Source: an uncultured Gammaproteobacteria bacterium
GTDB lineage: Bacteria; Patescibacteriota; Microgenomatia; CAZETR01; Amesbacteraceae
Direction of reading: 5' to 3'
Assembly: GCA_964633995.1 (NCBI GenBank)
Contig: CAZWKN010000001.1
Span: 134,527-198,526 of the forward strand
Length of the DNA stretch: 64,000 nt
Shown here: piece after piece, positions 1 through 64,000 of the stretch
How positions within the stretch are numbered: the stretch's first letter is position 1
How the letters are laid out: the number at the start of each line of letters is the position of its first letter
The notes under the pieces: model-generated
What the model was told of the DNA's origin: nothing
Database searches by the model: none
What the model saw: only the letters and a program-made list of their open reading frames with translations
Made by a program: the position numbers and the translations under genes

Positions 1-253
1 AGGTGGTGGCAAATAGTCCGGAAAGAAGGTGGATGGTCCAGTCTTTGGGAGAAAGCTGACTTAGGGTGTGAAAGATTTTGGGATGGATGAGGATAACCAA
101 GGGGATCAAAACACAGCTGGTGATGAAAAAACGATAAGTTAAAAAGATAACCGGGTCGAAATAGGCAAGTGTAAATTTAATGATCGGTCCTGCGATACCC
201 CAGATGGCAACTGCAACGATGAGCAAAACATAGGCACGGTTTCGGGGAGACAT
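1..253 (-). CDS. EamA/DMT-family transporter, N-terminal part (gene continues beyond the window start)
   Basis: Reverse translation from ATG at 251-253 gives MSPRNRAYVLLIVAVAIWGIAGPIIKFTLAYFDP..., a typical hydrophobic EamA N-terminus. Not in the ORF track because it is partial. Confidence 0.45.
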   Translation of the reverse strand, partial: MSPRNRAYVLLIVAVAIWGIAGPIIKFTLAYFDPVIFLTYRFFITSCVLIPLVILIHPKIFHTLSQLSPKDWTIHLLSGLFATT

Positions 254-329
254 GGCAATATGATGGCATACATTGTAATATGAGAGCAAATGCTATATAC
301 TATAGGGTATGAGATTGAGAAGATTGGAT

Positions 330-690
330 TTGTCTTTACGGGGTTTGTATGTATTGGGATTGTTGGCCACGGCGGCTTGTGGGGAAGTCCGGCACCTGAT
401 CGTCATGCCGGAGTCTGCCACCGCAACTGCTTTGGCGGCTACGGATAGGGCAGAGCAGACAGCTGGGGCTGGTATGCTTTTGACTGTACAGTCTGAAATG
501 ACTCATCCACGGCCGACTGTAACCCCAACTAGTACTCCCACTTCAACACCCACTTGGGAGGAAGCGATGTGTCGTACACAGAGCGAAATAGATGAGGCGG
601 CTACGTTGGCTCCTACTGCGTTATCCTTTGTGATGACTTTGGCTGCTGCCGATCCGGTTTCGGGAGCTACAGCTGAGGTCGTGCTCACCC
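330..690 (+). ncRNA. rnpB: Candidate RNase P RNA (type A-like) in a GC-rich intergenic region; alternative reading is ORF 309-743, a PT-rich secreted protein
   Basis: A 430-nt spacer with locally high GC lies between two minus-strand genes. P3-like hairpin CCACGGCGGCTTGTGG (365-380) is immediately followed by GGAAGTCCGG (P4 5-prime strand consensus GGAAAGUCCGG). ATAGGGCAG at 443-451 matches the J4/5-P5 block. CCGGTTTCGG at 653-662 can pair with the P4 5-prime strand. GAAATGACTCATCCACGGCCGACTGTAACCCC resembles E. coli AAUGACUGUCCACGACAGAACCC. Confidence 0.3.
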
Positions 691-1917
691 AAGTAGCTGC
701 GAAGCCAGTTTGTCAGGTGACACCTCAACCTGTTGCCCCGTAGACATGTTTTTTAGGATGACGGCGTGCTTTGCAATTTCTTCTGGGCCAACTATCACGA
801 CGTAGGGGGTATTTTTTTGGGAGGCGTATTTTAGCTGTTTGTCGAGTTTGATATTTGGGTCTGGGAAGAGTTCAACGTTGATACCGAGGGAGCGTAAGTT
901 GACTGAGAGATTGAGAGATTGAGAGACTAAGTTGGGTGAAAAAATAGTGACAAGCGCTTTGGTGGAGTTTGTATTTTCGGAGTGGAGTTTTAGTTCGGTA
1001 ATTACATCGACAATGCGATCGAGGCCGATGGTGGATCCCACTGCAGGTAGATTTGGTCCACCTAGGTTTTCTATGAGGTGATCGTATCTGCCGCCGCCAC
1101 TAACCGACCCTATTTTAGGTTCCTTGACCACGGTTTCGTAAATGGCCCCGGTATAGTAATCCAAGCCCCTGACTAAGGTGGGATCGAATTTGAGGTGTTT
1201 GGTACCAAGAGCTTCGGACAATTTGATAATTTCAGACAAATTCGTGTCCGGTTCGGCGGATTTTAAATAGGAGAATAAATCTAGAACCTGAATTTTACTG
1301 AGGCCTTTTTGCATTAATTCTTCCGAAACCTCGTCGGTTGATTTTTTGTCTAATTTGTCGACTGACTGAAGTACGGTAAGAGATAAATTGGATGGAATAT
1401 TGGCTTTGATGATAATGTCGAACAAAATTTGCCGGGAATTAATGCGAATGGTGAAGTCTGAAAATTTAAGGTTTGTCAGACAATCCGAAATAATGGCGGG
1501 AATTTCGGCATCAGCAATGGGTGATTCCGTGCCAACAATGTCGAAATCACACTGATAAATTTCCCGATACCTACCTTTTTGGGTATTGTCTGCCCTAAAC
1601 ACGGGTTGGATTTGATAGCGTTTAAATGGTTTTGGAATATCTGGATACTGCGCCATAACCCTGGCCAAGGGAACAGTAAGGTCATATTTTAAGCCCACAT
1701 CCCGGTTGCCGCGATCTTTGAAGAGGTACATAAGTTTTTCCGCCTCTTCGCCATATTTGCCTAACAAAACGTCGGCGTATTCCAGAGTTGGAGTTTGTAG
1801 TTCGGAAAAACCATACGATTCAAAAACTTGTCTAAACGTTGAAATTACCTGGTTTCTGATGGCCATAACCGGAGGAAGAAAATCACGGAAGCCTTTGAGA
1901 GTTTGTGCGGTTGCCAT
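685..1917 (-). CDS. hisS: Histidine--tRNA ligase
   Basis: 410 aa, MATAQTLKGFRDFLPP...; class II aaRS HisRS N-terminal signature and a C-terminal anticodon-binding domain. Confidence 0.93.
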   Translation of the reverse strand: MATAQTLKGFRDFLPPVMAIRNQVISTFRQVFESYGFSELQTPTLEYADVLLGKYGEEAEKLMYLFKDRGNRDVGLKYDLTVPLARVMAQYPDIPKPFKRYQIQPVFRADNTQKGRYREIYQCDFDIVGTESPIADAEIPAIISDCLTNLKFSDFTIRINSRQILFDIIIKANIPSNLSLTVLQSVDKLDKKSTDEVSEELMQKGLSKIQVLDLFSYLKSAEPDTNLSEIIKLSEALGTKHLKFDPTLVRGLDYYTGAIYETVVKEPKIGSVSGGGRYDHLIENLGGPNLPAVGSTIGLDRIVDVITELKLHSENTNSTKALVTIFSPNLVSQSLNLSVNLRSLGINVELFPDPNIKLDKQLKYASQKNTPYVVIVGPEEIAKHAVILKNMSTGQQVEVSPDKLASQLLG

Positions 1918-1935
1918 AGCCCTATTATATGTAAA

Positions 1936-2577
1936 TTACTGGGCGATTGCTACGACGAGGTGGATGATTTTTGCGGTCGCCGCGTTGGCAGAGGAAAGGG
2001 TGCCTATAACTATTATTTTATCTCCGGCCTTTAAAGAAGATAGCTTGGTTTTGTTGGTTAATTTAACTGTCGCGGAAGTTTTGACGGTCCATGTCTTTTG
2101 GGATGGATCTGTAAGTTCTAGAGTGGTTGCCGTCGATTTTGTGATGGTGCCAAAAATCATACGCCGTTGGTCCTCGACTGGTTTGGAAATAACTATTAAT
2201 CTTTTGCCGGTCATGGTGTTTTGACTATCGACGTCTCCCATAACGATAACGAAGTCACCGACCTTGACATCCTTTGGTGTCGCTTCTTTTCCACCCAATA
2301 GTTTGACAGTCGTGTCGGTGGTGATAGTAACTGTACGAGATTGGTTTTTGAGGTTGGTTAGAGTAAGTGTGGCTTCTGATTTGGATATAATTACGCCCAC
2401 AAAAGCTCGTTTGGCTACGGCCTTTTTTATTTGTGCCAATTCTTCGGCAACTTTTTGTTTGACTGAGTCACGAATAGAACTGCTTTCGGTGGCGGAGGGG
2501 GTTTGAGCCAATACGTGAGTGCTAAGGACTAAGTATGAAGTGCTAAGGGCCAATAATGATATAAACTTATTTTTCAT
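1936..2577 (-). CDS. Hypothetical secreted protein (signal peptide, beta-rich)
   Basis: 213 aa, N-terminal MKNKFISLLALSTSYLVLSTHVLAQ signal peptide; no recognisable catalytic motif. Confidence 0.5.
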   Translation of the reverse strand: MKNKFISLLALSTSYLVLSTHVLAQTPSATESSSIRDSVKQKVAEELAQIKKAVAKRAFVGVIISKSEATLTLTNLKNQSRTVTITTDTTVKLLGGKEATPKDVKVGDFVIVMGDVDSQNTMTGKRLIVISKPVEDQRRMIFGTITKSTATTLELTDPSQKTWTVKTSATVKLTNKTKLSSLKAGDKIIVIGTLSSANAATAKIIHLVVAIAQ

Positions 2578-3020
2578 ATTTTGGCAGTGGTGTAGGTAAC
2601 TATTAATGTTTGGCTTGTTGAGTTGCCTGTTTTGTCAAAGACGGTAACTTGGATGTGATTATAACCACCTTCAAGGTCGATATCGATTGAAAAGTTGCCG
2701 GTTGAGTCTGATTCTAATATTTGTTCTCCGCCTTCGAAAGTCATTGCAACAACACTGTTTGGAAGGGTCATGCCGGAAAGAGTGGTTTTGGGAGTGTTGG
2801 TTACGAATTCGTCGTCAGGGGTCGTTATTGATAGAGGAAGTGCGTTGGCGAGTGGTTGGGTGGTTGGGGTGACGGTTTTGGGTGAAGGAGTTGGGGATTG
2901 GGCAATTTGCTTTTGTGAAGATAGGCCTTTTAGGCTTTTGTTGGCTGTCCAGATGCCAAAAGTTATGATAAGACCAAGGACAAATCCAATGGTAATGGCC
3001 AAGAAAACTTCTTTCTTCAT
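2574..3020 (-). CDS. Hypothetical membrane-anchored protein with PT-rich linker and Ig-like C-terminus
   Basis: Likely start MKKEVFLAITIGFVLGLIITFGIW (TM anchor), then an SPTPSPKTVTPTTQP linker; overlaps the upstream gene by 4 nt (operon). Confidence 0.45.
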   Translation of the reverse strand: MKKEVFLAITIGFVLGLIITFGIWTANKSLKGLSSQKQIAQSPTPSPKTVTPTTQPLANALPLSITTPDDEFVTNTPKTTLSGMTLPNSVVAMTFEGGEQILESDSTGNFSIDIDLEGGYNHIQVTVFDKTGNSTSQTLIVTYTTAKI

Positions 3021-3055
3021 AATTATGGCCTTGAGATTAACAACAGAAGCTGGTA

Positions 3056-3583
3056 TTGTCAAGAATTATGGAAATCACATATTTAGGAAACTTGGCCTTT
3101 AGGTTGAAAACTAAAACTTCATCGGTTGTTACAGAGCCGGTGGGGAGTGTTGATGCAGATATTGTTGTTACTACGGATAAGGATAAAAAAACTTCTCCAG
3201 CCACATTTGTGATTAATGGTCCGGGTGAATATGAGGTGAGGGGAATATCGGTGGTGGGGGTTTATTCTGGGATATTTGTAATTGAGCTAGACGGATTAAG
3301 GATTGTGCACTTGGGTAAGTTGGATCAGAAATTGAGCGAAAGGCAAATGGAAGAGATCGGGCCTGTAGATGTAGTTATGGTGGGGGTGGGTACGGGAGCG
3401 TTGGAACTAGTTCGACAGCTTGATCCGTGGGTGGTGATCCCAATGGGTTATGATGAGGCAAAATTAGAAGAATTTTTGAAGGGGATGGCGAGAACTGAAA
3501 CAACCCCACAGCCCAAATTGGTTTTGTCGGCAGATAAGTTGCCAACTGTACTTTCGGTGGTAGTTTTGGAAAAAAAGAGTTAG
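3056..3583 (+). CDS. MBL-fold metal-dependent hydrolase-like protein (UPF0173-like)
   Basis: 175 aa; ITYLGNLAFRL...DADIVVTTD...HLGKLDQKL...VDVVMVGVGTGA pattern typical of the short Lactamase_B_3 family. Confidence 0.5.
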   Translation: MSRIMEITYLGNLAFRLKTKTSSVVTEPVGSVDADIVVTTDKDKKTSPATFVINGPGEYEVRGISVVGVYSGIFVIELDGLRIVHLGKLDQKLSERQMEEIGPVDVVMVGVGTGALELVRQLDPWVVIPMGYDEAKLEEFLKGMARTETTPQPKLVLSADKLPTVLSVVVLEKKS

Positions 3584-3586
3584 GAT

Positions 3587-4909
3587 GTGGCTATGGCAGA
3601 ACCACGGGTGCCCCCACATTCGCAAGAAGCTGAAGAATCGGTAATAGGTGGATTGTTGTTGGATCGCGATGCGGTGGTGGCGGTAGTAGAGTTTCTGAGA
3701 CCCGAGCATTTTTATCAGGAGAAACATCAACTTATTTTTGAAGTAATAATTGAGTTGTATCAGGAGCGGGAGCCGATTGATGTGGTGACGGTTGCGGAAA
3801 AATTGAAAAAGAAAAAGGTGTTGACTGAAATTGGTGGGGCTACTTATCTTTCTGACTTGGTGTCGAAAGTACCAACTGCGGCACATGCCCAACATTATGG
3901 TCATCTGGTCCAGGACCACTTTACAAAAAGGCAACTTATTTCTGCGGGTACTGCGATTGTGGACATGGCGTTTGATGCAGGAGGTGACGTAAGACAGATA
4001 TTGGATACGGCTGAAGGAAAAGTTTTTTCATTGGCCCAGCAGCATTTGAAGCAGGTGTTTGTGCCCGTAAAAGATATCCTTGCTGAATCGTTTGACCGAT
4101 TGGATGAGTTACATAAATCAGCGGGTTCGCTTAGAGGAGTACCCACGGGGTTTCCGGATTTGGACGATACATTGGCGGGGATGCAGGATTCTAATTTGCT
4201 TATTTTGGCTGCTAGGCCTGGAGTGGGTAAGACAGCATTGGCATTAAATATTGCCCAGCATGCAGCTTTTGTCCATAAACTGCCGGTGGGATTTTTTTCT
4301 TTGGAAATGAGTCGTGAGGAATTGATGGACAGGTTATTGGTGGCTCAGGCAGAAATTGACGCCTGGAAGATGAAAACTGGTAATTTGTCTGAAGATGAAT
4401 TTTCCAAGTTGTCTGATGCAATGGGAGAATTGTATGAAACACCACTATATATAGACGATACGCCGGGAATTTCGATATTGGAAATGAGGACTAAAGCAAG
4501 AAGGTTGCAAGCGGAGCATGGGTTGAAATTGGTTGTAGTTGATTACCTACAATTAGCCAGACCTACAAGAAGTTTGGATAATAGGGTGCAGGAAGTGTCG
4601 GAAATATCTCAAGGGCTTAAAAACCTCGCCCGGGAACTTAAGGTGCCAGTTTTGGCATTGTCCCAGTTGTCTAGGCAAGTGGAGTCACGGGGGATCAAGA
4701 AGCCCCAGTTGGCAGATTTGCGCGAGTCGGGGGCAATTGAACAGGATGCGGACGTGGTGATGTTTTTGTGGAGGGAAAACGACGAGGATTTGGAAAATAT
4801 GAATCTGGACATTGCCAAACACAGAAACGGGGCTTTGAAGACTGTTAAGTTTAGATTCCGAGGGGATAGATATAAATTTTACGGGGTGGAGGGGAAAAGA
4901 AAAGAGTAG
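3587..4909 (+). CDS. dnaB: Replicative DNA helicase DnaB
   Basis: 440 aa; HSQEAEESVIGGLLLD N-terminal domain; Walker A ARPGVGKTALALN; RecA-like C-terminal domain. Confidence 0.95.
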   Translation: MAMAEPRVPPHSQEAEESVIGGLLLDRDAVVAVVEFLRPEHFYQEKHQLIFEVIIELYQEREPIDVVTVAEKLKKKKVLTEIGGATYLSDLVSKVPTAAHAQHYGHLVQDHFTKRQLISAGTAIVDMAFDAGGDVRQILDTAEGKVFSLAQQHLKQVFVPVKDILAESFDRLDELHKSAGSLRGVPTGFPDLDDTLAGMQDSNLLILAARPGVGKTALALNIAQHAAFVHKLPVGFFSLEMSREELMDRLLVAQAEIDAWKMKTGNLSEDEFSKLSDAMGELYETPLYIDDTPGISILEMRTKARRLQAEHGLKLVVVDYLQLARPTRSLDNRVQEVSEISQGLKNLARELKVPVLALSQLSRQVESRGIKKPQLADLRESGAIEQDADVVMFLWRENDEDLENMNLDIAKHRNGALKTVKFRFRGDRYKFYGVEGKRKE

Positions 4910-4925
4910 TTTACTGTATTCAGCG

Positions 4926-4965
4926 GAGATCGTCACGGCCGATGTACATCTGGGTTTGCGATGAC
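4926..4965. repeat. Degenerate copy of the nested-hairpin repeat (GAGATCGYCACGGCCG...GCGATGAC)
   Basis: Aligns with 5025-5062 and in inverse orientation with 28463-28503. Confidence 0.5.
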
Positions 4966-4990
4966 ATATTAATAAAACCTCACCCTCGTT

Positions 4991-5014
4991 CCCTCTCCTG
5001 GATTCAGGAGAGGG
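4991..5014 (-). terminator. Hairpin CCCTCTCCTG-GATTC-AGGAGAGGG followed on the minus strand by a T-rich run; probable terminator downstream of tRNA-Leu(CAA); also sits at the 3-prime side of dnaB
   Basis: Perfect 9-bp stem; minus-strand reading is followed by GGTTTTATTAATAT; homologous hairpin CCCTTCTCCACAATTGTGGAGAAGGG at 28561-28586. Confidence 0.55.
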
Positions 5015-5024
5015 AGGCTTTGTA

Positions 5025-5062
5025 GAGATCGCCACGGCCGCCAAAGGCGGCCTCGCGATGAC
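5025..5062 (-). repeat. Nested-hairpin repeat element (outer stem GTCATCGC/GCGATC, inner 7-bp GC stem GGCCGCC-TTT-GGCGGCC) immediately 3-prime of tRNA-Leu(CAA)
   Basis: Read directly from the sequence; second copy at 28463-28503 carries compensatory inner-stem changes (CCCCGCC-AAG-GCGGGG). Confidence 0.6.
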
Positions 5063-5069
5063 ACTGAAG

Positions 5070-5154
5070 TGCCGAAGGAGGGAGTCGAACCCTCACGGGC
5101 GTTTAGCCCACACGATTTTGAGTCGTGCGTGTATGCCATTTCACCACTCCGGCG
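5070..5154 (-). tRNA. tRNA-Leu (anticodon CAA), type II long variable arm
   Basis: Manual fold: acceptor GCCGGAG/CUUCGGC, anticodon loop CUCAAAA, long variable arm, T-loop GGTTCGACTCC. The ORF track shows antisense garbage here. Confidence 0.85.
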
Positions 5155-5277
5155 TAGTTTAAACTCTGTTTTTTAAATAATGCCTACCGAACTGCTTCTT
5201 AAGGCATATGTGTAAAAGTACTGCATGAGCCTAGCACTTACAGTGTAATTTTACTTGCTAGTAGTTATAATTACCAG

Positions 5278-5880
5278 ATGTGGGCAATTTCTAAAATTTG
5301 GGACGTGCTAGCCTTTTTTGTTTTTGGTTTTTGGGCATGGAAGATGATGCGATTGGATTATGACGAAGAGAAAATTATTACGATGACTATAATTTTGGGC
5401 GTGTGCGGTTTTTTTGGGGGTGTGGGATTGCAGTTGGTGGGATTGTATTGGTGGTGCAAGCGAGTCAAATGGGATTTTTGGGAGTGGTTGGATGCGCTAG
5501 GTCCATTGTTACTTGTAATGTCTGGATTTTTAGGAGTAACTTTTGGGTCAAAAAAAATGGTATGGGGGATATTGGGGATTGTGGGGTTTGGGTGTGTTAA
5601 TTGGATATCGAAAAGATATCGAAAATTTGGTTGGTATAAAAGTGGAAAACCCGGATTTGTAGGGATTGTTTCTATAATGCTATGGAGTTTGTTCGAAATT
5701 GTGGTTGCAACTTTGGTTAGGGGTGGGATATACTTGTGGGGCTTGTCCGTACAGCAATGGGAATGTGTGGTTTTGCTGTCGGTGGGAGCTATGATGTTGT
5801 ACCTGAGGGCAGGACTGGATGTTAGTTATACGTTTAAAAGTTTATGGCGCAAAAAAAGACCAAAATTGATTCCCAAGTAA
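5278..5880 (+). CDS. Hypothetical Trp-rich polytopic membrane protein
   Basis: 200 aa, 5-6 predicted TM helices, basic C-terminus; no diagnostic motif. Confidence 0.45.
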   Translation: MWAISKIWDVLAFFVFGFWAWKMMRLDYDEEKIITMTIILGVCGFFGGVGLQLVGLYWWCKRVKWDFWEWLDALGPLLLVMSGFLGVTFGSKKMVWGILGIVGFGCVNWISKRYRKFGWYKSGKPGFVGIVSIMLWSLFEIVVATLVRGGIYLWGLSVQQWECVVLLSVGAMMLYLRAGLDVSYTFKSLWRKKRPKLIPK

Positions 5881-6236
5881 AATATCCCGATGAGGTATTA
5901 AAGCCGGTGAAAGAGCATTTAATAGGTAGGTTGTTTGGATTGGAAAAACGGAAGAAAGAGTTACAAGAAGAAGACCCGTTTAAGGACAACTCACGTCTTG
6001 AGGATAACGCTGCGATGGATGCCGACGCCGAGGAACAGGTGGGACACATGAAAGTATCGGCCATGAGGCAGGCAATAGACAGGAGCATTATCCAGGTTAG
6101 AAAGGCCTTATCTCAATTGAAATTTGGAAGATATGGCGTGTGTGAGCGATGTGGAAAAATGATTGATACGGACAGATTGGTCATTATGCCTGAGACAACG
6201 GTGTGTATTGATTGCGAAAAAAAGAGAGAGAAATAG
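5844..6236 (+). CDS. DksA/TraR-family C4 zinc-finger protein
   Basis: 130 aa; C-terminal YGVCERCGKMIDTDRLVIMPETTVCIDC four-Cys finger plus an N-terminal coiled-coil-like region; overlaps the previous ORF by 37 nt in another frame. Confidence 0.75.
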   Translation: MAQKKTKIDSQVKYPDEVLKPVKEHLIGRLFGLEKRKKELQEEDPFKDNSRLEDNAAMDADAEEQVGHMKVSAMRQAIDRSIIQVRKALSQLKFGRYGVCERCGKMIDTDRLVIMPETTVCIDCEKKREK

Positions 6237-6957
6237 TGTGAAGCCTGATGTAATTTTTGAAGATGATGCAATTTGCGTCATTAACAAACCAGCGGGAATG
6301 GTAGTAAATGATGCGGAAACTGTTAAAGGAGAGACTGTGCAGGGATGGTTTTTTCCTAAATTGACAATTGACAATGGACAATTGACAATGGAATCTGAGT
6401 TTTATAAAAAAGGGGGAGTAGTTCATCGGCTGGATAAAGACACTAGCGGGGTCATGGTGTTGGCTAAAACGTTTAAGGCGTATGAAATGCTTAAAGCGCA
6501 GTTTTTGGAAAGAAAGACGCAAAAAAAATATTTGGCTTTGGTGCATGGAAAGATGTCTGAAGAGTCTGGAATATTGTCTACCCCCATAGAACGGCATCCA
6601 AAATTTAGATTTAAATTTGCAGTGGGAGGTGATTTGGCCAGAACTGCAATTACGGAGTGGAAGACGGTTAAAGTTTTCAGTTTTCAGGGTTCAGTTATCA
6701 GTTTGGTGGAGTTGAGTCCGCATACGGGAAGGACGCACCAGTTGAGGGTTCACATGCAGCACTTGGGACACCCGATAGTTTCTGATCCAATTTATGGTTT
6801 TAAAAAGAGAATAGAAGAAGATTTGATATGGTGTCCGCGGCTTTTTTTACATGCTTGTGAATTACAATTTGTACATCCTGTGTCAGGTGAAACAGTAAAA
6901 TTCGAAGCCCCTTTGCCTTCTGAGTTGGAAAAGGCCTTGGATTTGCTGGTACACTAA
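6237..6957 (+). CDS. RluA-family 23S rRNA pseudouridine synthase
   Basis: GTG start just after the dksA stop; ICVINKPAGMVV, HRLDKDTSGVMVLAKT (catalytic Asp), HQLRVHM motifs. Confidence 0.85.
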
Positions 6958-6961
6958 ATAC

Positions 6962-8629
6962 ATGGCGGAAGTTTTTGGGAGTTTGGCGGTAATATTTGGA
7001 ATGGCGGCTTTGGGTGGGGTTTTGGCTAGGGTGTTAAAGCAGCCAGTTGTTTTGGGGTATATTTTTTCGGGTGCCTTGTTGGCTATTTTTGGACGAGGAT
7101 GGTGGCAGATGCCGGAAAATAGGCAGATTGTAGATTTGATGGGGCAGTTGGGGGTGACGTTGTTGTTGTTTCTGGCTGGATTGGAATTACCTATATTGGA
7201 GTTGTCTAGGGTAGGTAAAGTATCTGGAGTAGTGGGGGTGTTGCAAGTACTTATTTCTGGAATACTTGGGACGTTAGTAGCTTTCGGGATAGGTTGGCCA
7301 TTGCCAGCGGCGATGTTTTTGGGAGTGGGCTTAACGTTTGGAAGCACAATTATGGTGGTGAAGTTGTTGACAGAAAAAAGAGAATTGCAAAGTTTGCATG
7401 GAAAGATTGCGGTGGGAATACTCCTGGTTCAGGACTTTGTGGCTATGGGGATTTTGGTTATGTTGTCATCTTCAAGTAGTGCTTTTGTGGTGGTTGTTAA
7501 GGGGTTAGTACTTGTGCTTTTGGCGTTATGGTTGGGAAGTGGGATTATGAAAACAGCCATAACTTTTTTAGGCAGATCGACTGAGTTGTTGTTTATATCT
7601 GGTGTAGCATGGTGTTTGGTGGTGGCTGCTGCGGTCGGATCAAAATGGGTAGGATTTTCGTATGAGATTGGGGGATTGCTGGCTGGATTGGCGCTAGCTT
7701 CCAGCATCGAACAGGAACAAATAGTGTCGAGAATAAGACCGCTTCGGGATTTTTTTCTCACGTGGTTTTTCGTGTCGATGGGTACTAGTTTGTCATTACT
7801 TGCGGGATTGGATAGATTGATCCCGATAGTGGTACTGTCGGTATTTGTCCTGGTGGTTAATCCTTGGATAGTGATGAATATTTTGGGAATACTGGGGTTT
7901 AGCAAGAGAGCAGCTTTTATGGTGGCCTTAACTGTGGGACAAATGTCTGAGTTTGGTTTAGTATTGGTTTCAAAATTAAGTTCAACGTCCATGGTTTCTC
8001 CTCGGTTTGTCCCAGAAATAACAGCAGTGGCCATGATTACCATGACGACATCGTCCTATTTAATTTGGAATTTGGAGAGTATTTATAGCAGATTTGGAAA
8101 GTGGATATGGTTTTGGAGGTGGAGGCGAAACACAGACACTCCGGCTCCTAAAGAAGGTTTAAAGGGACATGTGGTGTTGTTTGGACACAACAGGACTGGG
8201 GAGATGCTTAGACCGGTTTTGGAAAGATCTGGTAGGAAGTTAACTGTGGTGGATTTTAATCCCAGTGTAGTAGACGACTTGTTGAATAAAGGGGTGAATG
8301 TAGTATATGGGGATATGGCGGACGTTGAACTTTTGGACACTTTGGGACTTTCAGATGCCGATTTAATTATTTCTACCGTTCCAGATATTAGGGACAACAT
8401 GCAGCTGTTAAAATCAATCCCATCGACAGGGAAAGAAAAACCCGTGGTGGTTGTTACGGCAGTGGATAATTTGGAAGCAAGGAAATTATATGTAAGCGGG
8501 GCAGATTTTGTTTTGGTTCCAAACACAGTGGGTGGGGAGTATTTGGGAAATTTGTTGGAGCCACTTGCTGGATTGGATAAACTTAGAGAACACGCCATGA
8601 AACACCAAAAAAGATTGGGATTGGTATGA
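6962..8629 (+). CDS. Kef-type (CPA2) monovalent cation:proton antiporter with C-terminal RCK/TrkA-N domain
   Basis: 555 aa; about 12 TM helices, then VVLFGHNRTGEMLRPVLERSGRKLTVVDFNP...VVYGDMAD Rossmann RCK domain. Confidence 0.85.
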   Translation: MAEVFGSLAVIFGMAALGGVLARVLKQPVVLGYIFSGALLAIFGRGWWQMPENRQIVDLMGQLGVTLLLFLAGLELPILELSRVGKVSGVVGVLQVLISGILGTLVAFGIGWPLPAAMFLGVGLTFGSTIMVVKLLTEKRELQSLHGKIAVGILLVQDFVAMGILVMLSSSSSAFVVVVKGLVLVLLALWLGSGIMKTAITFLGRSTELLFISGVAWCLVVAAAVGSKWVGFSYEIGGLLAGLALASSIEQEQIVSRIRPLRDFFLTWFFVSMGTSLSLLAGLDRLIPIVVLSVFVLVVNPWIVMNILGILGFSKRAAFMVALTVGQMSEFGLVLVSKLSSTSMVSPRFVPEITAVAMITMTTSSYLIWNLESIYSRFGKWIWFWRWRRNTDTPAPKEGLKGHVVLFGHNRTGEMLRPVLERSGRKLTVVDFNPSVVDDLLNKGVNVVYGDMADVELLDTLGLSDADLIISTVPDIRDNMQLLKSIPSTGKEKPVVVVTAVDNLEARKLYVSGADFVLVPNTVGGEYLGNLLEPLAGLDKLREHAMKHQKRLGLV

Positions 8630-9435
8630 TGAAAAAAGTGTGTTTACCCGTGTTGGTGTGTTTGGTGTTTGTCGGTGTTTGTGGTATTCAATATGCCAAT
8701 TCACAATGGATAGGTGGGGAACGGTTTACTCGAATTGGAATTAAAGGAACAGAAGTAAAAATAGAAAGTTTTGACCCCAAAACATTAGTTGGTTTTGAAG
8801 TGAAACTACCTGATACGTTGTTGATAGAGACTGTGTCTGGACGGGGAAAATGGCCGGTTGAAGTGTTGGGAAAGATGGGGAACAAGTATGGTATGTCCTG
8901 GGCCAAATCATCGGTGGCTGATTTTTTGGGCATAGCTTTTGTGCCGGAACCATTATCATTGTGGGACGAAATAAGATGGTGGTGGTGGAAGGGGAGAGTA
9001 AGGTGGAGACAGGTTGATATGGAGAAATCTGGACTAGTAAGGGAGATAAAGGCTCCTGATGGTGATGATATTTTGGTGTTGACTAACGATTGGAAATCAC
9101 GTGCAGACAACCTGTTTTTGTCCTCAGAACTATCTGACAAAGGAATAACAGTTGCTATTATAAATACCACGGGGGTTTTGGGGTTGGGATCTCATGCCGC
9201 TAGGCCAATAGAAAGTGCCGGGATTCGGGTAGTGGATGTAGCAAATGAAAGCCAGGAAATAGGAAAATGTGAAATATTATCAGATAAGCGGGTGGAGCAT
9301 GATTTGGTGGTGTTGTGGTTAAAAAAGGAGCTGGGGTGTATTTGGAAAGCTCAAGGAGGGTTTATGGGTGCTGACGTTACAATCAGGTTGGGCGATGAAT
9401 ATAAAATCTGGTGGTTGGGAAAGGACACTGATTAA
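8626..9435 (+). CDS. Hypothetical secreted/membrane-anchored protein
   Basis: 269 aa, N-terminal MMKKVCLPVLVCLVFVGVCG signal/anchor, WWWKGRVRW segment; no known motif. Confidence 0.4.
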   Translation: MMKKVCLPVLVCLVFVGVCGIQYANSQWIGGERFTRIGIKGTEVKIESFDPKTLVGFEVKLPDTLLIETVSGRGKWPVEVLGKMGNKYGMSWAKSSVADFLGIAFVPEPLSLWDEIRWWWWKGRVRWRQVDMEKSGLVREIKAPDGDDILVLTNDWKSRADNLFLSSELSDKGITVAIINTTGVLGLGSHAARPIESAGIRVVDVANESQEIGKCEILSDKRVEHDLVVLWLKKELGCIWKAQGGFMGADVTIRLGDEYKIWWLGKDTD

Positions 9436-10196
9436 TCGTTGTCGTCGGGGGGTGGTTCGGGAATATTTGAGTCCAGTTCTGGTTCTGGGCGAAATCTGCC
9501 ATCATCTTGTTCTTCGGGGGCTGATGTGTCGGGTTTTTCGTCGTGAATAAGTTCTGGAGGGGTAAATGCCGCATAAGAAAGCTTTTCAGTGATTGGGAAT
9601 GATGGGGTGTTGCGGTATTTACTTGACCTACTAAGTTCTTTGATAAATATCTTGATGCATTGTTGGTCGACTGACTTTACCCAGGCGTTGTATTTATTGC
9701 CGGCTTTCAAAAAGAGTCGCATTTTAGAAGCCAAATCGTCAGGAAGTCGGCCTATATTCTGGGAGTCTGTGGAAACTACTGCTACGATATGTTCTCTGGC
9801 TACAATAGTTAATGCGTCTCCTGGGTGTAGGCAGGAAGTTATTTTGGGATCCCCCAGGCGGGTGAGGCTAACAGTTTTGGTAATGCCAGGTTCTTCCAAA
9901 AACATTGGGGGAGGTGCTGATGGCGTGTGATTGTGGGAATGTTGGACGCGTGAGGTTTTGAGTAAATCGAGGCTTTTTATGGCTATGGAGTTAAATTTGT
10001 CGATTTTTAAAACTTTGGAATAGGTTTCGGACGATTTGGTTTTTTGACCTGTTTCTAGATATGCTCGACCAAGCCTATTTAGGGCGTCTAAATCTTTCGG
10101 GTTTTGTTTAAGAATTTGGAGATTCAGATCGATTGCTGTTTTCCAATCTCTTGTCAGGGCTGCGTCGATGGCCTTTTGGGTGGTGTCAGATGGCAT
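9432..10196 (-). CDS. TPR-repeat protein with acidic proline-rich C-terminal tail
   Basis: Start chosen at MPSDTTQKAIDAAL (10196); TPR-like WKTAIDLNLQILKQNPKDLDALNRLGRAYLETGQ; tail ends PEPPPDDND. Confidence 0.55.
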   Translation of the reverse strand: MPSDTTQKAIDAALTRDWKTAIDLNLQILKQNPKDLDALNRLGRAYLETGQKTKSSETYSKVLKIDKFNSIAIKSLDLLKTSRVQHSHNHTPSAPPPMFLEEPGITKTVSLTRLGDPKITSCLHPGDALTIVAREHIVAVVSTDSQNIGRLPDDLASKMRLFLKAGNKYNAWVKSVDQQCIKIFIKELSRSSKYRNTPSFPITEKLSYAAFTPPELIHDEKPDTSAPEEQDDGRFRPEPELDSNIPEPPPDDND

Positions 10197-10262
10197 ATTT
10201 ACTTCGTGAAAGTATAAGGGGTGTCTGGTGGAAGTCAACCCCCGGGTGGTAAAATTGGGGTC

Positions 10263-10997
10263 ATGTCGGGACATTCTAAATGGGCAACTATTCATAGGGC
10301 CAAGGAAGCAAAGGATGCGAAAAAAGGGGCAGCGTTTACAAAATTGGCTATGAATATTACGGTAGCGGTTAGGCAGGGGGGTGGAATCGGAGATCCAGAC
10401 CAGAATTTTCGATTAAGGTTGGCTGTGGATAAGGCGAGGCAGTTTAATATGCCCAAAGAGAATATTAACCGGGCGATCGAAAAAGGGGTTGGGAATGGGG
10501 GAGCAGATAGTCTGACTGAGGCTTTGTATGAAGGATTTGCCCCTGGTGGGGTTGCGGTAATGGCTGAGGCACTGACTGACAACAAGGTGCGAACTGCGCA
10601 ATTTGTGCGGTTAATAATTGAAAAAAATGGGGGAGTAATGGGAAATTCCGGATCTGTTAACTATATGTTTTCACACTTGGGGGAATTAAAAATACCCCAA
10701 AAAGACAGCAAAAATGGTGATCTGGATTCGCAGGAATTGGATATTATCGATTGTGGAGTAGATGACATTGAGGTTGGTGATGGGTTTTTTTTGGCCTATT
10801 GCAATAAGGATTTGACTTACGAGGTAAAAAAGGCGGTCGAAGCAAAGGGTTTCTTAGTTGAGTCTGCAGAGTTGATCATGAAGCCTCAAGCTTTGGTGGA
10901 GGTTTCTGATACCGAGACGGCAGCCAAGGTCGAGAAAATTCTTGAGGAGTTGGAAAATTTAGATGATGTTCAGAAAGTGTGGACCAACTATGCGTAA
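10263..10997 (+). CDS. yebC: YebC/PmpR-family (TACO1) transcriptional regulatory protein
   Basis: MSGHSKWATIHRAKEAKDAKKG... is the canonical YebC N-terminus; start moved from the ORF-track 10221 to 10263. Confidence 0.85.
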   Translation: MSGHSKWATIHRAKEAKDAKKGAAFTKLAMNITVAVRQGGGIGDPDQNFRLRLAVDKARQFNMPKENINRAIEKGVGNGGADSLTEALYEGFAPGGVAVMAEALTDNKVRTAQFVRLIIEKNGGVMGNSGSVNYMFSHLGELKIPQKDSKNGDLDSQELDIIDCGVDDIEVGDGFFLAYCNKDLTYEVKKAVEAKGFLVESAELIMKPQALVEVSDTETAAKVEKILEELENLDDVQKVWTNYA

Positions 10998-11760
10998 GAG
11001 GCAAAAGTTGGTACTGACTGCGTGTATTTTATCTTTAGGACTTTTGATAGAGCAGTCGGTGGGATTTGACTGGAAATATCCTATGGTAGCACTGGTAAGT
11101 GCTTTAACGTGGGTGTTGGCTTTGTGGGCCTTAAGAGAAGGTATAACCAAAATTGGGTGGTTGATAATTCCGTTGCCATCTGTGTTATTTACGGCTTCAG
11201 TTGGGCTTTTTTATGTGTTATTGCCTCAGTCGATGTTGGCCAGATCCGCTATTATATTGTTGTTTGGAATTGGTCAATATGCGCTGCTTTTGACAGCCAA
11301 CATCTACTCTGTAGCCGCGATCAGGACAATTGCCCTTTTTAGGGCGGCATCTGCGGTGGGTTTTGTGATGATATTGTTGTCGGGATTTTTTTTGTTTGAC
11401 ACCATTTTGTCGTTTAGAATGTATTTTTGGGGGATTGGGTTTTGGGTGTTTGTGGCCAGTTTTTTGCTGATTTTGCCAGGACTTTGGTCGGTTAATTTGG
11501 AAGATAAATTGTCTAAAAGAGTGATCGGTTATTCTGCGGTGTTATCGGCAATGATTTCAATGCTGGCGATGGCTATTGCTTTTTGGCCAATCAGCATAGC
11601 AGTGTCGAGCCTCTTTTTGTGCGCCATGATTTATGTGTATTTGGGAATTGTTCAACATCATTTTTCCCAAAGACTTTTTACAAAAACTGTTTGGGAATAC
11701 GTGACTGTGGGAGTAGTCGTATTAATTACCATGTTGCTAACAGCAGGGTGGGGAGTGTAA
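10990..11760 (+). CDS. Hypothetical polytopic membrane protein
   Basis: About 7 hydrophobic helices; start MRKRQKL at 10990 (overlaps the yebC stop). Confidence 0.45.
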   Translation: MRKRQKLVLTACILSLGLLIEQSVGFDWKYPMVALVSALTWVLALWALREGITKIGWLIIPLPSVLFTASVGLFYVLLPQSMLARSAIILLFGIGQYALLLTANIYSVAAIRTIALFRAASAVGFVMILLSGFFLFDTILSFRMYFWGIGFWVFVASFLLILPGLWSVNLEDKLSKRVIGYSAVLSAMISMLAMAIAFWPISIAVSSLFLCAMIYVYLGIVQHHFSQRLFTKTVWEYVTVGVVVLITMLLTAGWGV

Positions 11761-12104
11761 AATTTTGAAATGTTATTAGAAGCACGGGCGTCCACTGTAA
11801 AGAAACCGGTTGTTACGACTGTTAATGGGGTCAGGCCTGATGGTAAGCCTGCTTCCCATTCAATAACTACATCAAAAAAACGAGTTGAACAAGAGAAGAA
11901 GAAACCTGCGAAACAACCGACTTTGTTTCCAGGGTAGTTTTCACAAGGGGAGAGGAGTAGTTTTCACGGGTTCAACCTCAATTTTAGCTTTGAATGATAT
12001 AGTTTGATGGGGTTAGAGGAAATATTATAGGTCATAATCTTATCACCGATTGTGGATAACTGCTAAGAAGACAACTTCGGAATGCGCCGGTAGGGGTGGG
12101 GTGA

Positions 12105-12173
12105 GAGATTGAGGTGTTAAGACATTGAGTAATTAAGAGATTAAGAGATTGAGTGATTAAGTGGTTAAGTGGG
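12105..12173. repeat. GAGATTGAG/TTAAGTGG decamer-type tandem repeats in the recombinase upstream region
   Basis: gagagattgaggtgttaagacattgagtaattaagagattaagagattgagtgattaagtggttaagtgg; related gagagattgagagattgagagac sits inside hisS (905-927). Confidence 0.5.
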
Positions 12174-12310
12174 AGGGCGCTTCCCTGGCCTGAGTTGACT
12201 CTAAAAGTTACTCATGATATAACTGAGTATAATATCTCTTATGCTCTGTTTAGGAACATTGGAGAAGTGCTGTATTATTAATTAGTAGTGTTGCATTAAA
12301 GTTTTCTATC

Positions 12311-13270
12311 ATGACAAGCCGGCCTGATATCAAAGTTCCCATATTACCCTCTTTGGACGATTTTCTACTATTTCTTAAGACCCAAAATTATTCCGAAGAA
12401 ACAATTTACAATTATGAACGCGATCTTAAGCAACTCCAGAACTTTTTGGCAAGTTGTCAAAAGGAGTTTTCTGGCTTAGATAAGGCGTTAATTAATCAGT
12501 ATAAGGCCTACTTGGTCAGCAGGGATCGAGTTTTGCCGATTACGGGGCTTACAGCGGGTCGTAGGCTCGAACCACGCTCCTTAAACAGGAATTTATCGGC
12601 GATCCGTGCCTATTTAAGATTTCTGATTGATTTGGATATACCAGTGCCGATTCCACCCGATGCTTTGAAGATGGTTAAAACAGATAGAAAGCACCCGCAG
12701 GTAGCTGAACTTGCTGAATTAATAAAACTGATTGAGTCTCCTATGAAATTCGAAAAAGATGAATTAGTAGGCTTGCGTAACAGAGTTATGCTTGAAGTAT
12801 TACTGGCGTCCGGAATGCGCATTTCTGAACTGGTGTCAATTAATAAAAATCAAATTGATAGCACGGGAAGGATTTTCATTCGAGGTAAGGGTCGTAAAGA
12901 ACGATTTGTGTATTTAACTGAGCGGGCACTTTATTGGGTGAACCAATATTTAACCCGAAGACAGGATCTGGCTCCGGCTTTGTTTATTCCATATAGAGGA
13001 AATAATTCGGGAAAACAAATAAAGAGAATATCGACTAATTATCTTCAGGCAAAAATAAAGGAATACAGAGAGAAATTGCGAATAAACGTGCCTACATCTG
13101 CCCATTCATTGAGGCATGGGTTTGCGACTTATTTGGCGGAATCTGGGGCCAATCCTGCGGCTATACAGGTACTTTTGGGACACGAATCGTTAGACACTAC
13201 AACCAGGTATGTTCATGCATCGGATAAGTATGCGGAGGAAACACACCACAAATTTCACCCCGTGAAGTAG
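12311..13270 (+). CDS. Tyrosine site-specific recombinase (XerC/XerD family)
   Basis: 319 aa; N-terminal SAM-like core-binding domain; C-terminal catalytic HSLRHGFAT...LLGHESLDTTTRYVH (R-H-R-Y motif). Confidence 0.85.
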   Translation: MTSRPDIKVPILPSLDDFLLFLKTQNYSEETIYNYERDLKQLQNFLASCQKEFSGLDKALINQYKAYLVSRDRVLPITGLTAGRRLEPRSLNRNLSAIRAYLRFLIDLDIPVPIPPDALKMVKTDRKHPQVAELAELIKLIESPMKFEKDELVGLRNRVMLEVLLASGMRISELVSINKNQIDSTGRIFIRGKGRKERFVYLTERALYWVNQYLTRRQDLAPALFIPYRGNNSGKQIKRISTNYLQAKIKEYREKLRINVPTSAHSLRHGFATYLAESGANPAAIQVLLGHESLDTTTRYVHASDKYAEETHHKFHPVK

Positions 13271-13662
13271 AGATTTTTGGCATGCATGGCTGCTTCTGCT
13301 GCACAGTTGGTGGCAATAATGGCAAAGAATGCTGCCACTAGATCAAGCGTCTGGCCACTACCGGGAGGGATAATGGATCTTTCGTTTGCTATTAATGCAC
13401 CCAAAGCAAATGCAGATGTCGCTGCGCCGAGAGCAAGTGACAATCTGCGGTTTTTGGTTAGCATATAACAAAGCCCTGTCGAAACTAATCCTAAATAGGC
13501 AACTTGGGTACCTAATGTAAAATCACCAGAAAACTCCCCTATTGTTGTCCCAAAAATATTTCTTAGCCCGGGGATGTGAATTAATTGTTCAGTCCCTATT
13601 CCTGCAAAATAAATGAGTGACCAACCAACTCTATTTATTTTGTGCAGTTTGGTCGTTTCCAT
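13255..13662 (-). CDS. Hypothetical small membrane protein
   Basis: 135 aa, 3-4 TM helices; overlaps the recombinase 3-prime end by 16 nt on the opposite strand. Confidence 0.35.
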   Translation of the reverse strand: METTKLHKINRVGWSLIYFAGIGTEQLIHIPGLRNIFGTTIGEFSGDFTLGTQVAYLGLVSTGLCYMLTKNRRLSLALGAATSAFALGALIANERSIIPPGSGQTLDLVAAFFAIIATNCAAEAAMHAKNLYFTG

Positions 13663-13671
13663 GAAAATGGA

Positions 13672-14070
13672 TTATACCCGATGGGGATCGAAGTCGTTGA
13701 GGAATGGTTCTAATGGGTCTTGAGAATTAATATCGTAGTTGTAGTTGATGAACAATTCTTCCCCTAGATTGATATTTTTTAGTGCAGTAAAAATTAATAC
13801 TTTTTCTTTGTAATTAAATCCATATCTAACGTTTGGGGTGTATGAATGATTAATCAGACTTCCGTAACCTAAAGCAATACAGTGATATTTTGCGTTCCAT
13901 TCAAAATAGTAGCGCCACAAAACAGTTTTTTTTAAAAATTGAGATTGATTTATTTCGACCAAAATAATTGGGCATCTTTCTAACTCTTGTCCTTTGATGA
14001 TGTCTTGGGTTGCGATAATGCCCCTAATTTTAAGCGTAGGAGACTCCCCTACTTTGAACGGTAATAACAT
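13672..14070 (-). CDS. SET-domain protein (putative protein lysine methyltransferase)
   Basis: Start MLLPFKVGESPTLKIRGIIATQDI; GYGSLINHSYTPN (SET NHSxxPN motif) and ELFINY (post-SET ELxxxY). Confidence 0.65.
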   Translation of the reverse strand: MLLPFKVGESPTLKIRGIIATQDIIKGQELERCPIILVEINQSQFLKKTVLWRYYFEWNAKYHCIALGYGSLINHSYTPNVRYGFNYKEKVLIFTALKNINLGEELFINYNYDINSQDPLEPFLNDFDPHRV

Positions 14071-14171
14071 TTTGATAATTATATGCGTTATTTTTTTTAA
14101 GCAAAATTTTTTTGTATATTTTTTTGCGCACAAATTAATTAAATAATGGCTGATTGAAGACTAAAAAATAT

Positions 14172-14200
14172 TTGACAATAGAGTTTGCTTTTTGCAAACT
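14172..14200. promoter_or_regulatory. TTGACA followed by perfect palindrome AGTTTGC-TTTTT-GCAAACT in the divergent SET / ATP-grasp intergenic region
   Basis: Read directly; candidate -35 element plus operator for a dimeric regulator. Confidence 0.3.
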
Positions 14201-14244
14201 AACTTGATCATGTTTGAAGCAGTTAAGTCATTAATGAAAACTTC

Positions 14245-15258
14245 GTGAAAGTAGCAGTTCTTTTTAATTCACCAGGACCTTCTTCGTCCTTGCAAATTGC
14301 TGAGTCTGAAGATGATACGCGCCAGTCCGCGAGTGAAGTTTGTGATGCTTTGAAAGAATTGGGACATGCGGCGACCTTGGTGGAAGTTGGTGAAAAAGAC
14401 ATCGAAAAAATATCACTGATAAGGGCAGATTTTATTTTTAATTTAGTTGAATGGAGTGGACGCGAGACGACTTTGGGGGTAAGGGTGGTAAATATGTTAG
14501 AAAGAATGGGAATTGCTTTTTCCGGGTCGGGTTCTTTTGGATACGAAGTTTCTTGTAATAAATTTTTAATGAAAAAAGCTTTGGTGCGAAATAAAATTCC
14601 GACAGCCAAGTATCAAGTACTAAGTGCTAAGGATGAAGTGCTAAGGGATGATTTTGTTTTTCCTGTAATTGTAAAACCAGTTGCTGAACATTGTGGAATT
14701 GGGATATCTCAGGATAGTGTTTGTAAAAATATCCAAGAAACAAGGAACAAGATACAAATTTTGTTTGAAACGTTTGGACAGCCAGTGTTGGTCGAAGAAT
14801 TCATTGAAGGGAGAGAGTTGCATGTGACGGTATTGGAAAAAAATGGAAAGCCTTGGGTATTGCCGCCAGCGGAGGTGATTTTCAAGAAAAAAAAAGATTA
14901 TTTTCCGATTCTTTCATACGACGCTAAATGGAAAACAAATACATGGGAGTGGAAAATGTCTGAGATGGTTGATGCCAAATTGGACGCCTCCTTGTTAAAA
15001 ACTGTGACTAGTATCTCGACTAAAGCATTTACCAAGTTGGGTGGAGCTGATTATACGAGATTGGATTTTAGGGTTAATAAAAAAGGAGTTTATGTGTTGG
15101 AAATAAATAATAATCCCGGGATTGGATTTGACTTGGAAAGTGGTATTGGAAGATCGGCGCGGAGAGTGGGTTTTGATAAGTATTCTAAATTGATAGATCA
15201 CATTGTAAAAAACGCAGTTGTTAGATGGTCTAAAAGATATGACGCCTTTGCATTTTGA
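14245..15258 (+). CDS. ATP-grasp enzyme, D-alanine--D-alanine ligase-like (paralogue 1)
   Basis: 337 aa; N-terminal Rossmann-like VAVLFNSPG...; central FPVIVKPVAEHCGIGIS; EEFIEGRELHVTVL; C-terminal YVLEINNNPG (ATP-grasp). Confidence 0.65.
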   Translation: MKVAVLFNSPGPSSSLQIAESEDDTRQSASEVCDALKELGHAATLVEVGEKDIEKISLIRADFIFNLVEWSGRETTLGVRVVNMLERMGIAFSGSGSFGYEVSCNKFLMKKALVRNKIPTAKYQVLSAKDEVLRDDFVFPVIVKPVAEHCGIGISQDSVCKNIQETRNKIQILFETFGQPVLVEEFIEGRELHVTVLEKNGKPWVLPPAEVIFKKKKDYFPILSYDAKWKTNTWEWKMSEMVDAKLDASLLKTVTSISTKAFTKLGGADYTRLDFRVNKKGVYVLEINNNPGIGFDLESGIGRSARRVGFDKYSKLIDHIVKNAVVRWSKRYDAFAF

Positions 15259-16288
15259 TTATCCAGTGAGTGTGGCGATCTTGTATTACGGAGATGGTTC
15301 TTCTAAGGACGACGTAGATACCGTCGAGACTTTGGCCAACTTGACGGAGGCTTTGGAAAAAAGAGGGCATGTGGTTAGAAGCATGAAAGTTAATAAAAAA
15401 AATTGGCGGAAAGCTGTTCGAATACCCGGTGAAATCGTGTTTAATTTGGTTGAAGATCCTGGATGGATTTTGTACAACAAGGTTGGTGAGTTGTTGGAAA
15501 GACTGGGAAGGGCTCAAGTGGGCCAAAATATGAAGACTTTGAAATATGGATGCAAGAAGGCGTGGATGAAGAGGAGGATGAGAAGGCTGGGAATTTCGAC
15601 TCCAGAATTTCGGATATTTAACAGGAGGAGTAGGGTGACCCAGGTTCGTGGATTGGAGTATCCCTTGTTTGTAAAGCCTTCAGGCCAACATGCGGGGATA
15701 GGGATATCGCAGGATTCAGTGGTGATCGATGAAGACGAGCTTTCTGAAAGGGTGAAATACTTGTTTAAGTATTTCCCAGGAGAAGTGATAGCTGAGCAAT
15801 TCGTCGACGGTAGAGAAATTCATGTTACTGTTTTAGGTAACGGTAAGCATTTGGTGACACTTCCCTATGCCGAGTTGGTGTTTGTAGGCGAGTACGCCGA
15901 TAATTGGGAAATATATACATTTGAGGCCAAGTGGAATGATGAGTCATGGGAATATTGGAGTGTGCCGGTTATTAGTCCAATTAAAATGACTAAACAATTG
16001 GGGAATAGGATCGAGAAACTGGTCAAAAAAGCGTTTAGGGCTTTTTCGTGTAAAGACATCGCCAGGTTTGATTTGAGAGTAGATAAAAATGACAAGCCAT
16101 ATATCGTCGACATAAACATTAATCCCAGTCTGGCAAAACAGGAAACCGATGCGACCTGGAAGTCTGCCGTAGCTTTAGAGTGGTCTTATGAAGATTTGGT
16201 CGAGACAATAGTGGGGATTACTTACAAAAGATATTACGGAAAGATGCCGGAACGAATTAGGGATAGGCAACTTTTACTAACGGCATAG
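15239..16288 (+). CDS. ATP-grasp enzyme, D-alanine--D-alanine ligase-like (paralogue 2, tandem)
   Basis: Start MTPLHFDYPVSVAILYYGDG; same motif order as paralogue 1: FVKPSGQHAGIGIS, EQFVDGREIHVTVL, YIVDININPS. Confidence 0.65.
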   Translation: MTPLHFDYPVSVAILYYGDGSSKDDVDTVETLANLTEALEKRGHVVRSMKVNKKNWRKAVRIPGEIVFNLVEDPGWILYNKVGELLERLGRAQVGQNMKTLKYGCKKAWMKRRMRRLGISTPEFRIFNRRSRVTQVRGLEYPLFVKPSGQHAGIGISQDSVVIDEDELSERVKYLFKYFPGEVIAEQFVDGREIHVTVLGNGKHLVTLPYAELVFVGEYADNWEIYTFEAKWNDESWEYWSVPVISPIKMTKQLGNRIEKLVKKAFRAFSCKDIARFDLRVDKNDKPYIVDININPSLAKQETDATWKSAVALEWSYEDLVETIVGITYKRYYGKMPERIRDRQLLLTA

Positions 16289-16289
16289 G

Positions 16290-17735
16290 TTATAGTTTTT
16301 TGTATAAAGTTACACGTGTAGAGTTGTTGGTGTAAGTTTTGATCCAGTTTGAGTAGTTGGTTGGTAGAACTGCATCTGGTTCACGAAGAAGAATAAAGTC
16401 AAAATTGTTCGGATCATAAATAAAGTTTGCGTAGTAAAGATTATTGATTCCTAGAGTTAAAACGCGATCGGTTGATTTTACGTACTCCCCTATTTTGCCG
16501 TCACAATCATAATAGTCGCCAAAATTAAAATTTAAACGTGAACACAGAAATTCTGTTTGGGACTGAAAACTGAAAATAACAGGTAAATATTTACTATTAG
16601 CGGCTACGCGATAAAGTATATAAAAACAAGATAGAAGTAGGGCTAAGGTGAGTAAAATCTTGGATCTTAGAATGTAGATAACAGAGGCTGTTATGACGGA
16701 AAAAGCTGGAAGATACGGCAATATAAAACGGCCACCTCCGGCATGTGGAATAAAGTACCAACTAGTGAGTCCAAGAAAACTGTAGGTAATCAACAAATTG
16801 AGAGAGGATAGTTTTTTATAATTTATGACTATAAATGGTATGGTAAATAAATATATTAAGTTTATGGGATCCGCTGCGTAAGAAAATAACATCCATAAGT
16901 CTGAAATGTGACTAGAAAAATTTTCGGTTAAAACAGGTGAAAGAATGGGGTAAATAGGATTACCTGTTGATAAATATGCTCTGAGGAGCCAGGGGAATAC
17001 AATAACAATTACCAAGAAACAAAATCCAAGATACAAACGGATTTTAGTTCTTCGTATCATCAGCAACACTAAAAATATTGGGAGTGAAGAAATTGCGAGA
17101 AGTTTGGTACATATTGCAAAACCAAGGGAAATGGCAGATTTATAAAATTTGTTGTCGAGAAAAAAATACAAGGCCGATGCTTCAAAAAAAGTTCTAGCCA
17201 GATCGATATATGCCGATGTCGATTCCCAACCGAAAACTAGATTGGTTCCCATAATGAGTGTAGCGAGTAGTGAGTAGTAGGAATCAAGCGTTTTATTGGC
17301 TAATTTGAATGTCATTACGAGAGTAAGTAGCCCAAAAATGTAATGAATAAGTTTTCCGGGGACCAAGAAATAAAACATCTCCGTTAACAGGGGCATAGCA
17401 GAGTATTTGAAGGTGGAATCTGTTAAAAAAAATATTTTATGATGAGATAACCAAATTTTTGGAAGAGTAAGGTGGTACCACAGGGCATCAAAACCAATTT
17501 CGGGTCCAAGTGCACCAATTAGATTGGTTAAGCACAAAACTACAAGCATTAATATAAGGATTTTTTCTGGAAATGTTTCCGGTTTAATTAATTGAATTGT
17601 GCGAATGTTGGTAAGACCAATGAAAATATAAATTGCCGACACAATAAGAATGTTTAAAGGAGTGAGAATTCCCAGAAGACCGATTAATAGTATTGAATAA
17701 GAGTAGAGCCCAAGGAGAATGATTAGTGTGAACAC
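16290..17735 (-). CDS. GT-C fold membrane glycosyltransferase (ArnT/PMT family 39/83-like)
   Basis: 481 aa, more than 10 TM helices; N-terminal loop EIGFDALWYH typical of GT39/83 ArnT/PMT-like transferases. Confidence 0.55.
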   Translation of the reverse strand: MFTLIILLGLYSYSILLIGLLGILTPLNILIVSAIYIFIGLTNIRTIQLIKPETFPEKILILMLVVLCLTNLIGALGPEIGFDALWYHLTLPKIWLSHHKIFFLTDSTFKYSAMPLLTEMFYFLVPGKLIHYIFGLLTLVMTFKLANKTLDSYYSLLATLIMGTNLVFGWESTSAYIDLARTFFEASALYFFLDNKFYKSAISLGFAICTKLLAISSLPIFLVLLMIRRTKIRLYLGFCFLVIVIVFPWLLRAYLSTGNPIYPILSPVLTENFSSHISDLWMLFSYAADPINLIYLFTIPFIVINYKKLSSLNLLITYSFLGLTSWYFIPHAGGGRFILPYLPAFSVITASVIYILRSKILLTLALLLSCFYILYRVAANSKYLPVIFSFQSQTEFLCSRLNFNFGDYYDCDGKIGEYVKSTDRVLTLGINNLYYANFIYDPNNFDFILLREPDAVLPTNYSNWIKTYTNNSTRVTLYKKL

Positions 17736-17744
17736 GGAGTAATT

Positions 17745-20231
17745 TTACAATTCTTTTTCAAGACATGTGACAGCTGCTACGGTGTCTCCCTTTTTGCTAA
17801 ATCTCATCAAGATGACTCCCTGGGTATCACGACCCAGTTGGGGAATGTTTTTTAGTGGAAGTTTGATGATTTGAGCTGATTTGGACGTCATGACTATTTG
17901 GTCTATGGTTTCGTCTACTGAGACACAGGTAATTATTTTGCCTGTCTTGGGGGTAATTTGGGCGGCTTTGACACCGGAACCAGCTCTTTTTTGAAGAGGC
18001 CAGTTTTTGATTGAAGTTCGTTTGCCAAGACCGTTTTCAGTAACGATTAAAACGTCCTCAAACGTCTTGCGTCGTTTGTCTGATGGATCTGGTTTGTTAG
18101 AAGGATAAACTTCCATGCCGATCACAAAGTCTTGGCCCTTGAGGTCTATTCCTCTAACTCCCATGGTGTCGCGGGCAGTGTGGCGGACATCTTCTTCTTT
18201 GAAACGGATGGACTTACCTTCGTGAGACACAAGTAAAACTTGATCTGAACCGGTTGTGGGTTTAACCCACTTGAGGATATCCCCTGTTTCGAGCTTGATG
18301 GCAATTTTTCCGCTTTGCCGGATATTGTCATACTCTGATAATTTGGTTTTTTTGATAGTGCCTTTGTCTGTTACCATGAGCAGGAATTTGGCTTGATCGT
18401 CTTTGCCTAGTGAAAGGATGGTTTGCAGTTTCTCGTCTTGCTCGATATTTATGAGGTTAACTATGGCCTGACCTTTGGCTTGGCGTGAACCTTCGGGGAG
18501 ATCGTAAGTTTTAATTTTGAAAACCCGACCTTTGTTGGTGAAGAAATACATGTCATCGTGAGTATTGGCAGTTAAAATATGTGAGATTTCATCTTCTTCT
18601 TTGGTGGTCATGCCAGTTACTCCCTTGCCTCCTCGGGCCTGACTCCTAAAGGCGGTCGGATTTTGGCGTTTGATATAGCCAGTGGCAGTTACGGTAACTA
18701 CTGTATCTTCGGCGGGAATAAGATCTTCTTCAGAAAATTCTCCGATAGGATTTTTGTATACTCTGGTGCGACGTTCATCGCCAAATTTTTGTTTGATTTC
18801 TGCTAGTTCTGATTTTATTAAAGCTAATATTTTTTCAGTATGAGCTAGTAAATCTTCTAGGTGGTTAATTAATTCCATTATGGCCTTGTATTCGTCTTCA
18901 ATTTTTCTGCGCTCTAGGGCTGCAAGTTTGCGAAGTTGCATGTCTAAAATAGCTGTGGCTTGTATTTCCGATAAATTGAATCTAGCCATAAGATTCTTTT
19001 TGGCAGTATCGGAATCTGCTGATTCACGGATGGTTTTGATTACGGCATCTAAGTGGTCGAGAGCTATTTTTAGACCTTCAAGGATGTGGGCTCTGGCTCG
19101 GGCCTCTTTAAGTTCAAATTCAGTTCGACGGGTAATTACCAATTGACGGTGCTTGATATATTCGGACAAAATCATCTTAAGGCTGCAGGTTTGAGGAGTG
19201 TCGTCAACTAGGGCAACAAAATTTGCAGGGAAAGAAGTCTGGAGAGCTGTGTGTTTGTAGAGGTTGTTGAGGAGTGACTTGGGTTTGGCATCACGTTTTA
19301 GCTCTACTACTACCCGGATGCCATGACGATCTGATTCGTCGCGCAGGTCGGATATTCCCTCGATCTTTTTTTCATGAACTAAGTTTGCTATTTTGGAAAC
19401 CATTTCGGCTTTGTTGACCTGGTAGGGAATTTCTGTAATGACTATTTGGGATTTGCCCGATTTGGTTTCCTCTATTTCTGCTTTTCCACGAACAACGATA
19501 CGTCCTCTGCCGGTGGCGTAAACTTCGGCAATAGCTTTGGTGTCGTAGATGGCACCATAGGTTGGAAAATCAGGACCTTTTACAAACTGCATAAGGTTTT
19601 CTATTGTGGCCTCTGGGTAATCAATCAGATAATCAATCGCATCAATAAGCTCCGATAAATTGTGAGGTGGAATTTTGGTGGCCATACCAACGGCGATACC
19701 GTCAGACCCCATTAGTAATAAGTTGGGGAGTTTTGCTGGAAGAAAAACTGGTTCGTTGTGGGTGCCGTCAAAGTTTGGGGCCATATCGACTGTATTTTTC
19801 TCAATGTCGACAAGCATTTCCTCGGCTATCTTTGAAAGTTTAGCTTCTGTGTAGCGCATTGCAGCTGGGGAATCACCGTCAATGGAGCCGAAATTTCCTT
19901 GGCCGTCAATTAGGGGGTAACGCATGGAAAAATCTTGGGCTAAACGAACCATGGCGTCATAGACCGGCATGTCTCCGTGAGGATGGTATTTTCCTAGGAC
20001 TTCTCCAACAACCGTGGCGGATTTTTTGTGTTTACCGGAAGCTTTGAGGCCTGTGTCCCACATGGCATAGAGGATGCGACGATGAACTGGTTTTAGGCCG
20101 TCGCGGACGTCTGGAAGGGCGCGGGCGACAATGACAGACATGGCGTAATCAAGGAAGTTTTTCTGCATCTCTGTCGAGATGTTGATGGTTTGAATTTTGC
20201 CGATGGGGTTTAAATCTTGCGCTTCTGCCAT
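17745..20231 (-). CDS. gyrA: DNA gyrase subunit A
   Basis: 828 aa; [31 protein letters not shown] (active-site Tyr), C-terminal beta-pinwheel repeats. Confidence 0.95.
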
Positions 20232-20325
20232 AGTTTTTTAGGACTCGAATATATTAACCGTTTTATATACCTAAAGCAAGGGTAATTCGAGTTATTTTGG
20301 GGATAATTTCTGAGGTGGTTTGTTG

Positions 20326-20865
20326 TTAGTCTTGAGGGGGCGTGTGGAATCGCTCCACACATTCGTGAATGATTTTTTTGGCTGCTTCGACATCTCCCCA
20401 TCCGAGTACTTTAGTGGTGCCTGGTTTTTTGAGGTCTTTATAGTGATTAAAATGAAACTCAATTTTTTCTTTCCAACGAGATCCTAGGTCTTCCAGTGTC
20501 GAGTATTTGTTGCCCAAATTGCGATCGTCTGCTACGACAGCTACGACTTTATAATCCATTTCGCCATCGTCCTCAAAGTTTAATATGCCTAAAATTTTGG
20601 CCTTAAGGTGGACTCCGGTAGAAATTGGTTCGGCACATACTATCAGAATGTCTAACTCGTCGCCGTCTTCGTCTAGGGTGCCTGGGATGAAACCATAATT
20701 AGTGGGTTTTTTGAACACATCGGGTTCCACCCTATCTAATTCGAAGGTGGCGGTTGCGCGTTTGTATTCTAATTTTAAAGTCGATCCTTCTGGAATTTCG
20801 ACAACTGCATTTACGGTGCCATCGTCAATGTTGCCGGGTGTAAGAAGTTTGTTGAAGTCTGACAT
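20326..20865 (-). CDS. ppa: Inorganic pyrophosphatase (family I)
   Basis: 179 aa; VVEIPEGS...YGFIPGTLDEDGDELDILIV signature. Confidence 0.9.
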   Translation of the reverse strand: MSDFNKLLTPGNIDDGTVNAVVEIPEGSTLKLEYKRATATFELDRVEPDVFKKPTNYGFIPGTLDEDGDELDILIVCAEPISTGVHLKAKILGILNFEDDGEMDYKVVAVVADDRNLGNKYSTLEDLGSRWKEKIEFHFNHYKDLKKPGTTKVLGWGDVEAAKKIIHECVERFHTPPQD

Positions 20866-20939
20866 GGTTGTTATTTTAACAGATTTTTGAAATGTGTGTT
20901 TTTGTTGAAACGATGCAGCTGCATTGTTTAGACAAAAGA

Positions 20940-21209
20940 TTACTTGGTGAAGCCGATGTAAATGTAAGTAACAATGAATGACGGGATAATGTATAAAATA
21001 GTTAGAAATAGGTTTTTGCGATTATTTTTGATGCAGTAAAACCCTGCAAAATAGGTCGCTAGCAGTGGGAAAAGTGAAACTAGTTTCCAAAACGGTGCGT
21101 TTTCGTATGACAGTATTGAGGTGGTGGCAAGTAGATAAATCATAACTGCAAATGTGGCGCCAAATGGGACGAGCCAAGTAAGGAGAAGAAACGTGATGGA
21201 CTTGATCAT
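20940..21209 (-). CDS. Hypothetical small membrane protein
   Basis: 89 aa, three hydrophobic helices. Confidence 0.35.
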   Translation of the reverse strand: MIKSITFLLLTWLVPFGATFAVMIYLLATTSILSYENAPFWKLVSLFPLLATYFAGFYCIKNNRKNLFLTILYIIPSFIVTYIYIGFTK

Positions 21210-21312
21210 ATGTCCAGATTAGCGGTTTTGGCCCGACTATTTTTCCCGTTCGACTTTACAGATCTATTCGATCACGTCTCACGGAGCAAATTTAGTCGGA
21301 CTTCGAGTGCCA

Positions 21313-23226
<1,914 letters not shown>

Positions 23227-23235
23227 TTAGCAATA

Positions 23236-23829
23236 TTAGCCCGTGAGTTCAATCACAAAGTGGTCCAATATAAGTTTGACATTACAGTTGGATTTGAGAT
23301 ACTTGCGAGTGTCAGAGACTAGATGATAGATCTTAGATGCTAGATGAGGGTTGGAAACAATTAAGTGTTGGTGAGTGTATTGTTCAAGGTCGGCTAAAAA
23401 GGACAAAGAGGACTCTCTGGTAAAAGCTTGAGCTTCCATTAGAGTAAGGCGAGTTTGAAAAGAATCGGCTGCTAAAAGTGAGGTGATAAACGAGAAGTCG
23501 GGGGTTTGGGGGGTATGGATGATAGTTGGTAGTAATTCTACCCGGGATAAAATGGTAGGCAGGAGCGAGTTTGGCTGAGAAGTAAGCAGGTATATTTGGG
23601 AATTTCCAGGGGGTTCCTCGAGAGTTTTGAGAATGGCGTGTTGGGCGGTAGTAGTAAGAAGCTCGGCGTTAAAAATGACTACGGTGTTGCGGGGTGATTG
23701 GGCGGGTTTTCTGGATAAAAAATTTTGGATGGTCCGGATTTCTTCTATTCCTATGGAGGTGTCGGGGTGAATTTCCAGTGTGTCAGGTGAAGCTGGAAGG
23801 TCAATTTTGTCGGTGAGAAATGCGTGCAT
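23236..23829 (-). CDS. holB: DNA polymerase III delta-prime subunit-like (short)
   Basis: 197 aa; AQHAILKTLEEPPGNSQIYLLT and TILSRVE are clamp-loader delta-prime/tau box motifs; no P-loop. Confidence 0.65.
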   Translation of the reverse strand: MHAFLTDKIDLPASPDTLEIHPDTSIGIEEIRTIQNFLSRKPAQSPRNTVVIFNAELLTTTAQHAILKTLEEPPGNSQIYLLTSQPNSLLPTILSRVELLPTIIHTPQTPDFSFITSLLAADSFQTRLTLMEAQAFTRESSLSFLADLEQYTHQHLIVSNPHLASKIYHLVSDTRKYLKSNCNVKLILDHFVIELTG

Positions 23830-23848
23830 ATGTTGTATTATTGATTAT

Positions 23849-25600
23849 ATGCCTCCTGCCCAATTAAATGGCGGTTTTGTTTCGGATGGAGAAGTCGCTC
23901 CGGTGGTTGATTTGTTGGTGACCATGGGAAAGATTACGGCTGCTGACAGGGATAAGGCCAGGGAGAATTTTGTGGCTTCGGGAAATTTGATGACGGATTG
24001 GTTGCTTAGGCAGGGACTAATAAAAATTGAAGATTTGGTGGAGGCCAGAGCGAAGTATTTGAATGTGCCGTTTGTAAAATTGTCGGATAAAGCGGTGTCT
24101 CCCGTCGCACTTGGGTATGTAGATAAGTCGGTAGCCGAGAGGTTAAAACTGATTCCTTTTGAGTATAAAAGTCTGACAAACGAATTGTGTGTGGCGATGG
24201 TAAACCCAGTCGATTTGACGGCAATAGAGTTTCTGGAGAAAAAAACTGGTATCAGAGTAAAAGCGTTTGCTGCGATTCCGTCCGAAGTTACGGAAAATAT
24301 TGCTACACAGTATCAACAGAGTTTATCTACAGAAGTTACGGCGGCGTTAAAGGAGGCCGGGGGCGGAGGAAATGTTGATGTTAAGACGGTTAATATCCGA
24401 AAGGTAAACGAGTTGATTCGAGAAGCCCCGATTGCAAAAATAGTTACCACTATATTAGACTTTGCGGTTAAATCCCGGGCATCCGATGTTCACATTGAGC
24501 CGTTGGAAGAAAGAACCAGAATAAGATACCGAATTGATGGCATTTTGCATGAAAAATTGGTATTGCCCAGGAAGATTCATGATTCGCTGGTGTCACGCAT
24601 CAAAATTTTGTCTGACATGAAGATTGATGAGAAAAGAATACCGCAGGATGGAAGGTTTAATTTTCAAACTGAAAATGACGAGGTCGATTTGCGTGTGTCT
24701 ACTCTGCCGACCGTTCATGGCGAGAAGGTGGTGATGAGATTGCTCAAAAAATCTGGGACGGTTCCCAGTCTGTCCGACTTGGGACTTCGTGGCCGCGCGT
24801 TAAAAAATTTGGAAGAAGCGATTCTTAGGCCACACGGAATTATACTGGTGACTGGACCTACTGGATCCGGTAAAACAACCACTCTTTATTCCGTGCTATC
24901 GAGAATAAATACCGTCAAAGTAAATGTGGTGACACTAGAGGATCCGGTGGAATATCAAATGCCTGGGGTAAATCAGGTGCAAATTAATCCTCAGGCTGGA
25001 TTGACATTTGCCTCAGGGCTTAGGTCGTTTTTGAGACAAGACCCGAATGTAATTATGGTGGGAGAGATACGTGATCAGGAGACAGCAGAATTGGCTGTAC
25101 AAGCATCATTGACCGGCCATTTGGTGTTTTCTACGTTGCATACTAATTCTGCTGCGGGAGCACTACCTAGAATGTTGGACATGAACGCTGAGCCATATCT
25201 GTTGGCATCTACTATTACGGCCATAGTGGGACAAAGGGTGGCTAGAAAAATTTGTAATGTCTGCCGGAAAAGTTATGTACCCATTGGTACGGTGATAGAA
25301 GATGTGAGACAAGTATTGGACAAATTATGGACGGTAGATCCGAATAAAGGAGTCCAATTTTTCCGCGGAGAAGGGTGTGAGCAATGTGGAGGAACCGGAT
25401 ATCGTGGACGGGTGGGAATTTATGAAGTATTGCCGGTCTCTGAAAAAATAGGGCGACTTATTTTGGAAAGATCACCGGCTGTTGAGATAGAAAAGCAAGC
25501 TATCTCTGAGGGAATGATTACCATGAAACAAGATGGTTATATGAAGGTGGTGGAAGGATTAACTTCTATAGAAGAAGTCCTGAGAGTGGCTCAAGAATGA
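23849..25600 (+). CDS. pilB: Type IV pilus assembly ATPase PilB (GspE family)
   Basis: Start MPPAQLNGG (23849); T2SSE_N domain; Walker A LVTGPTGSGKTTTLYS; Asp box; Walker B; tetracysteine CNVC...CEQCGGTGY. Confidence 0.9.
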   Translation: MPPAQLNGGFVSDGEVAPVVDLLVTMGKITAADRDKARENFVASGNLMTDWLLRQGLIKIEDLVEARAKYLNVPFVKLSDKAVSPVALGYVDKSVAERLKLIPFEYKSLTNELCVAMVNPVDLTAIEFLEKKTGIRVKAFAAIPSEVTENIATQYQQSLSTEVTAALKEAGGGGNVDVKTVNIRKVNELIREAPIAKIVTTILDFAVKSRASDVHIEPLEERTRIRYRIDGILHEKLVLPRKIHDSLVSRIKILSDMKIDEKRIPQDGRFNFQTENDEVDLRVSTLPTVHGEKVVMRLLKKSGTVPSLSDLGLRGRALKNLEEAILRPHGIILVTGPTGSGKTTTLYSVLSRINTVKVNVVTLEDPVEYQMPGVNQVQINPQAGLTFASGLRSFLRQDPNVIMVGEIRDQETAELAVQASLTGHLVFSTLHTNSAAGALPRMLDMNAEPYLLASTITAIVGQRVARKICNVCRKSYVPIGTVIEDVRQVLDKLWTVDPNKGVQFFRGEGCEQCGGTGYRGRVGIYEVLPVSEKIGRLILERSPAVEIEKQAISEGMITMKQDGYMKVVEGLTSIEEVLRVAQE

Positions 25601-26661
25601 CGATAACTCAACTTTTGACATACGTTTCCGAAAAAAAAGCATCCGATTTACATTTGGTGGTGGGGTCTCAACCGCTAGTCAGAATAGATGGAGAACTGAT
25701 AGCTGTTCCGGGCGAAGGAGTTTTAGATGCTTTTTCTGTGGAGCAATTGATGAATGGTGTACTGTCGACGGAACAAAAACAACTTTTATTAGCAAATAAG
25801 GAATTGGATTTTTCATTTGCAGTGGGCAATAGCTCAAGGTTTAGGGTCAATGCGTACTTTCAGAAAAACACGATGGCGGGAAGTTTTAGGGCCGTGCCGG
25901 CCACCATTCCCTCCTTGGAAATGTTGGGACTACCAAAAATTTGTAGAGATTTAACGAGTTTAAAACAGGGTTTTGTATTGGTAACCGGGCCAACGGGTCA
26001 GGGAAAATCAACGACATTGGCTGCAATTTTAGAGACTATAAATCAAACCAGATCTGCGCACATTGTGACAATTGAGGATCCTGTTGAATATGTTTATACA
26101 CCTGTTAAATCGGTAATTACCCAGCGGGAGATGCATAACGATACTCACTCTTGGAGTGTGGCACTAAGATCGGTATTAAGAGAAGATCCTGACGTGGTGC
26201 TGGTAGGAGAAATGCGGGATTATGAAACAATTGCCGCTGCTTTGACAGTCGCCGAAACTGGTCATTTAGTGTTTGCGACGTTGCACACTAATTCGGCCGC
26301 CCAGACGATTGATCGGATTGTGGATGTTTTTCCGGAGAATCAACAACCTCAGGTTAGGTTGCAACTGTCCAACAATTTGGAAGCAGTATTTTCTCAGAGG
26401 TTAGTGCCAAAGATTGGTGGAGGTAGGGTTGTGGCTTATGAAGTTATGCTGGGAACTTCGGCGGTCAAAACGGCAATAAGAGAGGGCAGAACTCATATGT
26501 TGGATAATATTATTATGACTTCTGGAGAAGTGGGAATGGTGACACTGGAAGCGGTATTGGCTGGGTTTTATAAGAACGGAAAAATTTCTTTGGACGTGGC
26601 GAATGCGTATGCTTTGCGACCTTCTGACATTGCCCGATTTTCCAAAGAAGGTGAAGTATGA
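25597..26661 (+). CDS. pilT: Twitching-motility retraction ATPase PilT
   Basis: 354 aa; VTGPTGQGKSTTLAA Walker A; AIRTAIREGRTH-like C-terminal PilT motif. Confidence 0.9.
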   Translation: MTITQLLTYVSEKKASDLHLVVGSQPLVRIDGELIAVPGEGVLDAFSVEQLMNGVLSTEQKQLLLANKELDFSFAVGNSSRFRVNAYFQKNTMAGSFRAVPATIPSLEMLGLPKICRDLTSLKQGFVLVTGPTGQGKSTTLAAILETINQTRSAHIVTIEDPVEYVYTPVKSVITQREMHNDTHSWSVALRSVLREDPDVVLVGEMRDYETIAAALTVAETGHLVFATLHTNSAAQTIDRIVDVFPENQQPQVRLQLSNNLEAVFSQRLVPKIGGGRVVAYEVMLGTSAVKTAIREGRTHMLDNIIMTSGEVGMVTLEAVLAGFYKNGKISLDVANAYALRPSDIARFSKEGEV

Positions 26662-27860
26662 AATTTGCATATACCGCGAAGTCCATGGGGGGGCAGAAGC
26701 AAAAGGGTCAGGTAGACGCCGTTTCGGTGCAGAACGCCGTTGAGTCTATCAGAGGTCAGGGTTTGGTACCTATTACGGTAACAGAAGTTAAGATGGGGAT
26801 TGGTTTGGGAGAATTGGGAATAGGAATTAGTGGAGTGAAATCGTCTGATATTGCCAATTTTACGAGACAACTTTCGACTATGATTACGGCTGGGTTGCCG
26901 TTGACCGATGCGCTTTCTTTGTTGAAAGCTCAATCCCCTCCTCCATTGGCGAAGGTGGTCTCGGAAATATTACTGGATGTACAGTCAGGAATTTCTTTAT
27001 CGGCCGCGATGGCTAAGCATCCTAAGGTCTTTTCTAAAGTGTATGTAGCGCTGGTTAAAGCCGGAGAAGCGGCTGGGGTGATGGAGACTGTCTTAAATCG
27101 ATTGGCAGAAAATACTGAAAAGAGCCGAGAATTTTCGGGCAAAGTGAAAGGGGCGATGGTGTATCCGGTGATTGTATTGATAGGCATGGCTATCGTTATG
27201 GCGGTAATGGTGCTTTTTGTGGTACCGAAATTAACAGCGATGTATGCGGATTTTGGAGCTGAGTTGCCGATTGCCACAAAAATGGTGATGTCCATATCGG
27301 ATTTTTCAATTCATTATTGGTGGTTGGCGGCCATAGTGATCGTCGGAGGTGTATTTGGAGGAAAAGCGTATCTACAAACATCGATAGGCAGGTACCAGTG
27401 GGACGAACTGGTCTATAAAATTCCTGTGTGGGGAGCTTTGGGTAGGCAAATAATGTTGACTGAATTAACCGGAACATTAGGACTACTTGTGGGGTCTGGG
27501 GTTTCGGTGGTTGAGGCATTAAATATCGTTTCAGGAGCTGTGGGGAATGTGGTGGTGGAGAAGGATGTAAAACGAATTGCTAAACAGGTTGAAAAAGGGT
27601 TTCCGGTGTCAATTAGTTTTTCTGAAAGTTTGGTGTTTCCTCCGATTGTGGGGCAAATGGTGGCAGTGGGAGAAGAGACGGGAAAGATGGATGATGTGCT
27701 GTCTAAGCTGGAACATTTTTTTGGTTCTGAGTCTGAGCAAAAGGTTAAGGCATTGACAACAGCGATAGAGCCGCTAATAATAATCGTATTGGCAGTCGGT
27801 GTGGGTTTTTTGATGTATGCCATCGTTATGCCTATTTATGGAATTACTAATAAGTTTTGA
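26658..27860 (+). CDS. pilC: Type IV pilus platform protein PilC (GspF family)
   Basis: 400 aa; two GspF repeats each followed by hydrophobic helices. Confidence 0.9.
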   Translation: MKFAYTAKSMGGQKQKGQVDAVSVQNAVESIRGQGLVPITVTEVKMGIGLGELGIGISGVKSSDIANFTRQLSTMITAGLPLTDALSLLKAQSPPPLAKVVSEILLDVQSGISLSAAMAKHPKVFSKVYVALVKAGEAAGVMETVLNRLAENTEKSREFSGKVKGAMVYPVIVLIGMAIVMAVMVLFVVPKLTAMYADFGAELPIATKMVMSISDFSIHYWWLAAIVIVGGVFGGKAYLQTSIGRYQWDELVYKIPVWGALGRQIMLTELTGTLGLLVGSGVSVVEALNIVSGAVGNVVVEKDVKRIAKQVEKGFPVSISFSESLVFPPIVGQMVAVGEETGKMDDVLSKLEHFFGSESEQKVKALTTAIEPLIIIVLAVGVGFLMYAIVMPIYGITNKF

Positions 27861-27887
27861 TATGTGTAGAAGGGAGGTGAGCGAATA

Positions 27888-28400
27888 ATGTTTAATATTA
27901 AAAAGGGTTTTACGTTGATTGAACTTTTGGTAGTAATTGGTTTGTTGGCTGTTATTTCCGCCGGAGTTGTTGCGCTCATCAACCCACAGGATAAATTGAA
28001 TGCCGGTAATGATGCCGGAGTTCAGAATTCTATTGGTGAAATTGGGACAGCTGCTCAAGCATATGCTGCTACTCATAGTGGAAATTATCCCGGTTTGGAT
28101 TCCGATACGGTATTGGTTACGACAGGAGATTTGACTGTATGGCCAACTTCTCCAAACGGAACCATTACTGATGGATCTACGTGCGCAGTTTCCGGAGGAG
28201 CCGGATGTACTAGGTATACAGTTTATGCGCCAGTGAAATCGAAGAAGTACGCTTCTTCGTTGGGAGTTGCGACTGGAACTGGAGGCACTGTAGCTGCTTG
28301 TGGAGCTGCTAATGCTTACTGGTTGTGGACATCAAATACTGGTAAGGCATGTTTGTATTGTGGAGCGCCAGTTGCTGATGGGACAATGAGTTGTCCGTGA
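27888..28400 (+). CDS. Type IV (major) pilin
   Basis: MFNIKKGFTLIELLVVIGLLAVISAGVVALI: class III signal with G-F cleavage site and Glu+5; C-terminal Cys pairs. Confidence 0.8.
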   Translation: MFNIKKGFTLIELLVVIGLLAVISAGVVALINPQDKLNAGNDAGVQNSIGEIGTAAQAYAATHSGNYPGLDSDTVLVTTGDLTVWPTSPNGTITDGSTCAVSGGAGCTRYTVYAPVKSKKYASSLGVATGTGGTVAACGAANAYWLWTSNTGKACLYCGAPVADGTMSCP

Positions 28401-28462
28401 TTGGTTTAGTAAGTTTTGTTACACCGGCCGAAAGGCCGGTGTTTGGGTTTAGGGAGATACAT

Positions 28463-28503
28463 GTCATCGCGAACCCCGCCAAGGCGGGGTGTGGCGATCT
28501 GAC
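28463..28503 (+). terminator. Nested-hairpin repeat element downstream of the major pilin gene (probable terminator/processing hairpin)
   Basis: GTCATCGC-GAA-CCCCGCC-AAG-GCGGGG-TGTG-GCGATCTGAC; inverse-orientation homologue of 5025-5062 with a compensatory inner stem. Confidence 0.55.
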
Positions 28504-28560
28504 GAGATTGCTTCCATGTGCCCGCAACGACACTCCCCTTCCCTTTCCACCTCACCCCTG

Positions 28561-28586
28561 CCCTTCTCCACAATTGTGGAGAAGGG
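28561..28586 (+). repeat. Hairpin CCCTTCTCCACAATTGTGGAGAAGGG, partner of the nested-hairpin element
   Basis: Homologous to 4991-5014 (CCCTCTCCTGGATTCAGGAGAGGG); a C-rich spacer precedes it. Confidence 0.5.
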
Positions 28587-28609
28587 GGTGTTGCGGTTAG
28601 AATGGAGGC

Positions 28610-29338
28610 ATGGAAGTTGTGTTTTTTGTGTTGGGGGCGGTGATGGGGAGTGTGGCGAATGCCATTATTGATAGACTTCCTCGAAATGAAGCATGGAGTA
28701 AGGGTAGGTCTCATTGTGATAAGTGTAATCATTCGTTGGGGTTATTTGACTTGATACCATTAATTTCCTTTTTAACCCTTGCCGGTAAATGTAGGTATTG
28801 TAAAAAACAGATACCAAAGCGTAATTTTGTCGTGGAATTGTTTTTGGGTTTGGGCTTTTTGGTGATAAGTCGGATAGGACACATGGGACTGATAGGACAA
28901 ATACTATTGATGGGGATGTTGTGGGTGACGACGATAATCGCGGTTATGGATTGGGAAACTAAACTAGTATCCGAATTATTGGTGTTTGTGTGGTGGATAC
29001 TAGTAGTTTTTCAGTTAAACAGTTTTTCAGTTCTTCAGTTGACGGGATTAATTGCTGGTGTTGGTGTAATTGGGGGAATATGGGCGGTGACGCGTGGGAG
29101 AGCGATGGGGTTTGGGGACGTAGAAATAGTTGCTGTTATGGGATGGTGGTTGGGGTGGCCAAAGATTGGGGTGGCTTTGTGGATGGCGTTTGTAGTAGGG
29201 GCAATATTTGGCATTTATCATTTGACATTTAGACAGTTGAAATTGAAAAGTGAGATTGCGTTTGGGCCGTTTTTGATTTTGGGGACATGGGTAGCTTATT
29301 TTGGAGGAGAGACTATAATTAAATTACTAAATTTTTAA
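28610..29338 (+). CDS. pilD: Prepilin peptidase PilD (A24 family)
   Basis: 242 aa; N-terminal CDKC...CRYC zinc-binding pairs, 6-7 TM helices, catalytic Asp regions. Confidence 0.85.
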   Translation: MEVVFFVLGAVMGSVANAIIDRLPRNEAWSKGRSHCDKCNHSLGLFDLIPLISFLTLAGKCRYCKKQIPKRNFVVELFLGLGFLVISRIGHMGLIGQILLMGMLWVTTIIAVMDWETKLVSELLVFVWWILVVFQLNSFSVLQLTGLIAGVGVIGGIWAVTRGRAMGFGDVEIVAVMGWWLGWPKIGVALWMAFVVGAIFGIYHLTFRQLKLKSEIAFGPFLILGTWVAYFGGETIIKLLNF

Positions 29339-29361
29339 TTTTAAATTTTTAATTTTTAAAC

Positions 29362-29847
29362 ATGGTGAAAGATTTTTCTATATTCGATTGGACTAAAAAC
29401 GAGATAGTGTTTGTCGGGGCTGTTTTGGTAGCGATTGTGGTGATTTCTACTAATCAATTACTGACGTCCCAGATGAGAACTAGGGACGCACAAAGAAGGG
29501 CCGATACCGAGCTGGTAGCCAGGGCGATTGGAGCTTATTTTGAGGACTATAAAACACTACCTCTGTCTGAAAATGGAAAAATAGTGGCGTGTGGAGATAA
29601 GGGATTATCGATATGTGAATGGGGGCAGGGTCAGATAGTTGATAAAGACAATGTAACCTATTTGAAAAAATTGCCGGAAGATCCATGGAAATATAAAGGA
29701 TATAAATATGTGTATGAAGTGGATGAGAAAAACCAGACGTTTAGAGTGTATGCGTTTTTGGAAAATTTAAGCGACAAAACCAGGAAGGCGCATTTGACAG
29801 TGCAGTGTGGAAACAATGTACAATGTAGTTGGTATGCACCGAACTAA
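29362..29847 (+). CDS. Pilin-fold (GspG-like) protein with non-canonical N-terminus
   Basis: 161 aa; hydrophobic helix IVFVGAVLVAIVVIS, then RDAQRRADTELVARAIGAYFEDYKTLP (GspG-like block); no G-F-T-L-I-E prepilin cleavage motif. Confidence 0.5.
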   Translation: MVKDFSIFDWTKNEIVFVGAVLVAIVVISTNQLLTSQMRTRDAQRRADTELVARAIGAYFEDYKTLPLSENGKIVACGDKGLSICEWGQGQIVDKDNVTYLKKLPEDPWKYKGYKYVYEVDEKNQTFRVYAFLENLSDKTRKAHLTVQCGNNVQCSWYAPN

Positions 29848-30355
29848 TATATTGCGTATTGCGTATTACAGATTACATATAAATTTGGGGTTTACTCTAG
29901 TTGAGTTGTTGGTGTCGATTGGCCTGTTGGCGGTTTTGTCTGCCGGAGTGGTGTCTATTATTGGTACTGGACCTGCCAAAACCGGCAGGGATGGCAAACG
30001 CCAGACCGATTTGCAATCAATTGCTTCGGCATTGGAGCTGTACAGAAATGATAACGGGACTTATCCCCAATGCACTGGCGGGGTCACTGGATGTACTGCA
30101 GGTTCGTTGGTTAATGGGACTGGTATGCCGTCGTTTTCTGGTTATTTGTCAACTATTCCCGGAGATGTAAAATCTCCGACGAGGGAATATCGATATGCTC
30201 CACTTGATTCAAGTTCTAACGCCTGTGATGGCACCTTGGGTGATAAGTGTGTAAAGTATTCGTTGTGCGCCGCATTGGAAAATGGTACTGGTTCGGTGGT
30301 GGGCTGTGGAACTTGTGGTGCAACAACGTGTAATGTTTTGGTCCTTAGTCCATGA
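29834..30355 (+). CDS. Type IV pilin / pseudopilin (GspG-like)
   Basis: Leader MHRTNILRIAYYRLHINLG then FTLVELLVSIGLLAVL; KRQTDLQSIASALELYRNDNGTYP GspG signature; C-terminal Cys pairs. Confidence 0.7.
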   Translation: MHRTNILRIAYYRLHINLGFTLVELLVSIGLLAVLSAGVVSIIGTGPAKTGRDGKRQTDLQSIASALELYRNDNGTYPQCTGGVTGCTAGSLVNGTGMPSFSGYLSTIPGDVKSPTREYRYAPLDSSSNACDGTLGDKCVKYSLCAALENGTGSVVGCGTCGATTCNVLVLSP

Positions 30356-30807
30356 AAAAAGGCTTTACCCTCATTGAGTTGATGGTCGGGATTGGGTTGG
30401 TGACAGTTATCACCAGTTTTGGAGTGGCTAGTTTTCGAACTTCATCCAGGAGACAGGCGGTGGATACGGCAGCTGATAGATTGAGACAAGTCTTGCTTCA
30501 GGCGAGAAGTAATGCGTTATATGGAAAGAAGGAATGTACTGGTGGGCCATTGGACGGTTGGCGGGTAGTGGTGGTAGGTAGGACGGTTGTGTTAGAGAAC
30601 GTGTGTGTGGGAAATATTATATCGAGACCCCTAGAGACATTTGCTGGTACCACAGTTAGTGTTTCACCCAATGCTACGATCTTGTTTAAGCCCATTGGGC
30701 AGGGAATTGAGAACGGTTCGGCGTTGTCTACAATGTTTTCTGTGGCCGATTCTTCGATTTCTTACACTAAAACCATAACAGTTACACAGAAGGGGGATGT
30801 AAATTGA
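30352..30807 (+). CDS. Pseudopilin (GspH-like minor pilin)
   Basis: MKKGFTLIELMVGIGLVTVI prepilin N-terminus. Confidence 0.7.
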   Translation: MKKGFTLIELMVGIGLVTVITSFGVASFRTSSRRQAVDTAADRLRQVLLQARSNALYGKKECTGGPLDGWRVVVVGRTVVLENVCVGNIISRPLETFAGTTVSVSPNATILFKPIGQGIENGSALSTMFSVADSSISYTKTITVTQKGDVN

Positions 30808-31238
30808 AAAGAGGGCAAATGATTGTGGAAGCATTAGTGGCGTTTGCCATAGCCATGGTGGCTTTATTGGGACTGGCTCAGGTGACAAATAAATCCGTAG
30901 GTAATTCCGGATTGTCTAAGAGGCAATCGGAAGCGACAGCGTATGCGTCCAGGGTTGTAGAATATCTACGCGATCAAAAAAATACCCAGGGGTGGAGTGG
31001 ACTTAAATCTAGTTATTCTGGGAGCAATTATTGCTATGACGGCTCGACATTAAATGCCTTAGCAAGTTGCGTGATAACGGGAACTGAATTTACTAGCACC
31101 GTTACTGTCGCGTACGTGACCCCTACCCCGCCAGGTCCTGCCGGATCTGAAATTATGAAGATAAGTTCAAATGTTTCGTGGGTGGAAGGAGGATTAACTC
31201 ATTTTGCTAAACAATCTGCGGAATTGGTTAAATACTGA
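30804..31238 (+). CDS. Pseudopilin (GspI/PilV-like minor pilin)
   Basis: MKRGQMIVEALVAFAIAMVALLGL N-terminus (cleavage after G, Glu+5). Confidence 0.6.
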   Translation: MKRGQMIVEALVAFAIAMVALLGLAQVTNKSVGNSGLSKRQSEATAYASRVVEYLRDQKNTQGWSGLKSSYSGSNYCYDGSTLNALASCVITGTEFTSTVTVAYVTPTPPGPAGSEIMKISSNVSWVEGGLTHFAKQSAELVKY

Positions 31239-31239
31239 C

Positions 31240-31710
31240 ATGAAAGGTTTTTCGTTGATCGAAATAATTGTCGGAATTGGGTTGATGGCTTTGATTTCGA
31301 TGACGGCGACATTGCTACTAACCTCTTCTTTGCGTAGTGCCAGAAAAGCGGCGGCAATTGCACTGGTTAAAAACGAGGGTAATTGGATACTTAATTCGAT
31401 GGTGGGGATGACAAAATACGCGGCTAGTATTTCGACTTGTAATGCGAATCAGTTGAGTGTACTTAGACTTGATGGAACAACGATTGATTATACGTTTTCC
31501 GGGACATCAATAGCATCGAACGGGGCCAATCTGAATTCGAATGGAGTAAGTGTAAGTAGTTGTGCTCCGGTGTTTACGTGCTCGTCTTCTTCTAGCGTGA
31601 CAATTTGTTTTAATTTGGAAAAAGCGGGAGCGACGGATGTAACGGATAGATCTTCGGTGTCAGGAATTCAGTTCAAAAAACAAGTGGTTTTGCGCAACTT
31701 CGGCAATTGA
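31240..31710 (+). CDS. Pseudopilin (GspJ/PilW-like minor pilin)
   Basis: Start MKGFSLIEIIVGIGLMALI (31240). Confidence 0.65.
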   Translation: MKGFSLIEIIVGIGLMALISMTATLLLTSSLRSARKAAAIALVKNEGNWILNSMVGMTKYAASISTCNANQLSVLRLDGTTIDYTFSGTSIASNGANLNSNGVSVSSCAPVFTCSSSSSVTICFNLEKAGATDVTDRSSVSGIQFKKQVVLRNFGN

Positions 31711-31742
31711 CAACCAAGTCAGTAAATCAGCATAATGGAACC

Positions 31743-32498
31743 ATGAAACGCGGTCAGGCGGTATTGATGGTGTTGCTGATAATGTCGGTGGCTCTAACTT
31801 TGGGTTTGGCGGTGGTATCCAGAAGTGTGACGGAAATTAATGTGTCTACCACTCAAGAAGAATCGTCTAAGGCTTTGGAGGCTGCGGAGGCCGGAGTAGA
31901 AAATGCGTTGGGTGGAGTGGTGGCTGGGCCGTCGGGTGGAGGAACATTGACTGGAACAAATGCTACGTTTTCGGTAGCTAATACTAGTGTGGGTGGGGGC
32001 GGATCGTATAGTACAGTTGATGCAATTGAGCCGGGTGATGTGATAACGGTTGATGTGACTGGTACCAGTCAAAATATTAAACTATGCTGGGGTACTGAGA
32101 CAGGAATTACGCCTGCGGTTGAGGTTATGTTGTATTACGACAATTCGGGTGTAAAGGTGGCCAGATGGGGGTATGATCCTCAAAACAGCCCGGTCAGGCC
32201 AAATGGTTTTGATAATGGATCTGACGGTAATTGTACTGGTGGGTTTAATTATTCTAAAAATATGACCTTGACCGTAACAGGAGCCCGAAGATATTTGAGG
32301 ATTCGGCCTTTGTATAACTCGACTAAATTTAGTTTGGTAGCAGCCGGTGGTGATAGTTTCCCCACACAAGGTCAGGATATAACATCGACCGGACAGGCAG
32401 GATCAGTAAGTCAAAAGATCCATGTGACAGTTTCTAATTCTGATTTGCCAACAATGTTTGATAACGCTATTTTTTCCGGGACGAGTTTGACTAAATAA
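31743..32498 (+). CDS. PilX/GspK-like minor pilin
   Basis: Start MKRGQAVLMVLLIMSVALTLGLAVVSRS (PilX_N-like), large Gly/Thr-rich C-terminal domain. Confidence 0.6.
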   Translation: MKRGQAVLMVLLIMSVALTLGLAVVSRSVTEINVSTTQEESSKALEAAEAGVENALGGVVAGPSGGGTLTGTNATFSVANTSVGGGGSYSTVDAIEPGDVITVDVTGTSQNIKLCWGTETGITPAVEVMLYYDNSGVKVARWGYDPQNSPVRPNGFDNGSDGNCTGGFNYSKNMTLTVTGARRYLRIRPLYNSTKFSLVAAGGDSFPTQGQDITSTGQAGSVSQKIHVTVSNSDLPTMFDNAIFSGTSLTK

Positions 32499-32499
32499 T

Positions 32500-33522
32500 A
32501 TGAGTGATCTGCCCAAAATAGGAATTGATATAGGTTCCACGTCGATAAAACTGGTGGAGCTGATGCCAAACGGCCACAACAAGTGGAAATTGTTGTCTGC
32601 TGCCACAATGGGATCTCCAAAAGGTGGGGTAATGGGAAACCAGAATAATTTGGCGTCTGTGACGGCGGCAGTGGTTAAAATTTTAAAAGAAGCATCTGTT
32701 AAAAGTAAGCGGGTGGTGGTGGCCCTGCCGGAAGAGCAGGTATCTTCACACGTGGTGGAGATGCCCCTGATGAATGACGATGAGATTAGGCAAGCTTTGC
32801 AGTGGCAGGTAGAACAATATATTCCGATTCCAGCAGATAAGGCGGTTTGGAGTTATGAAGTAATAAAAAAGGATCAGGCGGGTGGGGGCATGGAAGTACT
32901 TTTGGTGGCTGCTGCTAAGAGTTTGGTAGCTTCTTATACCCAGGTGCTTGAACAAGCAGGGTTAGAGGTTGTAGCGCTTGAAACAGAATTGATGGCCTCT
33001 ACCAGGTCCGAGGTGCCGGATAACTACCCCCTGTCCATGCTAGTTGATATAGGATCTAGGAGTACGGATTTGGGAGTGGTTAGGAATAGTCAGTTGGTAT
33101 TTACCCGGACAATTCCAACAGCTGGTGATGCGTTTTCGAGGGCAATTGAGTCCGGTTTGGGATTGGATAGTGTACAAGCTGAACAATATAAAAACACTTA
33201 TGGTTTTATACAAGGCAGGTTGGATGGAAAACTAGTCGCCGTAATGACACCGGTTTTAAATATTATCGGGGCGGAGATTAAAAAAACGATAGACTTTTAT
33301 ACGTCTAAGCACGCAGGCGAAACGCTGAAAGTCATTACTTTGTCAGGCGGGGTTTCTTTACTGCCTGAAGTCGTGGGGCTGATATCGGGATTGGTGGGCG
33401 TAGAAGTGTCGGTTGGTAATCCTTTTGCTAAGGTGAGTTTGGACCAAAAACAATCGAAGTCGCTTTTGGGGAGTGCACCTTTTTATGGTGTTGCGACAGG
33501 ATTGGCAATGAGAACAATATGA
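32500..33522 (+). CDS. pilM: Type IV pilus assembly protein PilM (actin-like ATPase fold)
   Basis: 340 aa; IGIDIGSTSIKLVEL N-terminal actin-fold phosphate-1 motif, SLSGGVS-type C-terminal motif. Confidence 0.85.
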   Translation: MSDLPKIGIDIGSTSIKLVELMPNGHNKWKLLSAATMGSPKGGVMGNQNNLASVTAAVVKILKEASVKSKRVVVALPEEQVSSHVVEMPLMNDDEIRQALQWQVEQYIPIPADKAVWSYEVIKKDQAGGGMEVLLVAAAKSLVASYTQVLEQAGLEVVALETELMASTRSEVPDNYPLSMLVDIGSRSTDLGVVRNSQLVFTRTIPTAGDAFSRAIESGLGLDSVQAEQYKNTYGFIQGRLDGKLVAVMTPVLNIIGAEIKKTIDFYTSKHAGETLKVITLSGGVSLLPEVVGLISGLVGVEVSVGNPFAKVSLDQKQSKSLLGSAPFYGVATGLAMRTI

Positions 33523-34037
33523 TCAATCTAAAGCCTGAGAAACAGAAAAGTTCCGGACTTTTTGAAAAATACAGGAAGCCTGTTTTACTACTGACTACAC
33601 TTGTTTTTGTAAGCTATATAGTTACGATTTCGGGTTTGACTGGATGGTGGGTTTATTGGAATAGGAAAGAAATAGTGACTACGGCAGAGGAAGTGAGCTT
33701 GCAAAAGCAGATTAATGCAATGGTTACAAAAGAAGTTTTGTACCGCAAACAGGAGGGTCGGGTGAGGGATCTGGATAGATTTTTGGGGGAGTTTGTAAGT
33801 ACTGCTAGTTTATCGGGAATGTTGGTAGACGATAGTATTGAGGTACTGGCGTGGGATTTTGATTTAAATACGGCAAAACAGAATATTTCAGTTAGTTCGA
33901 GAAAAAATGCTGATTTGGTGAAGTTTTCTGACAAATTGGCTAACAGATACTCGTCTGTAGTTGCCGGGCCAATTACATTAGATGACAATGGAACTTGGGA
34001 AATGGTCGTGAGCGTGAAAGGAGACAAGTGGAAATAA
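33519..34037 (+). CDS. pilN: PilN-like pilus assembly protein
   Basis: 172 aa; short cytoplasmic N-terminus (PilM-binding), single TM, coiled-coil periplasmic domain; 4-nt overlap with pilM. Confidence 0.7.
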   Translation: MINLKPEKQKSSGLFEKYRKPVLLLTTLVFVSYIVTISGLTGWWVYWNRKEIVTTAEEVSLQKQINAMVTKEVLYRKQEGRVRDLDRFLGEFVSTASLSGMLVDDSIEVLAWDFDLNTAKQNISVSSRKNADLVKFSDKLANRYSSVVAGPITLDDNGTWEMVVSVKGDKWK

Positions 34038-34054
34038 TTAAGAAGAGTTTGTGG

Positions 34055-34705
34055 ATGGTGTATCCATTGATGGTTATGGTATTTATATTCTTGAGTTTGA
34101 ATTATTTGTTTGGAGCAGGTCAAGAATTTCAACGCTTTGTGGATAGGCAAAAAAATGTAGGTGATTTGGAGGTTCGGATAGCAAGTTTAAAAAACAAGTT
34201 GGCGGTGGTTTCGGGGGTGAATGTGGTAGAAACTGAAAATAATTTAAAAACACTTTTGGAAGCCATGCCGCCTGCAAGACGGTTGTGGGTGGTGGTAAGT
34301 GAAGTGCGATTGGCAGCATCTGAATCAGGGTTGGTGGTGGATGCGTTTAGGGGGGTAGGGGGAGAAGTAAGGGAGTCGTCTGGGGCAGCTGAGGCCTTGG
34401 TGTTGGATGTGGATTTGAAGGTGGGAGGCGTCGGAGAACTTAGAGATTTTCTTTCAAAGCTTGAGAGCAAAAAACCATTAGTTAAGGTTAAGAAAATTAA
34501 ATATGACGGGAATCAGGTGACTGTATCGGTGGAAGGGGCGTGGTCTGCGTGGACTAAACTGACTACCGATACTAATTTACCACTGAAACCTTATGGGTCC
34601 CTTTTGGCAGCCGTGTTAAAAAAGCTGGAGGGTTATGAAGGATTGGGGAATACAAGCCAAGGTGTAAGTAGTGGATCTGGAGAGGTAAATACTAATCCGT
34701 TTTGA
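34055..34705 (+). CDS. pilO: PilO-like pilus assembly protein
   Basis: Start MVYPLMVMVFIFLSL (TM), coiled-coil, Gly/Val-rich C-terminus; position after pilN. Confidence 0.55.
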   Translation: MVYPLMVMVFIFLSLNYLFGAGQEFQRFVDRQKNVGDLEVRIASLKNKLAVVSGVNVVETENNLKTLLEAMPPARRLWVVVSEVRLAASESGLVVDAFRGVGGEVRESSGAAEALVLDVDLKVGGVGELRDFLSKLESKKPLVKVKKIKYDGNQVTVSVEGAWSAWTKLTTDTNLPLKPYGSLLAAVLKKLEGYEGLGNTSQGVSSGSGEVNTNPF

Positions 34706-34937
34706 GTGGTTTTTCGGGGGAATTGAGTATGAGGTTGACGGTCGGAAGCTGGTGAAGGGCACAGTACGTTTTTACCAGGGTGCGTAGACTATGAATGACT
34801 GAGCCGTGTTTACCGATAATTTTCCCTACTTCGGCATCGTCTACTTTGACTACAACCGTGCGCTCTTCTGTGGTGATTTCGAGTTTGTCGGGTTGTTCAA
34901 GAAGTGGGGTAATAAGAAAACGGACAAAATCTTCCAT
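34692..34937 (-). CDS. KH-domain RNA-binding protein (YlqC/UPF0109 family)
   Basis: 81 aa; VGKIIGKHGSVIHSLRTLV is a KH GXXG loop; sits next to rpsP as in the conserved rpsP-ylqC arrangement. Confidence 0.75.
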   Translation of the reverse strand: MEDFVRFLITPLLEQPDKLEITTEERTVVVKVDDAEVGKIIGKHGSVIHSLRTLVKTYCALHQLPTVNLILNSPEKPLKTD

Positions 34938-34938
34938 A

Positions 34939-35166
34939 TTATTTTGCTTTTTGGATTAATTTGGCAATTGTGGGAGTGGGCTTAGCACCTTTACTTAGCC
35001 AGTAGTCCAAACGTTTTTTGTCGACGACTAGTTGCTTTGATAGGGGGTGGTAATGGCCAATTACGTCAGTGGCGGTTCCGGTAATTTTCGAATGTTCTTC
35101 GCACACAAAAATCCGGTAGTGGCGTTCCCCTTTTTTTCCAAACGGCGAAAGCTTGATTTTTAGCAT
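34939..35166 (-). CDS. rpsP: 30S ribosomal protein S16
   Basis: MLKIKLSPFGKKGERHYRIFVCEEHSKITG... matches the S16 N-terminus. Confidence 0.9.
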   Translation of the reverse strand: MLKIKLSPFGKKGERHYRIFVCEEHSKITGTATDVIGHYHPLSKQLVVDKKRLDYWLSKGAKPTPTIAKLIQKAK

Positions 35167-35179
35167 AGTGTCGATTTTA

Positions 35180-35839
35180 TCATTGTGGAAAGAGTTTGGC
35201 TAGAGCGGCTCCTGCAGCATCGGTTTCTGCACGTTGTTTACTCGTTCCTGAGCCGGTTGCTATTTCTTTGCCCGCGACACTGACGCTAATGGAAAAATGT
35301 TTGGCGTGATCTGGACCGTCTGTGGCTATTATGGCGTAGATGGGCGTCCCCCATCCCTTGGATTGCGAGAGTTCCTGAAGTAAGCTTTTGGGGTCTTTGG
35401 TCTGAATGTTTGCGGTAAGTTCTTCGTCTGGAAAAATCTCTTGTAAATATGCTTGACAGGCCTCCAGGCCCGAGTCAAGAAAAAGTGCTCCAAGTACGGC
35501 TTCGAAGGTGTTTGCAAGAAGGCTGACATTAGTTCTGCCGCCGGAGTCTTCTTCGCCGTGGCTTAATAAGATTAGTTTATCAAGACCCAGGAAAAGCGAT
35601 TTATTTGCCAAAGACGAAGTTTGGACCAGAAAAGATCTGCGGCTAGTCATCTCGCCTTCGGGAATAGTAGGCAGAAGGACATATAAACGATGAGAAGTAA
35701 TAAGTGATAAGACAGAGTCGCCCAAAAACTCGAGTCGTTCGTTTGACTCTGTTTCAGAGTGTTCGTTGCAATAAGATCTGTGGATGAGTGCTTGGTGAAG
35801 AAGGGCGGGATTTTGAAAATAAGTAGCAAGAGGTTTCAT
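35180..35839 (-). CDS. rnc: Ribonuclease III
   Basis: 219 aa; NERLEFLGDSVLSL catalytic signature; C-terminal dsRBD (KQRAETDAAGAALAKL). Confidence 0.9.
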   Translation of the reverse strand: MKPLATYFQNPALLHQALIHRSYCNEHSETESNERLEFLGDSVLSLITSHRLYVLLPTIPEGEMTSRRSFLVQTSSLANKSLFLGLDKLILLSHGEEDSGGRTNVSLLANTFEAVLGALFLDSGLEACQAYLQEIFPDEELTANIQTKDPKSLLQELSQSKGWGTPIYAIIATDGPDHAKHFSISVSVAGKEIATGSGTSKQRAETDAAGAALAKLFPQ

Positions 35840-36094
35840 TTAGGTAATGTCGTTGTCCTCTTCGTCGTAGCCAAAGGCGAGTACGAGGTCTCCAATGGTG
35901 GTAATTTTGGGGATTTTTTCCTCAGCAAGTGTGAGACTTAAGGCGTCTTCGATGCGATGAAACAAGTCGGCTAATTCATCCGGGGTTTGGTGGAGGTCGT
36001 GTATAAAGTTGGTATCGATCGTAAGGCTTTGACCGGATGACTTGAATTCATCTGATAAAAATTCAAGAATGGCTGATTTAAGATGATTGTTCAT
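35840..36094 (-). CDS. Acyl-carrier-protein-like small acidic protein
   Basis: Start [13 protein letters not shown]; four-helix acidic ACP-like profile, but no canonical DSL phosphopantetheine motif. Confidence 0.4.
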
Positions 36095-36437
36095 TGGTGT
36101 GGATGATCTTTCCCAGGACCCCGTTAATGAAGGCCGGGCTACTGCTACCGCCGTATTCTTTTGCAAGTTCTACGGCCTCGTCAATAATAACTTTGTAGGG
36201 GGCAGTCTTGTCAATACTGAGTTCGTAAATTGCCAGTCGGAGGATGGCTAGATCGATTGGGTTGAGCTTGGCAAGTGGCCATTCTGGGGCACTGGCTGCT
36301 ATTTGAGGGTCGATGGTACCTAAATGTTCCCAGATATTGGCTATGGATGGGTCGGGTTGTTTTTGAAATGAAGATGAGAAAAGACGCTGAATTATTTTGG
36401 CCCGGTGTTGATGCCTGGGATCTGAAGATGTTTTCAT
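36078..36437 (-). CDS. nusB: Transcription antitermination factor NusB
   Basis: 119 aa; [12 protein letters not shown]...[13 protein letters not shown]...[14 protein letters not shown]. Confidence 0.85.
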
Positions 36438-36607
36438 TAACTGACCTTTTTGCCTTTATAGAAACCACAGTGGGCACAAGCCCTGTGGGAGCGGGTGGGC
36501 TGGTGACAATTGGTGCATTCGACTAAAGAAGGGATGGCAACTTTGAGAGTTGCGCGACGTTTCCCTTGACGGGCGGTTGACCAACGGCGTTTTGGAAGTG
36601 GTGTCAT
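36437..36607 (-). CDS. rpmF: 50S ribosomal protein L32
   Basis: Start [19 protein letters not shown]...[28 protein letters not shown] (C4 zinc ribbon); ATG lies 1 nt from the recG stop. Confidence 0.8.
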
Positions 36608-36608
36608 A

Positions 36609-38600
36609 TTAGTTTGGCAATACAGAGTCGATTTTACCTTGATCGACGAGAGAGCGCAATACTGGCAGTTGGGAAAGTATGGGAAAAAGCTTGTCTGAAG
36701 CGTTTTGAGCGCGAGCAATAGCCTCGATATCTGAATAATCGGCTATTTTTAGTGCAGAAGCGCCGTGTTGGGAAATGCCATATATTTGGCCTGGACCGCG
36801 TAATTTTAAATCTATTTCGGCCAAATCTAGGCCTGAATAGTGGTTTTCCATGGCTTTGAGCCGCATGTTGGGGGTTTCTGAGAATAATAAACAATATGAT
36901 TGGAACTGGCCACGACCAACTCTGCCTCTCAATTGATGTAGTTGAGACAAGCCAAATCTTTCTGCGGCTTCTATGATCATAATATTGGCATTTGGAATAT
37001 CAATTCCGACCTCTACGATTGGTGTGCAAACCAGAATATCAAGTTGATGTTCTTTAAATTGCTGCATAATGGCATCTTTTTCTTTTGGTTTCAGTTTGCC
37101 ATGCAATAAGCCTAATTTTTGATCTTTAAAAATTGATTTAAGGTGGTTGAATTCTGTTGTGGCAGATTTAATAGTAGCGGCAGACTCACTTTCGGTTATA
37201 AAGGGGCAGACCCAAAAAGCCTGGGAGGAGTTGGTAGTGAGTTGGTTGGTTATCCAAGTATAGGACGGAATGCGTTTAGTTTCTGGGACCACCCAGGTTT
37301 TGACCATTTTTCTACCTTTCGGAATTTGGGAAAGTACCGATAGGTCCAAGTCGCCGTATAGGGTTAAGGCAACTGTTCTGGGAATTGGTGTGGCTGTCAT
37401 GGTCAAGACGTGTGGGGATTTTCCAAGTTGGGTTGCTAGTGCTCGTTGGGTGACTCCAAAACGATGTTGTTCGTCAATAACAACCAGACCTACTCGGTCA
37501 AAGTCCAGGTGTTTGGAAAGAAGGGCGTGGGTGCCTACGATTATTGCATATTGCGTATTGCTAATGGCTAATTTTTTTTGTGATGTCACAAGGCCAATTT
37601 TTATATTTAACTGGTTGAACAACGACGACAGGGTGTCGTAATGTTGTTGGGCTAGGATTTGGGTAGGAGCCAAAATCACGGTTTGGAAGGAGTTGAGATG
37701 GCTGATTAAAGCGGCGATGGCTGCGATTACAGTTTTGCCGCTACCAACATCTCCTTCCAGCAATCTATTCATCGGGGTGGTTTTTTGAAGGTCACTGGTT
37801 ATTTCTGTAAGCACCTGAAGTTGGGAGGTGGTAAGAGTAAATGGAAGAGTTGAAATAAAATCCTGTACCTGTTGTGTTGGAATAGTGAATGGATGAGTAA
37901 GTACGGTTTTTTTCCACAGTGCTTTGCGAGATAGTGAAACCAGCTGAGCAATAAGTAGCTCATCAAAAGCTAGGCGATTTTTATAGATATTTGATGCTAG
38001 GTCGTAGATCCTGGAGGGTATGTGGATTTCACGGATAGCATCTTGCCAGGAGATCGGATGAGTTCCTGTGGGAAGAAAATCGTTAAGACTAAGCGAGGAT
38101 AACAGCTGGAAAATTTTTGTTCTTAGGTATTTGGAGCTTATTCCTGCCGTTTCGGGATAGACGGAAATAATTCTGCCCATATGCAGTAGTTCGTGGTTTG
38201 TAATAAGTTCGTAATCTGGAGAGATCAAGGCTTTGTTGTGACCATAAAATTCTACTTTTCCAAAAAGAGCTATTTCTGATCCAATAGTTAAAGTCCGAGT
38301 GAGGAAGGGCTGGTGGAACCACAGAATTTTGATAACACCTGTGGAATCCGAAATTGTCCCCGTTTGGATGACCCTGCCCTTTTTTGTGTAATCATTTTTG
38401 AGTGAATCCAGTCTGCCAATTATAGTAACCTGATCCCCTATTTTAAGATCTGAGATGTGTTTGATGAGACTGCGATCCTCATAACGGAATGGAATGTGGT
38501 ATAACAAATCAAAGACTGAAAAGATGTCTAGTTTATTAAGTTTTTTGGCCATAATGGGGCCTACACCAGAAAGGTCGGTGATCGGAGATGTCAAGTTCAT
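36609..38600 (-). CDS. recG: ATP-dependent DNA helicase RecG
   Basis: Start MNLTSPITDLSGVGPIMAKKL (38600); wedge domain; helicase motifs DVGSGKTVIA, DEQHRFG, C-terminal RecG domains. Confidence 0.9.
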   Translation of the reverse strand: MNLTSPITDLSGVGPIMAKKLNKLDIFSVFDLLYHIPFRYEDRSLIKHISDLKIGDQVTIIGRLDSLKNDYTKKGRVIQTGTISDSTGVIKILWFHQPFLTRTLTIGSEIALFGKVEFYGHNKALISPDYELITNHELLHMGRIISVYPETAGISSKYLRTKIFQLLSSLSLNDFLPTGTHPISWQDAIREIHIPSRIYDLASNIYKNRLAFDELLIAQLVSLSRKALWKKTVLTHPFTIPTQQVQDFISTLPFTLTTSQLQVLTEITSDLQKTTPMNRLLEGDVGSGKTVIAAIAALISHLNSFQTVILAPTQILAQQHYDTLSSLFNQLNIKIGLVTSQKKLAISNTQYAIIVGTHALLSKHLDFDRVGLVVIDEQHRFGVTQRALATQLGKSPHVLTMTATPIPRTVALTLYGDLDLSVLSQIPKGRKMVKTWVVPETKRIPSYTWITNQLTTNSSQAFWVCPFITESESAATIKSATTEFNHLKSIFKDQKLGLLHGKLKPKEKDAIMQQFKEHQLDILVCTPIVEVGIDIPNANIMIIEAAERFGLSQLHQLRGRVGRGQFQSYCLLFSETPNMRLKAMENHYSGLDLAEIDLKLRGPGQIYGISQHGASALKIADYSDIEAIARAQNASDKLFPILSQLPVLRSLVDQGKIDSVLPN

Positions 38601-38704
38601 TACAAGGTGACGCTTATGTAGGGCAAGATTGTACCCAGGATGAGAGCAAGGCTGGAAATGACCACGATGATGCTCCAAATCCGGCGTTGTTTGCGGGTAA
38701 GCAT

Positions 38705-41227
38705 ATGTTTGAGATATTATATCGCAAGATGAGGAATACGCGAAGGATAACAAAGTCTCGATGGATGATTTGGTTGGCCGGAGGAACATTCTTAAGCTTA
38801 ATAGCGGGTGTGGTCGCGGTGGTGGCCGTATTTGCATATTTTGCTAAGGACTTGCCTAACCCTGATCGGGTGGTAAGACGTGAGGGGTTCGCCACTAAAA
38901 TATACGATCGCAAGGATCGGTTGTTGTATGACGTTTTTTCTGATCAGCGACGGACGCCGGTGGATTTTTCGCAGATGCCATTGGTGTTGCGCCAGGCGAC
39001 GATTTCAATAGAAGATAAAAATTTTTATAAACACCAAGGGTTTGATTTGTTGGGTTTGGTGCGGGCATTGGTGCTTCGGCCACTATTAACGGGCAGGTTT
39101 GAGGGTGCTTCGACACTAACCCAGCAGCTGGTTAAAAATACTTTATTGACTTCGCAAAGATCGGTGACCCGAAAACTTAAGGAATTTATTCTTACGTTAC
39201 AGGTTGAGCGAAAATATTCTAAGGACCAGATTTTGCAAATGTATTTAAACGAAGCGCCATATGGTGGAACGGCGTGGGGAGTTGAAGCAGCGTCTGAAAC
39301 TTATTTTGGAAAACCGGTCGCACAAGTAAATTTACCTGAGGCGGCGATTTTGGCAGGTTTACCCCAATCGCCAAGTGCATATTCTCCACTGGTGGGCAAA
39401 TTGTATTTGGACAGGGCGGTTTCGGTACTTAGAAGGATGCGAGAGGATGGGTATATAACTTCTATTCAAGAGCAGGAGGCCAAGAAGGCTCTTCCTGAGG
39501 TTAGTATCTCCACACAGTCGGGACTATTGAAGGCTCCACATTTTGTATTTTATGTTCGGAATATGTTGATTCAAAGATACGGTGAAAGAACAGTTGAGCA
39601 AGGTGGGTTGAAAGTAACAACGTCATTGGATTTGGATTTACAGGAAGTAGCTCAAAAAACAGTGTCTGAGGAAATAGATAAAGTTAAATATTTAAATATC
39701 ACTAACGGAGCGTCGGTTGTCATAAATCCCGAAAACGGCCAGATACTTGCTATGGTTGGTAGTCGGGGGTGGGACGACGAAAAATATGATGGAAAATATA
39801 ATGTGACCCTGGCAAAAAGACAGCCCGGATCGTCAATTAAACCGGTAGTATATCTGACAGGGCTTAGGAAAGGTTATACAGCAGCCACAATGTTAATGGA
39901 CGTAAAGACTGTTTTTCCGGGCGGGGATAAACCTGAATATGTGCCGGAAAATTATGACGGCAAGTTTCATGGACCTATGCTTTTGCGTGATGCATTGGGG
40001 AATTCCATAAATGTGCCGGCTGTAAAACTCTTAGCAATGGTTGGGATCAACGACTCACTTAAAATTGCCTATGATATGGGCTTTACTACTCTGGAACCCA
40101 CGCCCGATTTATTGAAAAGAGTCGGTTTATCTATGGCATTGGGGGGCGGAGAAGTGAGACTGCTGGACATGGTTTCTGCTTACAGCGCTTTTGCGAATGG
40201 CGGGAAAAGAGTTGAGCCGGTGGCGATTTTGAAAGTTACCGACGCGTCCGGCAAGGTTTTAGAAGAATGGAAACAGGGTTCCGGGCGACAAGTAGTGACT
40301 CCTGAGGAGGCCTACATAATTTCTTCAATGTTGGCTGATCCTGCGGCCAGAACAATTACGTTTGGGCCAAGAAGTGCTATTACTGTAGCCGGAAAAACAA
40401 TTTCTGTTAAAACCGGAACAACCAACGATAAAAAGGATAATTGGACCGTCGGATGGACACCAAGTGTGATTGCGGGGGTTTGGGTAGGAAATAATGACAA
40501 TAAACCCATGAAGGAAGTGGCGTCGGGAATAACGGGGGCTGCGCCGATTTGGAAAAAAATAATAAGCTTTGCCCTTAAAGATAAACAGGATGAACAGATA
40601 GCAACTCCTTCGGGAATCGTGGCGATGGACATTGATAAAATTTCTGGTTGGGCATCCCATGATGGTTTTGAGAGTCGGAAGGAATTTTTTGTCCGAGGTA
40701 CTGAACCTGCTGGCGAAGATCCGGTACATAAAAAAATAAAGGTATGTAAGGGTGAGGGAAAGTTGGCAACACCGGCTGATATTGCGTCCGGAAATTTTGA
40801 AGAAAAAGAAGCCTTGTACTTTAAGGAAGAAGATCCGTTTGAAGCTTATAATAAATCGAATAAGTGGCAGGAGGGAATTTTGAATTGGCTAAAGGACCAA
40901 CAGGATCCTAAGTATCATCCTCCGACGGATATGTGTGGCAATACCAACCCTTTGTGGATAACGATTAAAGATCCGGGTGAACATGGAAGGATAAATAGTA
41001 ACGACGTAAAGATAGTAGTAGAAGTAACCAGTACCGCAAATGTAAATAAGGTGGAATTTTATGTGGATGGCGTATTAAAGCAGACGCTAAATAGTTCGCC
41101 TTGGGAATTGACAGTTAATGTTTCCGATGGAAACCACAAGGTGGATATCAAGGCATGGGATGAACAGGGACATGACGGATCTAGATATGTGGAGTTTGGG
41201 GTAAATAAGGACTGGCAATCACCCTAG
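38705..41227 (+). CDS. Class A penicillin-binding protein (glycosyltransferase + transpeptidase) with C-terminal Ig-like extension
   Basis: TM anchor; GT51 motifs ISIEDKNFYKHQGFD, RKLKEFIL; transpeptidase SSIKP, SxN and KTGTT motifs. Confidence 0.85.
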   Translation: MFEILYRKMRNTRRITKSRWMIWLAGGTFLSLIAGVVAVVAVFAYFAKDLPNPDRVVRREGFATKIYDRKDRLLYDVFSDQRRTPVDFSQMPLVLRQATISIEDKNFYKHQGFDLLGLVRALVLRPLLTGRFEGASTLTQQLVKNTLLTSQRSVTRKLKEFILTLQVERKYSKDQILQMYLNEAPYGGTAWGVEAASETYFGKPVAQVNLPEAAILAGLPQSPSAYSPLVGKLYLDRAVSVLRRMREDGYITSIQEQEAKKALPEVSISTQSGLLKAPHFVFYVRNMLIQRYGERTVEQGGLKVTTSLDLDLQEVAQKTVSEEIDKVKYLNITNGASVVINPENGQILAMVGSRGWDDEKYDGKYNVTLAKRQPGSSIKPVVYLTGLRKGYTAATMLMDVKTVFPGGDKPEYVPENYDGKFHGPMLLRDALGNSINVPAVKLLAMVGINDSLKIAYDMGFTTLEPTPDLLKRVGLSMALGGGEVRLLDMVSAYSAFANGGKRVEPVAILKVTDASGKVLEEWKQGSGRQVVTPEEAYIISSMLADPAARTITFGPRSAITVAGKTISVKTGTTNDKKDNWTVGWTPSVIAGVWVGNNDNKPMKEVASGITGAAPIWKKIISFALKDKQDEQIATPSGIVAMDIDKISGWASHDGFESRKEFFVRGTEPAGEDPVHKKIKVCKGEGKLATPADIASGNFEEKEALYFKEEDPFEAYNKSNKWQEGILNWLKDQQDPKYHPPTDMCGNTNPLWITIKDPGEHGRINSNDVKIVVEVTSTANVNKVEFYVDGVLKQTLNSSPWELTVNVSDGNHKVDIKAWDEQGHDGSRYVEFGVNKDWQSP

Positions 41228-43051
41228 TTTTTCACGGATGGGAGCGATATCTTCTTTGGTGAGCTGGCGGGTTTGGTCTAGGAAAGTCAGGCGAAGAGTA
41301 AGTTTGTCACCATATTTTTCTATAAATTCTACCGACTGAATCAGTGGGGATGTTTTGTAAATACGGGATTCAAGCTCTTTATAAGAGCCGGTGTGGGTAA
41401 CGTTGATATCCTCTATGATGGGGGCAAATTTGGAAATTGGTTGAAATTGCTTAATTTTAGTGGCAGAGGTATAGACTGATGATAAATCGATTTCAACACA
41501 CGTAAAGTTTGCCTTCGTGGTGACGACGGAATGTATTTTGCAGCCTAGGTCTTTTTGTAAATTATCAATAACTCCCATAAGGTGGGGCAGGCCGTTGGGT
41601 TTTGATGTGGCGATGGCCAGATGAAGAACTTCTTTTGGTAAATCCTCTTTTTGAGGAAGATAGACATTGGCTATTTCAAAAATATTTATTTCGGATACCC
41701 GACCAAAGTTTTCAGTAACTACGGCCTTGAGGGATGGGCTAAGGGTGGTGCGGAGAAATTTCCAGTCCTCTGTAAGATAATTCTTTAGTGATAAACCTGT
41801 GTCGTGTGGAACGAGAGAATATGTATAAGTTTCGGTGTAGCCCCAGTATTTGAGTGCCGATTTAATTTCTGAAATCCAATGAAATTCTTGTTCGTTGGGT
41901 CTTAATGTAGGTAAATCTCCGGACATAATTTTGCTTGGGATATTATGATAGCCGTAGATTCTGGCCACCTCTTCGACTAAATCCTCAGGCAGTAAAACAT
42001 CTTTGGATCTGATCCATGAAACCCCGATTTCTTTTTCCGAAACAACATCGAATTCTAATGATTGAAGGATTTTCTTAATTTCCGAAAAAGATAAATTAAC
42101 ACCCAGGCGGGTACTTATAAGTTCTGTGAGCGAGGTTTGAAGTTTGATTACTGAAGTTTGTGGTTTGATATTGAGAACGTCTAACACTTTAGCTTCGGGA
42201 ACTCCCTTGGTAAAATGTTTGAAAAGTTGAAGACCTAAATTTAGAGTGGGGAGGACATTTTCCACTGATAGTCCTTTTTCGAAAAGAACTGCTGCGTTTG
42301 TTCTGTGGGCTAGTTTCATCGAGGTTTTCCTAATGGCGGTTGGTTCATAAACCTGAACAAAAAGTAGAACGTTTTTGGTGTGTAAGTCTACTGCAGAGTT
42401 GGCCCCACCCATAATTCCACATAGGTCAATGATTTTTTTGGAACCATCTTCTATGACAATGTCATCTCCCGGAAGAATGTGGGACTTGCCGTCTAAGGTG
42501 GTGATTTGCTCCCCAGATCTGCTTTTACGCAACGTCATGTGAGCACCCGATATTTTGTCGTAATCAAAGGTGTGTACTGGTTGGCCCATTTCGAGCATTA
42601 GGTAGTTGCTGATATCTACAACATTATTTAGACTTCTTTGACCAGCTAGCTCTAGACGTTTAACGATAAAATCAGGAGATTTGTCGACTGTTACATTCCT
42701 GATAAGTACAGCGGAAAACCTGTCACACAAGCTTTTGTCCAGGGTGACTTTGAGATATTCGACGTGGGGATAGGTGGTTAAGCTTAGCTTTTCTTTGTAC
42801 GGATCCCTTTTAAGCTTAGCGGTATAACCAAATCTAGGCAGAATGGCAAGACATTCGAAAGCGATGCCGGTGACTGACATCATGTCTACCCGATTGGTAG
42901 TAACCTCGATATCGTAAACGTAATCCCCTTCTTTTTCATACAACCTTTCAATTGAGGGGCCACACAAAGATAAGGCGTGCTGAATTTGTTTTGGGGTAGC
43001 ATTGGTGTCGAGATAATCTCTAAGCCAAGAATCTGGTATGAGTATTTGCAT
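41219..43051 (-). CDS. pheT: Phenylalanine--tRNA ligase beta subunit (compact form)
   Basis: 610 aa; MQILIPDSWLRDYL B3/4 N-terminus, catalytic-like core; follows pheS. Confidence 0.9.
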   Translation of the reverse strand: MQILIPDSWLRDYLDTNATPKQIQHALSLCGPSIERLYEKEGDYVYDIEVTTNRVDMMSVTGIAFECLAILPRFGYTAKLKRDPYKEKLSLTTYPHVEYLKVTLDKSLCDRFSAVLIRNVTVDKSPDFIVKRLELAGQRSLNNVVDISNYLMLEMGQPVHTFDYDKISGAHMTLRKSRSGEQITTLDGKSHILPGDDIVIEDGSKKIIDLCGIMGGANSAVDLHTKNVLLFVQVYEPTAIRKTSMKLAHRTNAAVLFEKGLSVENVLPTLNLGLQLFKHFTKGVPEAKVLDVLNIKPQTSVIKLQTSLTELISTRLGVNLSFSEIKKILQSLEFDVVSEKEIGVSWIRSKDVLLPEDLVEEVARIYGYHNIPSKIMSGDLPTLRPNEQEFHWISEIKSALKYWGYTETYTYSLVPHDTGLSLKNYLTEDWKFLRTTLSPSLKAVVTENFGRVSEINIFEIANVYLPQKEDLPKEVLHLAIATSKPNGLPHLMGVIDNLQKDLGCKIHSVVTTKANFTCVEIDLSSVYTSATKIKQFQPISKFAPIIEDINVTHTGSYKELESRIYKTSPLIQSVEFIEKYGDKLTLRLTFLDQTRQLTKEDIAPIREKLG

Positions 43052-43053
43052 AG

Positions 43054-44079
43054 TTAAAATTGATTTAGAAATCTAATATCGTTGGAATACAAAAGTCTAA
43101 GATCCGGGATTTTCAGGCCTGATTTCATCATATAGCTTCTTTCTACGCCCCAACCAAAAGCGAACCCGGTATAGTGTTTGGGGTCTATTTTGCCGGCCTT
43201 TAGGACATTTGGATGAACCATGCCGGCCCCTCCTAGCTCTAGCCAACCTTCCTTGCAGAGTTTGCAGCCCTGCCCTAGGCAAATGTCACAACTAACATCG
43301 ACCTCGAATGAGGGCTCAGTAAACTGAAAGTGATATGGTCTTAGGCGGGATTTTCGATTTGGTCCGAAAAATTGGTTAACAAAATAATCAATCGTGCCCT
43401 TTAGGTGGGTGATGTTGATGTCTTTATCTACTACCAAACCTTCAAATTGGTGAAACATAACAGTGTGTGAGACGTCTGACTGTCTCCTGTAGCATTTGGC
43501 GATATTAATCATTCTGATGGGTGGACCGCCCAGGCGTTCCATTTCCCTGACTTGACCGTTTGAAGTGTGAGGGGTTAGGACCATTTTGCCCATTTTTGGG
43601 TGATCCTGCGTGTCTACAAAAAAGGTTTCCCATTCGTCGCGAGCCGGGTGGCTTTTGGGCATATTTAATGATTCAAAGGCATAGTGATCCCAATCTACTT
43701 CTGGATAACGAACACGGATAAATCCAATTTTTTCGAAAATGGTCGAAATTTCTTTGATGGCAGTGGTAACTGGATGCAGATGGCCAAGGGGAGGGCGAAT
43801 ACCGGGGAGGGTAGGATCCTCGGGAATTTGAAATTTTAAATTTGAAATTTTTAATTTTGAATAAAGTGTTTCGGTTATGGAAATTTTGACGTCGTTGAAG
43901 AGTTGGCCGATTTCGGATTTTTCTTCTGCCGAAAGAGAGGAGAAGTTTTGGGCAATTTGGGCCAGAGATCCTTTTTTGCCAAGATATTGAATTTTTAGGC
44001 GGTCTAGTTCGTCCTGACTATTGGCGTCCAATATTTGGGCAATGGCTGAATTTTTGAGATTTATGAGTTGTTCGCGCAT
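43054..44079 (-). CDS. pheS: Phenylalanine--tRNA ligase alpha subunit
   Basis: 341 aa; class II motifs FRPxYFPFTEPS-like (HFQFTEPSFEVDV), GWLELGGAGMVHPNVL. Confidence 0.9.
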   Translation of the reverse strand: MREQLINLKNSAIAQILDANSQDELDRLKIQYLGKKGSLAQIAQNFSSLSAEEKSEIGQLFNDVKISITETLYSKLKISNLKFQIPEDPTLPGIRPPLGHLHPVTTAIKEISTIFEKIGFIRVRYPEVDWDHYAFESLNMPKSHPARDEWETFFVDTQDHPKMGKMVLTPHTSNGQVREMERLGGPPIRMINIAKCYRRQSDVSHTVMFHQFEGLVVDKDINITHLKGTIDYFVNQFFGPNRKSRLRPYHFQFTEPSFEVDVSCDICLGQGCKLCKEGWLELGGAGMVHPNVLKAGKIDPKHYTGFAFGWGVERSYMMKSGLKIPDLRLLYSNDIRFLNQF

Positions 44080-44139
44080 AGATTGATAATAACAAAAAAA
44101 TCCCCTTTCGGGGATCCTTGAAATTTATTTCAAAGTCCC

Positions 44140-44490
44140 CTACTTGTGAGATTTAAAGCCGGCGATTTTTGTTATTTCTGCAAATACCTTGGGTTGGTTG
44201 GTGGCTAGTTCGGATAATATTTTCCTGTCCAGGCTAATATGTGATTTTTTGAGTCCTGAGATAAAAGTAGAATAAGTTAAATCCATAGATCTAAGAGCTG
44301 CGTTGATGCGGACTATCCAGGTGGATCTTAAGTCACGTTTTCTAAGTGCTCTGCCGCCAAAAGCGTATTGGCCAGCATGGGCTAGGGTTTCTTTGGCTAC
44401 TTTGTAGAGCCGGTTTTTGGTCATCCTAAACCCTTTGGCTCGCCTTAGGAGTTTTTTATGTCTTTGTAATCTGGGTGATTTGACTCTCAT
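44140..44490 (-). CDS. rplT: 50S ribosomal protein L20
   Basis: MRVKSPRLQRHKKLLRRAKGFRMTKNRLYKVAKE... Confidence 0.9.
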   Translation of the reverse strand: MRVKSPRLQRHKKLLRRAKGFRMTKNRLYKVAKETLAHAGQYAFGGRALRKRDLRSTWIVRINAALRSMDLTYSTFISGLKKSHISLDRKILSELATNQPKVFAEITKIAGFKSHK

Positions 44491-44498
44491 AATGTTTG

Positions 44499-44699
44499 TT
44501 AGGCTAGGCCCATCAGGCGTTTAATTCTCCTGCCTACTCTTCCTGTAACAACTTTGGTTAGTTTGTATCCTCGTTTTTGTCTTTTACTCTTATTTCTTCT
44601 GATATGACGGCCGAAGGCAACACGTCGTAATACCTTGCCGGTAGCGCTTATTTTAAAACGCTTGGTGCTGGATTTTTTTGACTTTTGTTTGACTTTCAT
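44499..44699 (-). CDS. rpmI: 50S ribosomal protein L35
   Basis: Start MKVKQKSKKSSTKRFKISATGKVLRR; lysine-rich L35. Confidence 0.85.
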   Translation of the reverse strand: MKVKQKSKKSSTKRFKISATGKVLRRVAFGRHIRRNKSKRQKRGYKLTKVVTGRVGRRIKRLMGLA

Positions 44700-44700
44700 A

Positions 44701-45219
44701 TTATTTTTTCTTGATAGGTGTAACTGTGGCAATAAATTGCCTGCCTAGCCATTTGGCGGGTTGGTCTACGGTAGCTATTTCTGCAAGTTGGGAGAAGGCC
44801 TTTTGCATGATGGTGTCCCCAAATTCTCTATGGCCAAGTTGTCTTCCGACAAACTTGACACAAATACGTAATTTGTGGCCATCAGACAAAAAATCTTTAC
44901 CTCGGTTAATCTTAACTTGAAAATCGTTTTCAGCCATAAATGGCGTTAAGCGAATTTCTTTGAGATCAACTTTTTTGGCTGCAGATTTGGCTGCCTGTTC
45001 TTTTTTGGCAAGCTGATATTTCAGTTTTTTGAAATTGATCAGTTTGACTACTGGTGGAATTGCCTGTGGGGCAATTTCTACAGCGTCGGTACCTGCTAAT
45101 TGGCTTTGGGAAAGTGCTTCTTCCTTGGTAACTATGCCGATTTGGGTGCCATCTTCACGTAGCAAACGAACCTGTTTGGCTTGAATTTGGTGGTTGATTC
45201 GGAATGTCGGTGTAGTCAC
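44701..45219 (-). CDS. infC: Translation initiation factor IF-3
   Basis: 172 aa; INHQIQAKQVRLLREDGTQIGIVTKEEAL N-domain; C-domain VKLINFKKLKYQ; conserved thrS-infC-rpmI-rplT order. Confidence 0.85.
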   Translation of the reverse strand: MTTPTFRINHQIQAKQVRLLREDGTQIGIVTKEEALSQSQLAGTDAVEIAPQAIPPVVKLINFKKLKYQLAKKEQAAKSAAKKVDLKEIRLTPFMAENDFQVKINRGKDFLSDGHKLRICVKFVGRQLGHREFGDTIMQKAFSQLAEIATVDQPAKWLGRQFIATVTPIKKK

Positions 45220-46481
45220 TAGGCGAAGGAAATTATATCATGGCTGACGGCAGATGTGAACTCGGACAGTTTTAGGGTGGTCGATTCCTTTGAACCCCTT
45301 TTACGAGCCGAGACGGATTCTGATTCAACTTCACGGTCCCCTACTACAAGTATGTATGGGACTTTTTGGAGCTGGGCATCTCTGATACGGGCGTTTAGGG
45401 GCTCATTTTTATCATTTAGTTCAATCCTAATTCCAGCTGCTTTTAACGATGCACCAACCTTATTGGCGTAGTCGGTTTGTTTGTCTGAAATAGGCAAAAT
45501 GACAACCTGAACAGGTGCCAGCCAAACCGGAAATGCCCCGGCGTATTTTTCGATAAGAAAGGCGATCACGCGTTCGATTGCCCCGATTGAGCTTCTATGA
45601 ATAACAATTGCTTGTTCCGAAAGCCCTTGTTCGTTTGTGTAATTTAGACCAAATCGTTGTGGCATGACAAAATCGTATTGCACTGTAAAAGCCGTATCCT
45701 CTTTGCCATTGATGTTTTTCATTTGAATATCGATTTTTGGCCCGTAAAAAGCTGCCTCGTTGGATGCTTCTACAAAGTTTGAATTGCGTTCGATAAGGAC
45801 TTGCCTGAGAACGTTTTCGGCAAAATCCCAGGAAGCATCGTCTTTATAATATTTCTTTGAATCTGATCGGTCTCCCAAGGAGAGCCTGTATGTGTAATCA
45901 TTTCCGGCTTGTAGACCTAGGACCGAAGCCAGTCGTTCTATGAGATCCAAGACAGAGTTAATTTCGTGTTTGGCTTGATCTTTTCTGGCAATGATGTGGG
46001 CATCGGCTAAACAAAACGAGCGGACTCTCTGTAAACCCATAAGCTCTCCGGATTTTTCGAACCGGTAAAGTTTGGCGAGTTCAGCGAGGCGTACGGGTAA
46101 TTCTTTGTAGCTGTGGGGTTTGGAAAGATATAGTTCAAAGTGGTGAGGACAGGTCATGGGGCGGAGCATGAATTCTTCGTCTTCGATCTGGATGGGAGCA
46201 TACATGGAATCCTTGTAATAAGGATAATGCCCTGATTTTTTATAAAGATCTAGTTTGGCAATGTCTGGGGTGTAGACATGTAAATAACCATCTTTTAATT
46301 CCTCGTCCACGACCCAACGCTCTAGCTCCCTGCGGATTACTGATCCCTTGGGTGTCCACAAAGGTAAGCCCTTGCCGACTGTGTCGGAAAAAGTGAAAAG
46401 ATCTAATTCACGACCAAGTTTTTTGTGGTCGTTTTCCTTTAGTATGGATTGGTCTTGATTTGTCATGAATAAAAATGCCAC
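45219..46481 (-). CDS. thrS: Threonine--tRNA ligase, catalytic + anticodon-binding core only (no N-terminal TGS/editing domains)
   Basis: 420 aa; class II motifs RPMTCPHH, FRLADAHI-like, HRSSIGAIERVIAFLIE; C-terminal anticodon-binding domain. Confidence 0.85.
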   Translation of the reverse strand: MAFLFMTNQDQSILKENDHKKLGRELDLFTFSDTVGKGLPLWTPKGSVIRRELERWVVDEELKDGYLHVYTPDIAKLDLYKKSGHYPYYKDSMYAPIQIEDEEFMLRPMTCPHHFELYLSKPHSYKELPVRLAELAKLYRFEKSGELMGLQRVRSFCLADAHIIARKDQAKHEINSVLDLIERLASVLGLQAGNDYTYRLSLGDRSDSKKYYKDDASWDFAENVLRQVLIERNSNFVEASNEAAFYGPKIDIQMKNINGKEDTAFTVQYDFVMPQRFGLNYTNEQGLSEQAIVIHRSSIGAIERVIAFLIEKYAGAFPVWLAPVQVVILPISDKQTDYANKVGASLKAAGIRIELNDKNEPLNARIRDAQLQKVPYILVVGDREVESESVSARKRGSKESTTLKLSEFTSAVSHDIISFA

Positions 46482-46580
46482 TCAGTTCGTTACTCCCAGG
46501 GTTCCAAGTAACTACTTTGGTGGCTCAATATATGTTTCGGATTGCGCGAGTTGGTGAGGTTCGCACCGAATGAATTAATG

Positions 46581-47429
46581 TTAATTATCTGCTAGTGATT
46601 TGACGATGTCAATGTCTTTTTTTCTGGGGCCGGACTTGCCATCTCCGGGGACTTCCAAAATAATTGGACAATTGGGAACTTGGGATTGGCATTTGGACAG
46701 AAAACTTTTTAGATTGTCTGAACCGATTTTTCCTTCACCGATGTTTTCGTGGCGATCTAAGTGGGAAGCAAATTCTGTTTTGGAATCGTTGAAGTGAATA
46801 GCGGATAATCGCTTGAGACCTATACTTTTATCAAATTTCAAAAGGACTGATTCCAAGCTTATGCCACTGGCAAAACAGTGCTGGGTATCCAGACAAACGC
46901 CGATTTTTGATTTGTCCCCCACTCTACTAATTATTTCACCCAATTCGTCAAAAGTAGAACCTATGGTACCTGCATGTCCTGCCGCGTTTTCTAAAATTAG
47001 ACGGACGCCTTTGGGAGAACTGTCCAAAACATAATTTATAGAAGCCACGATTTGGTTGATAGTTTTATCTAGGCCTACGCCTTTGTGGCTGCCTACATGA
47101 AAGATGGTGCCTACGGCCCCTATTTCTCCGGCCAGTTGTTGATAAAAAATCAGTGAATCGATGCTGAGTTTTAACAACTGGTCGTTATCTGAAGCTAAAT
47201 TTACTAGGTAGACTCCATGGAAAAAATGCGGACCAATTGCGTGTTGGGTTTTTTTGTCTAAATACTTTTTTATAATTTGAGGGGAAACCGGGTTGGTGGT
47301 TAATGATCTTGGGGAAGATGCAAATGTCATTAAACAATTTCCGCCCAATTCAACTATTCGGTCAATCGATTTGTCCAGTCCTCCGGCTATTGATACATGC
47401 CCGCCAATAAACATAAGAAGTGATTCCAT
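46581..47429 (-). CDS. nfo: Endonuclease IV (AP endonuclease family 2)
   Basis: 282 aa; HVSIAGG, GVCLDTQHCFASG, HFNDSK Zn-ligand motifs. Confidence 0.85.
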   Translation of the reverse strand: MESLLMFIGGHVSIAGGLDKSIDRIVELGGNCLMTFASSPRSLTTNPVSPQIIKKYLDKKTQHAIGPHFFHGVYLVNLASDNDQLLKLSIDSLIFYQQLAGEIGAVGTIFHVGSHKGVGLDKTINQIVASINYVLDSSPKGVRLILENAAGHAGTIGSTFDELGEIISRVGDKSKIGVCLDTQHCFASGISLESVLLKFDKSIGLKRLSAIHFNDSKTEFASHLDRHENIGEGKIGSDNLKSFLSKCQSQVPNCPIILEVPGDGKSGPRKKDIDIVKSLADN

Positions 47430-47467
47430 TATATACCTATTTTAAGGTATTTTGTGGAGAGAATGGG

Positions 47468-47541
47468 TGGACCCGACAGGGCTCGAACCTGTGACCTCGG
47501 CAATGTCAATGCCGCGCTCTAGCCAACTGAGCTACGAGTCC
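47468..47541 (-). tRNA. tRNA-Val (anticodon GAC)
   Basis: Manual fold: GGACUCG acceptor (U5-G68 wobble), D-arm GCUCAGUUGGCUAGAGC, anticodon loop UUGACAU, T-loop GGTTCGAGCCC. Confidence 0.85.
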
Positions 47542-47574
47542 GCTGGGGATATTATATCAGTTTAGATTTTGAAT

Positions 47575-48303
47575 TTATCTAAATTTATTTGTAACTTCTT
47601 CCAAGCTAGATAAGCCTAGAGGTCTACGCGTAGCAAATGCCTCTCCGTATTTTGCTCCTGAAATGTATCCCAACCATCTGGATCTTGCCACCCACGCTTC
47701 CATGAAATCAGGATCGAGCAACTCTTTTGTGTAATTGCCATCACTGTCTTTTTTGAATAATTGTGATTTATGGCAATACAATGCTTTCATCTTTGTAACC
47801 TGTGTGCTTGAAATATCAAAGATGAATGACGGCTCAAACTCATAGTGAATCATGTAATAGAGTACTAGACTTATTTTGTGGGGTAGAATGTGAGGAATGA
47901 TTTTGTGGTATTTTGCTGATTGTATCGCCCTTTCTATTAATATTGATGCATCTCGGTGGGCGCGATGACGATCGTGCCAGTGTGGGACAATGACTGTGTT
48001 CGGCCTATATTTTCTGATTATTTCTATAATTCGATCTTCATTATTAGCCGTAGGGACAAGCTCTCTGTCTGGCATATTTAGATTTTCTCTAACTATTACG
48101 CCCATAATTTTGGCCGATTCTTGTGCTTCAGATAGTCGGGTATTGCCAGCTGCGGTTTCGGAATTATCGCCCTGAGTCAGGTCAATAATACCTATCTTTT
48201 TCCCCTGTTTGGAAAGAGCCGAGATGGTACCACCTGCACACGCTTCTACGTCGTCGGGATGGGCTCCGAAAGCAAGAATGTCTAATTGATCAACAGTATT
48301 CAT
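47575..48303 (-). CDS. PIG-L/LmbE-family N-acetylglucosaminyl deacetylase
   Basis: 242 aa; ILAFGAHPDDVEACAGG (AHPDDxE zinc motif), HxxH region. Confidence 0.75.
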   Translation of the reverse strand: MNTVDQLDILAFGAHPDDVEACAGGTISALSKQGKKIGIIDLTQGDNSETAAGNTRLSEAQESAKIMGVIVRENLNMPDRELVPTANNEDRIIEIIRKYRPNTVIVPHWHDRHRAHRDASILIERAIQSAKYHKIIPHILPHKISLVLYYMIHYEFEPSFIFDISSTQVTKMKALYCHKSQLFKKDSDGNYTKELLDPDFMEAWVARSRWLGYISGAKYGEAFATRRPLGLSSLEEVTNKFR

Positions 48304-49238
48304 AAAAGTGATTTTAACATTAATGATTTTGGACCCTCAGTTCCCAGATCTTTGACATAATTGATGAGCTCGTGAGCTGGATGGATTGGAAAGTCGGATG
48401 ATCGACGATGAATGTGGAGATAACTGTAGACGGAAGCCGTTTTTACGGCTATTTCTTTGTTGTTTGTGATAAGGTATGTTGACAGATATGCAGCCCCGAA
48501 CGCTTCTCCGGCTCCATTTGTGTCAAGTGGATGGTCAACTCTTCTAAAAACCGGAAAGTGCTTATTTTCAGAATTTGTAACTAGGTCACTGCCGTTTTTT
48601 CCATTGGTTATGGTCATGCTTTCGACTCCGTATTTTAGGGGAGAACCGATTTGCGAGAAAAGGAGTGAATATTCTTCTCGTGATAACGTTATGTGGTTTA
48701 TATATTTTAGCTCGTTGATTAATTCTGCCGATTGTAAACAGTTCTGTTTATGTGGAGCCCACATTATATATGGTTTATTTTTGGCTGTTTGTGAAATGGT
48801 TTTCATAATTTTGGCTAAGGTCCTGTTTGGAAATGACGTAAGCACTAGGGCGCGGGATGAAAAAACACAAGATAGATCTTTTTTGTTTGGAGTCCAGGTA
48901 TTTGACAAGTTACGGATCGACGCGACACTTTTATGATTTTCGCCATCAATGGTTATATAGGCGTGATCCGTAGTAGAGTTTTTAACATGCCAGGATGGAG
49001 TTATGGTTGATCCCCGTATGTGATTTCTGATTTTGGAACTAAACTCGTCGTTGCCGATACAAGTTTGAAGTCTGACAGAATAGCCAAGGCGTGACAATGC
49101 AATGGCATAGCACAGGCCGGTCCCACCTGGATCGTAATATTCTTCAGTTACTTCTGTCGATCCATCAAGAGAAAGTTTGCCACGTACCCTGATCGTGTGG
49201 TCAATATATGTTGGTCCGATGACTGTAATTTTTTTCAT
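48300..49238 (-). CDS. PfkB-family carbohydrate kinase
   Basis: 312 aa; N-terminal GG dipeptide (DPGGTGL), C-terminal DTNGAGEAFGAAY (PfkB signature 2). Confidence 0.75.
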   Translation of the reverse strand: MKKITVIGPTYIDHTIRVRGKLSLDGSTEVTEEYYDPGGTGLCYAIALSRLGYSVRLQTCIGNDEFSSKIRNHIRGSTITPSWHVKNSTTDHAYITIDGENHKSVASIRNLSNTWTPNKKDLSCVFSSRALVLTSFPNRTLAKIMKTISQTAKNKPYIMWAPHKQNCLQSAELINELKYINHITLSREEYSLLFSQIGSPLKYGVESMTITNGKNGSDLVTNSENKHFPVFRRVDHPLDTNGAGEAFGAAYLSTYLITNNKEIAVKTASVYSYLHIHRRSSDFPIHPAHELINYVKDLGTEGPKSLMLKSLL

Positions 49239-50560
49239 ATGGCTATAACTTTTTCAAATTTTCCACATGGTGGAGGACAGATAACTGTTGTTGTTGTGGT
49301 TAAGTTTTGAGAAACAGTTTCGGTTATGACATGATTGAGCGCCGATACTCCAATTGACAAAACTAGGTCGATGGTTGATACGCCGTTTTCCTTTACTAAT
49401 TTAGTGGCCCTTTCCACATTTGGACCCTTTTTAGAAGCGGCGTCACTGGAGTAGTCAAAAATTGGTTTTTTTTCGCCACTTGGTATGGTTCTGTCCATAT
49501 GAATTAGGGGAAAATAAGGCAATCCCATAGCCCGTGTGACATCAATTACTGTTTTTTCATACACTGAACCTCCTCCGGTAATGTGACCGTCAAAAAGTCC
49601 CAAAGTTGAATAGGCGATAACTCTGGGTATGGCTCTCCAGGTGATGGGAACTTGTGTTTCAATAATTTGTTGGGGAGAAGTAGATGTTTGATATCCACAT
49701 TCCATGCAGCGGCAGGAGACAGCGGACTCCATATTGGGATTGGTAGGTTTGGAGAAAGATGACTCCATTCTTCCCATGCAATACGGATCAGTATGGTACA
49801 TTTGAAATGGGGTTGCGTCTGGTTGCGGAACCGATACGCCGGGGTGTTGGTGAGCTTGGGCTTGTTGAATAATTTCCGGCCACAAATAAAGCAGTAATTG
49901 CATGCCACCATGTGTTGCTATTAGGGTGTCGAAATCCTGTTCATAGACCGTTTCTGGAATATCTAAGCCGATTTGTCTTTCAAGGCTTCTTAGTATGAGC
50001 GAGTTGCCTTCGGCGTAATTTGGAGCACTACCGTGGTAATGTAGTAACATCTGTTCTAGGTGGTGGGTTTTTGACGGCCTGTATCCGGCTTCTAGGGGTT
50101 TTACAAATGTCGATATTTGTTCGGGTGTTGGGCATGGAAAACCAGCAGTCGCAGAATTTTTTCTTTTTTTCCACCCAGGAAGCGTGTTTATGGAGCTTAC
50201 CCCTTCAGGGTTACTAGGGTCAGGTATTTGATAGCGATATATGGCCGGTTCTGATCCAACTACGTCGTACGCAGCAAATAACTCGATTGGTTTTATCCCC
50301 AATCTTTGTAGGGCCTTTGCAATTAATCTTTTTCCCAAGACTTTTGGTCTCTCGTTTAAACCATAGGTTTGTTCCCCAAAAACAACCACGAGGTCGTCTG
50401 GAGTTGCGTGTAAGGTGGCGCGGAGTTGAAGTTGAGATTGACGGATTACATCCGCTAATTCCGTGGGAAATTTCTCATCAACTGAACGTGCCCAAGCTTG
50501 TTTGTGCTGATTGAGCTGGTCTGCGTATTCGTATATTGATGTTGGTTGTATTTCTGACAT
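49235..50560 (-). CDS. Conserved hypothetical protein (Cys-cluster SCRCMECGY), operonic with the LmbE-like and PfkB genes
   Basis: 441 aa; no motif I can assign; 4-nt overlaps with the neighbours indicate translational coupling. Confidence 0.4.
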   Translation of the reverse strand: MSEIQPTSIYEYADQLNQHKQAWARSVDEKFPTELADVIRQSQLQLRATLHATPDDLVVVFGEQTYGLNERPKVLGKRLIAKALQRLGIKPIELFAAYDVVGSEPAIYRYQIPDPSNPEGVSSINTLPGWKKRKNSATAGFPCPTPEQISTFVKPLEAGYRPSKTHHLEQMLLHYHGSAPNYAEGNSLILRSLERQIGLDIPETVYEQDFDTLIATHGGMQLLLYLWPEIIQQAQAHQHPGVSVPQPDATPFQMYHTDPYCMGRMESSFSKPTNPNMESAVSCRCMECGYQTSTSPQQIIETQVPITWRAIPRVIAYSTLGLFDGHITGGGSVYEKTVIDVTRAMGLPYFPLIHMDRTIPSGEKKPIFDYSSDAASKKGPNVERATKLVKENGVSTIDLVLSIGVSALNHVITETVSQNLTTTTTVICPPPCGKFEKVIAI

Positions 50561-50689
50561 AAAAAAACCTCCTATTTTGTAGGAGGTGCTTGTGGGTATA
50601 TTTAATTAATTTAGGCTGTTTTTGTTCCCACAAGCCCTCCCCTCATAAAGAGGATGAAGAGGCTAATGAGAATAAACAATTGCGACATA

Positions 50690-51316
50690 TTATCCAGTAG
50701 ATGTTACCATATAACGTTCGGATGACAAGAGGAAGGAGGTGCCGGATTTTTTGACACTGCCCCAGAAATAGCTCTGTTTTTTGGCCCGGGAATTTGAGGT
50801 GGCTAGCCAGTTTTTGGAACTTTCCACCTTGTGTCTTAAGGCCGCTATTACTGATCTTAGGTGGGCAAAGAAGTTTTTGTGATAGACGCCTGGGTTGACT
50901 GTGGCTTGCATGGTGGCCACTTGAACTTCGGATGATAGTTCGCCGGCTGATTTGACTAGTTGTTTGAGCTCGGCTTGGAGAGCTTTTAATTGTTCTTTGT
51001 TGGCTGATTCTTGGCGCAATAGTCTGCTTCGTTCCTCCGCCCGCATTTGCTGGAGTTCCCTGTCAAATTTATTTTCGGCTTTTTGCTGGCCGCTTTGTTC
51101 CGCTTTGCGCAGATCGTCCATGGAGAATGATTCGTTGGGGGAGAGTGTGCCGGAAGATGATCCCAGGCCAAATGATTGGGGGATATCACTAGCAACGATT
51201 TTGGTAATTTGGGTTTTGGCTTCGGAGATGGTTTCCCGACTGAGCTCGCGAAAAGCCTCCAGGAAGTTGGCTGGATTGGTTTTTCTTGACGCTGATTTTG
51301 AGCTAGATTGGGCCAT
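50690..51316 (-). CDS. Hypothetical coiled-coil protein
   Basis: 208 aa; Q/E/K-rich heptad region (ELQQMRAEERSRLLRQESANKEQLKALQAELKQL). Confidence 0.4.
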   Translation of the reverse strand: MAQSSSKSASRKTNPANFLEAFRELSRETISEAKTQITKIVASDIPQSFGLGSSSGTLSPNESFSMDDLRKAEQSGQQKAENKFDRELQQMRAEERSRLLRQESANKEQLKALQAELKQLVKSAGELSSEVQVATMQATVNPGVYHKNFFAHLRSVIAALRHKVESSKNWLATSNSRAKKQSYFWGSVKKSGTSFLLSSERYMVTSTG

Positions 51317-51344
51317 ATACTATGGGATACAAAGATAAGCCCTA

Positions 51345-52040
51345 TTATACCAGATTTTGCAAGAAATCCAAGGTTTGTTTTCTGTCTTCGAGTTTTTGAT
51401 CGGTTTTTATCTGGTTTAGAATGAATTCGATTTCCAGGTCTACTCTGGCTTCCGCGGCTGTTTGGGCTTTGAGTGTTTCTGGAGTTAGCTTTTTGGTTTC
51501 AAGATATTTTTGGGTATCCATGCCCAGTTTGGAGATGTTTTCTACCAAAGCGGCCAGCCTGTGATTAGCTTCCTCTTCTACCAATAGATCCGGGATGGCA
51601 ATTTTGACCTGACTTCTTAAAAATTCGACTATGCCGGTAAGTTTTTCGTCCGGCTTTTCGGGTTTGAGTTTTTTGATTTCATCCTGCCAGTTGAGTGGTA
51701 GTGTGACAGTGGGGGTTTCACAAGTAGTAGCCGTAAATTCCCAGTCCTTGCCCTCTTCGCCGGAGACGAGTTTGAGCTGGGGGTATAGGATGGGTTTTAG
51801 ATTATGTTCTTTGATGGCCCGGGCGTAATAATCCGGTAAAACATGTTGAATACTATGGGTTAACAAATCGTTTCTGTCCAGTTTGGCAAGAACCAGGTCT
51901 TTGGGGGCCATGCCCTTACGAAATCCCGGAAGTTCGGCGTTTTTGACCGCCTCTTGGATTTCTTTATCTAGGGCTTTTTGAATGTCTGGCCAGGATAGTT
52001 TGAGAGTAATATCTATGGAACCGTTGGAATTTTGTTTCAT
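51345..52040 (-). CDS. tig: Trigger factor lacking the PPIase domain (N-terminal ribosome-binding + C-terminal arm)
   Basis: 231 aa; ELPGFRKGMAPKDLVL matches the TF signature GFRxGxxP; length about half of canonical TF. Confidence 0.6.
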   Translation of the reverse strand: MKQNSNGSIDITLKLSWPDIQKALDKEIQEAVKNAELPGFRKGMAPKDLVLAKLDRNDLLTHSIQHVLPDYYARAIKEHNLKPILYPQLKLVSGEEGKDWEFTATTCETPTVTLPLNWQDEIKKLKPEKPDEKLTGIVEFLRSQVKIAIPDLLVEEEANHRLAALVENISKLGMDTQKYLETKKLTPETLKAQTAAEARVDLEIEFILNQIKTDQKLEDRKQTLDFLQNLV

Positions 52041-52636
52041 TTGCTAAGAATTGAGGTGGATAAAATTTTGTCACCTGCGGCTAGGGTTTTTATAACGTCC
52101 ATGCCGGATACGACTTTGCCAAAATAGGTGTATTCCCCATCCAGGAAGGACGAAGCGTTTTTGACAATGAAAAATTGGGAATCATTGGACATGTCTTTGG
52201 GGAATGCTTTTCTGGCCACACCTACGCTGCCTTCCAAAAATGACTCGGAAGAAGTTTCGGTGGGGAGATTGGTAAGCCCGCCCGTGCCATCGCCTTTGGG
52301 GTCACAACCCTGGACTACCCAATCCTCAACCCGGTGAAAGGTTTTGGCATCACAGTAACCTGAGTTCCATTTGGAAAGAAAATTGACGACTGTTTTGGGG
52401 GCGACGTCCGGTCTTAGTTCTATGACAAACTTGCCTTTGGATGTGGAAATCTCGACTCGAGGTTTGCCTTTGATGGGTTCTGGGGCTGTAGTGGTCTGGG
52501 TTTGGGGCAGATCGGCATCCTGAACAACGTTGCCCGTGGGGAGAAGTTTACTCATCAAATTCTGGTTTTTGACAAAGGGAATGGCAATTAGGGCTGCCAA
52601 AATGATTGCGCCAACGATTAATCCTTGTTTGTTCAT
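52037..52636 (-). CDS. Cyclophilin-type peptidyl-prolyl cis-trans isomerase, membrane-anchored
   Basis: 199 aa; N-terminal TM; FHRVEDWVVQGCDPKGDGTGG and SQFFIV cyclophilin motifs. Confidence 0.85.
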   Translation of the reverse strand: MNKQGLIVGAIILAALIAIPFVKNQNLMSKLLPTGNVVQDADLPQTQTTTAPEPIKGKPRVEISTSKGKFVIELRPDVAPKTVVNFLSKWNSGYCDAKTFHRVEDWVVQGCDPKGDGTGGLTNLPTETSSESFLEGSVGVARKAFPKDMSNDSQFFIVKNASSFLDGEYTYFGKVVSGMDVIKTLAAGDKILSTSILSK

Positions 52637-52669
52637 ACGAGGGATATTACTACAAAATGTGTATAGGGG

Positions 52670-53065
52670 CTAGGGGCTAGGGGTTAGAGTGGGGCGGAAT
52701 TTGTAGCCATAAACAATCATTCCTTTATTTCCGTCTTCGCTTAATTTTCTGGTGACCATTTCGACTTGCGTGCCGATTTCTACCTTGCCATTATTTATGT
52801 CTGTAAGCATTGCGGTAACTAGTGGGCCTTCTTGAAGTCTAATGATGGCAACAGTGTAGGGGCCAAAAAAACCTTCGGGTGCCTCGTATACCGTGGTGTA
52901 AGAATAAACCTCGCCCTTGCCGGAAAACTGATATGGGGTTGAGGCTTCTTGATTACAGTTTGGGCAGATATCGCGCGGGGGAAAGATCTTGTGGCCGCTT
53001 GGGCAAATTTCCCCTTGTAGGCGATATCGCTGTGGTTGCAACCGCCAGTGACGAGAGATCTCCAT
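52670..53065 (-). CDS. DUF35-type Zn-ribbon + OB-fold protein
   Basis: 131 aa; CPSG...CPNC rubredoxin-like ribbon followed by an OB-fold (GEVYSYTTVYEAPEG...AIIRLQEGPLV). Confidence 0.6.
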   Translation of the reverse strand: MEISRHWRLQPQRYRLQGEICPSGHKIFPPRDICPNCNQEASTPYQFSGKGEVYSYTTVYEAPEGFFGPYTVAIIRLQEGPLVTAMLTDINNGKVEIGTQVEMVTRKLSEDGNKGMIVYGYKFRPTLTPSP

Positions 53066-53284
53066 AAATTATGGCAAAATATTTTTAAAAAATATCCAGT
53101 AAAGCCATTTTTCCAAATACCATTCGTTATGTTCTCTACTGCCCGGGTATTCCCACCACGGCATTTTGTTTGGACGATCTACGGCTCTTTCTGCCATATT
53201 TGTTTGACGCATTACGGGACAAAAACCCACGGTTTTAAATTAATCTCCTTGACATTCGGGTTTGTTTCGGATACAAATAAAGGT

Positions 53285-53533
53285 ATGCAGGATGTAAATG
53301 AAATGGTGGGGGTAGATGTGAGTTTTTGGGGAAGTAGGGTGGTTCCTACTAGATTTGTATGGGATGGCCGTAGACATGATGTAAAAAGAATAAATATGAA
53401 ATTTGAGAGAAAAAACGCCGGAAGAAGGTATTTGTGTTTTGCGTTAGACACGGGAAGTATGTTGGTAGAGCTTGCTATGGATCGGGAAGATTTGAGCTGG
53501 AGGGTCACACGGTGCGCACCATCTTACACGTAG
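53285..53533 (+). CDS. Small hypothetical protein immediately upstream of, and overlapping, dinB
   Basis: 82 aa from MQDVNEMVGVDVSFWGS...; overlaps the dinB start by 22 nt in another frame. Confidence 0.3.
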   Translation: MQDVNEMVGVDVSFWGSRVVPTRFVWDGRRHDVKRINMKFERKNAGRRYLCFALDTGSMLVELAMDREDLSWRVTRCAPSYT

Positions 53534-54720
53534 ACATGAATTCATATTTTGCGACGGCGGAGCAGCAGGCGAACCCTTTTTTGAGGGGGAAACCAATAGG
53601 GGTGATAAAAGCTTTGAACAGGGGGTGCATAATCGCAGCTTCAGTGGAGGCGAAAAAATTTGGAGTGAAAACCGGCATGAATGTGTGGGATGCCAAGAAG
53701 AAATGCCCGCATATTATTTTGGTACCGTCGGATATGGACAAATATTTTTCTATTACTTGCGGGATGGTGGAAATTTTGAAATCCTACTCCCCTGTCCTGG
53801 AAATTTTTTCAATAGATGAATGTTTTTTAGATGTGACGCAGACAAAAGGTTTATATTGTGGAGGTGCGTGGGAAATGGCTTTGGAGATAAAGAAACGGAT
53901 TAGGGAAGAGTTGGGAGAGTGGATGAAATGTTCGGTGGGGATTGGCTTTTCCAAAATTGTGGCTAAGTTGGCATCTGAAATGCACAAGCCTGACGGATTA
54001 ACATGGTTGACGGTTGATAACTATCTTGAAAAGACTGAAAGTGTAGAAGTTTCTGAGGTGTGTGGAATTGGGTTTTCCCGGACGGCGTATTTAAGAACCA
54101 GGGGGGCTTTTACGTTGGGACAAGCAAGAAGATTGGAGTTGCCTGAGGAGATAAAAGATTTGGTTTTTTTGAGAAACGATGACGATTTGGTAACTGTTTC
54201 GGAGTTGGAAGCTGCTAAGAGTGTGTCGAGAACATACACCACATATAAAACTCTAAACTCTAAATTCGAAATTCTAAAATTGGTGAGAAATTTGGTGGAA
54301 GAAGTGTGTGCCAAATTAAGAGAAATGGAAATGGTGGGGAGAACTTTTATTTTAAGTTTATCAGGTAACAGTTGCCAGTCCTGCCTGCCGGCAGGCAGGT
54401 TTTCAGTTAGGAAAACGATAAATACACCGACAGACGATCCCCTTCTTATTTATGATTTGTTCGTTAGGGAATATGAAAGAAATACAGTAACAGAAGTTAG
54501 GCAAGCGGGGGTGTGGGTGACAAATTTAATGGACAATGGCCAATTGACAATTGACAGGTCGAGAACAAGTTTGTTGGGGTCGGTAGATAAGGTCAATCAA
54601 AAATTTGGATTGTTTACGTTGTATCCGGCTAGTTTGTTGGGAAATGTTTTGATCAGACCTGAAGTGACTGGTTTTTTGGGAGATAAGTGGTATAGACTAG
54701 GTGGGCCGAAGAGGACTTGA
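53512..54720 (+). CDS. dinB: DNA polymerase IV (Y-family)
   Basis: GTG start, VRTILHVDMNSYFATAEQQ (catalytic Asp/Glu), SIDECFLDVT; the C-terminal little-finger region holds three short repeat insertions; the last 18 nt overlap tRNA-Leu(CAG). Confidence 0.8.
   Translation: MRTILHVDMNSYFATAEQQANPFLRGKPIGVIKALNRGCIIAASVEAKKFGVKTGMNVWDAKKKCPHIILVPSDMDKYFSITCGMVEILKSYSPVLEIFSIDECFLDVTQTKGLYCGGAWEMALEIKKRIREELGEWMKCSVGIGFSKIVAKLASEMHKPDGLTWLTVDNYLEKTESVEVSEVCGIGFSRTAYLRTRGAFTLGQARRLELPEEIKDLVFLRNDDDLVTVSELEAAKSVSRTYTTYKTLNSKFEILKLVRNLVEEVCAKLREMEMVGRTFILSLSGNSCQSCLPAGRFSVRKTINTPTDDPLLIYDLFVREYERNTVTEVRQAGVWVTNLMDNGQLTIDRSRTSLLGSVDKVNQKFGLFTLYPASLLGNVLIRPEVTGFLGDKWYRLGGPKRT
54380..54399. repeat. 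Perfect 20-nt palindrome CCTGCCTGCCGGCAGGCAGG inside dinB (in frame: SCQSCLPAGRF)
   Basis: Identical 20-mer at 63092-63111 next to the GIY-YIG gene. Confidence 0.7.
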
Positions 54721-54783
54721 ACCTCCATGCCTTGCGGCATACGCTTCTGAAGCGTACGTGTATACCAGTTTCACCATCGGCCC
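54702..54783 (-). tRNA. tRNA-Leu (anticodon CAG)
   Basis: Manual fold: GGGCCGA acceptor, anticodon loop UUCAGAA, long variable arm; shares GGGCCGATGGTGAAACTGGTATACAC with Leu(UAG) and Leu(GAG). Confidence 0.85.
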
Positions 54784-54987
54784 AGAAATATGGCATTTGA
54801 GACTGCGCTTCTCAAATCCTCTTCGAGATCTTTGCGATGCTCGCTTTCAAATGCCTGGCAGCATTATATTTCTTTTTTTCCCATAGAAAAAGCCCCGGCT
54901 CCTGCCCGATGCCGAGGCTTTTATAATCCCGCCGCCAGACCTTTCGACCTAGCCGCAGAACCTAAATGCATTGTAGCCACTATAGGG

Positions 54988-55752
54988 CTATTTGTCAATA
55001 TTTAAGGATGAGGGCTTGTGGGCCATTATGAAGATGCTTGGGCCAAAATTGAATTTTGATGCTAGATCTTGGATTCTGGATTCTAGGATGAGTAGTAGTT
55101 TAAGGGGTAAGATTTGCTTGATGAATCCCGAGCGAAAGTTGGAGACCGAAAGCGTTTTTTCTAGAATGAAACCTGTTTTGGTAAGCAGCTTTATGATTGA
55201 TTCAGGGTGGTGATTAACAAAGGGAATTGTTTTTTTTCTGATATTAGTGTTGCTTCGTTTTTCGATTGGGGCAGTAGGTATGGGAATGCCGGTAATAAGG
55301 CTGTGAAGACGGGCTTTGAAGTGGATGGAATTAGCAAATTCGAGAATCAAGGTACCTCCAGGTTTGAGAATTCGGAAAAGCTCTTGGACTGATTTTTCGG
55401 GTTGGGGTAGGTGGTGCATGACCCTAACCATGAGTACTAAGTCCAAAGATGAGTCAGTAAGATGTGTTTGTTGGGCGGTTCCAGAGATGATAGATGTGTT
55501 TTTGAGGTGATCAAGAGTTTTTTTGGCCAATTGACGCTGTTTGTTTGATGGTTCTACTAGATAAGTTTTTTTGCTAAATCGGGAAATGAGACTAGTGAGG
55601 CGGCCGTAACCTCCGCCTATATCGGCGCTGGAATCATACCTGAAAGAGCCGATGAGCTTGGTTATGGCTAGGACCTCACATTCGTGTTCGTAATCACGCC
55701 CTGACCAATAATTCTGATAGAAAAATTTTGGATCGTCGTAATGGGCTGGCAT
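54988..55752 (-). CDS. Class I SAM-dependent methyltransferase
   Basis: 254 aa; motif I ADIGGGYGRL, motif post-I YLVEPS, LKPGGTLILEF. Confidence 0.75.
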   Translation of the reverse strand: MPAHYDDPKFFYQNYWSGRDYEHECEVLAITKLIGSFRYDSSADIGGGYGRLTSLISRFSKKTYLVEPSNKQRQLAKKTLDHLKNTSIISGTAQQTHLTDSSLDLVLMVRVMHHLPQPEKSVQELFRILKPGGTLILEFANSIHFKARLHSLITGIPIPTAPIEKRSNTNIRKKTIPFVNHHPESIIKLLTKTGFILEKTLSVSNFRSGFIKQILPLKLLLILESRIQDLASKFNFGPSIFIMAHKPSSLNIDK

Positions 55753-55768
55753 AGAATGAAAGTGTATT

Positions 55769-56332
55769 TTACTCCAGGTCGTCTAAGAATTGCGAAACTC
55801 CCTTTGCCCACGAGCCTTGGGATGGTGGGGTATATTTGGCCATAATTTTTTCTGGAGTGTCGAGACCCTTGTCTAAGTATTGTTTTTTTAGAGTTTTGGC
55901 GACAGTTTCCATGGCTTGAGGGTAATTGTCGAAGCGGGTGACTAGGGTGCCATAGATGCCAAAACCCCAACAATTGTGTGAATTTTCAGGAATCTTTTTG
56001 CATAAATTGGATTCTTGTTGAGCAATGGCTACCAAAAGTCGGTAGTCTAATGAATATTTGTCGCTGGTTTGGACAATAGTTTCGGCATAAGGAACAAGGG
56101 GTGAGTTGTAACGTGTTAAATACTTTTTGATGATTACCGGTCTGGCGTCGGAAGTGGTGGCCTGACCGTGGATTTCGGGAAGGATTTGGAGTGGGGATGA
56201 TTCACTGGATGCACCCAACACTTGGGGTACGATGGAGGGTGTTTGAGAGACGTTAAGGAGAATAAAACCTGAAACTAAGATTACAAGAGGGGCTCCGGTA
56301 GCAAAAGCAATTATTGACAGGATTTTTTTCAT
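55769..56332 (-). CDS. Secreted lysozyme-like peptidoglycan hydrolase (lytic transglycosylase/glucosaminidase-like)
   Basis: 187 aa; TM/signal; LLVAIAQQESNLCK...NCWGFGIY resembles the catalytic Glu-Ser region of SLT/glucosaminidase domains. Confidence 0.5.
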   Translation of the reverse strand: MKKILSIIAFATGAPLVILVSGFILLNVSQTPSIVPQVLGASSESSPLQILPEIHGQATTSDARPVIIKKYLTRYNSPLVPYAETIVQTSDKYSLDYRLLVAIAQQESNLCKKIPENSHNCWGFGIYGTLVTRFDNYPQAMETVAKTLKKQYLDKGLDTPEKIMAKYTPPSQGSWAKGVSQFLDDLE

Positions 56333-56335
56333 GCT

Positions 56336-56410
56336 GTGGACGATGAGGGATTCGAACCCCCGACCTCCTCAGTGTAAATGAGGCGCTCTAACCAACTGAG
56401 CTAATCGTCC
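56336..56410 (-). tRNA. tRNA-Val (anticodon UAC)
   Basis: Manual fold: GGACGAU acceptor, anticodon loop UUUACAC, T-loop GGTTCGAATCC. Confidence 0.85.
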
Positions 56411-56426
56411 ATCCCTTCTTTATTTG

Positions 56427-56497
56427 AGCGGCTAACGGGAATCGAACCCGTATCTCATCCTTGGCAAGGACGTGTTCTACCACTGAACCATAGCCGC
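56427..56497 (-). tRNA. tRNA-Gly (anticodon GCC)
   Basis: Manual fold: GCGGCUA acceptor, anticodon loop UUGCCAA, discriminator U. Confidence 0.85.
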
Positions 56498-56603
56498 GAA
56501 TCTGCGATTCGCGTTGAAAGGAACCTACTATTCGTTTACACTCATAGATCCTTTCATATCCCTTCGCCAATTGTTATTGGCTGGTGATAGCCGCATTGCG
56601 GTG

Positions 56604-56676
56604 TGCCGAGAGAGGGAATCGAACCCCCATGAAGCGCTCTTCAGGCGCCCGCCGTGACCAACTTGGCTATCTCGGC
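56604..56676 (-). tRNA. tRNA-Phe (anticodon GAA)
   Basis: Manual fold: GCCGAGA acceptor, anticodon loop CUGAAGA, T-loop GGTTCGATTCC. Confidence 0.85.
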
Positions 56677-56705
56677 TTGGTCTGTATTATATAATATTAG
56701 CAGAT

Positions 56706-56787
56706 GGGCCGATGGTGAAACTGGTATACACGCAGGTTTTAGGAACCTGTCCCGCAAGGGGTGGAGGTTCAAGTCCTCTTCGGCCCA
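56706..56787 (+). tRNA. tRNA-Leu (anticodon UAG)
   Basis: Manual fold: GGGCCGA acceptor, anticodon loop UUUAGGA, long variable arm. Confidence 0.85.
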
Positions 56788-56815
56788 CTCTGATATATAA
56801 TATAGCTTGTTTTCC

Positions 56816-56897
56816 GGGCCGATGGTGAAACTGGTATACACGTACGCTTGAGGTGCGTATGCCGTAAGGCGTGGAGGTTCAAGTCCTCTTCGGCCCA
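56816..56897 (+). tRNA. tRNA-Leu (anticodon GAG)
   Basis: Manual fold: near-identical body to Leu(UAG); anticodon loop UUGAGGU. Confidence 0.85.
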
Positions 56898-56915
56898 CAT
56901 AAACAAAATATATAT

Positions 56916-57000
56916 GCCGAGGTGGCGAAATGGTATACGCAGGGGCCTTAAGAGCCCCCGAGGTTAACCCCTCATGCGGGTTCGAGTCCCGCCCTCGGCA
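56916..57000 (+). tRNA. tRNA-Leu (anticodon UAA)
   Basis: Manual fold: GCCGAGG acceptor, anticodon loop CUUAAGA, long variable arm, T-loop GGTTCGAGTCC. Confidence 0.85.
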
Positions 57001-57004
57001 CACA

Positions 57005-57142
57005 TGAAACAGATAATATTTGTCACGGGAAATCAGATGAAGGTTCGGCACGCTAATGAAGCAGTCAGGGATTTCGGTTATGAATTTGTAGCGAAAAAAT
57101 TGGAGATTATTGAGCCCCTTGAAGAAGAGTTTGTGAAGTGAC
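57005..57142 (+). pseudogene. Truncated Ham1/RdgB (non-canonical purine NTP pyrophosphatase) N-terminal fragment
   Basis: MKQIIFVTGNQMKVRHANEAVRDFGYEFV...stop after 45 codons; the Ham1 N-terminus (xIxFxTGNxxK) is recognisable, the remaining ~140 aa are absent and about 290 nt non-coding follow. Confidence 0.45.
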
Positions 57143-57455
57143 TCAAATCAGTGATGTAGCTCCCGACTGCCGGGTATTTGAGGTCTGCCAAAAGAGTTTA
57201 CGGAAACACCGCCTTCGTGATCAGCAGCTATTCTGTATCTGGTGCCACCGACTTGGCGTTCCCGAGTTATTTCTGATATTCCCCACTCCCTGAATTTGAT
57301 CTCGCTTCTGCTACAACTGCCTGAACCACGGTCCAAAGTGTCCTATTTCCTGCCATGTGGAGAAATATAACACGATGTGGAAAATTGTGCAAAAAGAACT
57401 ATATAAAAAAAGATATTAAGTAGATTATTGGGCTTTGATAGGCTATAATCTTTGG

Positions 57456-58085
57456 ATGGTTAAAAAGTTATTAATTACCGGCGGTATGCATGGAGACGAG
57501 TCTGAGACCGCAATATTGGTGCAAAAAATTATAACCGAAAATCCAGATAAGTTTGCCGGGGTGACATATATCCCCTTTTTGAGTCCGAGCGCGTGTGCGG
57601 CAAAGACCCGTAAAAATGCAAGAGGATTGGATTTGAACCGAAGTTTTATCGAATTATGCAATGACCCGGAGGTTTTAAGTGCTAAAAATAGTGTGAGGGG
57701 AAAAAAGTTTGATTTGGCAGTAGATTTTCATGAGGATAGAGATAGAAAACGGGGATTTTATGTTTATGATAATAATGGAGAAATGTCTGACGTGGAGAAG
57801 CTGCAATTGTGTGAGTTGGTGGAGCGGTGTGGATTGAAAATGTTTAGCGGGATAGATGACCCAGATGATATTCATTTGGGGGTAAAAGTGATTGATGGCT
57901 ATGTGCGGACACCTTTTGACAAAGCCGATCCAAATGCTGGTTTTTGGTCTACGTGGCTGATTGGGAGTGGGATATGCCCAAGGGTATTGGATCCGGAGAT
58001 ACCGGGTAAGGCTTCTTTGGAAACTAAGGAGCTGATAGTGGCTGGACTACTGGATTTGGTGTTGGGCTGGTATGAAAGAAACTGA
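57456..58085 (+). CDS. Succinylglutamate desuccinylase/aspartoacylase (AstE/AspA) family zinc hydrolase
   Basis: Start MVKKLLITGGMHGDESE (GGxHGxE zinc motif), later DFHED. Confidence 0.7.
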   Translation: MVKKLLITGGMHGDESETAILVQKIITENPDKFAGVTYIPFLSPSACAAKTRKNARGLDLNRSFIELCNDPEVLSAKNSVRGKKFDLAVDFHEDRDRKRGFYVYDNNGEMSDVEKLQLCELVERCGLKMFSGIDDPDDIHLGVKVIDGYVRTPFDKADPNAGFWSTWLIGSGICPRVLDPEIPGKASLETKELIVAGLLDLVLGWYERN

Positions 58086-58151
58086 CCTTTCGTAAAAGCT
58101 CAAGGATTCTTTCATATATCTCGCTATGCTCGCTATAAAATAGCTTTCTTT

Positions 58152-58258
58152 GCGGGTATAATTAATTATCGGGGTGTATCGGAAGGACTTGGGGCCCCTG
58201 CCCCAAAACTTCCTCTATCTCTCGCAAAGCTCGTGATAATTCATCGGCTTGAAAATTT
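58152..58258 (+). promoter_or_regulatory. Structured tRNA-leader repeat (copy C) upstream of tRNA-Pro
   Basis: gcgggtata...tcggaaggacttggggcccctgccccaaaacttcctctatctctcgc; same family as 63003-63069 and 63390-63456. Confidence 0.55.
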
Positions 58259-58330
58259 CGGGGTGTAATTCATCGGTAGAATGCTCGGTTTGGGACCGAG
58301 ATGCACGGGGTTCAATTCCCCGCACCCCGA
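58259..58330 (+). tRNA. tRNA-Pro (anticodon UGG)
   Basis: Manual fold: C1-G72 acceptor CGGGGUG/CACCCCG (typical bacterial tRNA-Pro), anticodon loop UUUGGGA, T-loop GGTTCAATTCC. Confidence 0.8.
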
Positions 58331-58367
58331 CAGATAGATATTTTTTTGATATATAGGTTAAAATCAA

Positions 58368-58838
58368 GTGGTGAGTAGCCTTGACGTATTATTGAGAAAA
58401 TCGGGTAAGACGTTTTTGTCGATTTTTGCGGTCTCAGCTATTTTGCCGGTGATGCTGTTTGGGGTATTGGGAAAGGGAAATTTCAACTTTTTGACCAAGG
58501 CTGATCAGCCAACAGAACTTCAGATTTGGTTTGAACCGGATGAAGTTGTTTCCCGAGTTGGTCTGCCTGTACGGGTAAAGGTAATGGGACTGTATGATGA
58601 CAAGGCCAGATTAATTCCCAGTGTAGAAGCGGTTGTGGATGGCGGTGGGGAGGTGGCGATTTTTCCATCAAAAATTGAATACGGGACAGCATTTACCGGG
58701 CAAGTAGTCTTGGGTGAAATTAGTTTGGTTTCAAAGTCTATGGGAAAGTATGAGGTAACAATTCCTCAGGAGAAGGTTTTTACCGGTTTGCCCAATTTGA
58801 CGATTTTGTCCAGCCCATTGACGGTTGTCGCTAAATAG
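58368..58838 (+). CDS. Hypothetical membrane-anchored protein at the head of the second pseudopilin operon
   Basis: 156 aa; N-terminal TM, beta-rich C-terminus. Confidence 0.4.
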   Translation: MVSSLDVLLRKSGKTFLSIFAVSAILPVMLFGVLGKGNFNFLTKADQPTELQIWFEPDEVVSRVGLPVRVKVMGLYDDKARLIPSVEAVVDGGGEVAIFPSKIEYGTAFTGQVVLGEISLVSKSMGKYEVTIPQEKVFTGLPNLTILSSPLTVVAK

Positions 58839-58845
58839 ATTTTTT

Positions 58846-59283
58846 ATGAAATTAAATCCTGCCCTGACACTTATAGAAGTACTTGTGGTGACGGCATTGA
58901 TTGCAGCTTTTTCGGTTGGGTCGTTGATTGCGTATTTTAATATTCAAAGCAAGCAGGCTCTGCAGTCGTCTGTGGATAGATTTGCCAACGTGGCCAAGAG
59001 TGCCAGAATTTACGCAAGGGAAAGCAAGGGAGGAAAGGCGTGGGGAGTTAAATCGGTTGATTCTAAATCTTATTCTTTAGTTTCCGGAAAAAAAGAGGCA
59101 CCTGTCTTGGAGGGGCAGTATGGACTTGAATCGCCCGTTGAGTTTGACTCGGGGTTTGAATTTTGGTTTAACCAGGGCGAGGGTACATTGAACGATCCGG
59201 TCTCGGTTAGGTTTAGGGTGGAGAGAAACGCTACGTATAAACAAGTGGATATTTCTTTGACGGGAGTCGTTCAGATTTTATAG
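58846..59283 (+). CDS. Pseudopilin (GspH-like)
   Basis: Start MKLNPALTLIEVLVVTALIAAF (prepilin N-terminus, Glu+5). Confidence 0.6.
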   Translation: MKLNPALTLIEVLVVTALIAAFSVGSLIAYFNIQSKQALQSSVDRFANVAKSARIYARESKGGKAWGVKSVDSKSYSLVSGKKEAPVLEGQYGLESPVEFDSGFEFWFNQGEGTLNDPVSVRFRVERNATYKQVDISLTGVVQIL

Positions 59284-59284
59284 T

Positions 59285-59773
59285 ATGAAAAAAGGAACTA
59301 CTCTATTAGAAGTATTAATATCGTTGGCCATCTTGGGGATTTTGATGGGAAGTTTTTTCCCGACAGTGGCTTTTTTGACACGCCAGTCAAGAAAATTTCA
59401 ATATGACAGTGAGGCTTCTTCTGTACTACAAGAAGGAATGGAAATTGCTTATAACGTTTTTTTGACTAACTGGAATGCAGTGAGTGACACAGGGACATAT
59501 CATCCGGTTTTGAATGCAAGTGTGGACCCTAACATATGGGGTTTGGAACCGGACGAAAAGATGGTTCGGTCGAGGTATACAAGAAAAATAGAGGTATTTC
59601 GGGTATGCAGAAATTTGAGTTCTGGTCAACAAAAAACAGGAGAATGTATAAGTGGTAACGACTATGATCTCAATAGCAGGTTAATCAAGACAACTGTTAT
59701 CTGGAAAGAAAATCAGGTAGATAGGGAAATTGCGTCCGAATTGTTAATTACTAGATTGCCGGATAATTTATGA
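59285..59773 (+). CDS. Pseudopilin (GspI/J-like)
   Basis: MKKGTTLLEVLISLAILGIL prepilin N-terminus. Confidence 0.6.
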   Translation: MKKGTTLLEVLISLAILGILMGSFFPTVAFLTRQSRKFQYDSEASSVLQEGMEIAYNVFLTNWNAVSDTGTYHPVLNASVDPNIWGLEPDEKMVRSRYTRKIEVFRVCRNLSSGQQKTGECISGNDYDLNSRLIKTTVIWKENQVDREIASELLITRLPDNL

Positions 59774-60222
59774 AGAAGGGATTTACATTAATAGAATTAT
59801 TGTTGGCTGTTTCTTTGTCGGGGGTAATTTTTGTCGTAGTGAGTTCCCTGCTTATGTTTGTGGTAACTTCTGACTTAAAAAATAAACGCCAAGAAGCCTT
59901 TGAACAAGTGAAAAACGATATGCAAATAGAACTATCGAACGCTGTAAGATGGGGGAAGGAGATCTCGTATAGTGCGGGAGAACTAGTGATAGATGGGGTT
60001 ACGTACCGACTGTTGGATGGGCGGATGTATAAAAATGCCGACCCGATCACATCAGCCGGAGTAACTATAAAAAGTTTCGGAATAAACAACTTCAGTAATG
60101 ACCTGCGGTATGTGAGCCTTAGTATTGACCTTGAGATGGAAGATAGAAGTTATGCACTATCAAACGACGTATTGACCATAGTTGTTTCTCAAAGGAAAAC
60201 GCAGTTGGGAGAGAGTATATGA
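59770..60222 (+). CDS. Pseudopilin (GspJ/PilW-like)
   Basis: MKKGFTLIELLLAVSLSGVIFVVV prepilin N-terminus; 4-nt overlaps on both sides. Confidence 0.65.
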   Translation: MKKGFTLIELLLAVSLSGVIFVVVSSLLMFVVTSDLKNKRQEAFEQVKNDMQIELSNAVRWGKEISYSAGELVIDGVTYRLLDGRMYKNADPITSAGVTIKSFGINNFSNDLRYVSLSIDLEMEDRSYALSNDVLTIVVSQRKTQLGESI

Positions 60223-61373
60223 GAAAGGGGTTTTCGAGTTTGATTGTTATCTTTGTTTTGTCTGTTGTAGCTATGTTTGTTTTTGTAGCCTGGCAATCAC
60301 GGATATTACTGTCTATTTCTAGGAGCCAGTCGTTATCTGATATGTTGAAATCTACTTACATTGCGGAATCGTGGATTAATGACGTGATAGCGCGATTTGT
60401 TGGCAATTATCCTGCTGCGTTTAGTTTTCCTTTTCTAAATACCAACACACTTGGGGATGGGACGGTGGTGAAGTCTGAAGGGGTGTCCGGCGAAGGAGTC
60501 GAAAAAATTAAAGTTACTGCCTCGAGGCAATTTGCATCCAGTGGAATAGAGCTGGAAAGACGGACTACGGCGTTGCCGGTGAATGCCATAGATAATGTAA
60601 AAATAGTTTTGAACATTGACTGCACCAGAAGCATGAACAACAAAGCAGATGCGGCGTGTACGACTGGGTGCACTAGCAGAATGCATGAAGCAAAGTTGGC
60701 GGCCAGAAATTTTGCAGAAGCCGTAAAACAATTTAATACCACACACGCCGCTCCGGTGTTGGAGTTGGGTTTATCGACATTTGCGTTAAATAGTAAATGG
60801 GTGACGGATTCGGTGGGAAATGAATTGGTCCCCGGAAGCGATATCGATAGAATTATAGAAGGTATTGATGATAACTTTTCGGACACTCAGGAGGACAGCA
60901 GGGCATGCAGATCCCCTCTTAACAGTGGGGCTACTAATATTGGTGTAGGGCTGGAGTTTATGAATAATTATTTTGTGGGCGTAGGAGCAAATATTCGGGA
61001 AAAAAGGATCGAAGTGGTAATTACCGATGGGGAGCCTAATTCGACTAACGTGAATGATTATTGTGGCGCTACCTCTTGCACTTTGCACTGTGCTGATGCT
61101 GCCAGAAGACTTCTGGCTTGTGATTTGGCAAAAGATAGTGTGTTGGTAAGTGAGGTGGGTAAGCTTGGTCTACGGCCGGAGGGGGTGGAGGCGTATTCGG
61201 TTACAATCTCTAATGAAGTAGCCCAGGAAACTAAGGATATTTTGACGAGTTATTCTAATCAGTATTTTGATTCTGCCAACGCAACGAAATTAAATGGGGT
61301 ATTACAAACATTGCTGTCACAAATAATTGAAAGTTCCAGCGGTATCACAATCAGGAGGGTGTTACCTTTATGA
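60219..61373 (+). CDS. Pilin-like N-terminus fused to von Willebrand factor A (vWA) domain: putative pilus-tip adhesin/GspK-like
   Basis: MRKGFSSLIVIFVLSVVAM pseudopilin-like N-terminus; IVLNIDCTRSMNN (DxTxS MIDAS-like) ... ITDGEPNST (vWA). Confidence 0.55.
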   Translation: MRKGFSSLIVIFVLSVVAMFVFVAWQSRILLSISRSQSLSDMLKSTYIAESWINDVIARFVGNYPAAFSFPFLNTNTLGDGTVVKSEGVSGEGVEKIKVTASRQFASSGIELERRTTALPVNAIDNVKIVLNIDCTRSMNNKADAACTTGCTSRMHEAKLAARNFAEAVKQFNTTHAAPVLELGLSTFALNSKWVTDSVGNELVPGSDIDRIIEGIDDNFSDTQEDSRACRSPLNSGATNIGVGLEFMNNYFVGVGANIREKRIEVVITDGEPNSTNVNDYCGATSCTLHCADAARRLLACDLAKDSVLVSEVGKLGLRPEGVEAYSVTISNEVAQETKDILTSYSNQYFDSANATKLNGVLQTLLSQIIESSSGITIRRVLPL

Positions 61374-62410
61374 AAAAGTTGTTAATTTTTTTATTGGTTG
61401 TGAGCAGTTTGGTAATGGTGGTTGGAAAATTAATTATGAAAAAACAAAGTGTGGATGTTTTACGAACCGATTGGACAAGGGGAAATGCCGGTGCTTCAGT
61501 CCTATTGGTTGAATATGGCGATTTCCAGTGTCCGTCGTGTGGGGCTTATTATCCGATAATAAAGCAATTGGAGACCGAGTATAAAGATAAATTGGCTGTG
61601 GTGTTTAGACAATACCCACTAGAACATGTGCATAAAAATGCCCTTGCTGCCGCAAAAGCTGCTGAGGCAGCGGGAGAGCTGGGTAAATTTTGGGAGATGC
61701 ACGATGTGTTGTTTGAGAAGCAAAAGGAGTGGGTTGATTTGGATAATCCCCTGCCAAAATTTAATGAGTATGCCCAGGGGTTGGGTCTTTCCAAAGATAG
61801 ATTTAACAGCTTGATGAATGACGCAAAAATAGAGACAAATATAAGAGCAGATATGGCAACAGGAGACAAGGCAAATGTAGAAGGAACCCCCACTTTTTTT
61901 GTAAACGGAAAGATAATAGGATTGCCGGGAGGGCTAGAGGGGTTTAAAAAAATTATTAATGGGGCTTCGGTCGATACTTCTGAAAAAGTACACGATCATT
62001 TCGATTTTGCAATGTATACAGATTTGGGTGATAAGATGAATTTTGCCAAGCCTGAATTTATGGAGAGGGACGAGGCTATTCACATGCATGACAACAATGG
62101 CGAGGTGGTGCATATTCATTCAAAAGGCGTGACGCTTGGTCAGTTTTTAAAATCAATCGGCGAAGAAAGTCCGGCAGAGGCGGCTTGGTATGTAAATGGT
62201 GTAAAAATGAACGGTCCCTTGGATAATTATCAGCCGAAAGATTTGGATAGAATTGTGGTTAATATTATGGGAATCGGGCAGACGTTAAATAATGCGGTGT
62301 TAGATAAGATGGTGTCGGACAAAGCCTGCATTTATTCCGAGAAATGTCCGGAACGGGGCAAACCTCCTACGGAAGAGTGTGTGGGTGGTTTGGGGACAGA
62401 TTGCAAATAA
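61370..62410 (+). CDS. DsbA-like thiol:disulfide oxidoreductase with extra C-terminal domain
   Basis: Signal/anchor; LVEYGDFQCPSCGAYYP (CxxC thioredoxin fold), TPTFFVNGK (cis-Pro loop region); about 150-aa C-terminal extension with a terminal Cys cluster. Confidence 0.65.
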   Translation: MKKLLIFLLVVSSLVMVVGKLIMKKQSVDVLRTDWTRGNAGASVLLVEYGDFQCPSCGAYYPIIKQLETEYKDKLAVVFRQYPLEHVHKNALAAAKAAEAAGELGKFWEMHDVLFEKQKEWVDLDNPLPKFNEYAQGLGLSKDRFNSLMNDAKIETNIRADMATGDKANVEGTPTFFVNGKIIGLPGGLEGFKKIINGASVDTSEKVHDHFDFAMYTDLGDKMNFAKPEFMERDEAIHMHDNNGEVVHIHSKGVTLGQFLKSIGEESPAEAAWYVNGVKMNGPLDNYQPKDLDRIVVNIMGIGQTLNNAVLDKMVSDKACIYSEKCPERGKPPTEECVGGLGTDCK

Positions 62411-62412
62411 AT

Positions 62413-62991
62413 ATGACTTCACGGACCCACGATTTGTTTGCTTTTACATTCCTGGCCGGAACCGTAGCTTATTTTCAATTGGGAGCTATGAGTTTGTCGA
62501 CTGCCGTAGTAGCTCTGGCGACTGGATTTTTGGGAGGGTTGGCGCCGGATTTAGACGAGCCTGGGTCTGCTCTGTGGCGAAGACTACCAGCTGGATCTGG
62601 ATCGATAGTAGGAAGAATAGTGGCCCCGATATTCGGATCACATAGGTTTATTTCCCATTCCATAGTTGGATTATGTTTGTTTGGATTTGGAGCTAAAAGA
62701 TTGTTGGATCTCGTATCCCCTGTAGTGCTAGTAGACATGAATGTGGTGTGGTGGGGCTTTGTGTTGGGAGTAGTTTCCCATTTGGTAGCAGATTCACTAA
62801 CCGTGGAGGGTGTGCCGTGGCTGTGGCCTTTGAAATGGAAATTTGGTTTCCCCCCATTTGCGTTTTTGCGAATAAAGACGGGAGGGTTTTTGGAAAAATT
62901 TTTGGTGTTCCCTGCTCTACTGGGTTTAAACGGAGCGCTTTTTTATTACCGTTATCAAATCTTTTTAAATTTTATCAAGGGGTTGGTATAA
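62413..62991 (+). CDS. Membrane-bound metal-dependent hydrolase (DUF457/YdjM-like)
   Basis: Start MTSRTHDLFAFTFLAG; H/D-rich motifs (HDLF, HSIVG, SHLVAD) across about 5 TM helices. Confidence 0.5.
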   Translation: MTSRTHDLFAFTFLAGTVAYFQLGAMSLSTAVVALATGFLGGLAPDLDEPGSALWRRLPAGSGSIVGRIVAPIFGSHRFISHSIVGLCLFGFGAKRLLDLVSPVVLVDMNVVWWGFVLGVVSHLVADSLTVEGVPWLWPLKWKFGFPPFAFLRIKTGGFLEKFLVFPALLGLNGALFYYRYQIFLNFIKGLV

Positions 62992-63002
62992 TAAGGGGGT
63001 TC

Positions 63003-63069
63003 GCGGGTATATCAGAAAGACTTGGAACTGATGTTCCAAAATTTCTTCTATACTCCGCTCGCCACGCTC
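63003..63069 (+). promoter_or_regulatory. Structured tRNA-leader repeat (copy A) preceding the truncated tRNA-Gly copy
   Basis: gcgggtatatcagaaagacttggaactgatgttccaaaatttcttctatactccgctcgc; inner and outer stems differ from copies B and C by compensatory substitutions. Confidence 0.55.
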
Positions 63070-63091
63070 GCGGGTATAGCTCAATGGTAGA
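63070..63091 (+). pseudogene. Truncated tRNA-Gly 5-prime fragment (nt 1-22 through the D-arm)
   Basis: gcgggtatagctcaatggtaga is identical to the first 22 nt of the intact tRNA-Gly at 63457, then diverges into the palindrome CCTGCCTGCCGGCAGGCAGG. Confidence 0.7.
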
Positions 63092-63111
63092 CCTGCCTGC
63101 CGGCAGGCAGG
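63092..63111. repeat. Perfect 20-nt palindrome CCTGCCTGCCGGCAGGCAGG at the junction of the truncated tRNA-Gly copy and the GIY-YIG gene
   Basis: Identical to 54380-54399 within dinB. Confidence 0.7.
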
Positions 63112-63123
63112 GCACAGTTTTCC

Positions 63124-63369
63124 ATGTATTTTGTGTACATAATTCAAAGCAGTTCAACTAAAAAGTTTTATACTGGAATTACTAACAACATTGACAGGCG
63201 GCTTGAAGAGCACAATCGGATTAATTCTAATTCAGTGGTATCTCGTGGGTTGACTGATTTCGAGTTGGTATATACAGAAGAAGTTTGTGATAGAATTTCA
63301 GCACGAAAACTCGAAAAATACTTAAAATCAGGAGCAGGTAGAGAGTTTCGAGATGAAATAGTAAAATGA
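63124..63369 (+). CDS. GIY-YIG nuclease-domain protein (free-standing homing-endonuclease-like)
   Basis: 81 aa; MYFVYIIQSSSTKKFYTGITNNIDRRLEEHN matches the GIY-(10-11)-YIG ... R ... E ... N catalytic motif order. Confidence 0.75.
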   Translation: MYFVYIIQSSSTKKFYTGITNNIDRRLEEHNRINSNSVVSRGLTDFELVYTEEVCDRISARKLEKYLKSGAGREFRDEIVK

Positions 63370-63389
63370 CGGTGACGCTCGTTTCACTC

Positions 63390-63456
63390 GCGGGTATATC
63401 GGAAGATCTTGGGGCCCCTGCCCCAAAACTTCCTCTATTCCCCGCTCGCTACGTTC
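63390..63456 (+). promoter_or_regulatory. Structured tRNA-leader repeat (copy B) upstream of intact tRNA-Gly
   Basis: gcgggtatatcggaagatcttggggcccctgccccaaaacttcctctattccccgctcgc. Confidence 0.55.
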
Positions 63457-63527
63457 GCGGGTATAGCTCAATGGTAGAGCACTAGTTTTCCAAACTAGGT
63501 ACAGGGGTCCGATTCCCCTTACCCGCT
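63457..63527 (+). tRNA. tRNA-Gly (anticodon UCC)
   Basis: Manual fold: GCGGGUA acceptor, D-arm GCUCAAUGGUAGAGC, anticodon loop UUUCCAA, T-loop GGTCCGATTCC, discriminator U. Confidence 0.85.
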
Positions 63528-63744
63528 CTCGTCTTTCGTCGATCCGTCGCCTTTGGCTAGGACGACTACGGACGATAGTGGGTGATATGTCTAGATCAGA
63601 AGCAGCTGCTCAAAGAGTAAGAAGAAAAAGAGTGGAGTCTGGGGTAATGAATTGATTGTTTTGGGATTGGCGGGTTTGCCGATTGCCGGCATTATTTCAT
63701 TTGTCATGGCCAATTCCAGTTGATAAAAACAAATAGTTCGATAC

Positions 63745-64000
63745 TTAAGATATTTCCACGCTGGTGATGGTGATGGGGACTAAGGGGGAAGATTTTTCGC
63801 CGGAGGGGCCGAATTTAACTGGACCATTGGCGATTTTGTCTACAGTGTCGAGGCCTTCTGTAACCTGGCCAAAAATGACATAATTTTTGGGAAGAGGGAC
63901 ATCGGAGTGCATGATAAAGAATTGGCTGCCGTTGGTATTTGGTCCGGCATTGGCCATGGCAACAGTACCTCTGAGATATTCCCCCGTAAAAGGTTCGTCG
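63745..64000 (-). CDS. Cyclophilin-type PPIase, C-terminal part (gene continues beyond the window end)
   Basis: [32 protein letters not shown] is the cyclophilin catalytic core; an open frame continues to position 64000. Confidence 0.7.

Follow-up and report, generated by a model that had tools for sequence, protein, structure and literature searches.

Element X, a hairpin-forming sequence nested in tRNA-gene fragments of a CPR genome, is probably a miniature insertion element

Element X is a short, non-coding, hairpin-forming sequence of about 59–72 nt that occurs three times in a 64-kb stretch of DNA from a CPR-type bacterium, each time in front of tRNA-Pro or tRNA-Gly sequence. X is probably a new, rare and unclassified miniature insertion element that is nested in fragments of tRNA genes. 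The whole stretch that was analyzed, all 64 kb of it, is referred to here as the window. To judge from the larger ORFs that were scanned (about 60 of 74 candidates of at least 80 aa), the window is ordinary chromosome (e.g., genes for DnaB, GyrA/B, aminoacyl-tRNA synthetases, type IV pili, and RNase III), and its tRNA complement comprises 11 genes, including those for tRNA-Pro(UGG) and tRNA-Gly(UCC).

An initial annotation of this DNA had described three copies of an extended hairpin in tRNA 5′ leaders, each beginning with a “mimic” of a tRNA 5′ end. The three copies are borne out and lie far beyond chance. The hairpin module is found at 58178–58219, 63011–63052, and 63398–63439, always on the (+) strand; a degenerate hairpin pattern has three matches in the 64-kb window (58189, 63022, and 63409) where 0.01 is expected, and a covariance model built on the 42-nt hairpin module scores the three copies at 58–71 bits, with the runner-up in the window at 10.9 bits. 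Every copy is predicted to fold into the extended hairpin (−24.8 to −28.8 kcal/mol; z-scores of −2.5 to −5.6). The annotation was also correct in describing the stem changes as fully compensatory: the inner stem reads TTGGGGC/GCCCCAA or TTGGAAC/GTTCCAA and the outer stem GGAAG/CTTCC or AGAAA/TTTCT, with copy 2 differing from copies 1 and 3. Independent contigs in Logan (L131 and L132, run SRR8893623), which come from the same organism, carry the hairpin sequence as well and break inside the X repeat; short contigs of this kind were also all that exact matching of window proteins found. Given the folds, the compensatory changes, and the independent contigs, the hairpin is real and is not an assembly artefact. 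The earlier observation as a whole thus stands with respect to the hairpin, its copies, and their covariation, but the layout around them had been partly misdescribed; for example, the CCGCTCGC part that was given as a common feature is not in all copies, and copy 1 carries CTCTCGCAAAGCTCGTGAT instead. The features of the three loci, by position in the window, are as follows.

58116–58142 (+): solo motif ATATCTCGCTATGCTCGCTATAAAATA, like an X tail but without hairpin I; its likeness to the tails of X1 and L109 was judged by inspection
58155–58162 (+): −10-like box GGTATAAT; the same octamer precedes copy 2 (62985–62992)
58170–58177 (+): tRNA-Pro fragment, nt 1–8 (CGGGGTGT), the actual “mimic” of copy 1
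58178–58237 (+): element X1, 60 nt, found by the pattern and by the covariance model (71.4 bits)
58238–58258 (+): tRNA-Pro fragment, nt 9–18 (AATTCATCGG, 58238–58247), with an 11-nt spacer
58259–58331 (+): intact tRNA-Pro(UGG)
62964–62992 (+): promoter-like TTTAAA-17-TATAAT with a TG extension (10/12 matches), 10 nt 5′ of the tRNA-Gly fragment
63003–63010 (+): tRNA-Gly fragment, nt 1–8 (GCGGGTAT), the “mimic” of copy 2
63011–63069 (+): element X2, 59 nt when counted up to the tRNA +1 position that follows (covariance model, 58.2 bits)
63070–63123 (+): displaced tRNA-Gly 5′ half, with nt 1–22, a palindrome, and nt 23–36 with a 1-nt deletion
63092–63111 (+): 20-nt palindrome CCTGCCTGCCGGCAGGCAGG, between tRNA-Gly nt 22 and 23
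63124–63369 (+): predicted GIY-YIG nuclease ORF, 81 aa (PF01541, E = 9.6e-15), whose start lies within the anticodon loop of the displaced tRNA half
63376–63397 (+): tail-like motif CGCTCGTTTCACTC, then tRNA-Gly fragment nt 1–8 (63390–63397), the “mimic” of copy 3
63398–63456 (+): element X3, 59 nt (covariance model, 68.3 bits), with the tail TCCCCGCTCGCTACGTTC
63457–63528 (+): intact tRNA-Gly(UCC)

In X1, the bases ATC are followed by the outer stem (58181–58185/58209–58213), which encloses the inner stem (58189–58195/58200–58206) and the loop CCCT; the 3′ part consists of TCTATC (58214–58219) and then the tail CTCTCGCAAAGCTCGTGAT. X2 has the divergent hairpin I (TTGGAAC/GTTCCAA, AGAAA/TTTCT) and the tail ACTCCGCTCGCCACGCTC. 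The tails of the two tRNA-Gly copies end in GCTCGCGGGTAT, not in GCTCGTGAT, and run straight into the tRNA +1 position; if a tRNA-Pro-like arrangement came first, a short deletion across the common GCTCG.G motif would account for this. Upstream of copy 1, GGTATAAT at 58155–58162 is read as a −10 box; the −35 at this site is weak, and a simple promoter scan made no call there. The equivalent place before the tRNA fragments is taken by GCGGTATAAT in L100 and by GCAGGTATAAT in L103. Since the fragments begin 7–10 nt after the −10 boxes, X is very probably co-transcribed in the pre-tRNA leaders of the window.

The nine nucleotides that touch the hairpin in copy 1, CGGGGTGTA (58170–58178), are the first nine nucleotides of tRNA-Pro. 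The statement that the element begins with a tRNA-Gly nonamer even in the copy before tRNA-Pro was a misreading: GCGGGTATA is present at 58152–58160, but it lies 18 nt 5′ of X1 (58178) and overlaps the −10 box GGTATAAT, and X1 abuts the 5′ end of tRNA-Pro itself. Deleting X1 (58178–58237) in silico yields 18/18 identity to tRNA-Pro nt 1–18. The “mimic” of copy 1 is therefore one half of an 18-nt tRNA-Pro fragment that is split around X1. The earlier description stands in that the hairpin is physically linked to a duplicate of the tRNA 5′ end. The “truncated tRNA-Gly” is in fact nt 1–36, with a palindrome at nt 22/23 and a GIY-YIG ORF immediately 3′. The “mimic” is most likely a gene fragment rather than an evolved RNA device.

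Aligned at full length, X consists of an invariant TATC, hairpin I (a 5-bp outer stem and a 7-bp inner stem), an invariant TCTAT with a pyrimidine-rich stretch, a variable tail, and the end (C)GTGAT. The variable region is 15–30 nt long and often forms a second hairpin (e.g., TTTAACC/GGTTAAA in L103). Across genomes, the two ends (TATC...GTGAT) are conserved and the tails differ. Covariation was assessed in an alignment of seven distinct sequences, namely the three window copies and four from other metagenomic contigs, in which the outer stems are GGAAG/CTTCC, AGAAA/TTTCT, GAAGC/GCTTC, GAAAG/CTTTC, and GCAGC/GCTGC. Double changes occur in six of the 12 stem pairs, 97.6% of the cells pair, no pair is half-changed, and none of 500 shuffles matches the observed covariation. 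Selection on the hairpin as a structure, as proposed earlier, is supported, because the covariation holds and strengthens in the larger alignment. The initial annotation had named two findings that would refute its reading, a lack of further copies before other tRNA genes and a lack of covariation in a larger alignment; the outcome is split, as no more copies stand before other tRNAs in the window but the covariation is confirmed. The stem cells of the seven-sequence alignment contain no G-U pairs, so that a hairpin at the DNA level explains the covariation equally well. Such a lack would be predicted if folding were required of both DNA strands or in either orientation.

Hairpin I also behaves like a module that can move. 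That of X3 is identical to that of X1, 5 kb away, at 39 of 42 positions, as compared with 28 of 42 for X2, and yet the flanks of X2 and X3 are identical at 46 of 49 positions; it follows that hairpin I was swapped between loci without the sequence around it. At the ends of X, the only inverted repeat is ATC...GAT (3 nt). Removal of X leaves no duplicated target bases, the uncertainty of the boundary being a 1-nt T, and six left flanks (GTGT, GTAT, TTAT, CGTT, CATT, and GAAT) are constant only in the last T. With a 3-nt inverted repeat, no target duplication, and no target beyond a T, X therefore fits no known transposon class.

Copies of X outside the window were found in a pattern scan of metagenome contigs, in which at least four true loci were among the 120 matches listed: L070, L100, L103 (two tandem copies), and L109. 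Copies beyond those among the matches listed probably exist. Members of X score 57–71 bits with the covariance model (the three window copies, L070, L100, both copies of L103, L109, and L131/L132), and everything else scores 28 bits or less. In total there are at least eight copies in at least five loci; they occupy four different positions of the tRNA, and both orientations occur. In the window, X is sense and interrupts tRNA-Pro and tRNA-Gly sequence at nt 8/9. The L070 copy is antisense and splits the anticodon loop of a tRNA-Ile fragment, with an intact tRNA-Ile following after 23 nt; its “excision,” reconstructed here and elsewhere from paralogous or related tRNA sequence, gives 47/47 identity to tRNA-Ile nt 2–48. 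L100 has its antisense copy in a D-loop, again of a tRNA-Ile fragment; taking X out gives 34/35 identity to nt 1–35 of the L070-type tRNA-Ile. L070 and L100 have a common upstream promoter region and tRNA-Ile 5′ sequence but carry X at different sites; the insertions are therefore independent. In L103, X is once more antisense in a D-loop; the fragment around it is tRNA-like and, together with a TATAAT box of its own, forms a recent tandem duplication with a unit of 124 nt. L109 is the only known copy whose insertion site is not derived from a tRNA. That all other sites are tRNA-derived is a counterpoint to reading X as an insertion, as it could mean a tRNA-linked function. What has been seen of X itself comprises its anatomy, its covariation, its presence in both orientations, its varied insertion points, the exact restoration of tRNA sequence, and the exchange of hairpin I.

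Searches elsewhere delimit this distribution. X is present at two of the 11 tRNA loci of the window and missing from the other nine, and it is absent before tRNA-Pro and tRNA-Gly of the Levybacteria Leu-Pro-Gly operon (L133). A scan of GTDB species representatives with the pattern TTGGNNCN{3,6}GNNCCAAAAYTTYYTCTA, which would miss outer-stem variants of the GCTTC/GCTGC type, gave 10 chance-like matches and no true one; the 10 have no outer stem, tRNA fragment, or nearby tRNA. X was matched neither in viral contigs, for which two patterns were used, nor in phage or plasmid records. In Rfam, X had no match at E up to 10, and only tRNA families reached the gathering score. A concatenated six-frame peptide query for ORFs reading through X returned 8000 candidates, none with E ≤ 10, and a 47-aa window ORF that spans X3 had no hits among 1.84 billion representatives. 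The same species yielded no allele with an empty site, and no paper describing the CPR cassette or X was found in the literature.

The tRNA fragments in which X is lodged look like the debris of tRNA-targeting GIY-YIG cassettes. The 81-aa ORF of the window is a predicted GIY-YIG nuclease with a catalytic domain only, and its homologues are common in CPR genomes. In order, the cassette has tRNA nt 1–22; the 20-nt palindrome, which follows ...TAGA; nt 23 to about 36; an ORF of the GIY-YIG type that begins in the anticodon loop; and an intact copy of the same tRNA. This arrangement, with the same palindrome, recurs at nine further loci examined (tRNA-His, Asp, and Val), eight of which are distinct, since L136 and L137 represent a single contig. 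The 3′ end of the ORF is part of the duplication in L167 and L168, which means that tandem amplification has taken place. At four other cassette loci the duplication starts at tRNA +1; for the cassette between X2 and X3, the duplicated segment starts at the 8-nt fragment and not at the downstream tRNA +1, and X2 and X3 lie within a 91-nt direct repeat that was made together with the cassette. The X-bearing fragment of L100 ends exactly after the anticodon, as would be expected of a cassette relic from which the ORF has been lost. The 20-nt palindrome is also found inside a coding gene, DinB (54380–54399). X is absent from the nine other cassette loci (L133–L138 by model scan, L166–L170 by sequence inspection).

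These cassettes resemble free-standing homing endonucleases of phages. SegB of phages T4 and T6 is a free-standing GIY-YIG homing endonuclease in a tRNA gene cluster (PMC2330249), and in T6 the enzyme cuts tRNA genes and brings about the tandem amplification of tRNA segments (PMC13096335). The ORF at 63124–63369 has the marks of such a Seg-like cassette, namely the domain, the association with tRNA, and the duplicated target. Like SegB (PMC2330249, PMC13096335), the window cassette is a small GIY-YIG gene among tRNA genes with duplicated parts and junctions at the tRNA 5′ end. Unlike SegB, the cassette (not X) belongs to a CPR-type host, has an 81-aa catalytic domain only, and carries its palindrome always at nt 22/23. 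By analogy, a SegB-like process plausibly makes the fragments in which X lives.

If X is a miniature insertion element, its history at these loci would run as follows. GIY-YIG and palindrome cassettes would split a tRNA gene and supply it with a fresh 5′ half, leaving dead 5′ fragments as by-products, and X would insert into these dead fragments just upstream of the working tRNA gene. Each insertion in the window would cut the first 8 nt of a fragment off from the rest and so give rise to the apparent 5′-end “mimic.” The hairpin may be conserved as a requirement for copying or mobilization, whether by an enzyme or through the repair of nuclease-induced breaks. X would be transcribed from the GGTATAAT promoters as a pre-tRNA leader and discarded by RNase P, and the pyrimidine-rich tail would pair with the G-rich fragment, which probably stops both from disturbing the folding of the tRNA. 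No transposase or dedicated recombinase was found adjoining any X copy. Neither TnpA, RAYT, nor an autonomous IS with X ends is among the ORFs scanned in the 64-kb window, and no such IS is in the short contigs; in a Pfam scan of about 60 of the 74 candidate window ORFs of at least 80 aa, the only larger ORF of the recombinase kind is a XerC/D-like integrase at 12311–13270.

The window copies are all sense, at the same tRNA position, and next to promoters, and their tails pair with the fragment, which for tRNA-Gly is predicted to be required for proper folding when X is present; this is a further counterpoint to the insertion reading. Related observations bear on another possibility, that X is a functional RNA module of the pre-tRNA leader that stabilizes or insulates the transcript or directs its processing. 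It might then form a 5′-terminal hairpin of about 20 bp together with the fragment-tail stem, and serve as a determinant for RNase III or RNase P, or else as a kinetic decoy by which the tRNA 5′ strand stays free. The strong covariation suits this account, as do the uniform sense orientation of the window copies, their start within about 10 nt of the −10 box at one and the same tRNA position, and the presence of an RNase III gene at 35180–35839. It also draws on fold predictions for tRNA-Gly: with the 8-nt fragment present, fragment and X tail pair with each other in the minimum-energy fold and the cloverleaf is normal, and when the fragment is left out, the tail takes up the true 5′ strand instead. 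The predicted acceptor pairing is 0.16 without the fragment and 0.53 with it; however, it is 0.98 with almost no leader, and for tRNA-Pro the fragment is predicted to compete for the 3′ acceptor strand at equilibrium (0.58–0.93). Because the leaderless tRNA-Gly folds best and the tRNA-Pro fragment competes, the arrangement of fragment and X looks in these models like a tolerated burden and not an adaptation; co-transcriptional pairing of fragment and tail probably neutralizes both. Moreover, at least four copies in three other contigs are antisense and split tRNA fragments elsewhere, X is absent from nine of the window's tRNA loci and from the orthologous tRNAs in a second CPR genome, the stems contain no G-U pair, and Rfam has no match. 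Of the features expected of a cis-acting leader element, covariation is seen, but a fixed sense orientation and presence before many tRNAs are not. A leader RNA module is thus rather unlikely, and the dedicated processing or antitermination device considered in the initial annotation is unsupported, in view of the antisense copies, the two of 11 loci, the lack of G-U pairs, and the lack of a U-tract in X1 and X3. Among the interpretations offered at that time, an attachment-type site that carries a tRNA end was nearest to the evidence.

In a form close to that last interpretation, X would be a recombination or junction site (att-like), or the scar of a cassette or gene-block insertion at tRNA 5′ ends, and would not move by itself. 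X is always joined to tRNA 5′ fragments, and both X-bearing leaders of the window stand at the right edge of gene blocks (57003–58150 and 58332–62991) that separate tRNAs which are contiguous as Leu-Pro-Gly in L133. X2 and X3 have the GIY-YIG cassette between them, with a duplication that starts at the 8-nt fragment, and the conserved unpaired TATC, AAAA, TCTATC, and GTGAT would suit recognition by a protein. Against this, no recombinase adjoins any copy, nine other GIY-YIG cassette loci are without X, and X interrupts fragments internally rather than at a border with foreign DNA; nor are repeats of the attC or tyrosine-recombinase core-site type visible. A junction site is accordingly an unlikely explanation of X. 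It is very improbable, and contradicted by the data, that the copies are plain local duplicates of one leader segment, made by segmental duplication plus gene conversion, with neither mobility nor function and with compensatory changes that arose by chance. Local duplication does occur, as in the 91-nt direct repeat with X2 and X3 and in the recent tandem duplication of the 124-nt unit of L103, but X is in at least four other metagenomic contigs with varied tRNAs, orientations, and positions. Six stem pairs are doubly changed and none is half-changed, a pattern that none of the 500 shuffles gave, and X1 and X3, at different tRNAs, have nearly identical hairpins I. There is a small chance that X belongs to an undescribed, tRNA-gene-specific class of miniature elements spread through the breaks made by GIY-YIG nucleases of CPR bacteria and the repair of these breaks, or that it has been co-opted as an “insulator.” In the latter version, the tail would capture the G-rich 5′ fragment during transcription so that the 3′ acceptor strand is not stolen, and the tail itself would then be unable to trap the real tRNA 5′ end.

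Taken as a miniature insertion element, X can be compared with several known classes of small repeats. REP/BIME sequences, Rickettsia palindromic elements, and MITEs (e.g., Correia and ERIC) are likewise short, non-coding, and hairpin-forming, with diverged copies per genome; like X, small palindromic repeats have subfamilies with compensatory stem changes and are tolerated when co-transcribed with host genes. The location of Rickettsia palindromic elements in coding genes is matched by the neighboring 20-nt palindrome in DinB. MITEs have inverted repeats of about 10 bp or more, a target-site duplication, and a related autonomous IS with the same ends. In contrast to REP and MITE sequences, X lacks long terminal inverted repeats, a target duplication, and a REP head of the GTAG type; it lies almost only in tRNA-derived DNA and in very low copy number among the matches listed, and no partner transposase or RAYT was seen. 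X shares one property of MITEs, since its copies (at least eight in at least five loci) occupy several unrelated sites that look empty after removal; in contrast to MITEs, its inverted repeats are 3 nt rather than about 10 bp and target duplication is lacking. IS200/IS605-derived elements are substrates of HUH/Y1 transposases, have sub-terminal hairpins, and insert 3′ of a conserved 4–5-nt target. X is partly like them in having no terminal inverted repeats or target duplication and in having hairpins near both ends, and its G-U-free stems fit the folding of a DNA strand. However, its two hairpins are dissimilar, hairpin I is 3–4 nt from the left end (an atypical spacing), the element is much shorter, the six left flanks gave no conserved target of 4–5 nt but a single T, and no TnpA or TnpB was seen.

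Two further comparisons concern the tRNA genes themselves. Classical att duplications comprise a tRNA 3′ end and flank a large integrase-bearing element. Partial tRNA genes at att sites are like X loci in that a copy of a tRNA end beside an intact gene is the footprint of an insertion; at X loci, unlike classical att sites, the fragments are 5′ fragments that lie 0–47 nt from the gene and are interrupted by a 60–72-nt hairpin element. Group I introns occur in tRNA genes of Patescibacteria (PMC13011429), so that host group and target are shared with X. Unlike these introns, X is far shorter, has no Rfam ribozyme match, includes antisense copies, and lies in non-functional fragments rather than in the body of an expressed tRNA.

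Several other identities were considered for X and rejected. It is not an intrinsic terminator or attenuator, since X1 and X3 have no U-tract and only the A+T-richer X2 passed a loose scan. An integron attC site is contradicted by the ends TATC.../...GTGAT and by the lack, on inspection, of RYYYAAC/GTTRRRY motifs, and the flanks are not consistent with the A^T or GTTC/CTTG of Helitron- or IS91-type insertions. A tRNA intron (group I or bulge-helix-bulge) does not agree with antisense copies in truncated fragments, a length of 60–72 nt, and the absence of a ribozyme match. The 3′ part of X1 is a generic X tail that is also found in L070 and L109, not an evolved tRNA-like minihelix; the antisense likeness of hairpin I to the anticodon arm of tRNA-Leu(UAA), at 18/23, is too weak for an origin from it; and an outward promoter at the right end (GTGATAAT) is true of X1 only.

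For annotation, the lesson of X is that the “mimic” of a tRNA end together with perfect covariation resembles a regulatory RNA, yet mobile-DNA debris explains it better here; covariation by itself is no proof of RNA function. If a mechanism of mobility were found, X would be a new kind of very small mobile element, one without inverted repeats or target duplication, and it would also offer a test of how pre-tRNAs cope with competing copies of their 5′ ends. Should the tRNA-specific class or the insulator be true, tRNA loci of these reduced genomes would be renewed repeatedly by selfish cassettes, and hairpin modules would neutralize the debris. More generally, tRNA genes in the tiny genomes of CPR/Patescibacteria seem to be hot spots for the turnover of selfish DNA, as indicated by GIY-YIG cassettes with a conserved palindrome, arrays of promoter-bearing dead tRNA 5′ halves, and small hairpin elements nested within these.

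The GIY-YIG cassette that interrupts tRNA genes keeps one order across CPR genomes: tRNA nucleotides 1-22, a palindrome, nucleotides 23 to ~36, a GIY-YIG open reading frame, and an intact tRNA. The palindrome (CCTGCCTGCCGGCAGGCAGG) is 20 nt long, nearly invariant, and lies directly 3' of ...TAGA. The open reading frame is small (81-111 aa) and starts within the anticodon loop, and the 3' end of the cassette is an intact copy of the interrupted tRNA (Gly, His, Asp, or Val). The cassette looks like a homing cassette that is aimed at tRNA genes and itself restores its target; no description of it in CPR was found in the searchable literature.

GIY-YIG tRNA cassettes in the window and in contigs of other CPR loci
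Window, 63070-63528
L133 (Levybacteria), 855-1236
L134, 2990-3373
L135, 2940-3323
L136, 2940-3331
L166-L170

The 20-nt palindrome of the cassette is also found at window 54380-54399, within a DinB/ImpB-family polymerase gene (ORF 53434-54720). This copy lies in the IMS_C domain and leaves the reading frame intact (peptide ...SCQSCLPAGRFSV...), a likeness to the Rickettsia palindromic elements, which insert into coding genes. Immediately 3' of the window tRNA-Gly, the region 63529-63600 (CTCGTCTTTCGTCGATCCGTCGCCTTTGGCTAGGACGACTACGGACGATAGTGGGTGATATG) contains many inverted repeats and ends in GTGATAT. The same motif, which may be an extended -10 box, occurs 3' or 5' of tRNAs in L167 and L169.

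In the Levybacteria contig (L133, 98-351), tRNA-Leu(UAA), tRNA-Pro(UGG), and tRNA-Gly(UCC) are contiguous, whereas in the window (56916-63528) the same three genes are set apart by gene blocks. The first block consists of a short ORF and an AstE-like gene, and the second of pilin-like genes, a DsbA-like gene, and YdjM. Both blocks terminate at a leader that bears the hairpin insertion element X, and each leader has its own -10 box.

Between the 5' half of X and the part of tRNA-Leu(UAA) around the anticodon arm, complementarity is 74-78% (18/23 in X3, the copy at 63398..63456) and includes the GGGGC stem. This may be due to chance or may hint that hairpin I, the conserved left module of X, is derived from a tRNA.

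Complementary segments in the window
56939-56961, tRNA-Leu(UAA)
58179-58201, X
63399-63421, X

Motifs resembling the variable X tail (CTCGC..GCTCGC) also occur alone, lacking hairpin I, at window 58116-58142, 63376-63389, and 54834-54852, in every case beside the promoter or leader of a tRNA, and the tail could be a repeat module in its own right. A second repeated hairpin (TGAAAGGA...TCCTTTCATAT) has two copies with 73% identity, one between tRNA-Gly(GCC) and tRNA-Phe (56515-56559) and the other across the stop of the AstE-like gene, immediately 5' of the tRNA-Pro leader (58073-58117). An inverted repeat with 25-nt arms lies 5' of tRNA-Leu(CAG) (54792-54855, minus strand) and includes TCAAATCCTCTTCG, which matches the T-arm and 3' acceptor part of tRNA-Leu at 13/14 positions in opposite orientation. 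Since this segment is a reversed tRNA-Leu 3' part, the leader RNA would be complementary to the 3' end of its own tRNA.

Two metagenomic contigs with X copies, L100 and L103, have other tRNA 5' fragments that are split by a different hairpin insert, CCTACCCTTCCGAAGCCCATAGGGCGAAAGAAGG, with a GCTTGCCCTTCCGAAGCCTTGGCGAAGGAGGG variant.

Inserts of the CCTACCCTTCCGAAGCCCATAGGGCGAAAGAAGG type
L100, ~2090-2130, minus strand
L103, ~300-350

In L100, the insert is located at nucleotide 22/23, the site used by the 20-nt palindrome. The first 300 nt of L103 (1-300) comprise tandem 124-nt units, each of which combines a tRNA 5' fragment with a TATAAT box and with X in antisense orientation; the array runs to the contig end, where it is interrupted. 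The duplication is recent, given the near-identity of two units. In L100, the sequence of the working tRNA-Ile (2291-2364) differs from that of its two upstream dead tRNA-Ile fragments, which match the tRNA-Ile of L070, another X-bearing contig. This pattern suggests that the 5' part or the entirety of the resident tRNA-Ile gene was exchanged for a foreign allele.

Follow-up and report, generated by a model that had tools for sequence, protein, structure and literature searches.

A six-gene cluster encoding minor pilins, a vWA modular pilin and a DsbA-like oxidoreductase as a probable satellite module for an alternative pilus tip

The six genes we refer to as w1–w6, located in a 64,000-nucleotide stretch of bacterial DNA (the window), probably make up a satellite module. 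This module would provide the pilus with an alternative tip and be served by the main T4P machinery, with w6 oxidising its pilins. The parts of this module are each of a known kind, and it is their combination, in an ultrasmall CPR/Patescibacteria-type bacterium, that is new.

Organisation of the cluster

The cluster consists of six co-directional + strand ORFs at 58368–62410 (Table 1), and the same products of 156, 145, 162, 150, 384 and 346 aa were obtained from an independent gene call on the public contig of identical sequence, confirming the six genes and the coordinates given in an earlier sequence-only reading. That reading had all of the genes overlapping by 4 nt, which is true of only three of the five junctions (w3/w4, w4/w5 and w5/w6); w1 and w2 are 7 nt apart if w2 starts with the ATG at 58846 chosen by the public gene call, and w2 and w3 are separated by a 1-nt spacer.

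Table 1. Features of the w1–w6 cluster, its flanks and the main T4P locus, in window coordinates.
Feature	Position	Strand	Characteristics or basis
Main T4P locus	23780–34705	+	Pfam, N-termini and Cys counts; ~24 kb from w1–w6
PilB	23780–25600	+	Pfam
PilT	25597–26661	+	Pfam
PilC	26658–27860	+	Pfam
Major-pilin candidate	27888–28400	+	
PilD	28610–29338	+	Pfam
Main-locus minor pilins	29362–32498	+	
Main-locus H-like pilin	30352–30807	+	
Main-locus J-like pilin	31204–31710	+	
Main-locus K-like protein	31707–32498	+	No E5
PilM	32500–33522	+	Pfam
PilN/O-position genes	33519–34705	+	
tRNA-Pro	58259–58331		Directly before the promoter-like site of w1
Promoter-like site just 5' of w1	58335–58364	+	Consensus scan, 9/12 matches
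w1	58368–58838	+	156 aa; N-terminal membrane anchor/signal sequence and beta-rich domain of ~105 aa; ORF call
w2, GspH/ComGD-like minor pilin	58846–59283	+	145 aa; MKLNPA|LTLIE; weak GspH and ComGD matches
w3, I-position minor pilin	59285–59773	+	162 aa; MKKG|TTLLE; N_methyl
w4, J-position minor pilin	59770–60222	+	150 aa; MKKG|FTLIE; N_methyl
w5, K-position modular pilin	60219–61373	+	384 aa; MRKG|FSSLI; eight Cys; AF2 and Foldseek
w5 leader MRKG	60219–60230	+	
w5 pilin module	60231–60563	+	aa 5–115
w5 vWA/MIDAS module	60594–61361	+	aa 126–381
w6, membrane-anchored or secreted DsbA-like oxidoreductase	61370–62410	+	346 aa; Thioredoxin_4 and DSBA matches
w6 DsbA domain	61466–61960	+	aa 33–197
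w6 CPSC	61529–61540	+	aa 54–57
w6 C-terminal domain	61976–62407	+	aa 203–346 (~145 aa)
YdjM-family membrane protein	62413–62991	+	192 aa; PF04307, 9.4e-24
Terminator-like hairpin 3' of the YdjM gene	63022–63039	+	Consensus scan only

No Pfam, NCBIfam or PDB-sequence match was found for w1, which has orthologues as the first cluster gene in L002, L005, L010, L023, L084, L089, L090 and L091 (L numbers are our labels for related loci and genomes), none of them with a cysteine. The next three genes had been read as prepilin-type pseudopilins, and w3 (24.6 bits) and w4 (22.9 bits) do exceed the Pfam N_methyl cut-off of 21.2 bits, while w2 falls below it (16.8 bits); w2 has the in-register LTLIE, and its position –1 is Ala rather than Gly, an Ala that is kept in the w2 orthologues. 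Matches to known families were found for w3 (ComGE, 2e-09, and weakly GspI) and for w4 (ComGF and GspJ, both weak), and along the cluster the weak matches run in the order GspH/ComGD, ComGE/GspI and ComGF/GspJ, followed by a protein without E5. The description of the subunits as cysteine-rich fits w5, with eight cysteines, and extends to the single pair in w3 (C108/C121, kept in 11/11 orthologues), but w1, w2 and w4 are cysteine-free.

Conservation of gene order

Eight or more further lineages share this gene order, with protein identities of roughly 30–50%, and because of this recurrence we do not regard the cluster as a chance arrangement. The order w1–w5–w6 is kept in the window, L005/L009, L010, L023, L002/L073, L089, L090 and L091, and a DsbA gene from the pilin-linked clade described below lies directly 3' of the cluster in eight of the nine informative lineages. 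One lineage (L083–L085) has the cluster without a DsbA gene, and L023 carries a tandem second I-J-K set without a DsbA gene of its own. Conversely, L007 and L088 have a DsbA gene of the pilin-linked clade and no cluster; L007 shares the upstream neighbours of the window (a methyltransferase, 52% identical, and a 187-aa protein, 60%).

The w6 oxidoreductase and its wider family

The reading of w6 as a secreted CxxC thioredoxin-fold protein with an extra C-terminal domain was borne out by matches to Thioredoxin_4 (4.8e-27) and DSBA (9.8e-14), the CPSC motif and the additional domain of ~145 aa. The AF2 model (pLDDT 88.5) is best matched in the PDB by the fold of Bacillus subtilis BdbD (3eu3), with further matches to TsdA, MdbA and ScsC. 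The invariant residues of the C-terminal domain are six His and four Cys, and we consider this His6/Cys4 domain to be the most novel lead to come from the locus.

Proteins with the same domain architecture are found in many members of the Patescibacteria and in some DPANN archaea. Pilin genes are near the w6-family gene in four of the 66 full-length species loci and absent nearby in the other 62, and the usual neighbours are copper and redox genes (most commonly those for a P-type ATPase with an HMA domain, another DsbA-like protein, a DsbD_2+cupredoxin protein, a CDF transporter, a YtkA-like protein and an M56/BlaR protein together with a Penicillinase_R repressor). Such a distribution, with copper-linked genes prominent amongst the neighbours, would also be expected if w6 were a general envelope oxidoreductase, for housekeeping or for copper or oxidative stress, which, in a single clade, happens to be transcribed together with the pilins but is not specifically tied to the vWA pilin. 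The copper-resistance role of the ScsC proteins found amongst the fold matches, the MsrB and MsrA genes that come after the DsbA-like gene in L002 and L005, and the retention of upstream neighbours in L007 in the absence of the pilins all fit this explanation. We nevertheless consider it doubtful, as the pilin-linked copies form a clade of their own (bootstrap 94/100), at least two genomes hold a second, paralogous DsbA-like copy outside this clade (L013, L052), adjacency to the cluster is maintained in 8/9 lineages despite the low identities, and there is a 4-nt overlap between w5 and w6.

The DsbA-like gene is thus a conserved operon partner of the cluster and not an unrelated neighbour, and the term dedicated, which had been applied to it, is appropriate for the pilin-linked sub-clade but not for the wider family. 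It should be noted that w6 is the sole DsbA-like gene within the window and that, because the main-locus pilins are also Cys-rich (2–8 Cys per pilin), it need not serve the satellite operon only.

The w5 modular pilin

The fusion of a prepilin N-terminus with a vWA/MIDAS domain proposed for w5 is upheld by structure and by conservation. The Pfam VWA score of 19.4 is under the threshold of 23.8, and the AF2 model (pLDDT 91.3) has an N-terminal helix, a four-stranded sheet and a vWA fold; the top Foldseek match of the model in the PDB is Streptococcus sanguinis PilB (7ba2/7b7p; E 6.6e-10, 380 columns). In a set of 1.84 billion proteins the w5 family forms only ~104 clusters at 50% identity, and the MIDAS residues D134-x-T136-x-S138, T239 and D270 (in ITDGEPN) are kept in 48–51 of 51 members. 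Gly is found at position –1 in 49/51 of these, in keeping with a cleavable prepilin signal, and Glu at +5 in none. Six cysteines are conserved across the family, one of them within the MIDAS loop (D-C-T-x-S), and the cysteine count is even in 96% of the 51 proteins. The MIDAS is degenerate in the Amesbacteria orthologue, which has DCSAR for D-x-T-x-S and VSGEQTN for ITDGEPN.

These features bear on the possibility that the pilus tipped by the module is one for competence (DNA uptake), with the enlarged K-type pilin acting as a DNA receptor or cell-wall-spanning element and not as a host adhesin. We think this improbable: the extra module of w5 is a vWA fold with a conserved MIDAS, a site which in PilB and eukaryotic proteins binds protein ligands (PMC8179133), and the cluster holds no DNA-binding domain or ComEA/ComEC gene. 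The matches of w2–w4 to ComGD, ComGE and ComGF point towards competence, but are far under the thresholds and lie mainly over the N-terminal helix. Also in favour of competence are the resemblance of the w6 DsbA domain to BdbD, a Com-pilus enzyme (PMC8262900), and the ties of Patescibacteria T4P both to host binding and to the uptake of DNA (PMC11623550).

Relationship with the main T4P locus

The cluster is separate from the main T4P locus, as had been claimed, and the PilD and ATPases of the latter are the only ones in the 64-kb window. Neither in the window nor in the related loci does the w1–w6 cluster include an ATPase, platform, peptidase or major-pilin gene. When compared using hhalign, the best partner of w2 was the main-locus H-like pilin (92.5%), w4 was paired with the J-like pilin (96%, 126 columns) and the pilin module of w5 with the K-like protein (E 1e-3); since w3 has no match to the main-locus I-position pilin, the H-I-J-K assignment draws on gene order and on the weak family matches. 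We take w2–w5 to be, in all probability, a satellite copy of the main-locus H-I-J-K minor-pilin (tip/priming) set and not a second pilus system.

We rejected the self-standing adhesive fibre or competence-type pseudopilus that had been suggested for this locus, as the assembly genes and a major pilin are lacking and the four pilins map onto the H-I-J-K minor set. It is most improbable that the locus encodes the filament of a second, independent system (a T2SS-like endopilus or second motor-bearing pilus) with its major subunit among w2–w4. Two T4P systems at separate loci do occur in some bacteria, Saccharibacteria among them (PMC11623550), and the window covers only 64 kb of the genome, but across the nine lineages no ATPase, platform or peptidase gene is present beside the cluster, w2–w4 are near-equal in length and have different minor pilins, not the major pilin, as their partners, and H, I, J and then K without E5 is the layout of a priming set.

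Proposed assembly and function

In the satellite-module reading that we favour, w2, w3, w4 and w5 would be a paralogous H-I-J-K minor-pilin set which is cleaved by the single PilD and then forms a priming complex in the membrane. The main T4P locus presumably supplies the machinery, with PilB, PilC, PilM and their neighbours extending the main-locus major-pilin filament from the w2–w5 complex, which would therefore come to lie at the pilus tip. First-in subunits of the GspK/PilX type have no Glu5, and w5, likewise without Glu5, may cap the complex and expose its vWA domain, where the MIDAS metal site might bind a ligand, probably a protein on the surface of the host cell or substrate colonised by these epibionts. 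Co-translated from the operon and anchored outside the membrane, as we suppose it to be, w6 would form the disulfides of the module, its likely targets being the six conserved w5 cysteines, including the one in the MIDAS loop, and the w3 pair. The conserved w1 may be an accessory protein that is secreted or anchored. Modular pilins have been argued to be tip-located (PMC8179133), large-domain PilX pilins are host-binding factors in Saccharibacteria (PMC11623550), and in B. subtilis the competence pilin ComGC depends on the BdbD oxidoreductase (PMC8262900).

Comparison with known systems

The crystal structure of S. sanguinis PilB (PDB 7b7p/7ba2; PMC8179133) provides an earlier example of a type IV pilin with a vWA domain. 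PilB, a proposed tip adhesin from a monoderm and the full-length top structural match to w5, also has a class III signal peptide, a pilin module and a C-terminal vWA with MIDAS, and yet the two may be independent fusions because their aligned identity is only 13–15%. Unlike PilB, w5 has no Glu5, occupies the K position of an H-I-J-K set and has an oxidoreductase in its operon, as well as six conserved cysteines with one in the MIDAS loop (the word disulfide does not occur in the text of the PilB paper, PMC8179133).

The core minor-pilin sets GspH-I-J-K (T2SS), FimU-PilV-W-X with PilY1 (T4aP) and ComGD-E-F-G (Com pilus) resemble w2–w5 in having four consecutive small prepilin genes, the last enlarged and without Glu5, in being encoded away from the motor and in having a paralogous counterpart set elsewhere in the genome, although the matches of w2–w5 to these families are all below curated thresholds. 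A vWA domain rich in Cys also reaches the tip as part of PilY1 (PMC8806160), but here the vWA is fused to a K-type pilin, with no separate PilY1 and no beta-propeller, and w5 differs from GspK in lacking the GspK alpha-domain. PilX1 and PilX2 of Nanosynbacter lyticus TM7x are likewise minor pilins of Patescibacteria; they carry large accessory domains at the C-terminus and have a proposed tip location, and PilX2 is required for efficient host binding (PMC11623550). Their accessory domains are, however, described as lectin-like and beta-propeller rather than vWA, no oxidoreductase is reported in their loci (PMC11623550), and they belong to the Saccharibacteria whereas the lineage of the window is Microgenomates-like.

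The counterparts of w6 are BdbD/BdbC (B. subtilis), MdbA (Actinomyces, Corynebacterium) and TcpG (Vibrio cholerae), extracytoplasmic DsbA-fold systems needed for pilin disulfides. BdbD shares the CPSC active-site motif, and BdbD, MdbA and TcpG are encoded by general or unlinked genes and have a membrane partner (BdbC, DsbB or VKOR); w6, unlike these, is inside a pilin operon, has the extra His6/Cys4 domain and has no membrane-partner gene in the cluster. ScsC and other copper-linked DsbA-like proteins share the DsbA fold, and most of the wider w6 family is likewise found beside copper-type transporters and regulators, but the pilin-linked clade has lost the copper neighbourhood, no ScsB/ScsD-type partner was seen, and the matched ScsC structures have no counterpart of the w6 C-terminal domain.

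Flanking signals and the downstream gene

The promoter-like site before w1 is weak evidence because the region contains no more such sites than shuffled sequence does. The consensus scan found no + strand terminator-like site in any intergenic gap from w1 to the YdjM gene, and two + strand matches (61101–61117 and 62125–62137) inside the w5 and w6 coding sequences. The YdjM-family gene starts 2 nt past w6 and is possibly the last of the transcription unit; MsrB and MsrA genes are found in its place in other lineages (such as L002 and L005), and it has the equivalent position in L023 and L089 and lies 3.7 kb downstream in L090.

Organisation of the cluster and its neighbourhood

The cluster consists of six densely packed ORFs, w1–w6, on the + strand at 58368–62410 (coordinates of these and other features are collected in the table below), and gene calls on a public contig of identical sequence concur, giving proteins of 156, 145, 162, 150, 384 and 346 aa followed directly by a 192-aa YdjM-family protein. 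A 4-nt ATGA overlap is found at three of the five junctions (w3/w4, w4/w5 and w5/w6), and not at all of them as claimed in the sequence-only reading, since w1 and w2 are separated by 7 nt (given an ATG start for w2 at 58846) and w2 and w3 by a 1-nt spacer; the gap between w6 and the YdjM gene is 2 nt. In a consensus scan of the + strand, no terminator-like sites were found in the intergenic gaps of the cluster, two matches sit inside the w5 and w6 coding sequences, and a further match follows the YdjM gene; the scan, being consensus-based, is weak evidence. Pfam, NCBIfam and PDB sequences gave no significant match for w1, either as a single sequence or as a 9-sequence profile.

Coordinates of features in the window and in related loci (L handles are related loci in public genomes and metagenomes)
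Feature	Coordinates	Remarks
Main T4P locus	23780-34705	same window as w1-w6
Cysteine-bearing main-locus pilins	27888-32498	
PilD gene	28610-29338	main locus
K-like protein	31707-32498	main locus
Compared upstream stretches	window 54988-58331; L007 4575-8047; L023 160-741	
Dense tRNA cluster	56336-57001	flanks cluster site
tRNA-Pro	58259-58331	flanks cluster site, immediately 5' of w1
w1	58368-58838	
w2	58846-59283	H-like pilin
PA/LTLIE segment of w2	58846-58870	
w3	59285-59773	I-like pilin
w4	59770-60222	J-like pilin
w5	60219-61373	vWA pilin
w6	61370-62410	DsbA-like protein
w6 C-terminal domain	61976-62407	aa 203-346, ~145 aa; also L071, L074, L076-L081
YdjM-family gene	window 62413-62991; L023 8988-9566; L089 8084-8659; L090 11831-12409	PF04307
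Terminator-like site	63022-63039	after YdjM gene; consensus scan
Partial tandem set	L023 10462-12703	

A gene for a YdjM-family membrane protein lies within a few bases of the DsbA gene in the window, L023 and L089, and 3.7 kb downstream of it in L090, while MsrB and MsrA (methionine sulfoxide reductases) occupy this position in L002/L073 and L005/L009. By its position, the YdjM-family protein is a candidate member of the module.

A probable paralogous set of minor pilins

The N-termini of w3 (MKKG/TTLLE, the slash marking the predicted cleavage site; 24.6 bits) and w4 (MKKG/FTLIE; 22.9 bits) exceed the Pfam N_methyl cut-off of 21.2 bits, but that of w2 (MKLNPA/LTLIE; 16.8 bits) falls under it with Glu in register at +5, so that two of the three pseudopilins proposed earlier pass this check. 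All w2 orthologues share Ala at -1 together with the in-register Glu at +5, and a conserved Ala in place of Gly at the predicted cleavage site of this H-like pilin is unusual for PilD substrates. We note that PA/LTLIE is kept in the L002, L005, L010, L023 and L084 orthologues, and that the L001 H-like pilin has PA/FTLVE, recorded as a change at +1 alone.

Weak NCBIfam matches were obtained for w2 to GspH and ComGD, for w3 to ComGE (2e-09) and GspI, and for w4 to ComGF and GspJ, and after these matches in H, I, J order comes w5, a larger protein with a mature N-terminus lacking Glu5. The main locus encodes PilB, PilT, PilC, a 170-aa pilin, PilD (A24_N_bact 5.5e-26, Peptidase_A24 6e-11), PilM and a minor-pilin run of its own, which closes with a 263-aa protein (MKRG/QAVLM) with no Glu5 and a weak PilX_N match. 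Profile comparisons paired w2 with the main-locus H-like pilin (92.5%), w4 with the J-like pilin (96% over 126 columns) and the pilin module of w5 with the K-like protein (hhalign, E 1e-3, 95 columns); no partner was found for w3 amongst the main-locus pilins. From the ordered weak family matches and these pairings, we predict that w2–w5 are a paralogous H–I–J–K minor-pilin set (positions named after GspH, GspI, GspJ and GspK) and not a second filament system. The proposal of a second pilus or pseudopilus system was not upheld, as the w1–w6 cluster has no gene for a major pilin, ATPase, platform protein or peptidase and would act as a minor-pilin set.

w5 is a predicted pilin fused to a vWA domain

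Relatives of w5 are scarce, with ~104 clusters at 50% identity found in an exhaustive search of 1.84 billion representative proteins; nearly all of the strong matches have lengths of 360–475 aa, and roughly half are aligned over their full extent in a single stretch. A word-indexed homolog search with w5 returned one relative, repeating it with a 51-sequence profile brought nothing usable, and a 5-sequence vWA-pilin alignment used as the query found four metagenome loci.

The protein starts with MRKG/FSSLIVIFVLSVVAMFVFVAW, in which a short basic leader with Gly at -1 is followed by a hydrophobic helix of ~20 residues. Gly occupies -1 in 49 of 51 family members, and the prepilin signal on which the earlier claim depended is thus present, with cleavage predicted from the sequence. 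A hydrophobic residue (Ile, Leu, Val or Met) occupies +5 in each of the 51 members, and none has Glu there. As absence of Glu5 is a known exception amongst GspK/PilX-type subunits, this indicates the K type and does not exclude a pilin.

An AF2 model built on 51 relatives (pLDDT 91.3) predicts an N-terminal helix (residues 2–61), a four-stranded sheet (72–115, with strands at 72–77, 83–91, 94–103 and 106–115) completing a pilin fold, and a vWA fold at 126–381 of the 384 residues, in agreement with the proposed fusion. Its best PDB match is Streptococcus sanguinis PilB (E 6.6e-10), over 380 columns which include the pilin module, and the 135 PDB chains matching at E <= 0.001 include, besides PilB, vWF A3, integrin I domains, the anthrax receptor vWA and RrgA. 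The MIDAS residues D134, T/S136 and D270 are found in 51/51 family members, S138 in 49/51 and T239 in 48/51, and the MIDAS of the Amesbacteria orthologue, which lies outside this set, is degenerate. Pfam VWA (PF00092) scores 19.4 bits (E 1.3e-3) against a gathering cut-off of 23.8, so the proposed vWA domain falls under the Pfam threshold but is recognised by fold and MIDAS motif, on which its assignment rests.

As the last member of the H–I–J–K set, without Glu5 and with an enlarged globular part, w5 has the features of the K position, and these support a role like that of a GspK/PilX-type tip pilin, although neither Pfam nor NCBIfam gave a T2SSK or PilX family match that would place it within those families. 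Two other types of vWA protein were considered and rejected. A PilY1-type adhesin does not fit, as the model has no beta-propeller and ends with the vWA domain at 381/384, and w5 has its own pilin N-terminus (there is also no PilY1-like ORF in the cluster); a TadG-type vWA pseudopilin does not fit as no TadE-like N-terminus was found in Pfam.

w6 and its C-terminal domain

The N-terminal part of w6 matches Thioredoxin_4 (4.8e-27, 95.6 bits) and DSBA (9.8e-14, 52 bits), both over the cut-offs, and in the w6 family C54 and C57 (CPSC) and T173–P174 of the cis-Pro loop are invariant, bearing out the thioredoxin-fold assignment made from sequence. The best fold match is Bacillus subtilis BdbD, with TsdA, MdbA and ScsC also matching (TMt 0.75–0.82 for BdbD, TsdA and alpha-DsbA1/2). 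These matches point to a DsbA-family thiol:disulfide oxidoreductase with a predicted oxidising activity; no gene for a re-oxidising partner (DsbB, VKOR or BdbC) was found in the w1–w6 cluster.

The C-terminal extension, for which a structure prediction had been suggested, is modelled confidently except for the last ~20 residues. It has six invariant His arranged as three HxH pairs, and four invariant Cys in a near-invariant tail of low model confidence (ACIYSEKCPERGxPPTExCVGGLGTDC). No match was obtained to Pfam, NCBIfam or PDB sequences with the single sequence or a 15-sequence profile; the order of secondary structure elements (beta-beta-beta-alpha-beta-beta) and a 'VNG...DLDRI' motif are reminiscent of beta-grasp (ThiS/MoaD-like) domains. 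The domain is fused to DsbA across the Patescibacteria and in some DPANN archaea, and in Peribacteria, Kerfeldbacteria and DPANN it also stands by itself after a signal peptide.

CPR and DPANN organisms are not known to possess respiratory quinones, and a His6/Cys4 domain on DsbA that is widespread in both may explain how disulfides form without a respiratory chain. We speculate, and consider it rather unlikely, that w6-type fusions are self-contained disulfide generators independent of quinones, in which a C-terminal metal centre and shuttle Cys re-oxidise the DsbA domain. The six His may hold a metal, probably copper, and the four tail Cys may pass electrons to it from the DsbA CxxC, with DsbB/VKOR perhaps replaced in this way in ultrasmall bacteria and archaea; one paralogue may then have been recruited to a pilus-tip operon where it folds a Cys-rich vWA adhesin for host attachment.

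Association of the DsbA gene with the cluster

The large w6 family extends over the Patescibacteria and also includes some DPANN archaeal proteins, and pilin genes are found near a full-length member in 4/66 species-representative loci. Elsewhere, the genes seen most often beside it encode an HMA-domain P-type ATPase (22 loci) and a second DsbA-like protein (21 loci), with a DsbD_2+cupredoxin membrane protein, an M56/BlaR-type protein with a Penicillinase_R repressor, a YtkA-like protein and a CDF transporter also recurring, and outside of the pilin-linked clade the neighbourhood is one of copper and envelope redox. For the family as a whole, the earlier concern that the DsbA-like gene might be an unrelated neighbour in most genomes is borne out, but for the pilin-linked clade it is not. 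All cluster-linked DsbA copies fall into this one clade (94/100 bootstrap) in neighbour-joining trees, and two genomes with a clade member hold a second copy outside of it (L009 with L013, and L023 with L052). The order w1–w2–w3–w4–w5–DsbA is found in eight lineages, namely the window, L005/L009, L010, L023, L002/L073 (Candidatus Amesbacteria), L089, L090 and L091, the last three being further sampled clade members with the same five genes directly 5' of DsbA.

There are three exceptions to this arrangement. The cluster is present in the L083–L085 lineage with no DsbA gene downstream, a clade DsbA occurs without the cluster in a sub-lineage formed by L007 and L088, and L023 has an extra tandem I–J–K set. 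The L007 case looks like a rearrangement, as its upstream neighbours are those of the window (a methyltransferase, 52% identical, and a 187-aa protein, 60% identical). Chance neighbourhood of the DsbA gene was rejected, as adjacency is kept in 8/9 lineages and the linked copies form a distinct clade. It remains doubtful, in our judgement, that this DsbA is a general or copper-linked enzyme which merely shares a transcript with the pilins, a reading that draws on the neighbourhoods seen in the rest of the family and is opposed by the conserved adjacency and distinct clade.

We note that in L007 the pilin cluster and a tRNA/M14-like stretch are absent between the shared upstream genes and the clade DsbA, which suggests either an insertion of the pilin cluster next to the DsbA gene or a loss of the cluster from this site. 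In L023 the complete module is followed after 1.5 kb by the extra set, which comprises an I-like pilin, a J-like pilin and a vWA K-like pilin (P0206), without a w1, H-like pilin or DsbA gene of its own. It should also be noted that many public MAG records with the Patescibacteria-type gene (including L009, L010, L013, L016 and L023) bear the title 'uncultured Gammaproteobacteria', 'Pseudomonadales' or 'archaeon', and that in gene content they are similar to contigs of the Microgenomates/WWE3 type; in the DsbA tree, the complete WWE3 genome L075 has L016 as its nearest neighbour, and these titles are probably unreliable.

Cysteines and a proposed role at the pilus tip

Within w1–w5, cysteine is confined to w5 and w3. 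The window w5 has eight Cys, six of which are conserved in the family (C135, C230, C282, C287, C291 and C301), with C135 sitting within the MIDAS loop (D-C-T-x-S), and the number of Cys is even in 96% of members. The Cys pair of w3 is kept in 11/11 orthologues, while Cys is absent from every orthologue of w1 and w2 and from most of those of w4. The Pseudomonas aeruginosa PilY1 also places a Cys-rich vWA domain at the pilus tip, and the vWA cysteines affect its force-dependent behaviour (PMC8806160). The main-locus pilins have 2–8 Cys each, and disulfide formation would thus matter for the whole pilus and not for the satellite operon alone; as w6 is also the sole DsbA-like gene in the 64-kb window, its substrates may extend past the w1–w6 operon. 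Amongst the main-locus pilins, the major-pilin candidate has 6 Cys, a 182-aa GspG-like protein 8, and the others 2–4.

From the genes, folds and motifs observed, the preserved gene order and the separate DsbA clade, we think it reasonably probable that w2–w5 are a PilD-processed tip or priming set acting with the main machinery, with w6 oxidising w5 and w3, and we infer the shared machinery, tip position, ligand and substrates as follows. After cleavage by PilD, w2–w5 would assemble into a priming complex in the membrane, beneath which the main machinery would extend the major pilin. As the first subunit in, and lacking Glu5, w5 would reach the tip and display its MIDAS site to a host or substrate ligand, and w6, produced from the same message, would oxidise w5 and w3 outside the membrane. 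That the module is instead the tip of a competence pilus seems to us very unlikely. An independent second pilus or T2SS was rejected, and it is most improbable that the locus is part of one, as none of the related loci, read with flanks of up to 10 kb, has a motor ATPase, peptidase, platform or major-pilin gene adjoining the cluster.

Relationship to known systems

Every single element of the module already has a precedent. For w5, this is S. sanguinis PilB, a pilin of two modules, one of them vWA/MIDAS, which functions as an adhesin and for which a location at the pilus tip has been argued (PMC8179133), and in Saccharibacteria large-domain PilX tip pilins are needed for host binding (PMC11623550). 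Duplicate minor-pilin sets provide one for the second set, and BdbD for w6, as DsbA-type enzymes are required for pilins and BdbD, with BdbC, puts disulfides into the competence pilin ComGC in B. subtilis (PMC8262900). We did not find descriptions of a vWA domain fused to a K-type, Glu5-less member of an H–I–J–K set, of such a set kept as a satellite operon, or of a conserved in-operon DsbA paralogue with a His6/Cys4 domain, and literature linking Patescibacteria with DsbA, copper or pilins yielded nothing on such a module.

Patescibacteria attach to other cells, and type IV pili are the best-supported attachment device (PMC11623550), with few adhesins known outside of the Saccharibacteria. 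For Microgenomates-like lineages, the module provides a concrete adhesin candidate in the form of a putative tip pilin with vWA/MIDAS, and indicates that an alternative tip set can persist as a satellite operon with its own oxidative-folding enzyme.

Finally, we note that all 2-kb steps across 1–64000 show a positive and very high + strand GC skew (range 0.08–0.39, mostly >0.2), which is still positive, though lower, at ~41–53 kb where genes run on the - strand.

Follow-up and report, generated by a model that had tools for sequence, protein, structure and literature searches.

A minimal GIY-YIG nuclease gene between a partial and an intact tRNA-Gly probably belongs to a widespread selfish cassette with a palindromic partner

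Integrase islands and prophages use tyrosine integrases to insert into tRNA genes; they are kilobases long, and the tRNA segment that they duplicate is the 3' one, with the displaced fragment left downstream. REP/RAYT elements, Rickettsia palindromic elements, the palindromes that flank Neurospora mitochondrial tRNA genes and the GC clusters of yeast mtDNA are short, GC-rich, dispersed palindromes, some of which lie in frame in protein genes or beside tRNA genes. REP/RAYT is linked to an enzyme gene, RAYT, which encodes a Y1/HUH (IS200/IS605-type) transposase and has repeats on both sides. The Rickettsia palindromic elements (RPEs) are mentioned in PMC1779305. T4 SegB, a free-standing GIY-YIG homing endonuclease of the T4 tRNA gene cluster, has two domains and recognises a 27-bp site, T-psi-C motif included (PMC2330249), and group I introns with GIY-YIG ORFs lie in the anticodon loops of bacterial tRNAs (PMC3984707). 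Prokaryotic SLX1-like proteins are viewed in the literature as vertically inherited repair proteins; SLX1-like/UPF0213 proteins lack both an auxiliary domain and a C-terminal Asn, and selfish GIY-YIG enzymes are thought to derive from a UvrC-like lineage (Dunin-Horkawicz et al. 2006, PMC1564403).

Here we describe a chromosomal locus in the window, the whole stretch of 64,000 nucleotides that was analysed, where positions 63003-63528 probably represent a selfish cassette of wide occurrence, which lies within tRNA transcription units and has a palindromic partner. The features of the locus, followed by related ones elsewhere in the window, are:

62964-62992, + strand: sigma-70-like promoter (TTTAAA, 17-nt spacer, TG-n-TATAAT; matches 10/12, extended -10)
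63003-63069, + strand: leader A (psi-a), consisting of tRNA-Gly nt 1-9, hairpin module HP2a and an 18-nt tail
63070-63091, + strand: first part of the tRNA-Gly pseudo-copy (psi-b), nt 1-22 copied exactly (22/22)
63092-63111, no strand: PAL, a perfect 20-nt palindrome CCTGCCTGCCGGCAGGCAGG, cleanly inserted (TAGA|GCA) in the 3' strand of the pseudo-copy D-stem
63112-63124, + strand: second part of the pseudo-copy, tRNA-Gly nt 23-36 with a 1-nt deletion (GCAC-AGTTTTCCA) and the anticodon TCC within it
63124-63369, + strand: GIY-YIG nuclease gene, 81 aa, SLX1/UPF0213-like branch, catalytic residues Y5, Y16, R26, H30 and E64
63370-63389, + strand: 20-nt spacer, similar to the tail after each hairpin module (CGCTCG..C.CTC; repeat family D2)
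63390-63456, + strand: leader B (psi-c), consisting of tRNA-Gly nt 1-9, hairpin module HP2b and a tail
63457-63528, + strand: intact tRNA-Gly(UCC), called by ARAGORN (Rfam tRNA, 71 bits)
54380-54399, no strand: second, solo copy of PAL, in frame within a DNA polymerase IV gene (53536-54720)
58171-58258, + strand: ORF-less relative of the cassette at tRNA-Pro, consisting of tRNA-Pro nt 1-9, an HP2 module, a tail, tRNA-Pro nt 8-18 and an 11-nt spacer
58259-58331, + strand: intact tRNA-Pro, directly after the ORF-less relative

All elements listed in a preliminary description of this DNA are present in the window sequence, and in the order that it gave: leader, partial tRNA-Gly, palindrome, GIY-YIG gene, leader, intact tRNA. 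The direct repeat of about 90 nt that it reported measures 91 nt (63001-63091 versus 63388-63478), although identity between the two copies is 81% rather than about 85%. An independent Logan contig stops within this repeat. The partial tRNA, taken at first to be the first 22 nt only, extends further: with the palindrome removed, the pseudo-copy agrees with tRNA-Gly nt 1-36 at all but one position (35/36) and reaches one base beyond the anticodon. The ATG of the ORF falls exactly where the tRNA homology ends, at the anticodon loop, and its A is the last base of the pseudo-copy. Insertion of the ORF at the D-arm, as had been proposed, is not supported; what sits there is the palindrome, a separate insertion. 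The whole insert is about 390 bp long and the GIY-YIG gene is its sole ORF. The promoter at 62964-62992 is the best site in the region and would start transcription near position 63000, where the repeat block begins; -10 boxes immediately 5' of the pseudo-copy are also present at four related loci (L003, L059, L132 and L148). Co-transcription of the nuclease gene from the tRNA promoter is likely.

The leaders are indeed duplicated, yet they are not simple leaders: each consists of tRNA-Gly nt 1-9 (in leader A GCGGGTATA, 63003-63011, identical to the tRNA 5' end) and a hairpin module of about 58 nt that also precedes tRNA-Pro at 58171. The predicted folding energies are -24.8 kcal/mol (z -5.7) for the leader with HP2a and -28.8 kcal/mol (z -4.4) for that with HP2b, and the two modules differ by two compensatory stem pairs. 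Leader B is 92% identical to the copy at 58169-58217 across 50 nt. Another ORF-less derivative occurs at a separate locus (L049). The window has 11 tRNA genes, of which one carries the ORF and nine are unoccupied. The leader tail, TAC(T)CCGCTC, was also considered as a remnant of a tRNA 3' acceptor; this reading was dropped, as a similar tail follows the module at tRNA-Pro and does not match that tRNA.

Like an integrase island, the locus has an insertion in a tRNA gene, a regenerated intact gene and, at the far end, a repeat of part of the tRNA. It differs in that the 5' part (nt 1-36) is duplicated, the fragment lies upstream and the insert is only about 390 bp long; the insert encodes no tyrosine or serine recombinase, and the 3' portion of the tRNA is not repeated. 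With SegB it shares a GIY-YIG gene among tRNA genes. For SegB a conserved tRNA-gene motif is part of the target and homing carries flanking tRNA genes along. The segB gene is phage-borne, lies between genes and is accompanied by neither a pseudo-tRNA nor a palindrome; the cassette protein is a chromosomally encoded single domain of 81 aa from the SLX1/UPF0213 branch. As in the tRNA group I introns, a GIY-YIG gene interrupts tRNA sequence at the anticodon loop and tRNA function is kept. Here, in contrast, no 3' exon follows the insert, duplication and not splicing keeps the function, and there is no ribozyme: an Rfam search of 62800-63700 (E <= 10) matched tRNA alone, with no family for the leader.

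The 81-aa protein is a member of the GIY-YIG nuclease superfamily as judged by profile, residues and predicted fold, in agreement with its first identification. It matches PF01541 over residues 1-69 with 55.1 bits (cutoff 22.6, E 9.6e-15) and covers the family profile end to end; Y5, Y16, G18, R26, H30 and E64, all invariant in a 32-sequence alignment (A2), are present. The AF2 model (pLDDT 85) has the strand/helix order E-E-H-E-H-H, and its top Foldseek matches are 1zg2, SLX1, I-TevI and the UvrC N-terminal domains. Sequence searches rank the relatives in the same order as the fold search, UPF0213/SLX1 first: 1zg2 (E 2.4e-11), 1ywl (7e-10), SLX1 (6e-5 to 6e-3) and I-TevI (0.06). The best solved relatives are thus the UPF0213 proteins BH0048 (1zg2) and EF2693 (1ywl), together with SLX1, a structure-specific nuclease, and by these comparisons the closest kin are UPF0213/SLX1 rather than UvrC or I-TevI. 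Like the UPF0213/SLX1-like proteins, the window protein is a minimal domain with the catalytic residues in place and without a C-terminal Asn (none follows E64 in ...EKYLKSGAGREFRDEIVK). Those proteins are regarded as vertically inherited, whereas the genes of a large sub-family of them are here arranged as in a mobile cassette associated with tRNA genes.

The protein has a single domain and no auxiliary one. As noted from the start, it lacks a C-terminal DNA-binding extension, ending at residue 81, so that sequence-specific cutting of the tRNA gene is not obviously possible. Its size is nevertheless not unusual, as had been thought: 81 aa is normal for a minimal SLX1/UPF0213-type GIY-YIG protein, and homologues usually have 78-90 aa. 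Nor is it homing-endonuclease-like in the classical two-domain sense, since its match to TIGR01453, the model of group I intron endonucleases, reaches 29.9 bits where 56.05 are required and is confined to positions 2-75 of 215, the catalytic part. A longer or frameshifted reading frame is excluded by an in-frame TAG at 63088-63090 and by the end-to-end profile coverage. The family is very large, with 24,528 cluster representatives across which the catalytic residues are conserved; more than 5,000 members lie at E <= 1e-10, and one identical protein was found (P0001). A phage origin and a role as a defence system were both considered and rejected: IMG/VR holds only five relatives, and the PADLOC phage-defence models gave no match.

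A set of 92 homologous ORFs was sampled by protein alone. At least 49 of the 92 are followed by a tRNA gene on the same strand, of 10 amino-acid types in all; in these 49 the tRNA starts between 15 nt before and 122 nt after the ORF stop, and in 40 it starts within 20 nt. Upstream of the ORF, 41 of the 49 have a pseudo-copy of the downstream tRNA (pooled identity 97.3%, 1239/1273). The 5' partial duplication is thus found at many other tRNA genes, and the footprint of a small GIY-YIG element with an intact tRNA downstream, as proposed in the preliminary description, recurs at all 10 tRNA types. PAL, with at most 4 errors, lies no more than 130 nt upstream of 60 of the 92 ORFs, nearly always in the D-arm, and in 30 of 32 cases it occupies raw tRNA positions of about 8-23. 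Upstream of 23 of the 92 ORFs there is no hairpin, and a downstream tRNA is missing from some. At further loci without a tRNA call, tRNA-like direct repeats still flank the ORF. The order of 5' pseudo-copy, PAL, GIY-YIG gene and intact tRNA is seen again at tRNA-His (L002, L003), at tRNA-Lys (L059) and, in a Bacteroidota genome, at tRNA-Arg (L030); a tRNA-Leu locus (L101) has pseudo-copy, GIY-YIG gene and intact tRNA in this order with two PALs. The duplicated 5' tRNA segment is from 9 to more than 100 nt long, its 3' end falls between tRNA nt 14 and 95 across loci, and two pseudo-copies (L188 and L159) are full-length.

The cassette is chromosomal in many bacterial phyla, and DNA similarity between cassettes of unrelated contigs extends from the 5' end of the pseudo-copy to the 3' end of the tRNA and no further. 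A tRNA array can hold two or three copies, of different clades. In neighbour-joining trees of these proteins of about 80 aa, which are not robust, ORF clades track tRNA type and the Gly element of the window is nested in the His clade, with which it has the PAL site GGTAGA^GCA in common. Hairpin type co-varies with ORF clade. At two loci (L002 and L130) the pseudo-copy contains foreign tRNA-His acceptor sequence resembling that of L003, as expected if it had been co-converted from a donor. We hold with high confidence that this is a recurrent mobile cassette at tRNA genes. One result counts against this reading: all-against-all BLASTN of 216 loci gave no filled/empty pair for the ORF. The best orthologues of the upstream neighbour, a YdjM-like gene, are at most 62% identical and not syntenic: the downstream genes differ in all six loci compared. 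We also rejected an RNA-level origin of the pseudo-copy, as cDNA of a 5' tRNA half: at L030, L138 and L176 the duplicated stretch already begins before tRNA +1, by 22 to about 85 nt.

The palindrome also has a distribution of its own. It occurs alone in at least 120 loci in many phyla, and solo copies outnumber ORF-linked ones by about 15 to 1; as only about 6% of PAL copies adjoin an ORF, PAL could be colonising neutral DNA independently and simply building up in pseudo-copies. The sequence recurs unchanged, and at an identical place in the tRNA, in L003 (His) and L059 (Lys); in L002 (His) its centre is a variant one. In the Pol IV gene, PAL is found at one spot in the window and in L215, and is absent from L216 and most orthologues. 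Read from the orthologue alignment (the PDB alignment stopped short of the little-finger region), this copy is an in-frame insertion relative to an empty orthologous site, much as for the RPEs. Chance is excluded as a source of these structures by the number of PAL copies (2 observed, 0 expected in shuffled sequence) and by the z-scores of the leader hairpins. A sequencing-adapter artefact was likewise rejected, since PAL occurs in isolate genomes, among them those of Winogradskyella, Flagellimonas and Olivibacter, in assemblies of many projects, in variant forms and at homologous positions in independent samples. Like REP/RAYT, PAL is dispersed and linked to an enzyme gene; compared with REP- and RPE-type palindromes it is only 20 nt long, is identical across distant phyla and characteristically sits in the D-arm of a pseudo-tRNA.

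The reading that we favour is that a minimal SLX1/UPF0213-type GIY-YIG gene has become wedged between a tRNA promoter and the tRNA coding sequence, which would leave a partial 5' copy of the same tRNA on the promoter side and keep a complete tRNA on the other, so that the host loses nothing. Transcription from the tRNA promoter would then give a tRNA precursor whose 5' portion is the nuclease mRNA. A GC-rich palindromic mini-element, here the 20-nt PAL, interrupts the pseudo-copy, nearly always in the D-arm, and would also spread alone, both between genes and, with the frame kept, within tolerant protein loops. We tentatively suggest that spread is homing-like and occurs by double-strand break repair: the nuclease would initiate recombination between tRNA genes with co-conversion of the flanks, and the conserved D-arm could supply the homology by which a lineage moves between tRNAs with similar D-arms, for example from His to Gly(UCC). 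PAL is a candidate recognition site of the nuclease, an assignment about which we are equally guarded; its sequence or cruciform might be recognised by this small, probably oligomeric, enzyme. It may also break up the direct repeat of pseudo-copy and tRNA that could otherwise delete the cassette. If the D-arm itself were the target, the protection of the intact downstream tRNA, which keeps its D-arm, would be unexplained.

A REP/RAYT-like arrangement, in which the GIY-YIG enzyme mainly mobilises PAL and the hairpin modules genome-wide, the tRNA serves as a well-expressed safe harbour and the pseudo-tRNA is a by-product, seems to us unlikely, even though much of the above fits it: the excess and wide dispersal of solo palindromes, the conservation of PAL sequence while the ORFs are just 45-60% identical, the co-variation of hairpin type with ORF clade, the insertion in Pol IV and the structural kinship with structure-specific SLX1 nucleases. 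It leaves unexplained why the pseudo-copy constantly matches the downstream tRNA and why the ORF abuts tRNA +1. PAL, moreover, lies only upstream of the ORF and not on both sides, unlike the repeats around RAYT genes; the enzyme is of the GIY-YIG and not the Y1/HUH type; and we know of no GIY-YIG enzyme that transposes hairpins. This arrangement overlaps the favoured reading and differs from it in the real substrate and the "purpose" of the nuclease. We think it still less probable that the protein is a domesticated SLX1-like housekeeping nuclease acting beside highly transcribed tRNAs (on R-loops, cruciforms or stalled forks, or in guarding tRNA genes against integrating elements), with the pseudo-copies as scars of local rearrangement. 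Such a role would agree with the published view of prokaryotic SLX1-like proteins as vertically inherited repair proteins (PMC1564403), with catalytic residues conserved throughout the family, and with the lack of a phage-defence model match and the few viral-contig copies. It would sit poorly with an ORF at just one of the window's tRNA genes, with several copies of different clades in one array and with ORF-less decayed versions, and the cassette-limited similarity between unrelated genomes and the foreign acceptor sequence in pseudo-copies are signatures of mobility.

The recurrence of the cassette at many loci bears on a purely historical account, in which leader and tRNA-Gly were duplicated in tandem and the first copy was later destroyed by an unrelated GIY-YIG gene. 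The full-length pseudo-copies at L188 and L159 indicate that whole-tRNA duplications do occur; nonetheless polarity, truncation of the pseudo-copy, D-arm palindrome and abutment of ORF and tRNA recur at no fewer than 41 independent loci and 10 tRNA types, which is beyond coincidence, and this account, offered earlier as an alternative, is effectively refuted and very improbable. We give even less credence to an interrupted or split tRNA, whose upstream 5' half would be a real exon and whose ORF would lie in an intron spliced out to give tRNA-Gly. The homology in the window does end where a canonical intron would lie, after nt 37 of the standard numbering. However, the downstream tRNA is complete by itself, the ORF fills the whole interval, the palindrome breaks the 5' half, the end of the pseudo-copy varies widely among loci, and tRNA is the only RNA family that the region matched.

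If the favoured reading is true, it provides a function and lifestyle for the roughly 24,500 cluster representatives of "hypothetical" small GIY-YIG proteins and overturns the purely vertical, repair-factor view of SLX1-like bacterial GIY-YIG proteins. Selfish DNA would then reside harmlessly in an essential gene by means of 5' duplication instead of splicing, which would be new. The nuclease is also a candidate for the enzyme that moves short GC-rich palindromic elements, whose mobility has long been unexplained, given a 20-nt palindrome that is base-identical across distant phyla and inserted both in tRNA pseudo-copies and in protein-coding genes. A broader proposal, which we regard as possible although doubtful, is a new cross-phylum class of mobile DNA in which minimal SLX1-type GIY-YIG genes would be the autonomous partners of GC-rich palindromes of about 20 nt, the gene entering tRNA units with the tRNA regenerated by 5' duplication and the palindromes spreading in trans, between genes and in frame within proteins. 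This would be a third strategy for the harmless invasion of an essential gene, beside self-splicing introns or inteins and the regeneration of integrase att sites. The cassette appears to be undescribed; no earlier description of it was found in the openly accessible literature. On the practical side, these cassettes break assemblies and cause annotation errors: PAL contains no stop codon in any frame, and mis-annotated N-terminal extensions and spurious ORFs are the consequence.

The tRNA-Gly(UCC) locus, at one of eleven tRNA genes in the window, has the elements and the order that the preliminary description gave it, namely leader repeats, tRNA-Gly start, palindrome, GIY-YIG ORF and intact tRNA-Gly. 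Its features are the following:

ends at 62992: promoter-like site (TTTAAA, 17 nt, TGnTATAAT; 10/12)
63001-63091 versus 63388-63478: 91-nt direct repeat, 81% identity
63092-63111: perfect 20-nt palindrome, CCTGCCTGCCGGCAGGCAGG
63124-63369, plus strand: 81-aa ORF, GIY-YIG catalytic domain match (E 9.6e-15)
63457-63528, plus strand: intact tRNA-Gly(UCC), 71 bits on the Rfam tRNA model

The promoter-like site is the sole strong one of the region, and its end at 62992 places the predicted transcription start at the opening base of the repeat block. A partial tRNA-Gly copy does lie upstream of the ORF, but it does not stop at nt 22 as had been proposed: with the palindrome taken out, 35 of 36 positions equal the real tRNA, through the anticodon, and the homology ends exactly at the ATG of the ORF. 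The palindrome thus interrupts a 5' half-tRNA as an insertion and does not mark the edge of a fragment. The duplicated leaders are also present, each in fact being 67 nt made up of tRNA-Gly nt 1-9 and a hairpin module of about 58 nt; both copies fold strongly, with two compensatory stem pairs between them. Writing psi for a partial 5' tRNA copy, HP2a and HP2b for the hairpin modules of leaders A and B, and PAL for the palindrome, the nested order is promoter, psi-a(1-9) + HP2a, psi-b(1-22) + PAL + (23-36), ORF, psi-c(1-9) + HP2b, tRNA-Gly. A separate assembly of the same organism (L001, a contig from Logan SRR8893623) is 100% identical over window 58303-63437 and stops inside leader B, so the repeat evidently breaks short-read assemblies.

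There are other tRNA genes with 5' partial duplications, one of them in the window itself. Upstream of tRNA-Pro(UGG) (window 58171-58331) there is a copy of the leader module that is 92% identical to leader B, in the order own nt 1-9, hairpin module of about 58 nt, own nt 8-18 and an 11-nt spacer. The arrangement amounts to the cassette architecture (psi, palindrome, ORF, intact tRNA) in a version lacking the ORF, and because the module here follows tRNA-Pro's own 5' end, the tRNA-Gly locus is nested. Hairpin-bearing 5' self-fragments thus occur at 2 of the 11 window tRNA genes, one of which has the ORF.

The arrangement is genuine and belongs to a much wider phenomenon than the preliminary description could see. 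Two homologues picked at random have the same layout at tRNA-His (L003 and L002, the latter a Levybacteria contig): a 5' half of the tRNA with the palindrome at TAGA|GCA, the same D-stem site as in the window, then the GIY-YIG ORF and an intact tRNA-His. We gathered 80 metagenome loci by protein alone and counted 92 ORFs over all fetched loci. A same-strand tRNA starts between 15 nt before and 122 nt after the stop codon in 49 of these, at most 20 nt from the stop in 40 of the 49, and 41 of the 49 have a psi of the same tRNA upstream; since tRNA-like direct repeats flank the ORF at several loci without a tRNA call, 49/92 is a lower bound. The palindrome (up to 4 errors) lies within 130 nt upstream of 60/92 ORFs. 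The linked tRNAs are His, Gly, Lys, Leu, Asn, Arg, Phe, Asp, Ser and Cys, and pooled identity between psi and local tRNA is 97.3% (1239/1273). The duplicated 5' segment measures from 9 to more than 100 nt, the psi 3' end ranges from tRNA nt 14 to full length, a -10 box directly precedes psi in several loci, and the ORF stop codon falls inside the tRNA in 11, mostly at tRNA nt 8-10. DNA similarity between cassettes of unrelated contigs runs from the psi 5' end to the tRNA 3' end. Neither the upstream-neighbour orthologue loci, which were non-syntenic, nor an all-against-all comparison of the fetched loci yielded an empty site for the ORF. A GTDB scan for the palindrome added cases at tRNA-Lys (L059, a curated WWE3 genome), at tRNA-Arg (L030, a Bacteroidota genome) and at tRNA-Leu, here with two palindromes (L101), as well as a tRNA-Val pseudo-copy with palindrome and without ORF (L049).

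Some arrays are more elaborate. Two or three GIY-YIG ORFs, sometimes of different clades, share one tRNA array in L002, L173, L155, L156, L161, L182 and L194, and in L154 two pseudo-copies, one local-like and one foreign, precede a single ORF. In a Patescibacteria contig (L026, JBBUBW010000003, 4017-4225) a palindrome-bearing 5' tRNA piece is followed by intact tRNA-Met and then by a 3' piece. This 3' piece ends in CCCCTGACACCA, and its acceptor strand pairs with that of the upstream piece; one tRNA appears to be split around another.

The GIY-YIG assignment holds: the catalytic residues Y5, Y16, G18, R26, H30 and E64 are all present and are invariant in a 32-sequence alignment. Among solved structures, the nearest relatives are two minimal bacterial proteins of the UPF0213 type, BH0048 and EF2693, followed by SLX1, a structure-specific nuclease, with I-TevI and UvrC far more distant; a fold search with the AlphaFold model (pLDDT 85) ranks relatives likewise. 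The protein scores 29.9 on the curated model of intron-type GIY-YIG endonucleases (cutoff 56) and, as had been noted, has no DNA-binding extension or domain. Its 81 aa had seemed unusual, yet homologues in Patescibacteria and other phyla have 78-90 aa, and an in-frame TAG at 63088 together with end-to-end coverage of the family profile excludes a longer or frameshifted gene. A profile search of 1.84 billion representatives gives 24,528 family members at E <= 1e-3, of which 5,058 reach E <= 1e-10. Many members (database homologues P0003, P0004, P0006 and others from the profile search) are annotated with N-terminal extensions of 20-50 aa, probably read-through of pseudo-tRNA and palindrome, as the palindrome is stop-free in all six frames; a spurious 137-aa ORF at 62748-63161 is the window example.

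In a rough NJ tree the ORF clades track tRNA type, with a His clade, a large clade over all Leu isoacceptors and a pair at tRNA-Gly. The window element lies outside the Gly pair and nests in the His clade, with which it has the palindrome site GGTAGA^GCA in common, suggesting that the element switched from one tRNA to another whose D-arm is almost the same. The type of hairpin varies along with the ORF clade: the canonical palindrome extends over most of the tree, the CCCGCCTCG...CGAGGCGGG hairpin occurs mainly within a single clade, and ORFs without a hairpin cluster separately. In L002 and L130, where the tRNA of the locus is self-consistent, the psi acceptor sequence is that of another tRNA-His allele, one present in L003; L157, L189 and L154 likewise have a psi that departs from their own tRNA. 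A psi of non-local sequence indicates that psi can be imported together with the cassette, much as in co-conversion during homing.

The palindrome also occurs by itself. In pseudo-tRNAs it is a clean insertion, without target duplication or deletion, at raw tRNA positions of about 8-23 (D-arm) in 30/32 cases. The GTDB scan returned at least 120 loci in Patescibacteria, Bacteroidota (including isolates), Omnitrophota, Planctomycetota, Gammaproteobacteria, Nitrospirota, Bdellovibrionota and Chloroflexota. Among the matches listed, a GIY-YIG ORF adjoins only about 8 of 132 copies, a tRNA lies within 200 nt of 10 of 127, and about a quarter sit inside stop-free frames of at least 150 aa. A second exact window copy (54380-54399) is in frame in the DNA polymerase IV gene (53536-54720). 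In most orthologues that loop has no insert (GATAG|TTTTTGG in L216). The closest orthologue (L215) carries the palindrome and one extra base at this position, in another reading frame, and others carry a different hairpin-derived insert, TPNPSPNLGEG; a palindrome-encoded peptide is found in 5/120 Pol IV homologues. Judging by these filled and empty orthologues, the palindrome is a genuine insertion element, surviving where tolerated. Beside solo palindromes (L007, L018, L022, L027, L047, L077, L093, L100) further GC-rich hairpin modules, many of them accompanied by short k-mer repeats, recur across distant phyla (CCGCCAGCTGGCGG, GTCATTGCGAGGAGCG..CGACGAAGCAATCTC, CCCGATAGCTATCGGG, TCATCCTGAGC...), a hint that the repertoire of such modules is wider.

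These observations fit a selfish cassette that would sit within tRNA transcription units and use the tRNA promoter for expression, the 5' duplication leaving the host tRNA intact. Spread may proceed by nuclease-initiated recombination between tRNA genes, with the conserved D-arm as homology for target switches; the palindrome could be the sequence or structure that the nuclease recognises, and could also break a direct repeat that might otherwise delete the cassette. A chance tandem duplication, invaded later, is rejected as the same architecture recurs across loci and tRNA types, and so is an intron, as Rfam finds only tRNA at the locus and the psi 3' end varies between loci. Sequence comparison places the protein in the prokaryotic SLX1-like minimal GIY-YIG group, whose members have been described as vertically inherited repair proteins, selfish GIY-YIG enzymes being placed in the other lineage (PMC1564403). 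A housekeeping role nevertheless fits poorly with the patchy occupancy of tRNA genes, multiple copies per array, decayed versions and DNA similarity limited to the cassette. A REP/RAYT-like reading, with the palindrome as main substrate, is a less probable alternative.

By analogy, the nearest functional counterpart of the selfish cassette would be T4 SegB, a homing endonuclease of the GIY-YIG type that lies in a tRNA cluster and has a conserved tRNA motif as part of its site (PMC2330249). Both are GIY-YIG nuclease genes among tRNA genes, but SegB is a two-domain phage enzyme that leaves no pseudo-tRNA and no palindrome. Integrase-driven islands regenerate the tRNA by carrying part of it; they duplicate the 3' part, whereas the cassette duplicates the 5' part. 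REP, RPE and mitochondrial GC clusters are short GC-rich palindromic insertion elements, to our knowledge without a GIY-YIG partner. A search of the open-access full-text literature, with the palindrome string itself among the queries, found no description of the cassette. There is a substantial chance that it is a new class of mobile element, the novelty being a free-standing selfish nuclease gene joined with a palindromic mini-element, each kind known before.

Elsewhere in the window, the tRNA-Leu genes at 54700-54783 (minus strand), 56706-56788 (plus) and 56816-56898 (plus), with anticodons CAG, UAG and GAG, are identical in their first 27 and last 28 nt and differ in anticodon and variable arms only, a pattern suggestive of gene conversion or of a recent duplication accompanied by a change of anticodon. 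Upstream of the tRNA-Gly locus (58303-61373) is a run of small genes whose products begin with hydrophobic segments resembling pilins (one weak N_methyl hit), together with a gene for a 384-aa protein. Next come genes for a DsbA/thioredoxin-like protein and for a membrane hydrolase of the YdjM family; this content is typical of Patescibacteria and unrelated to the cassette.
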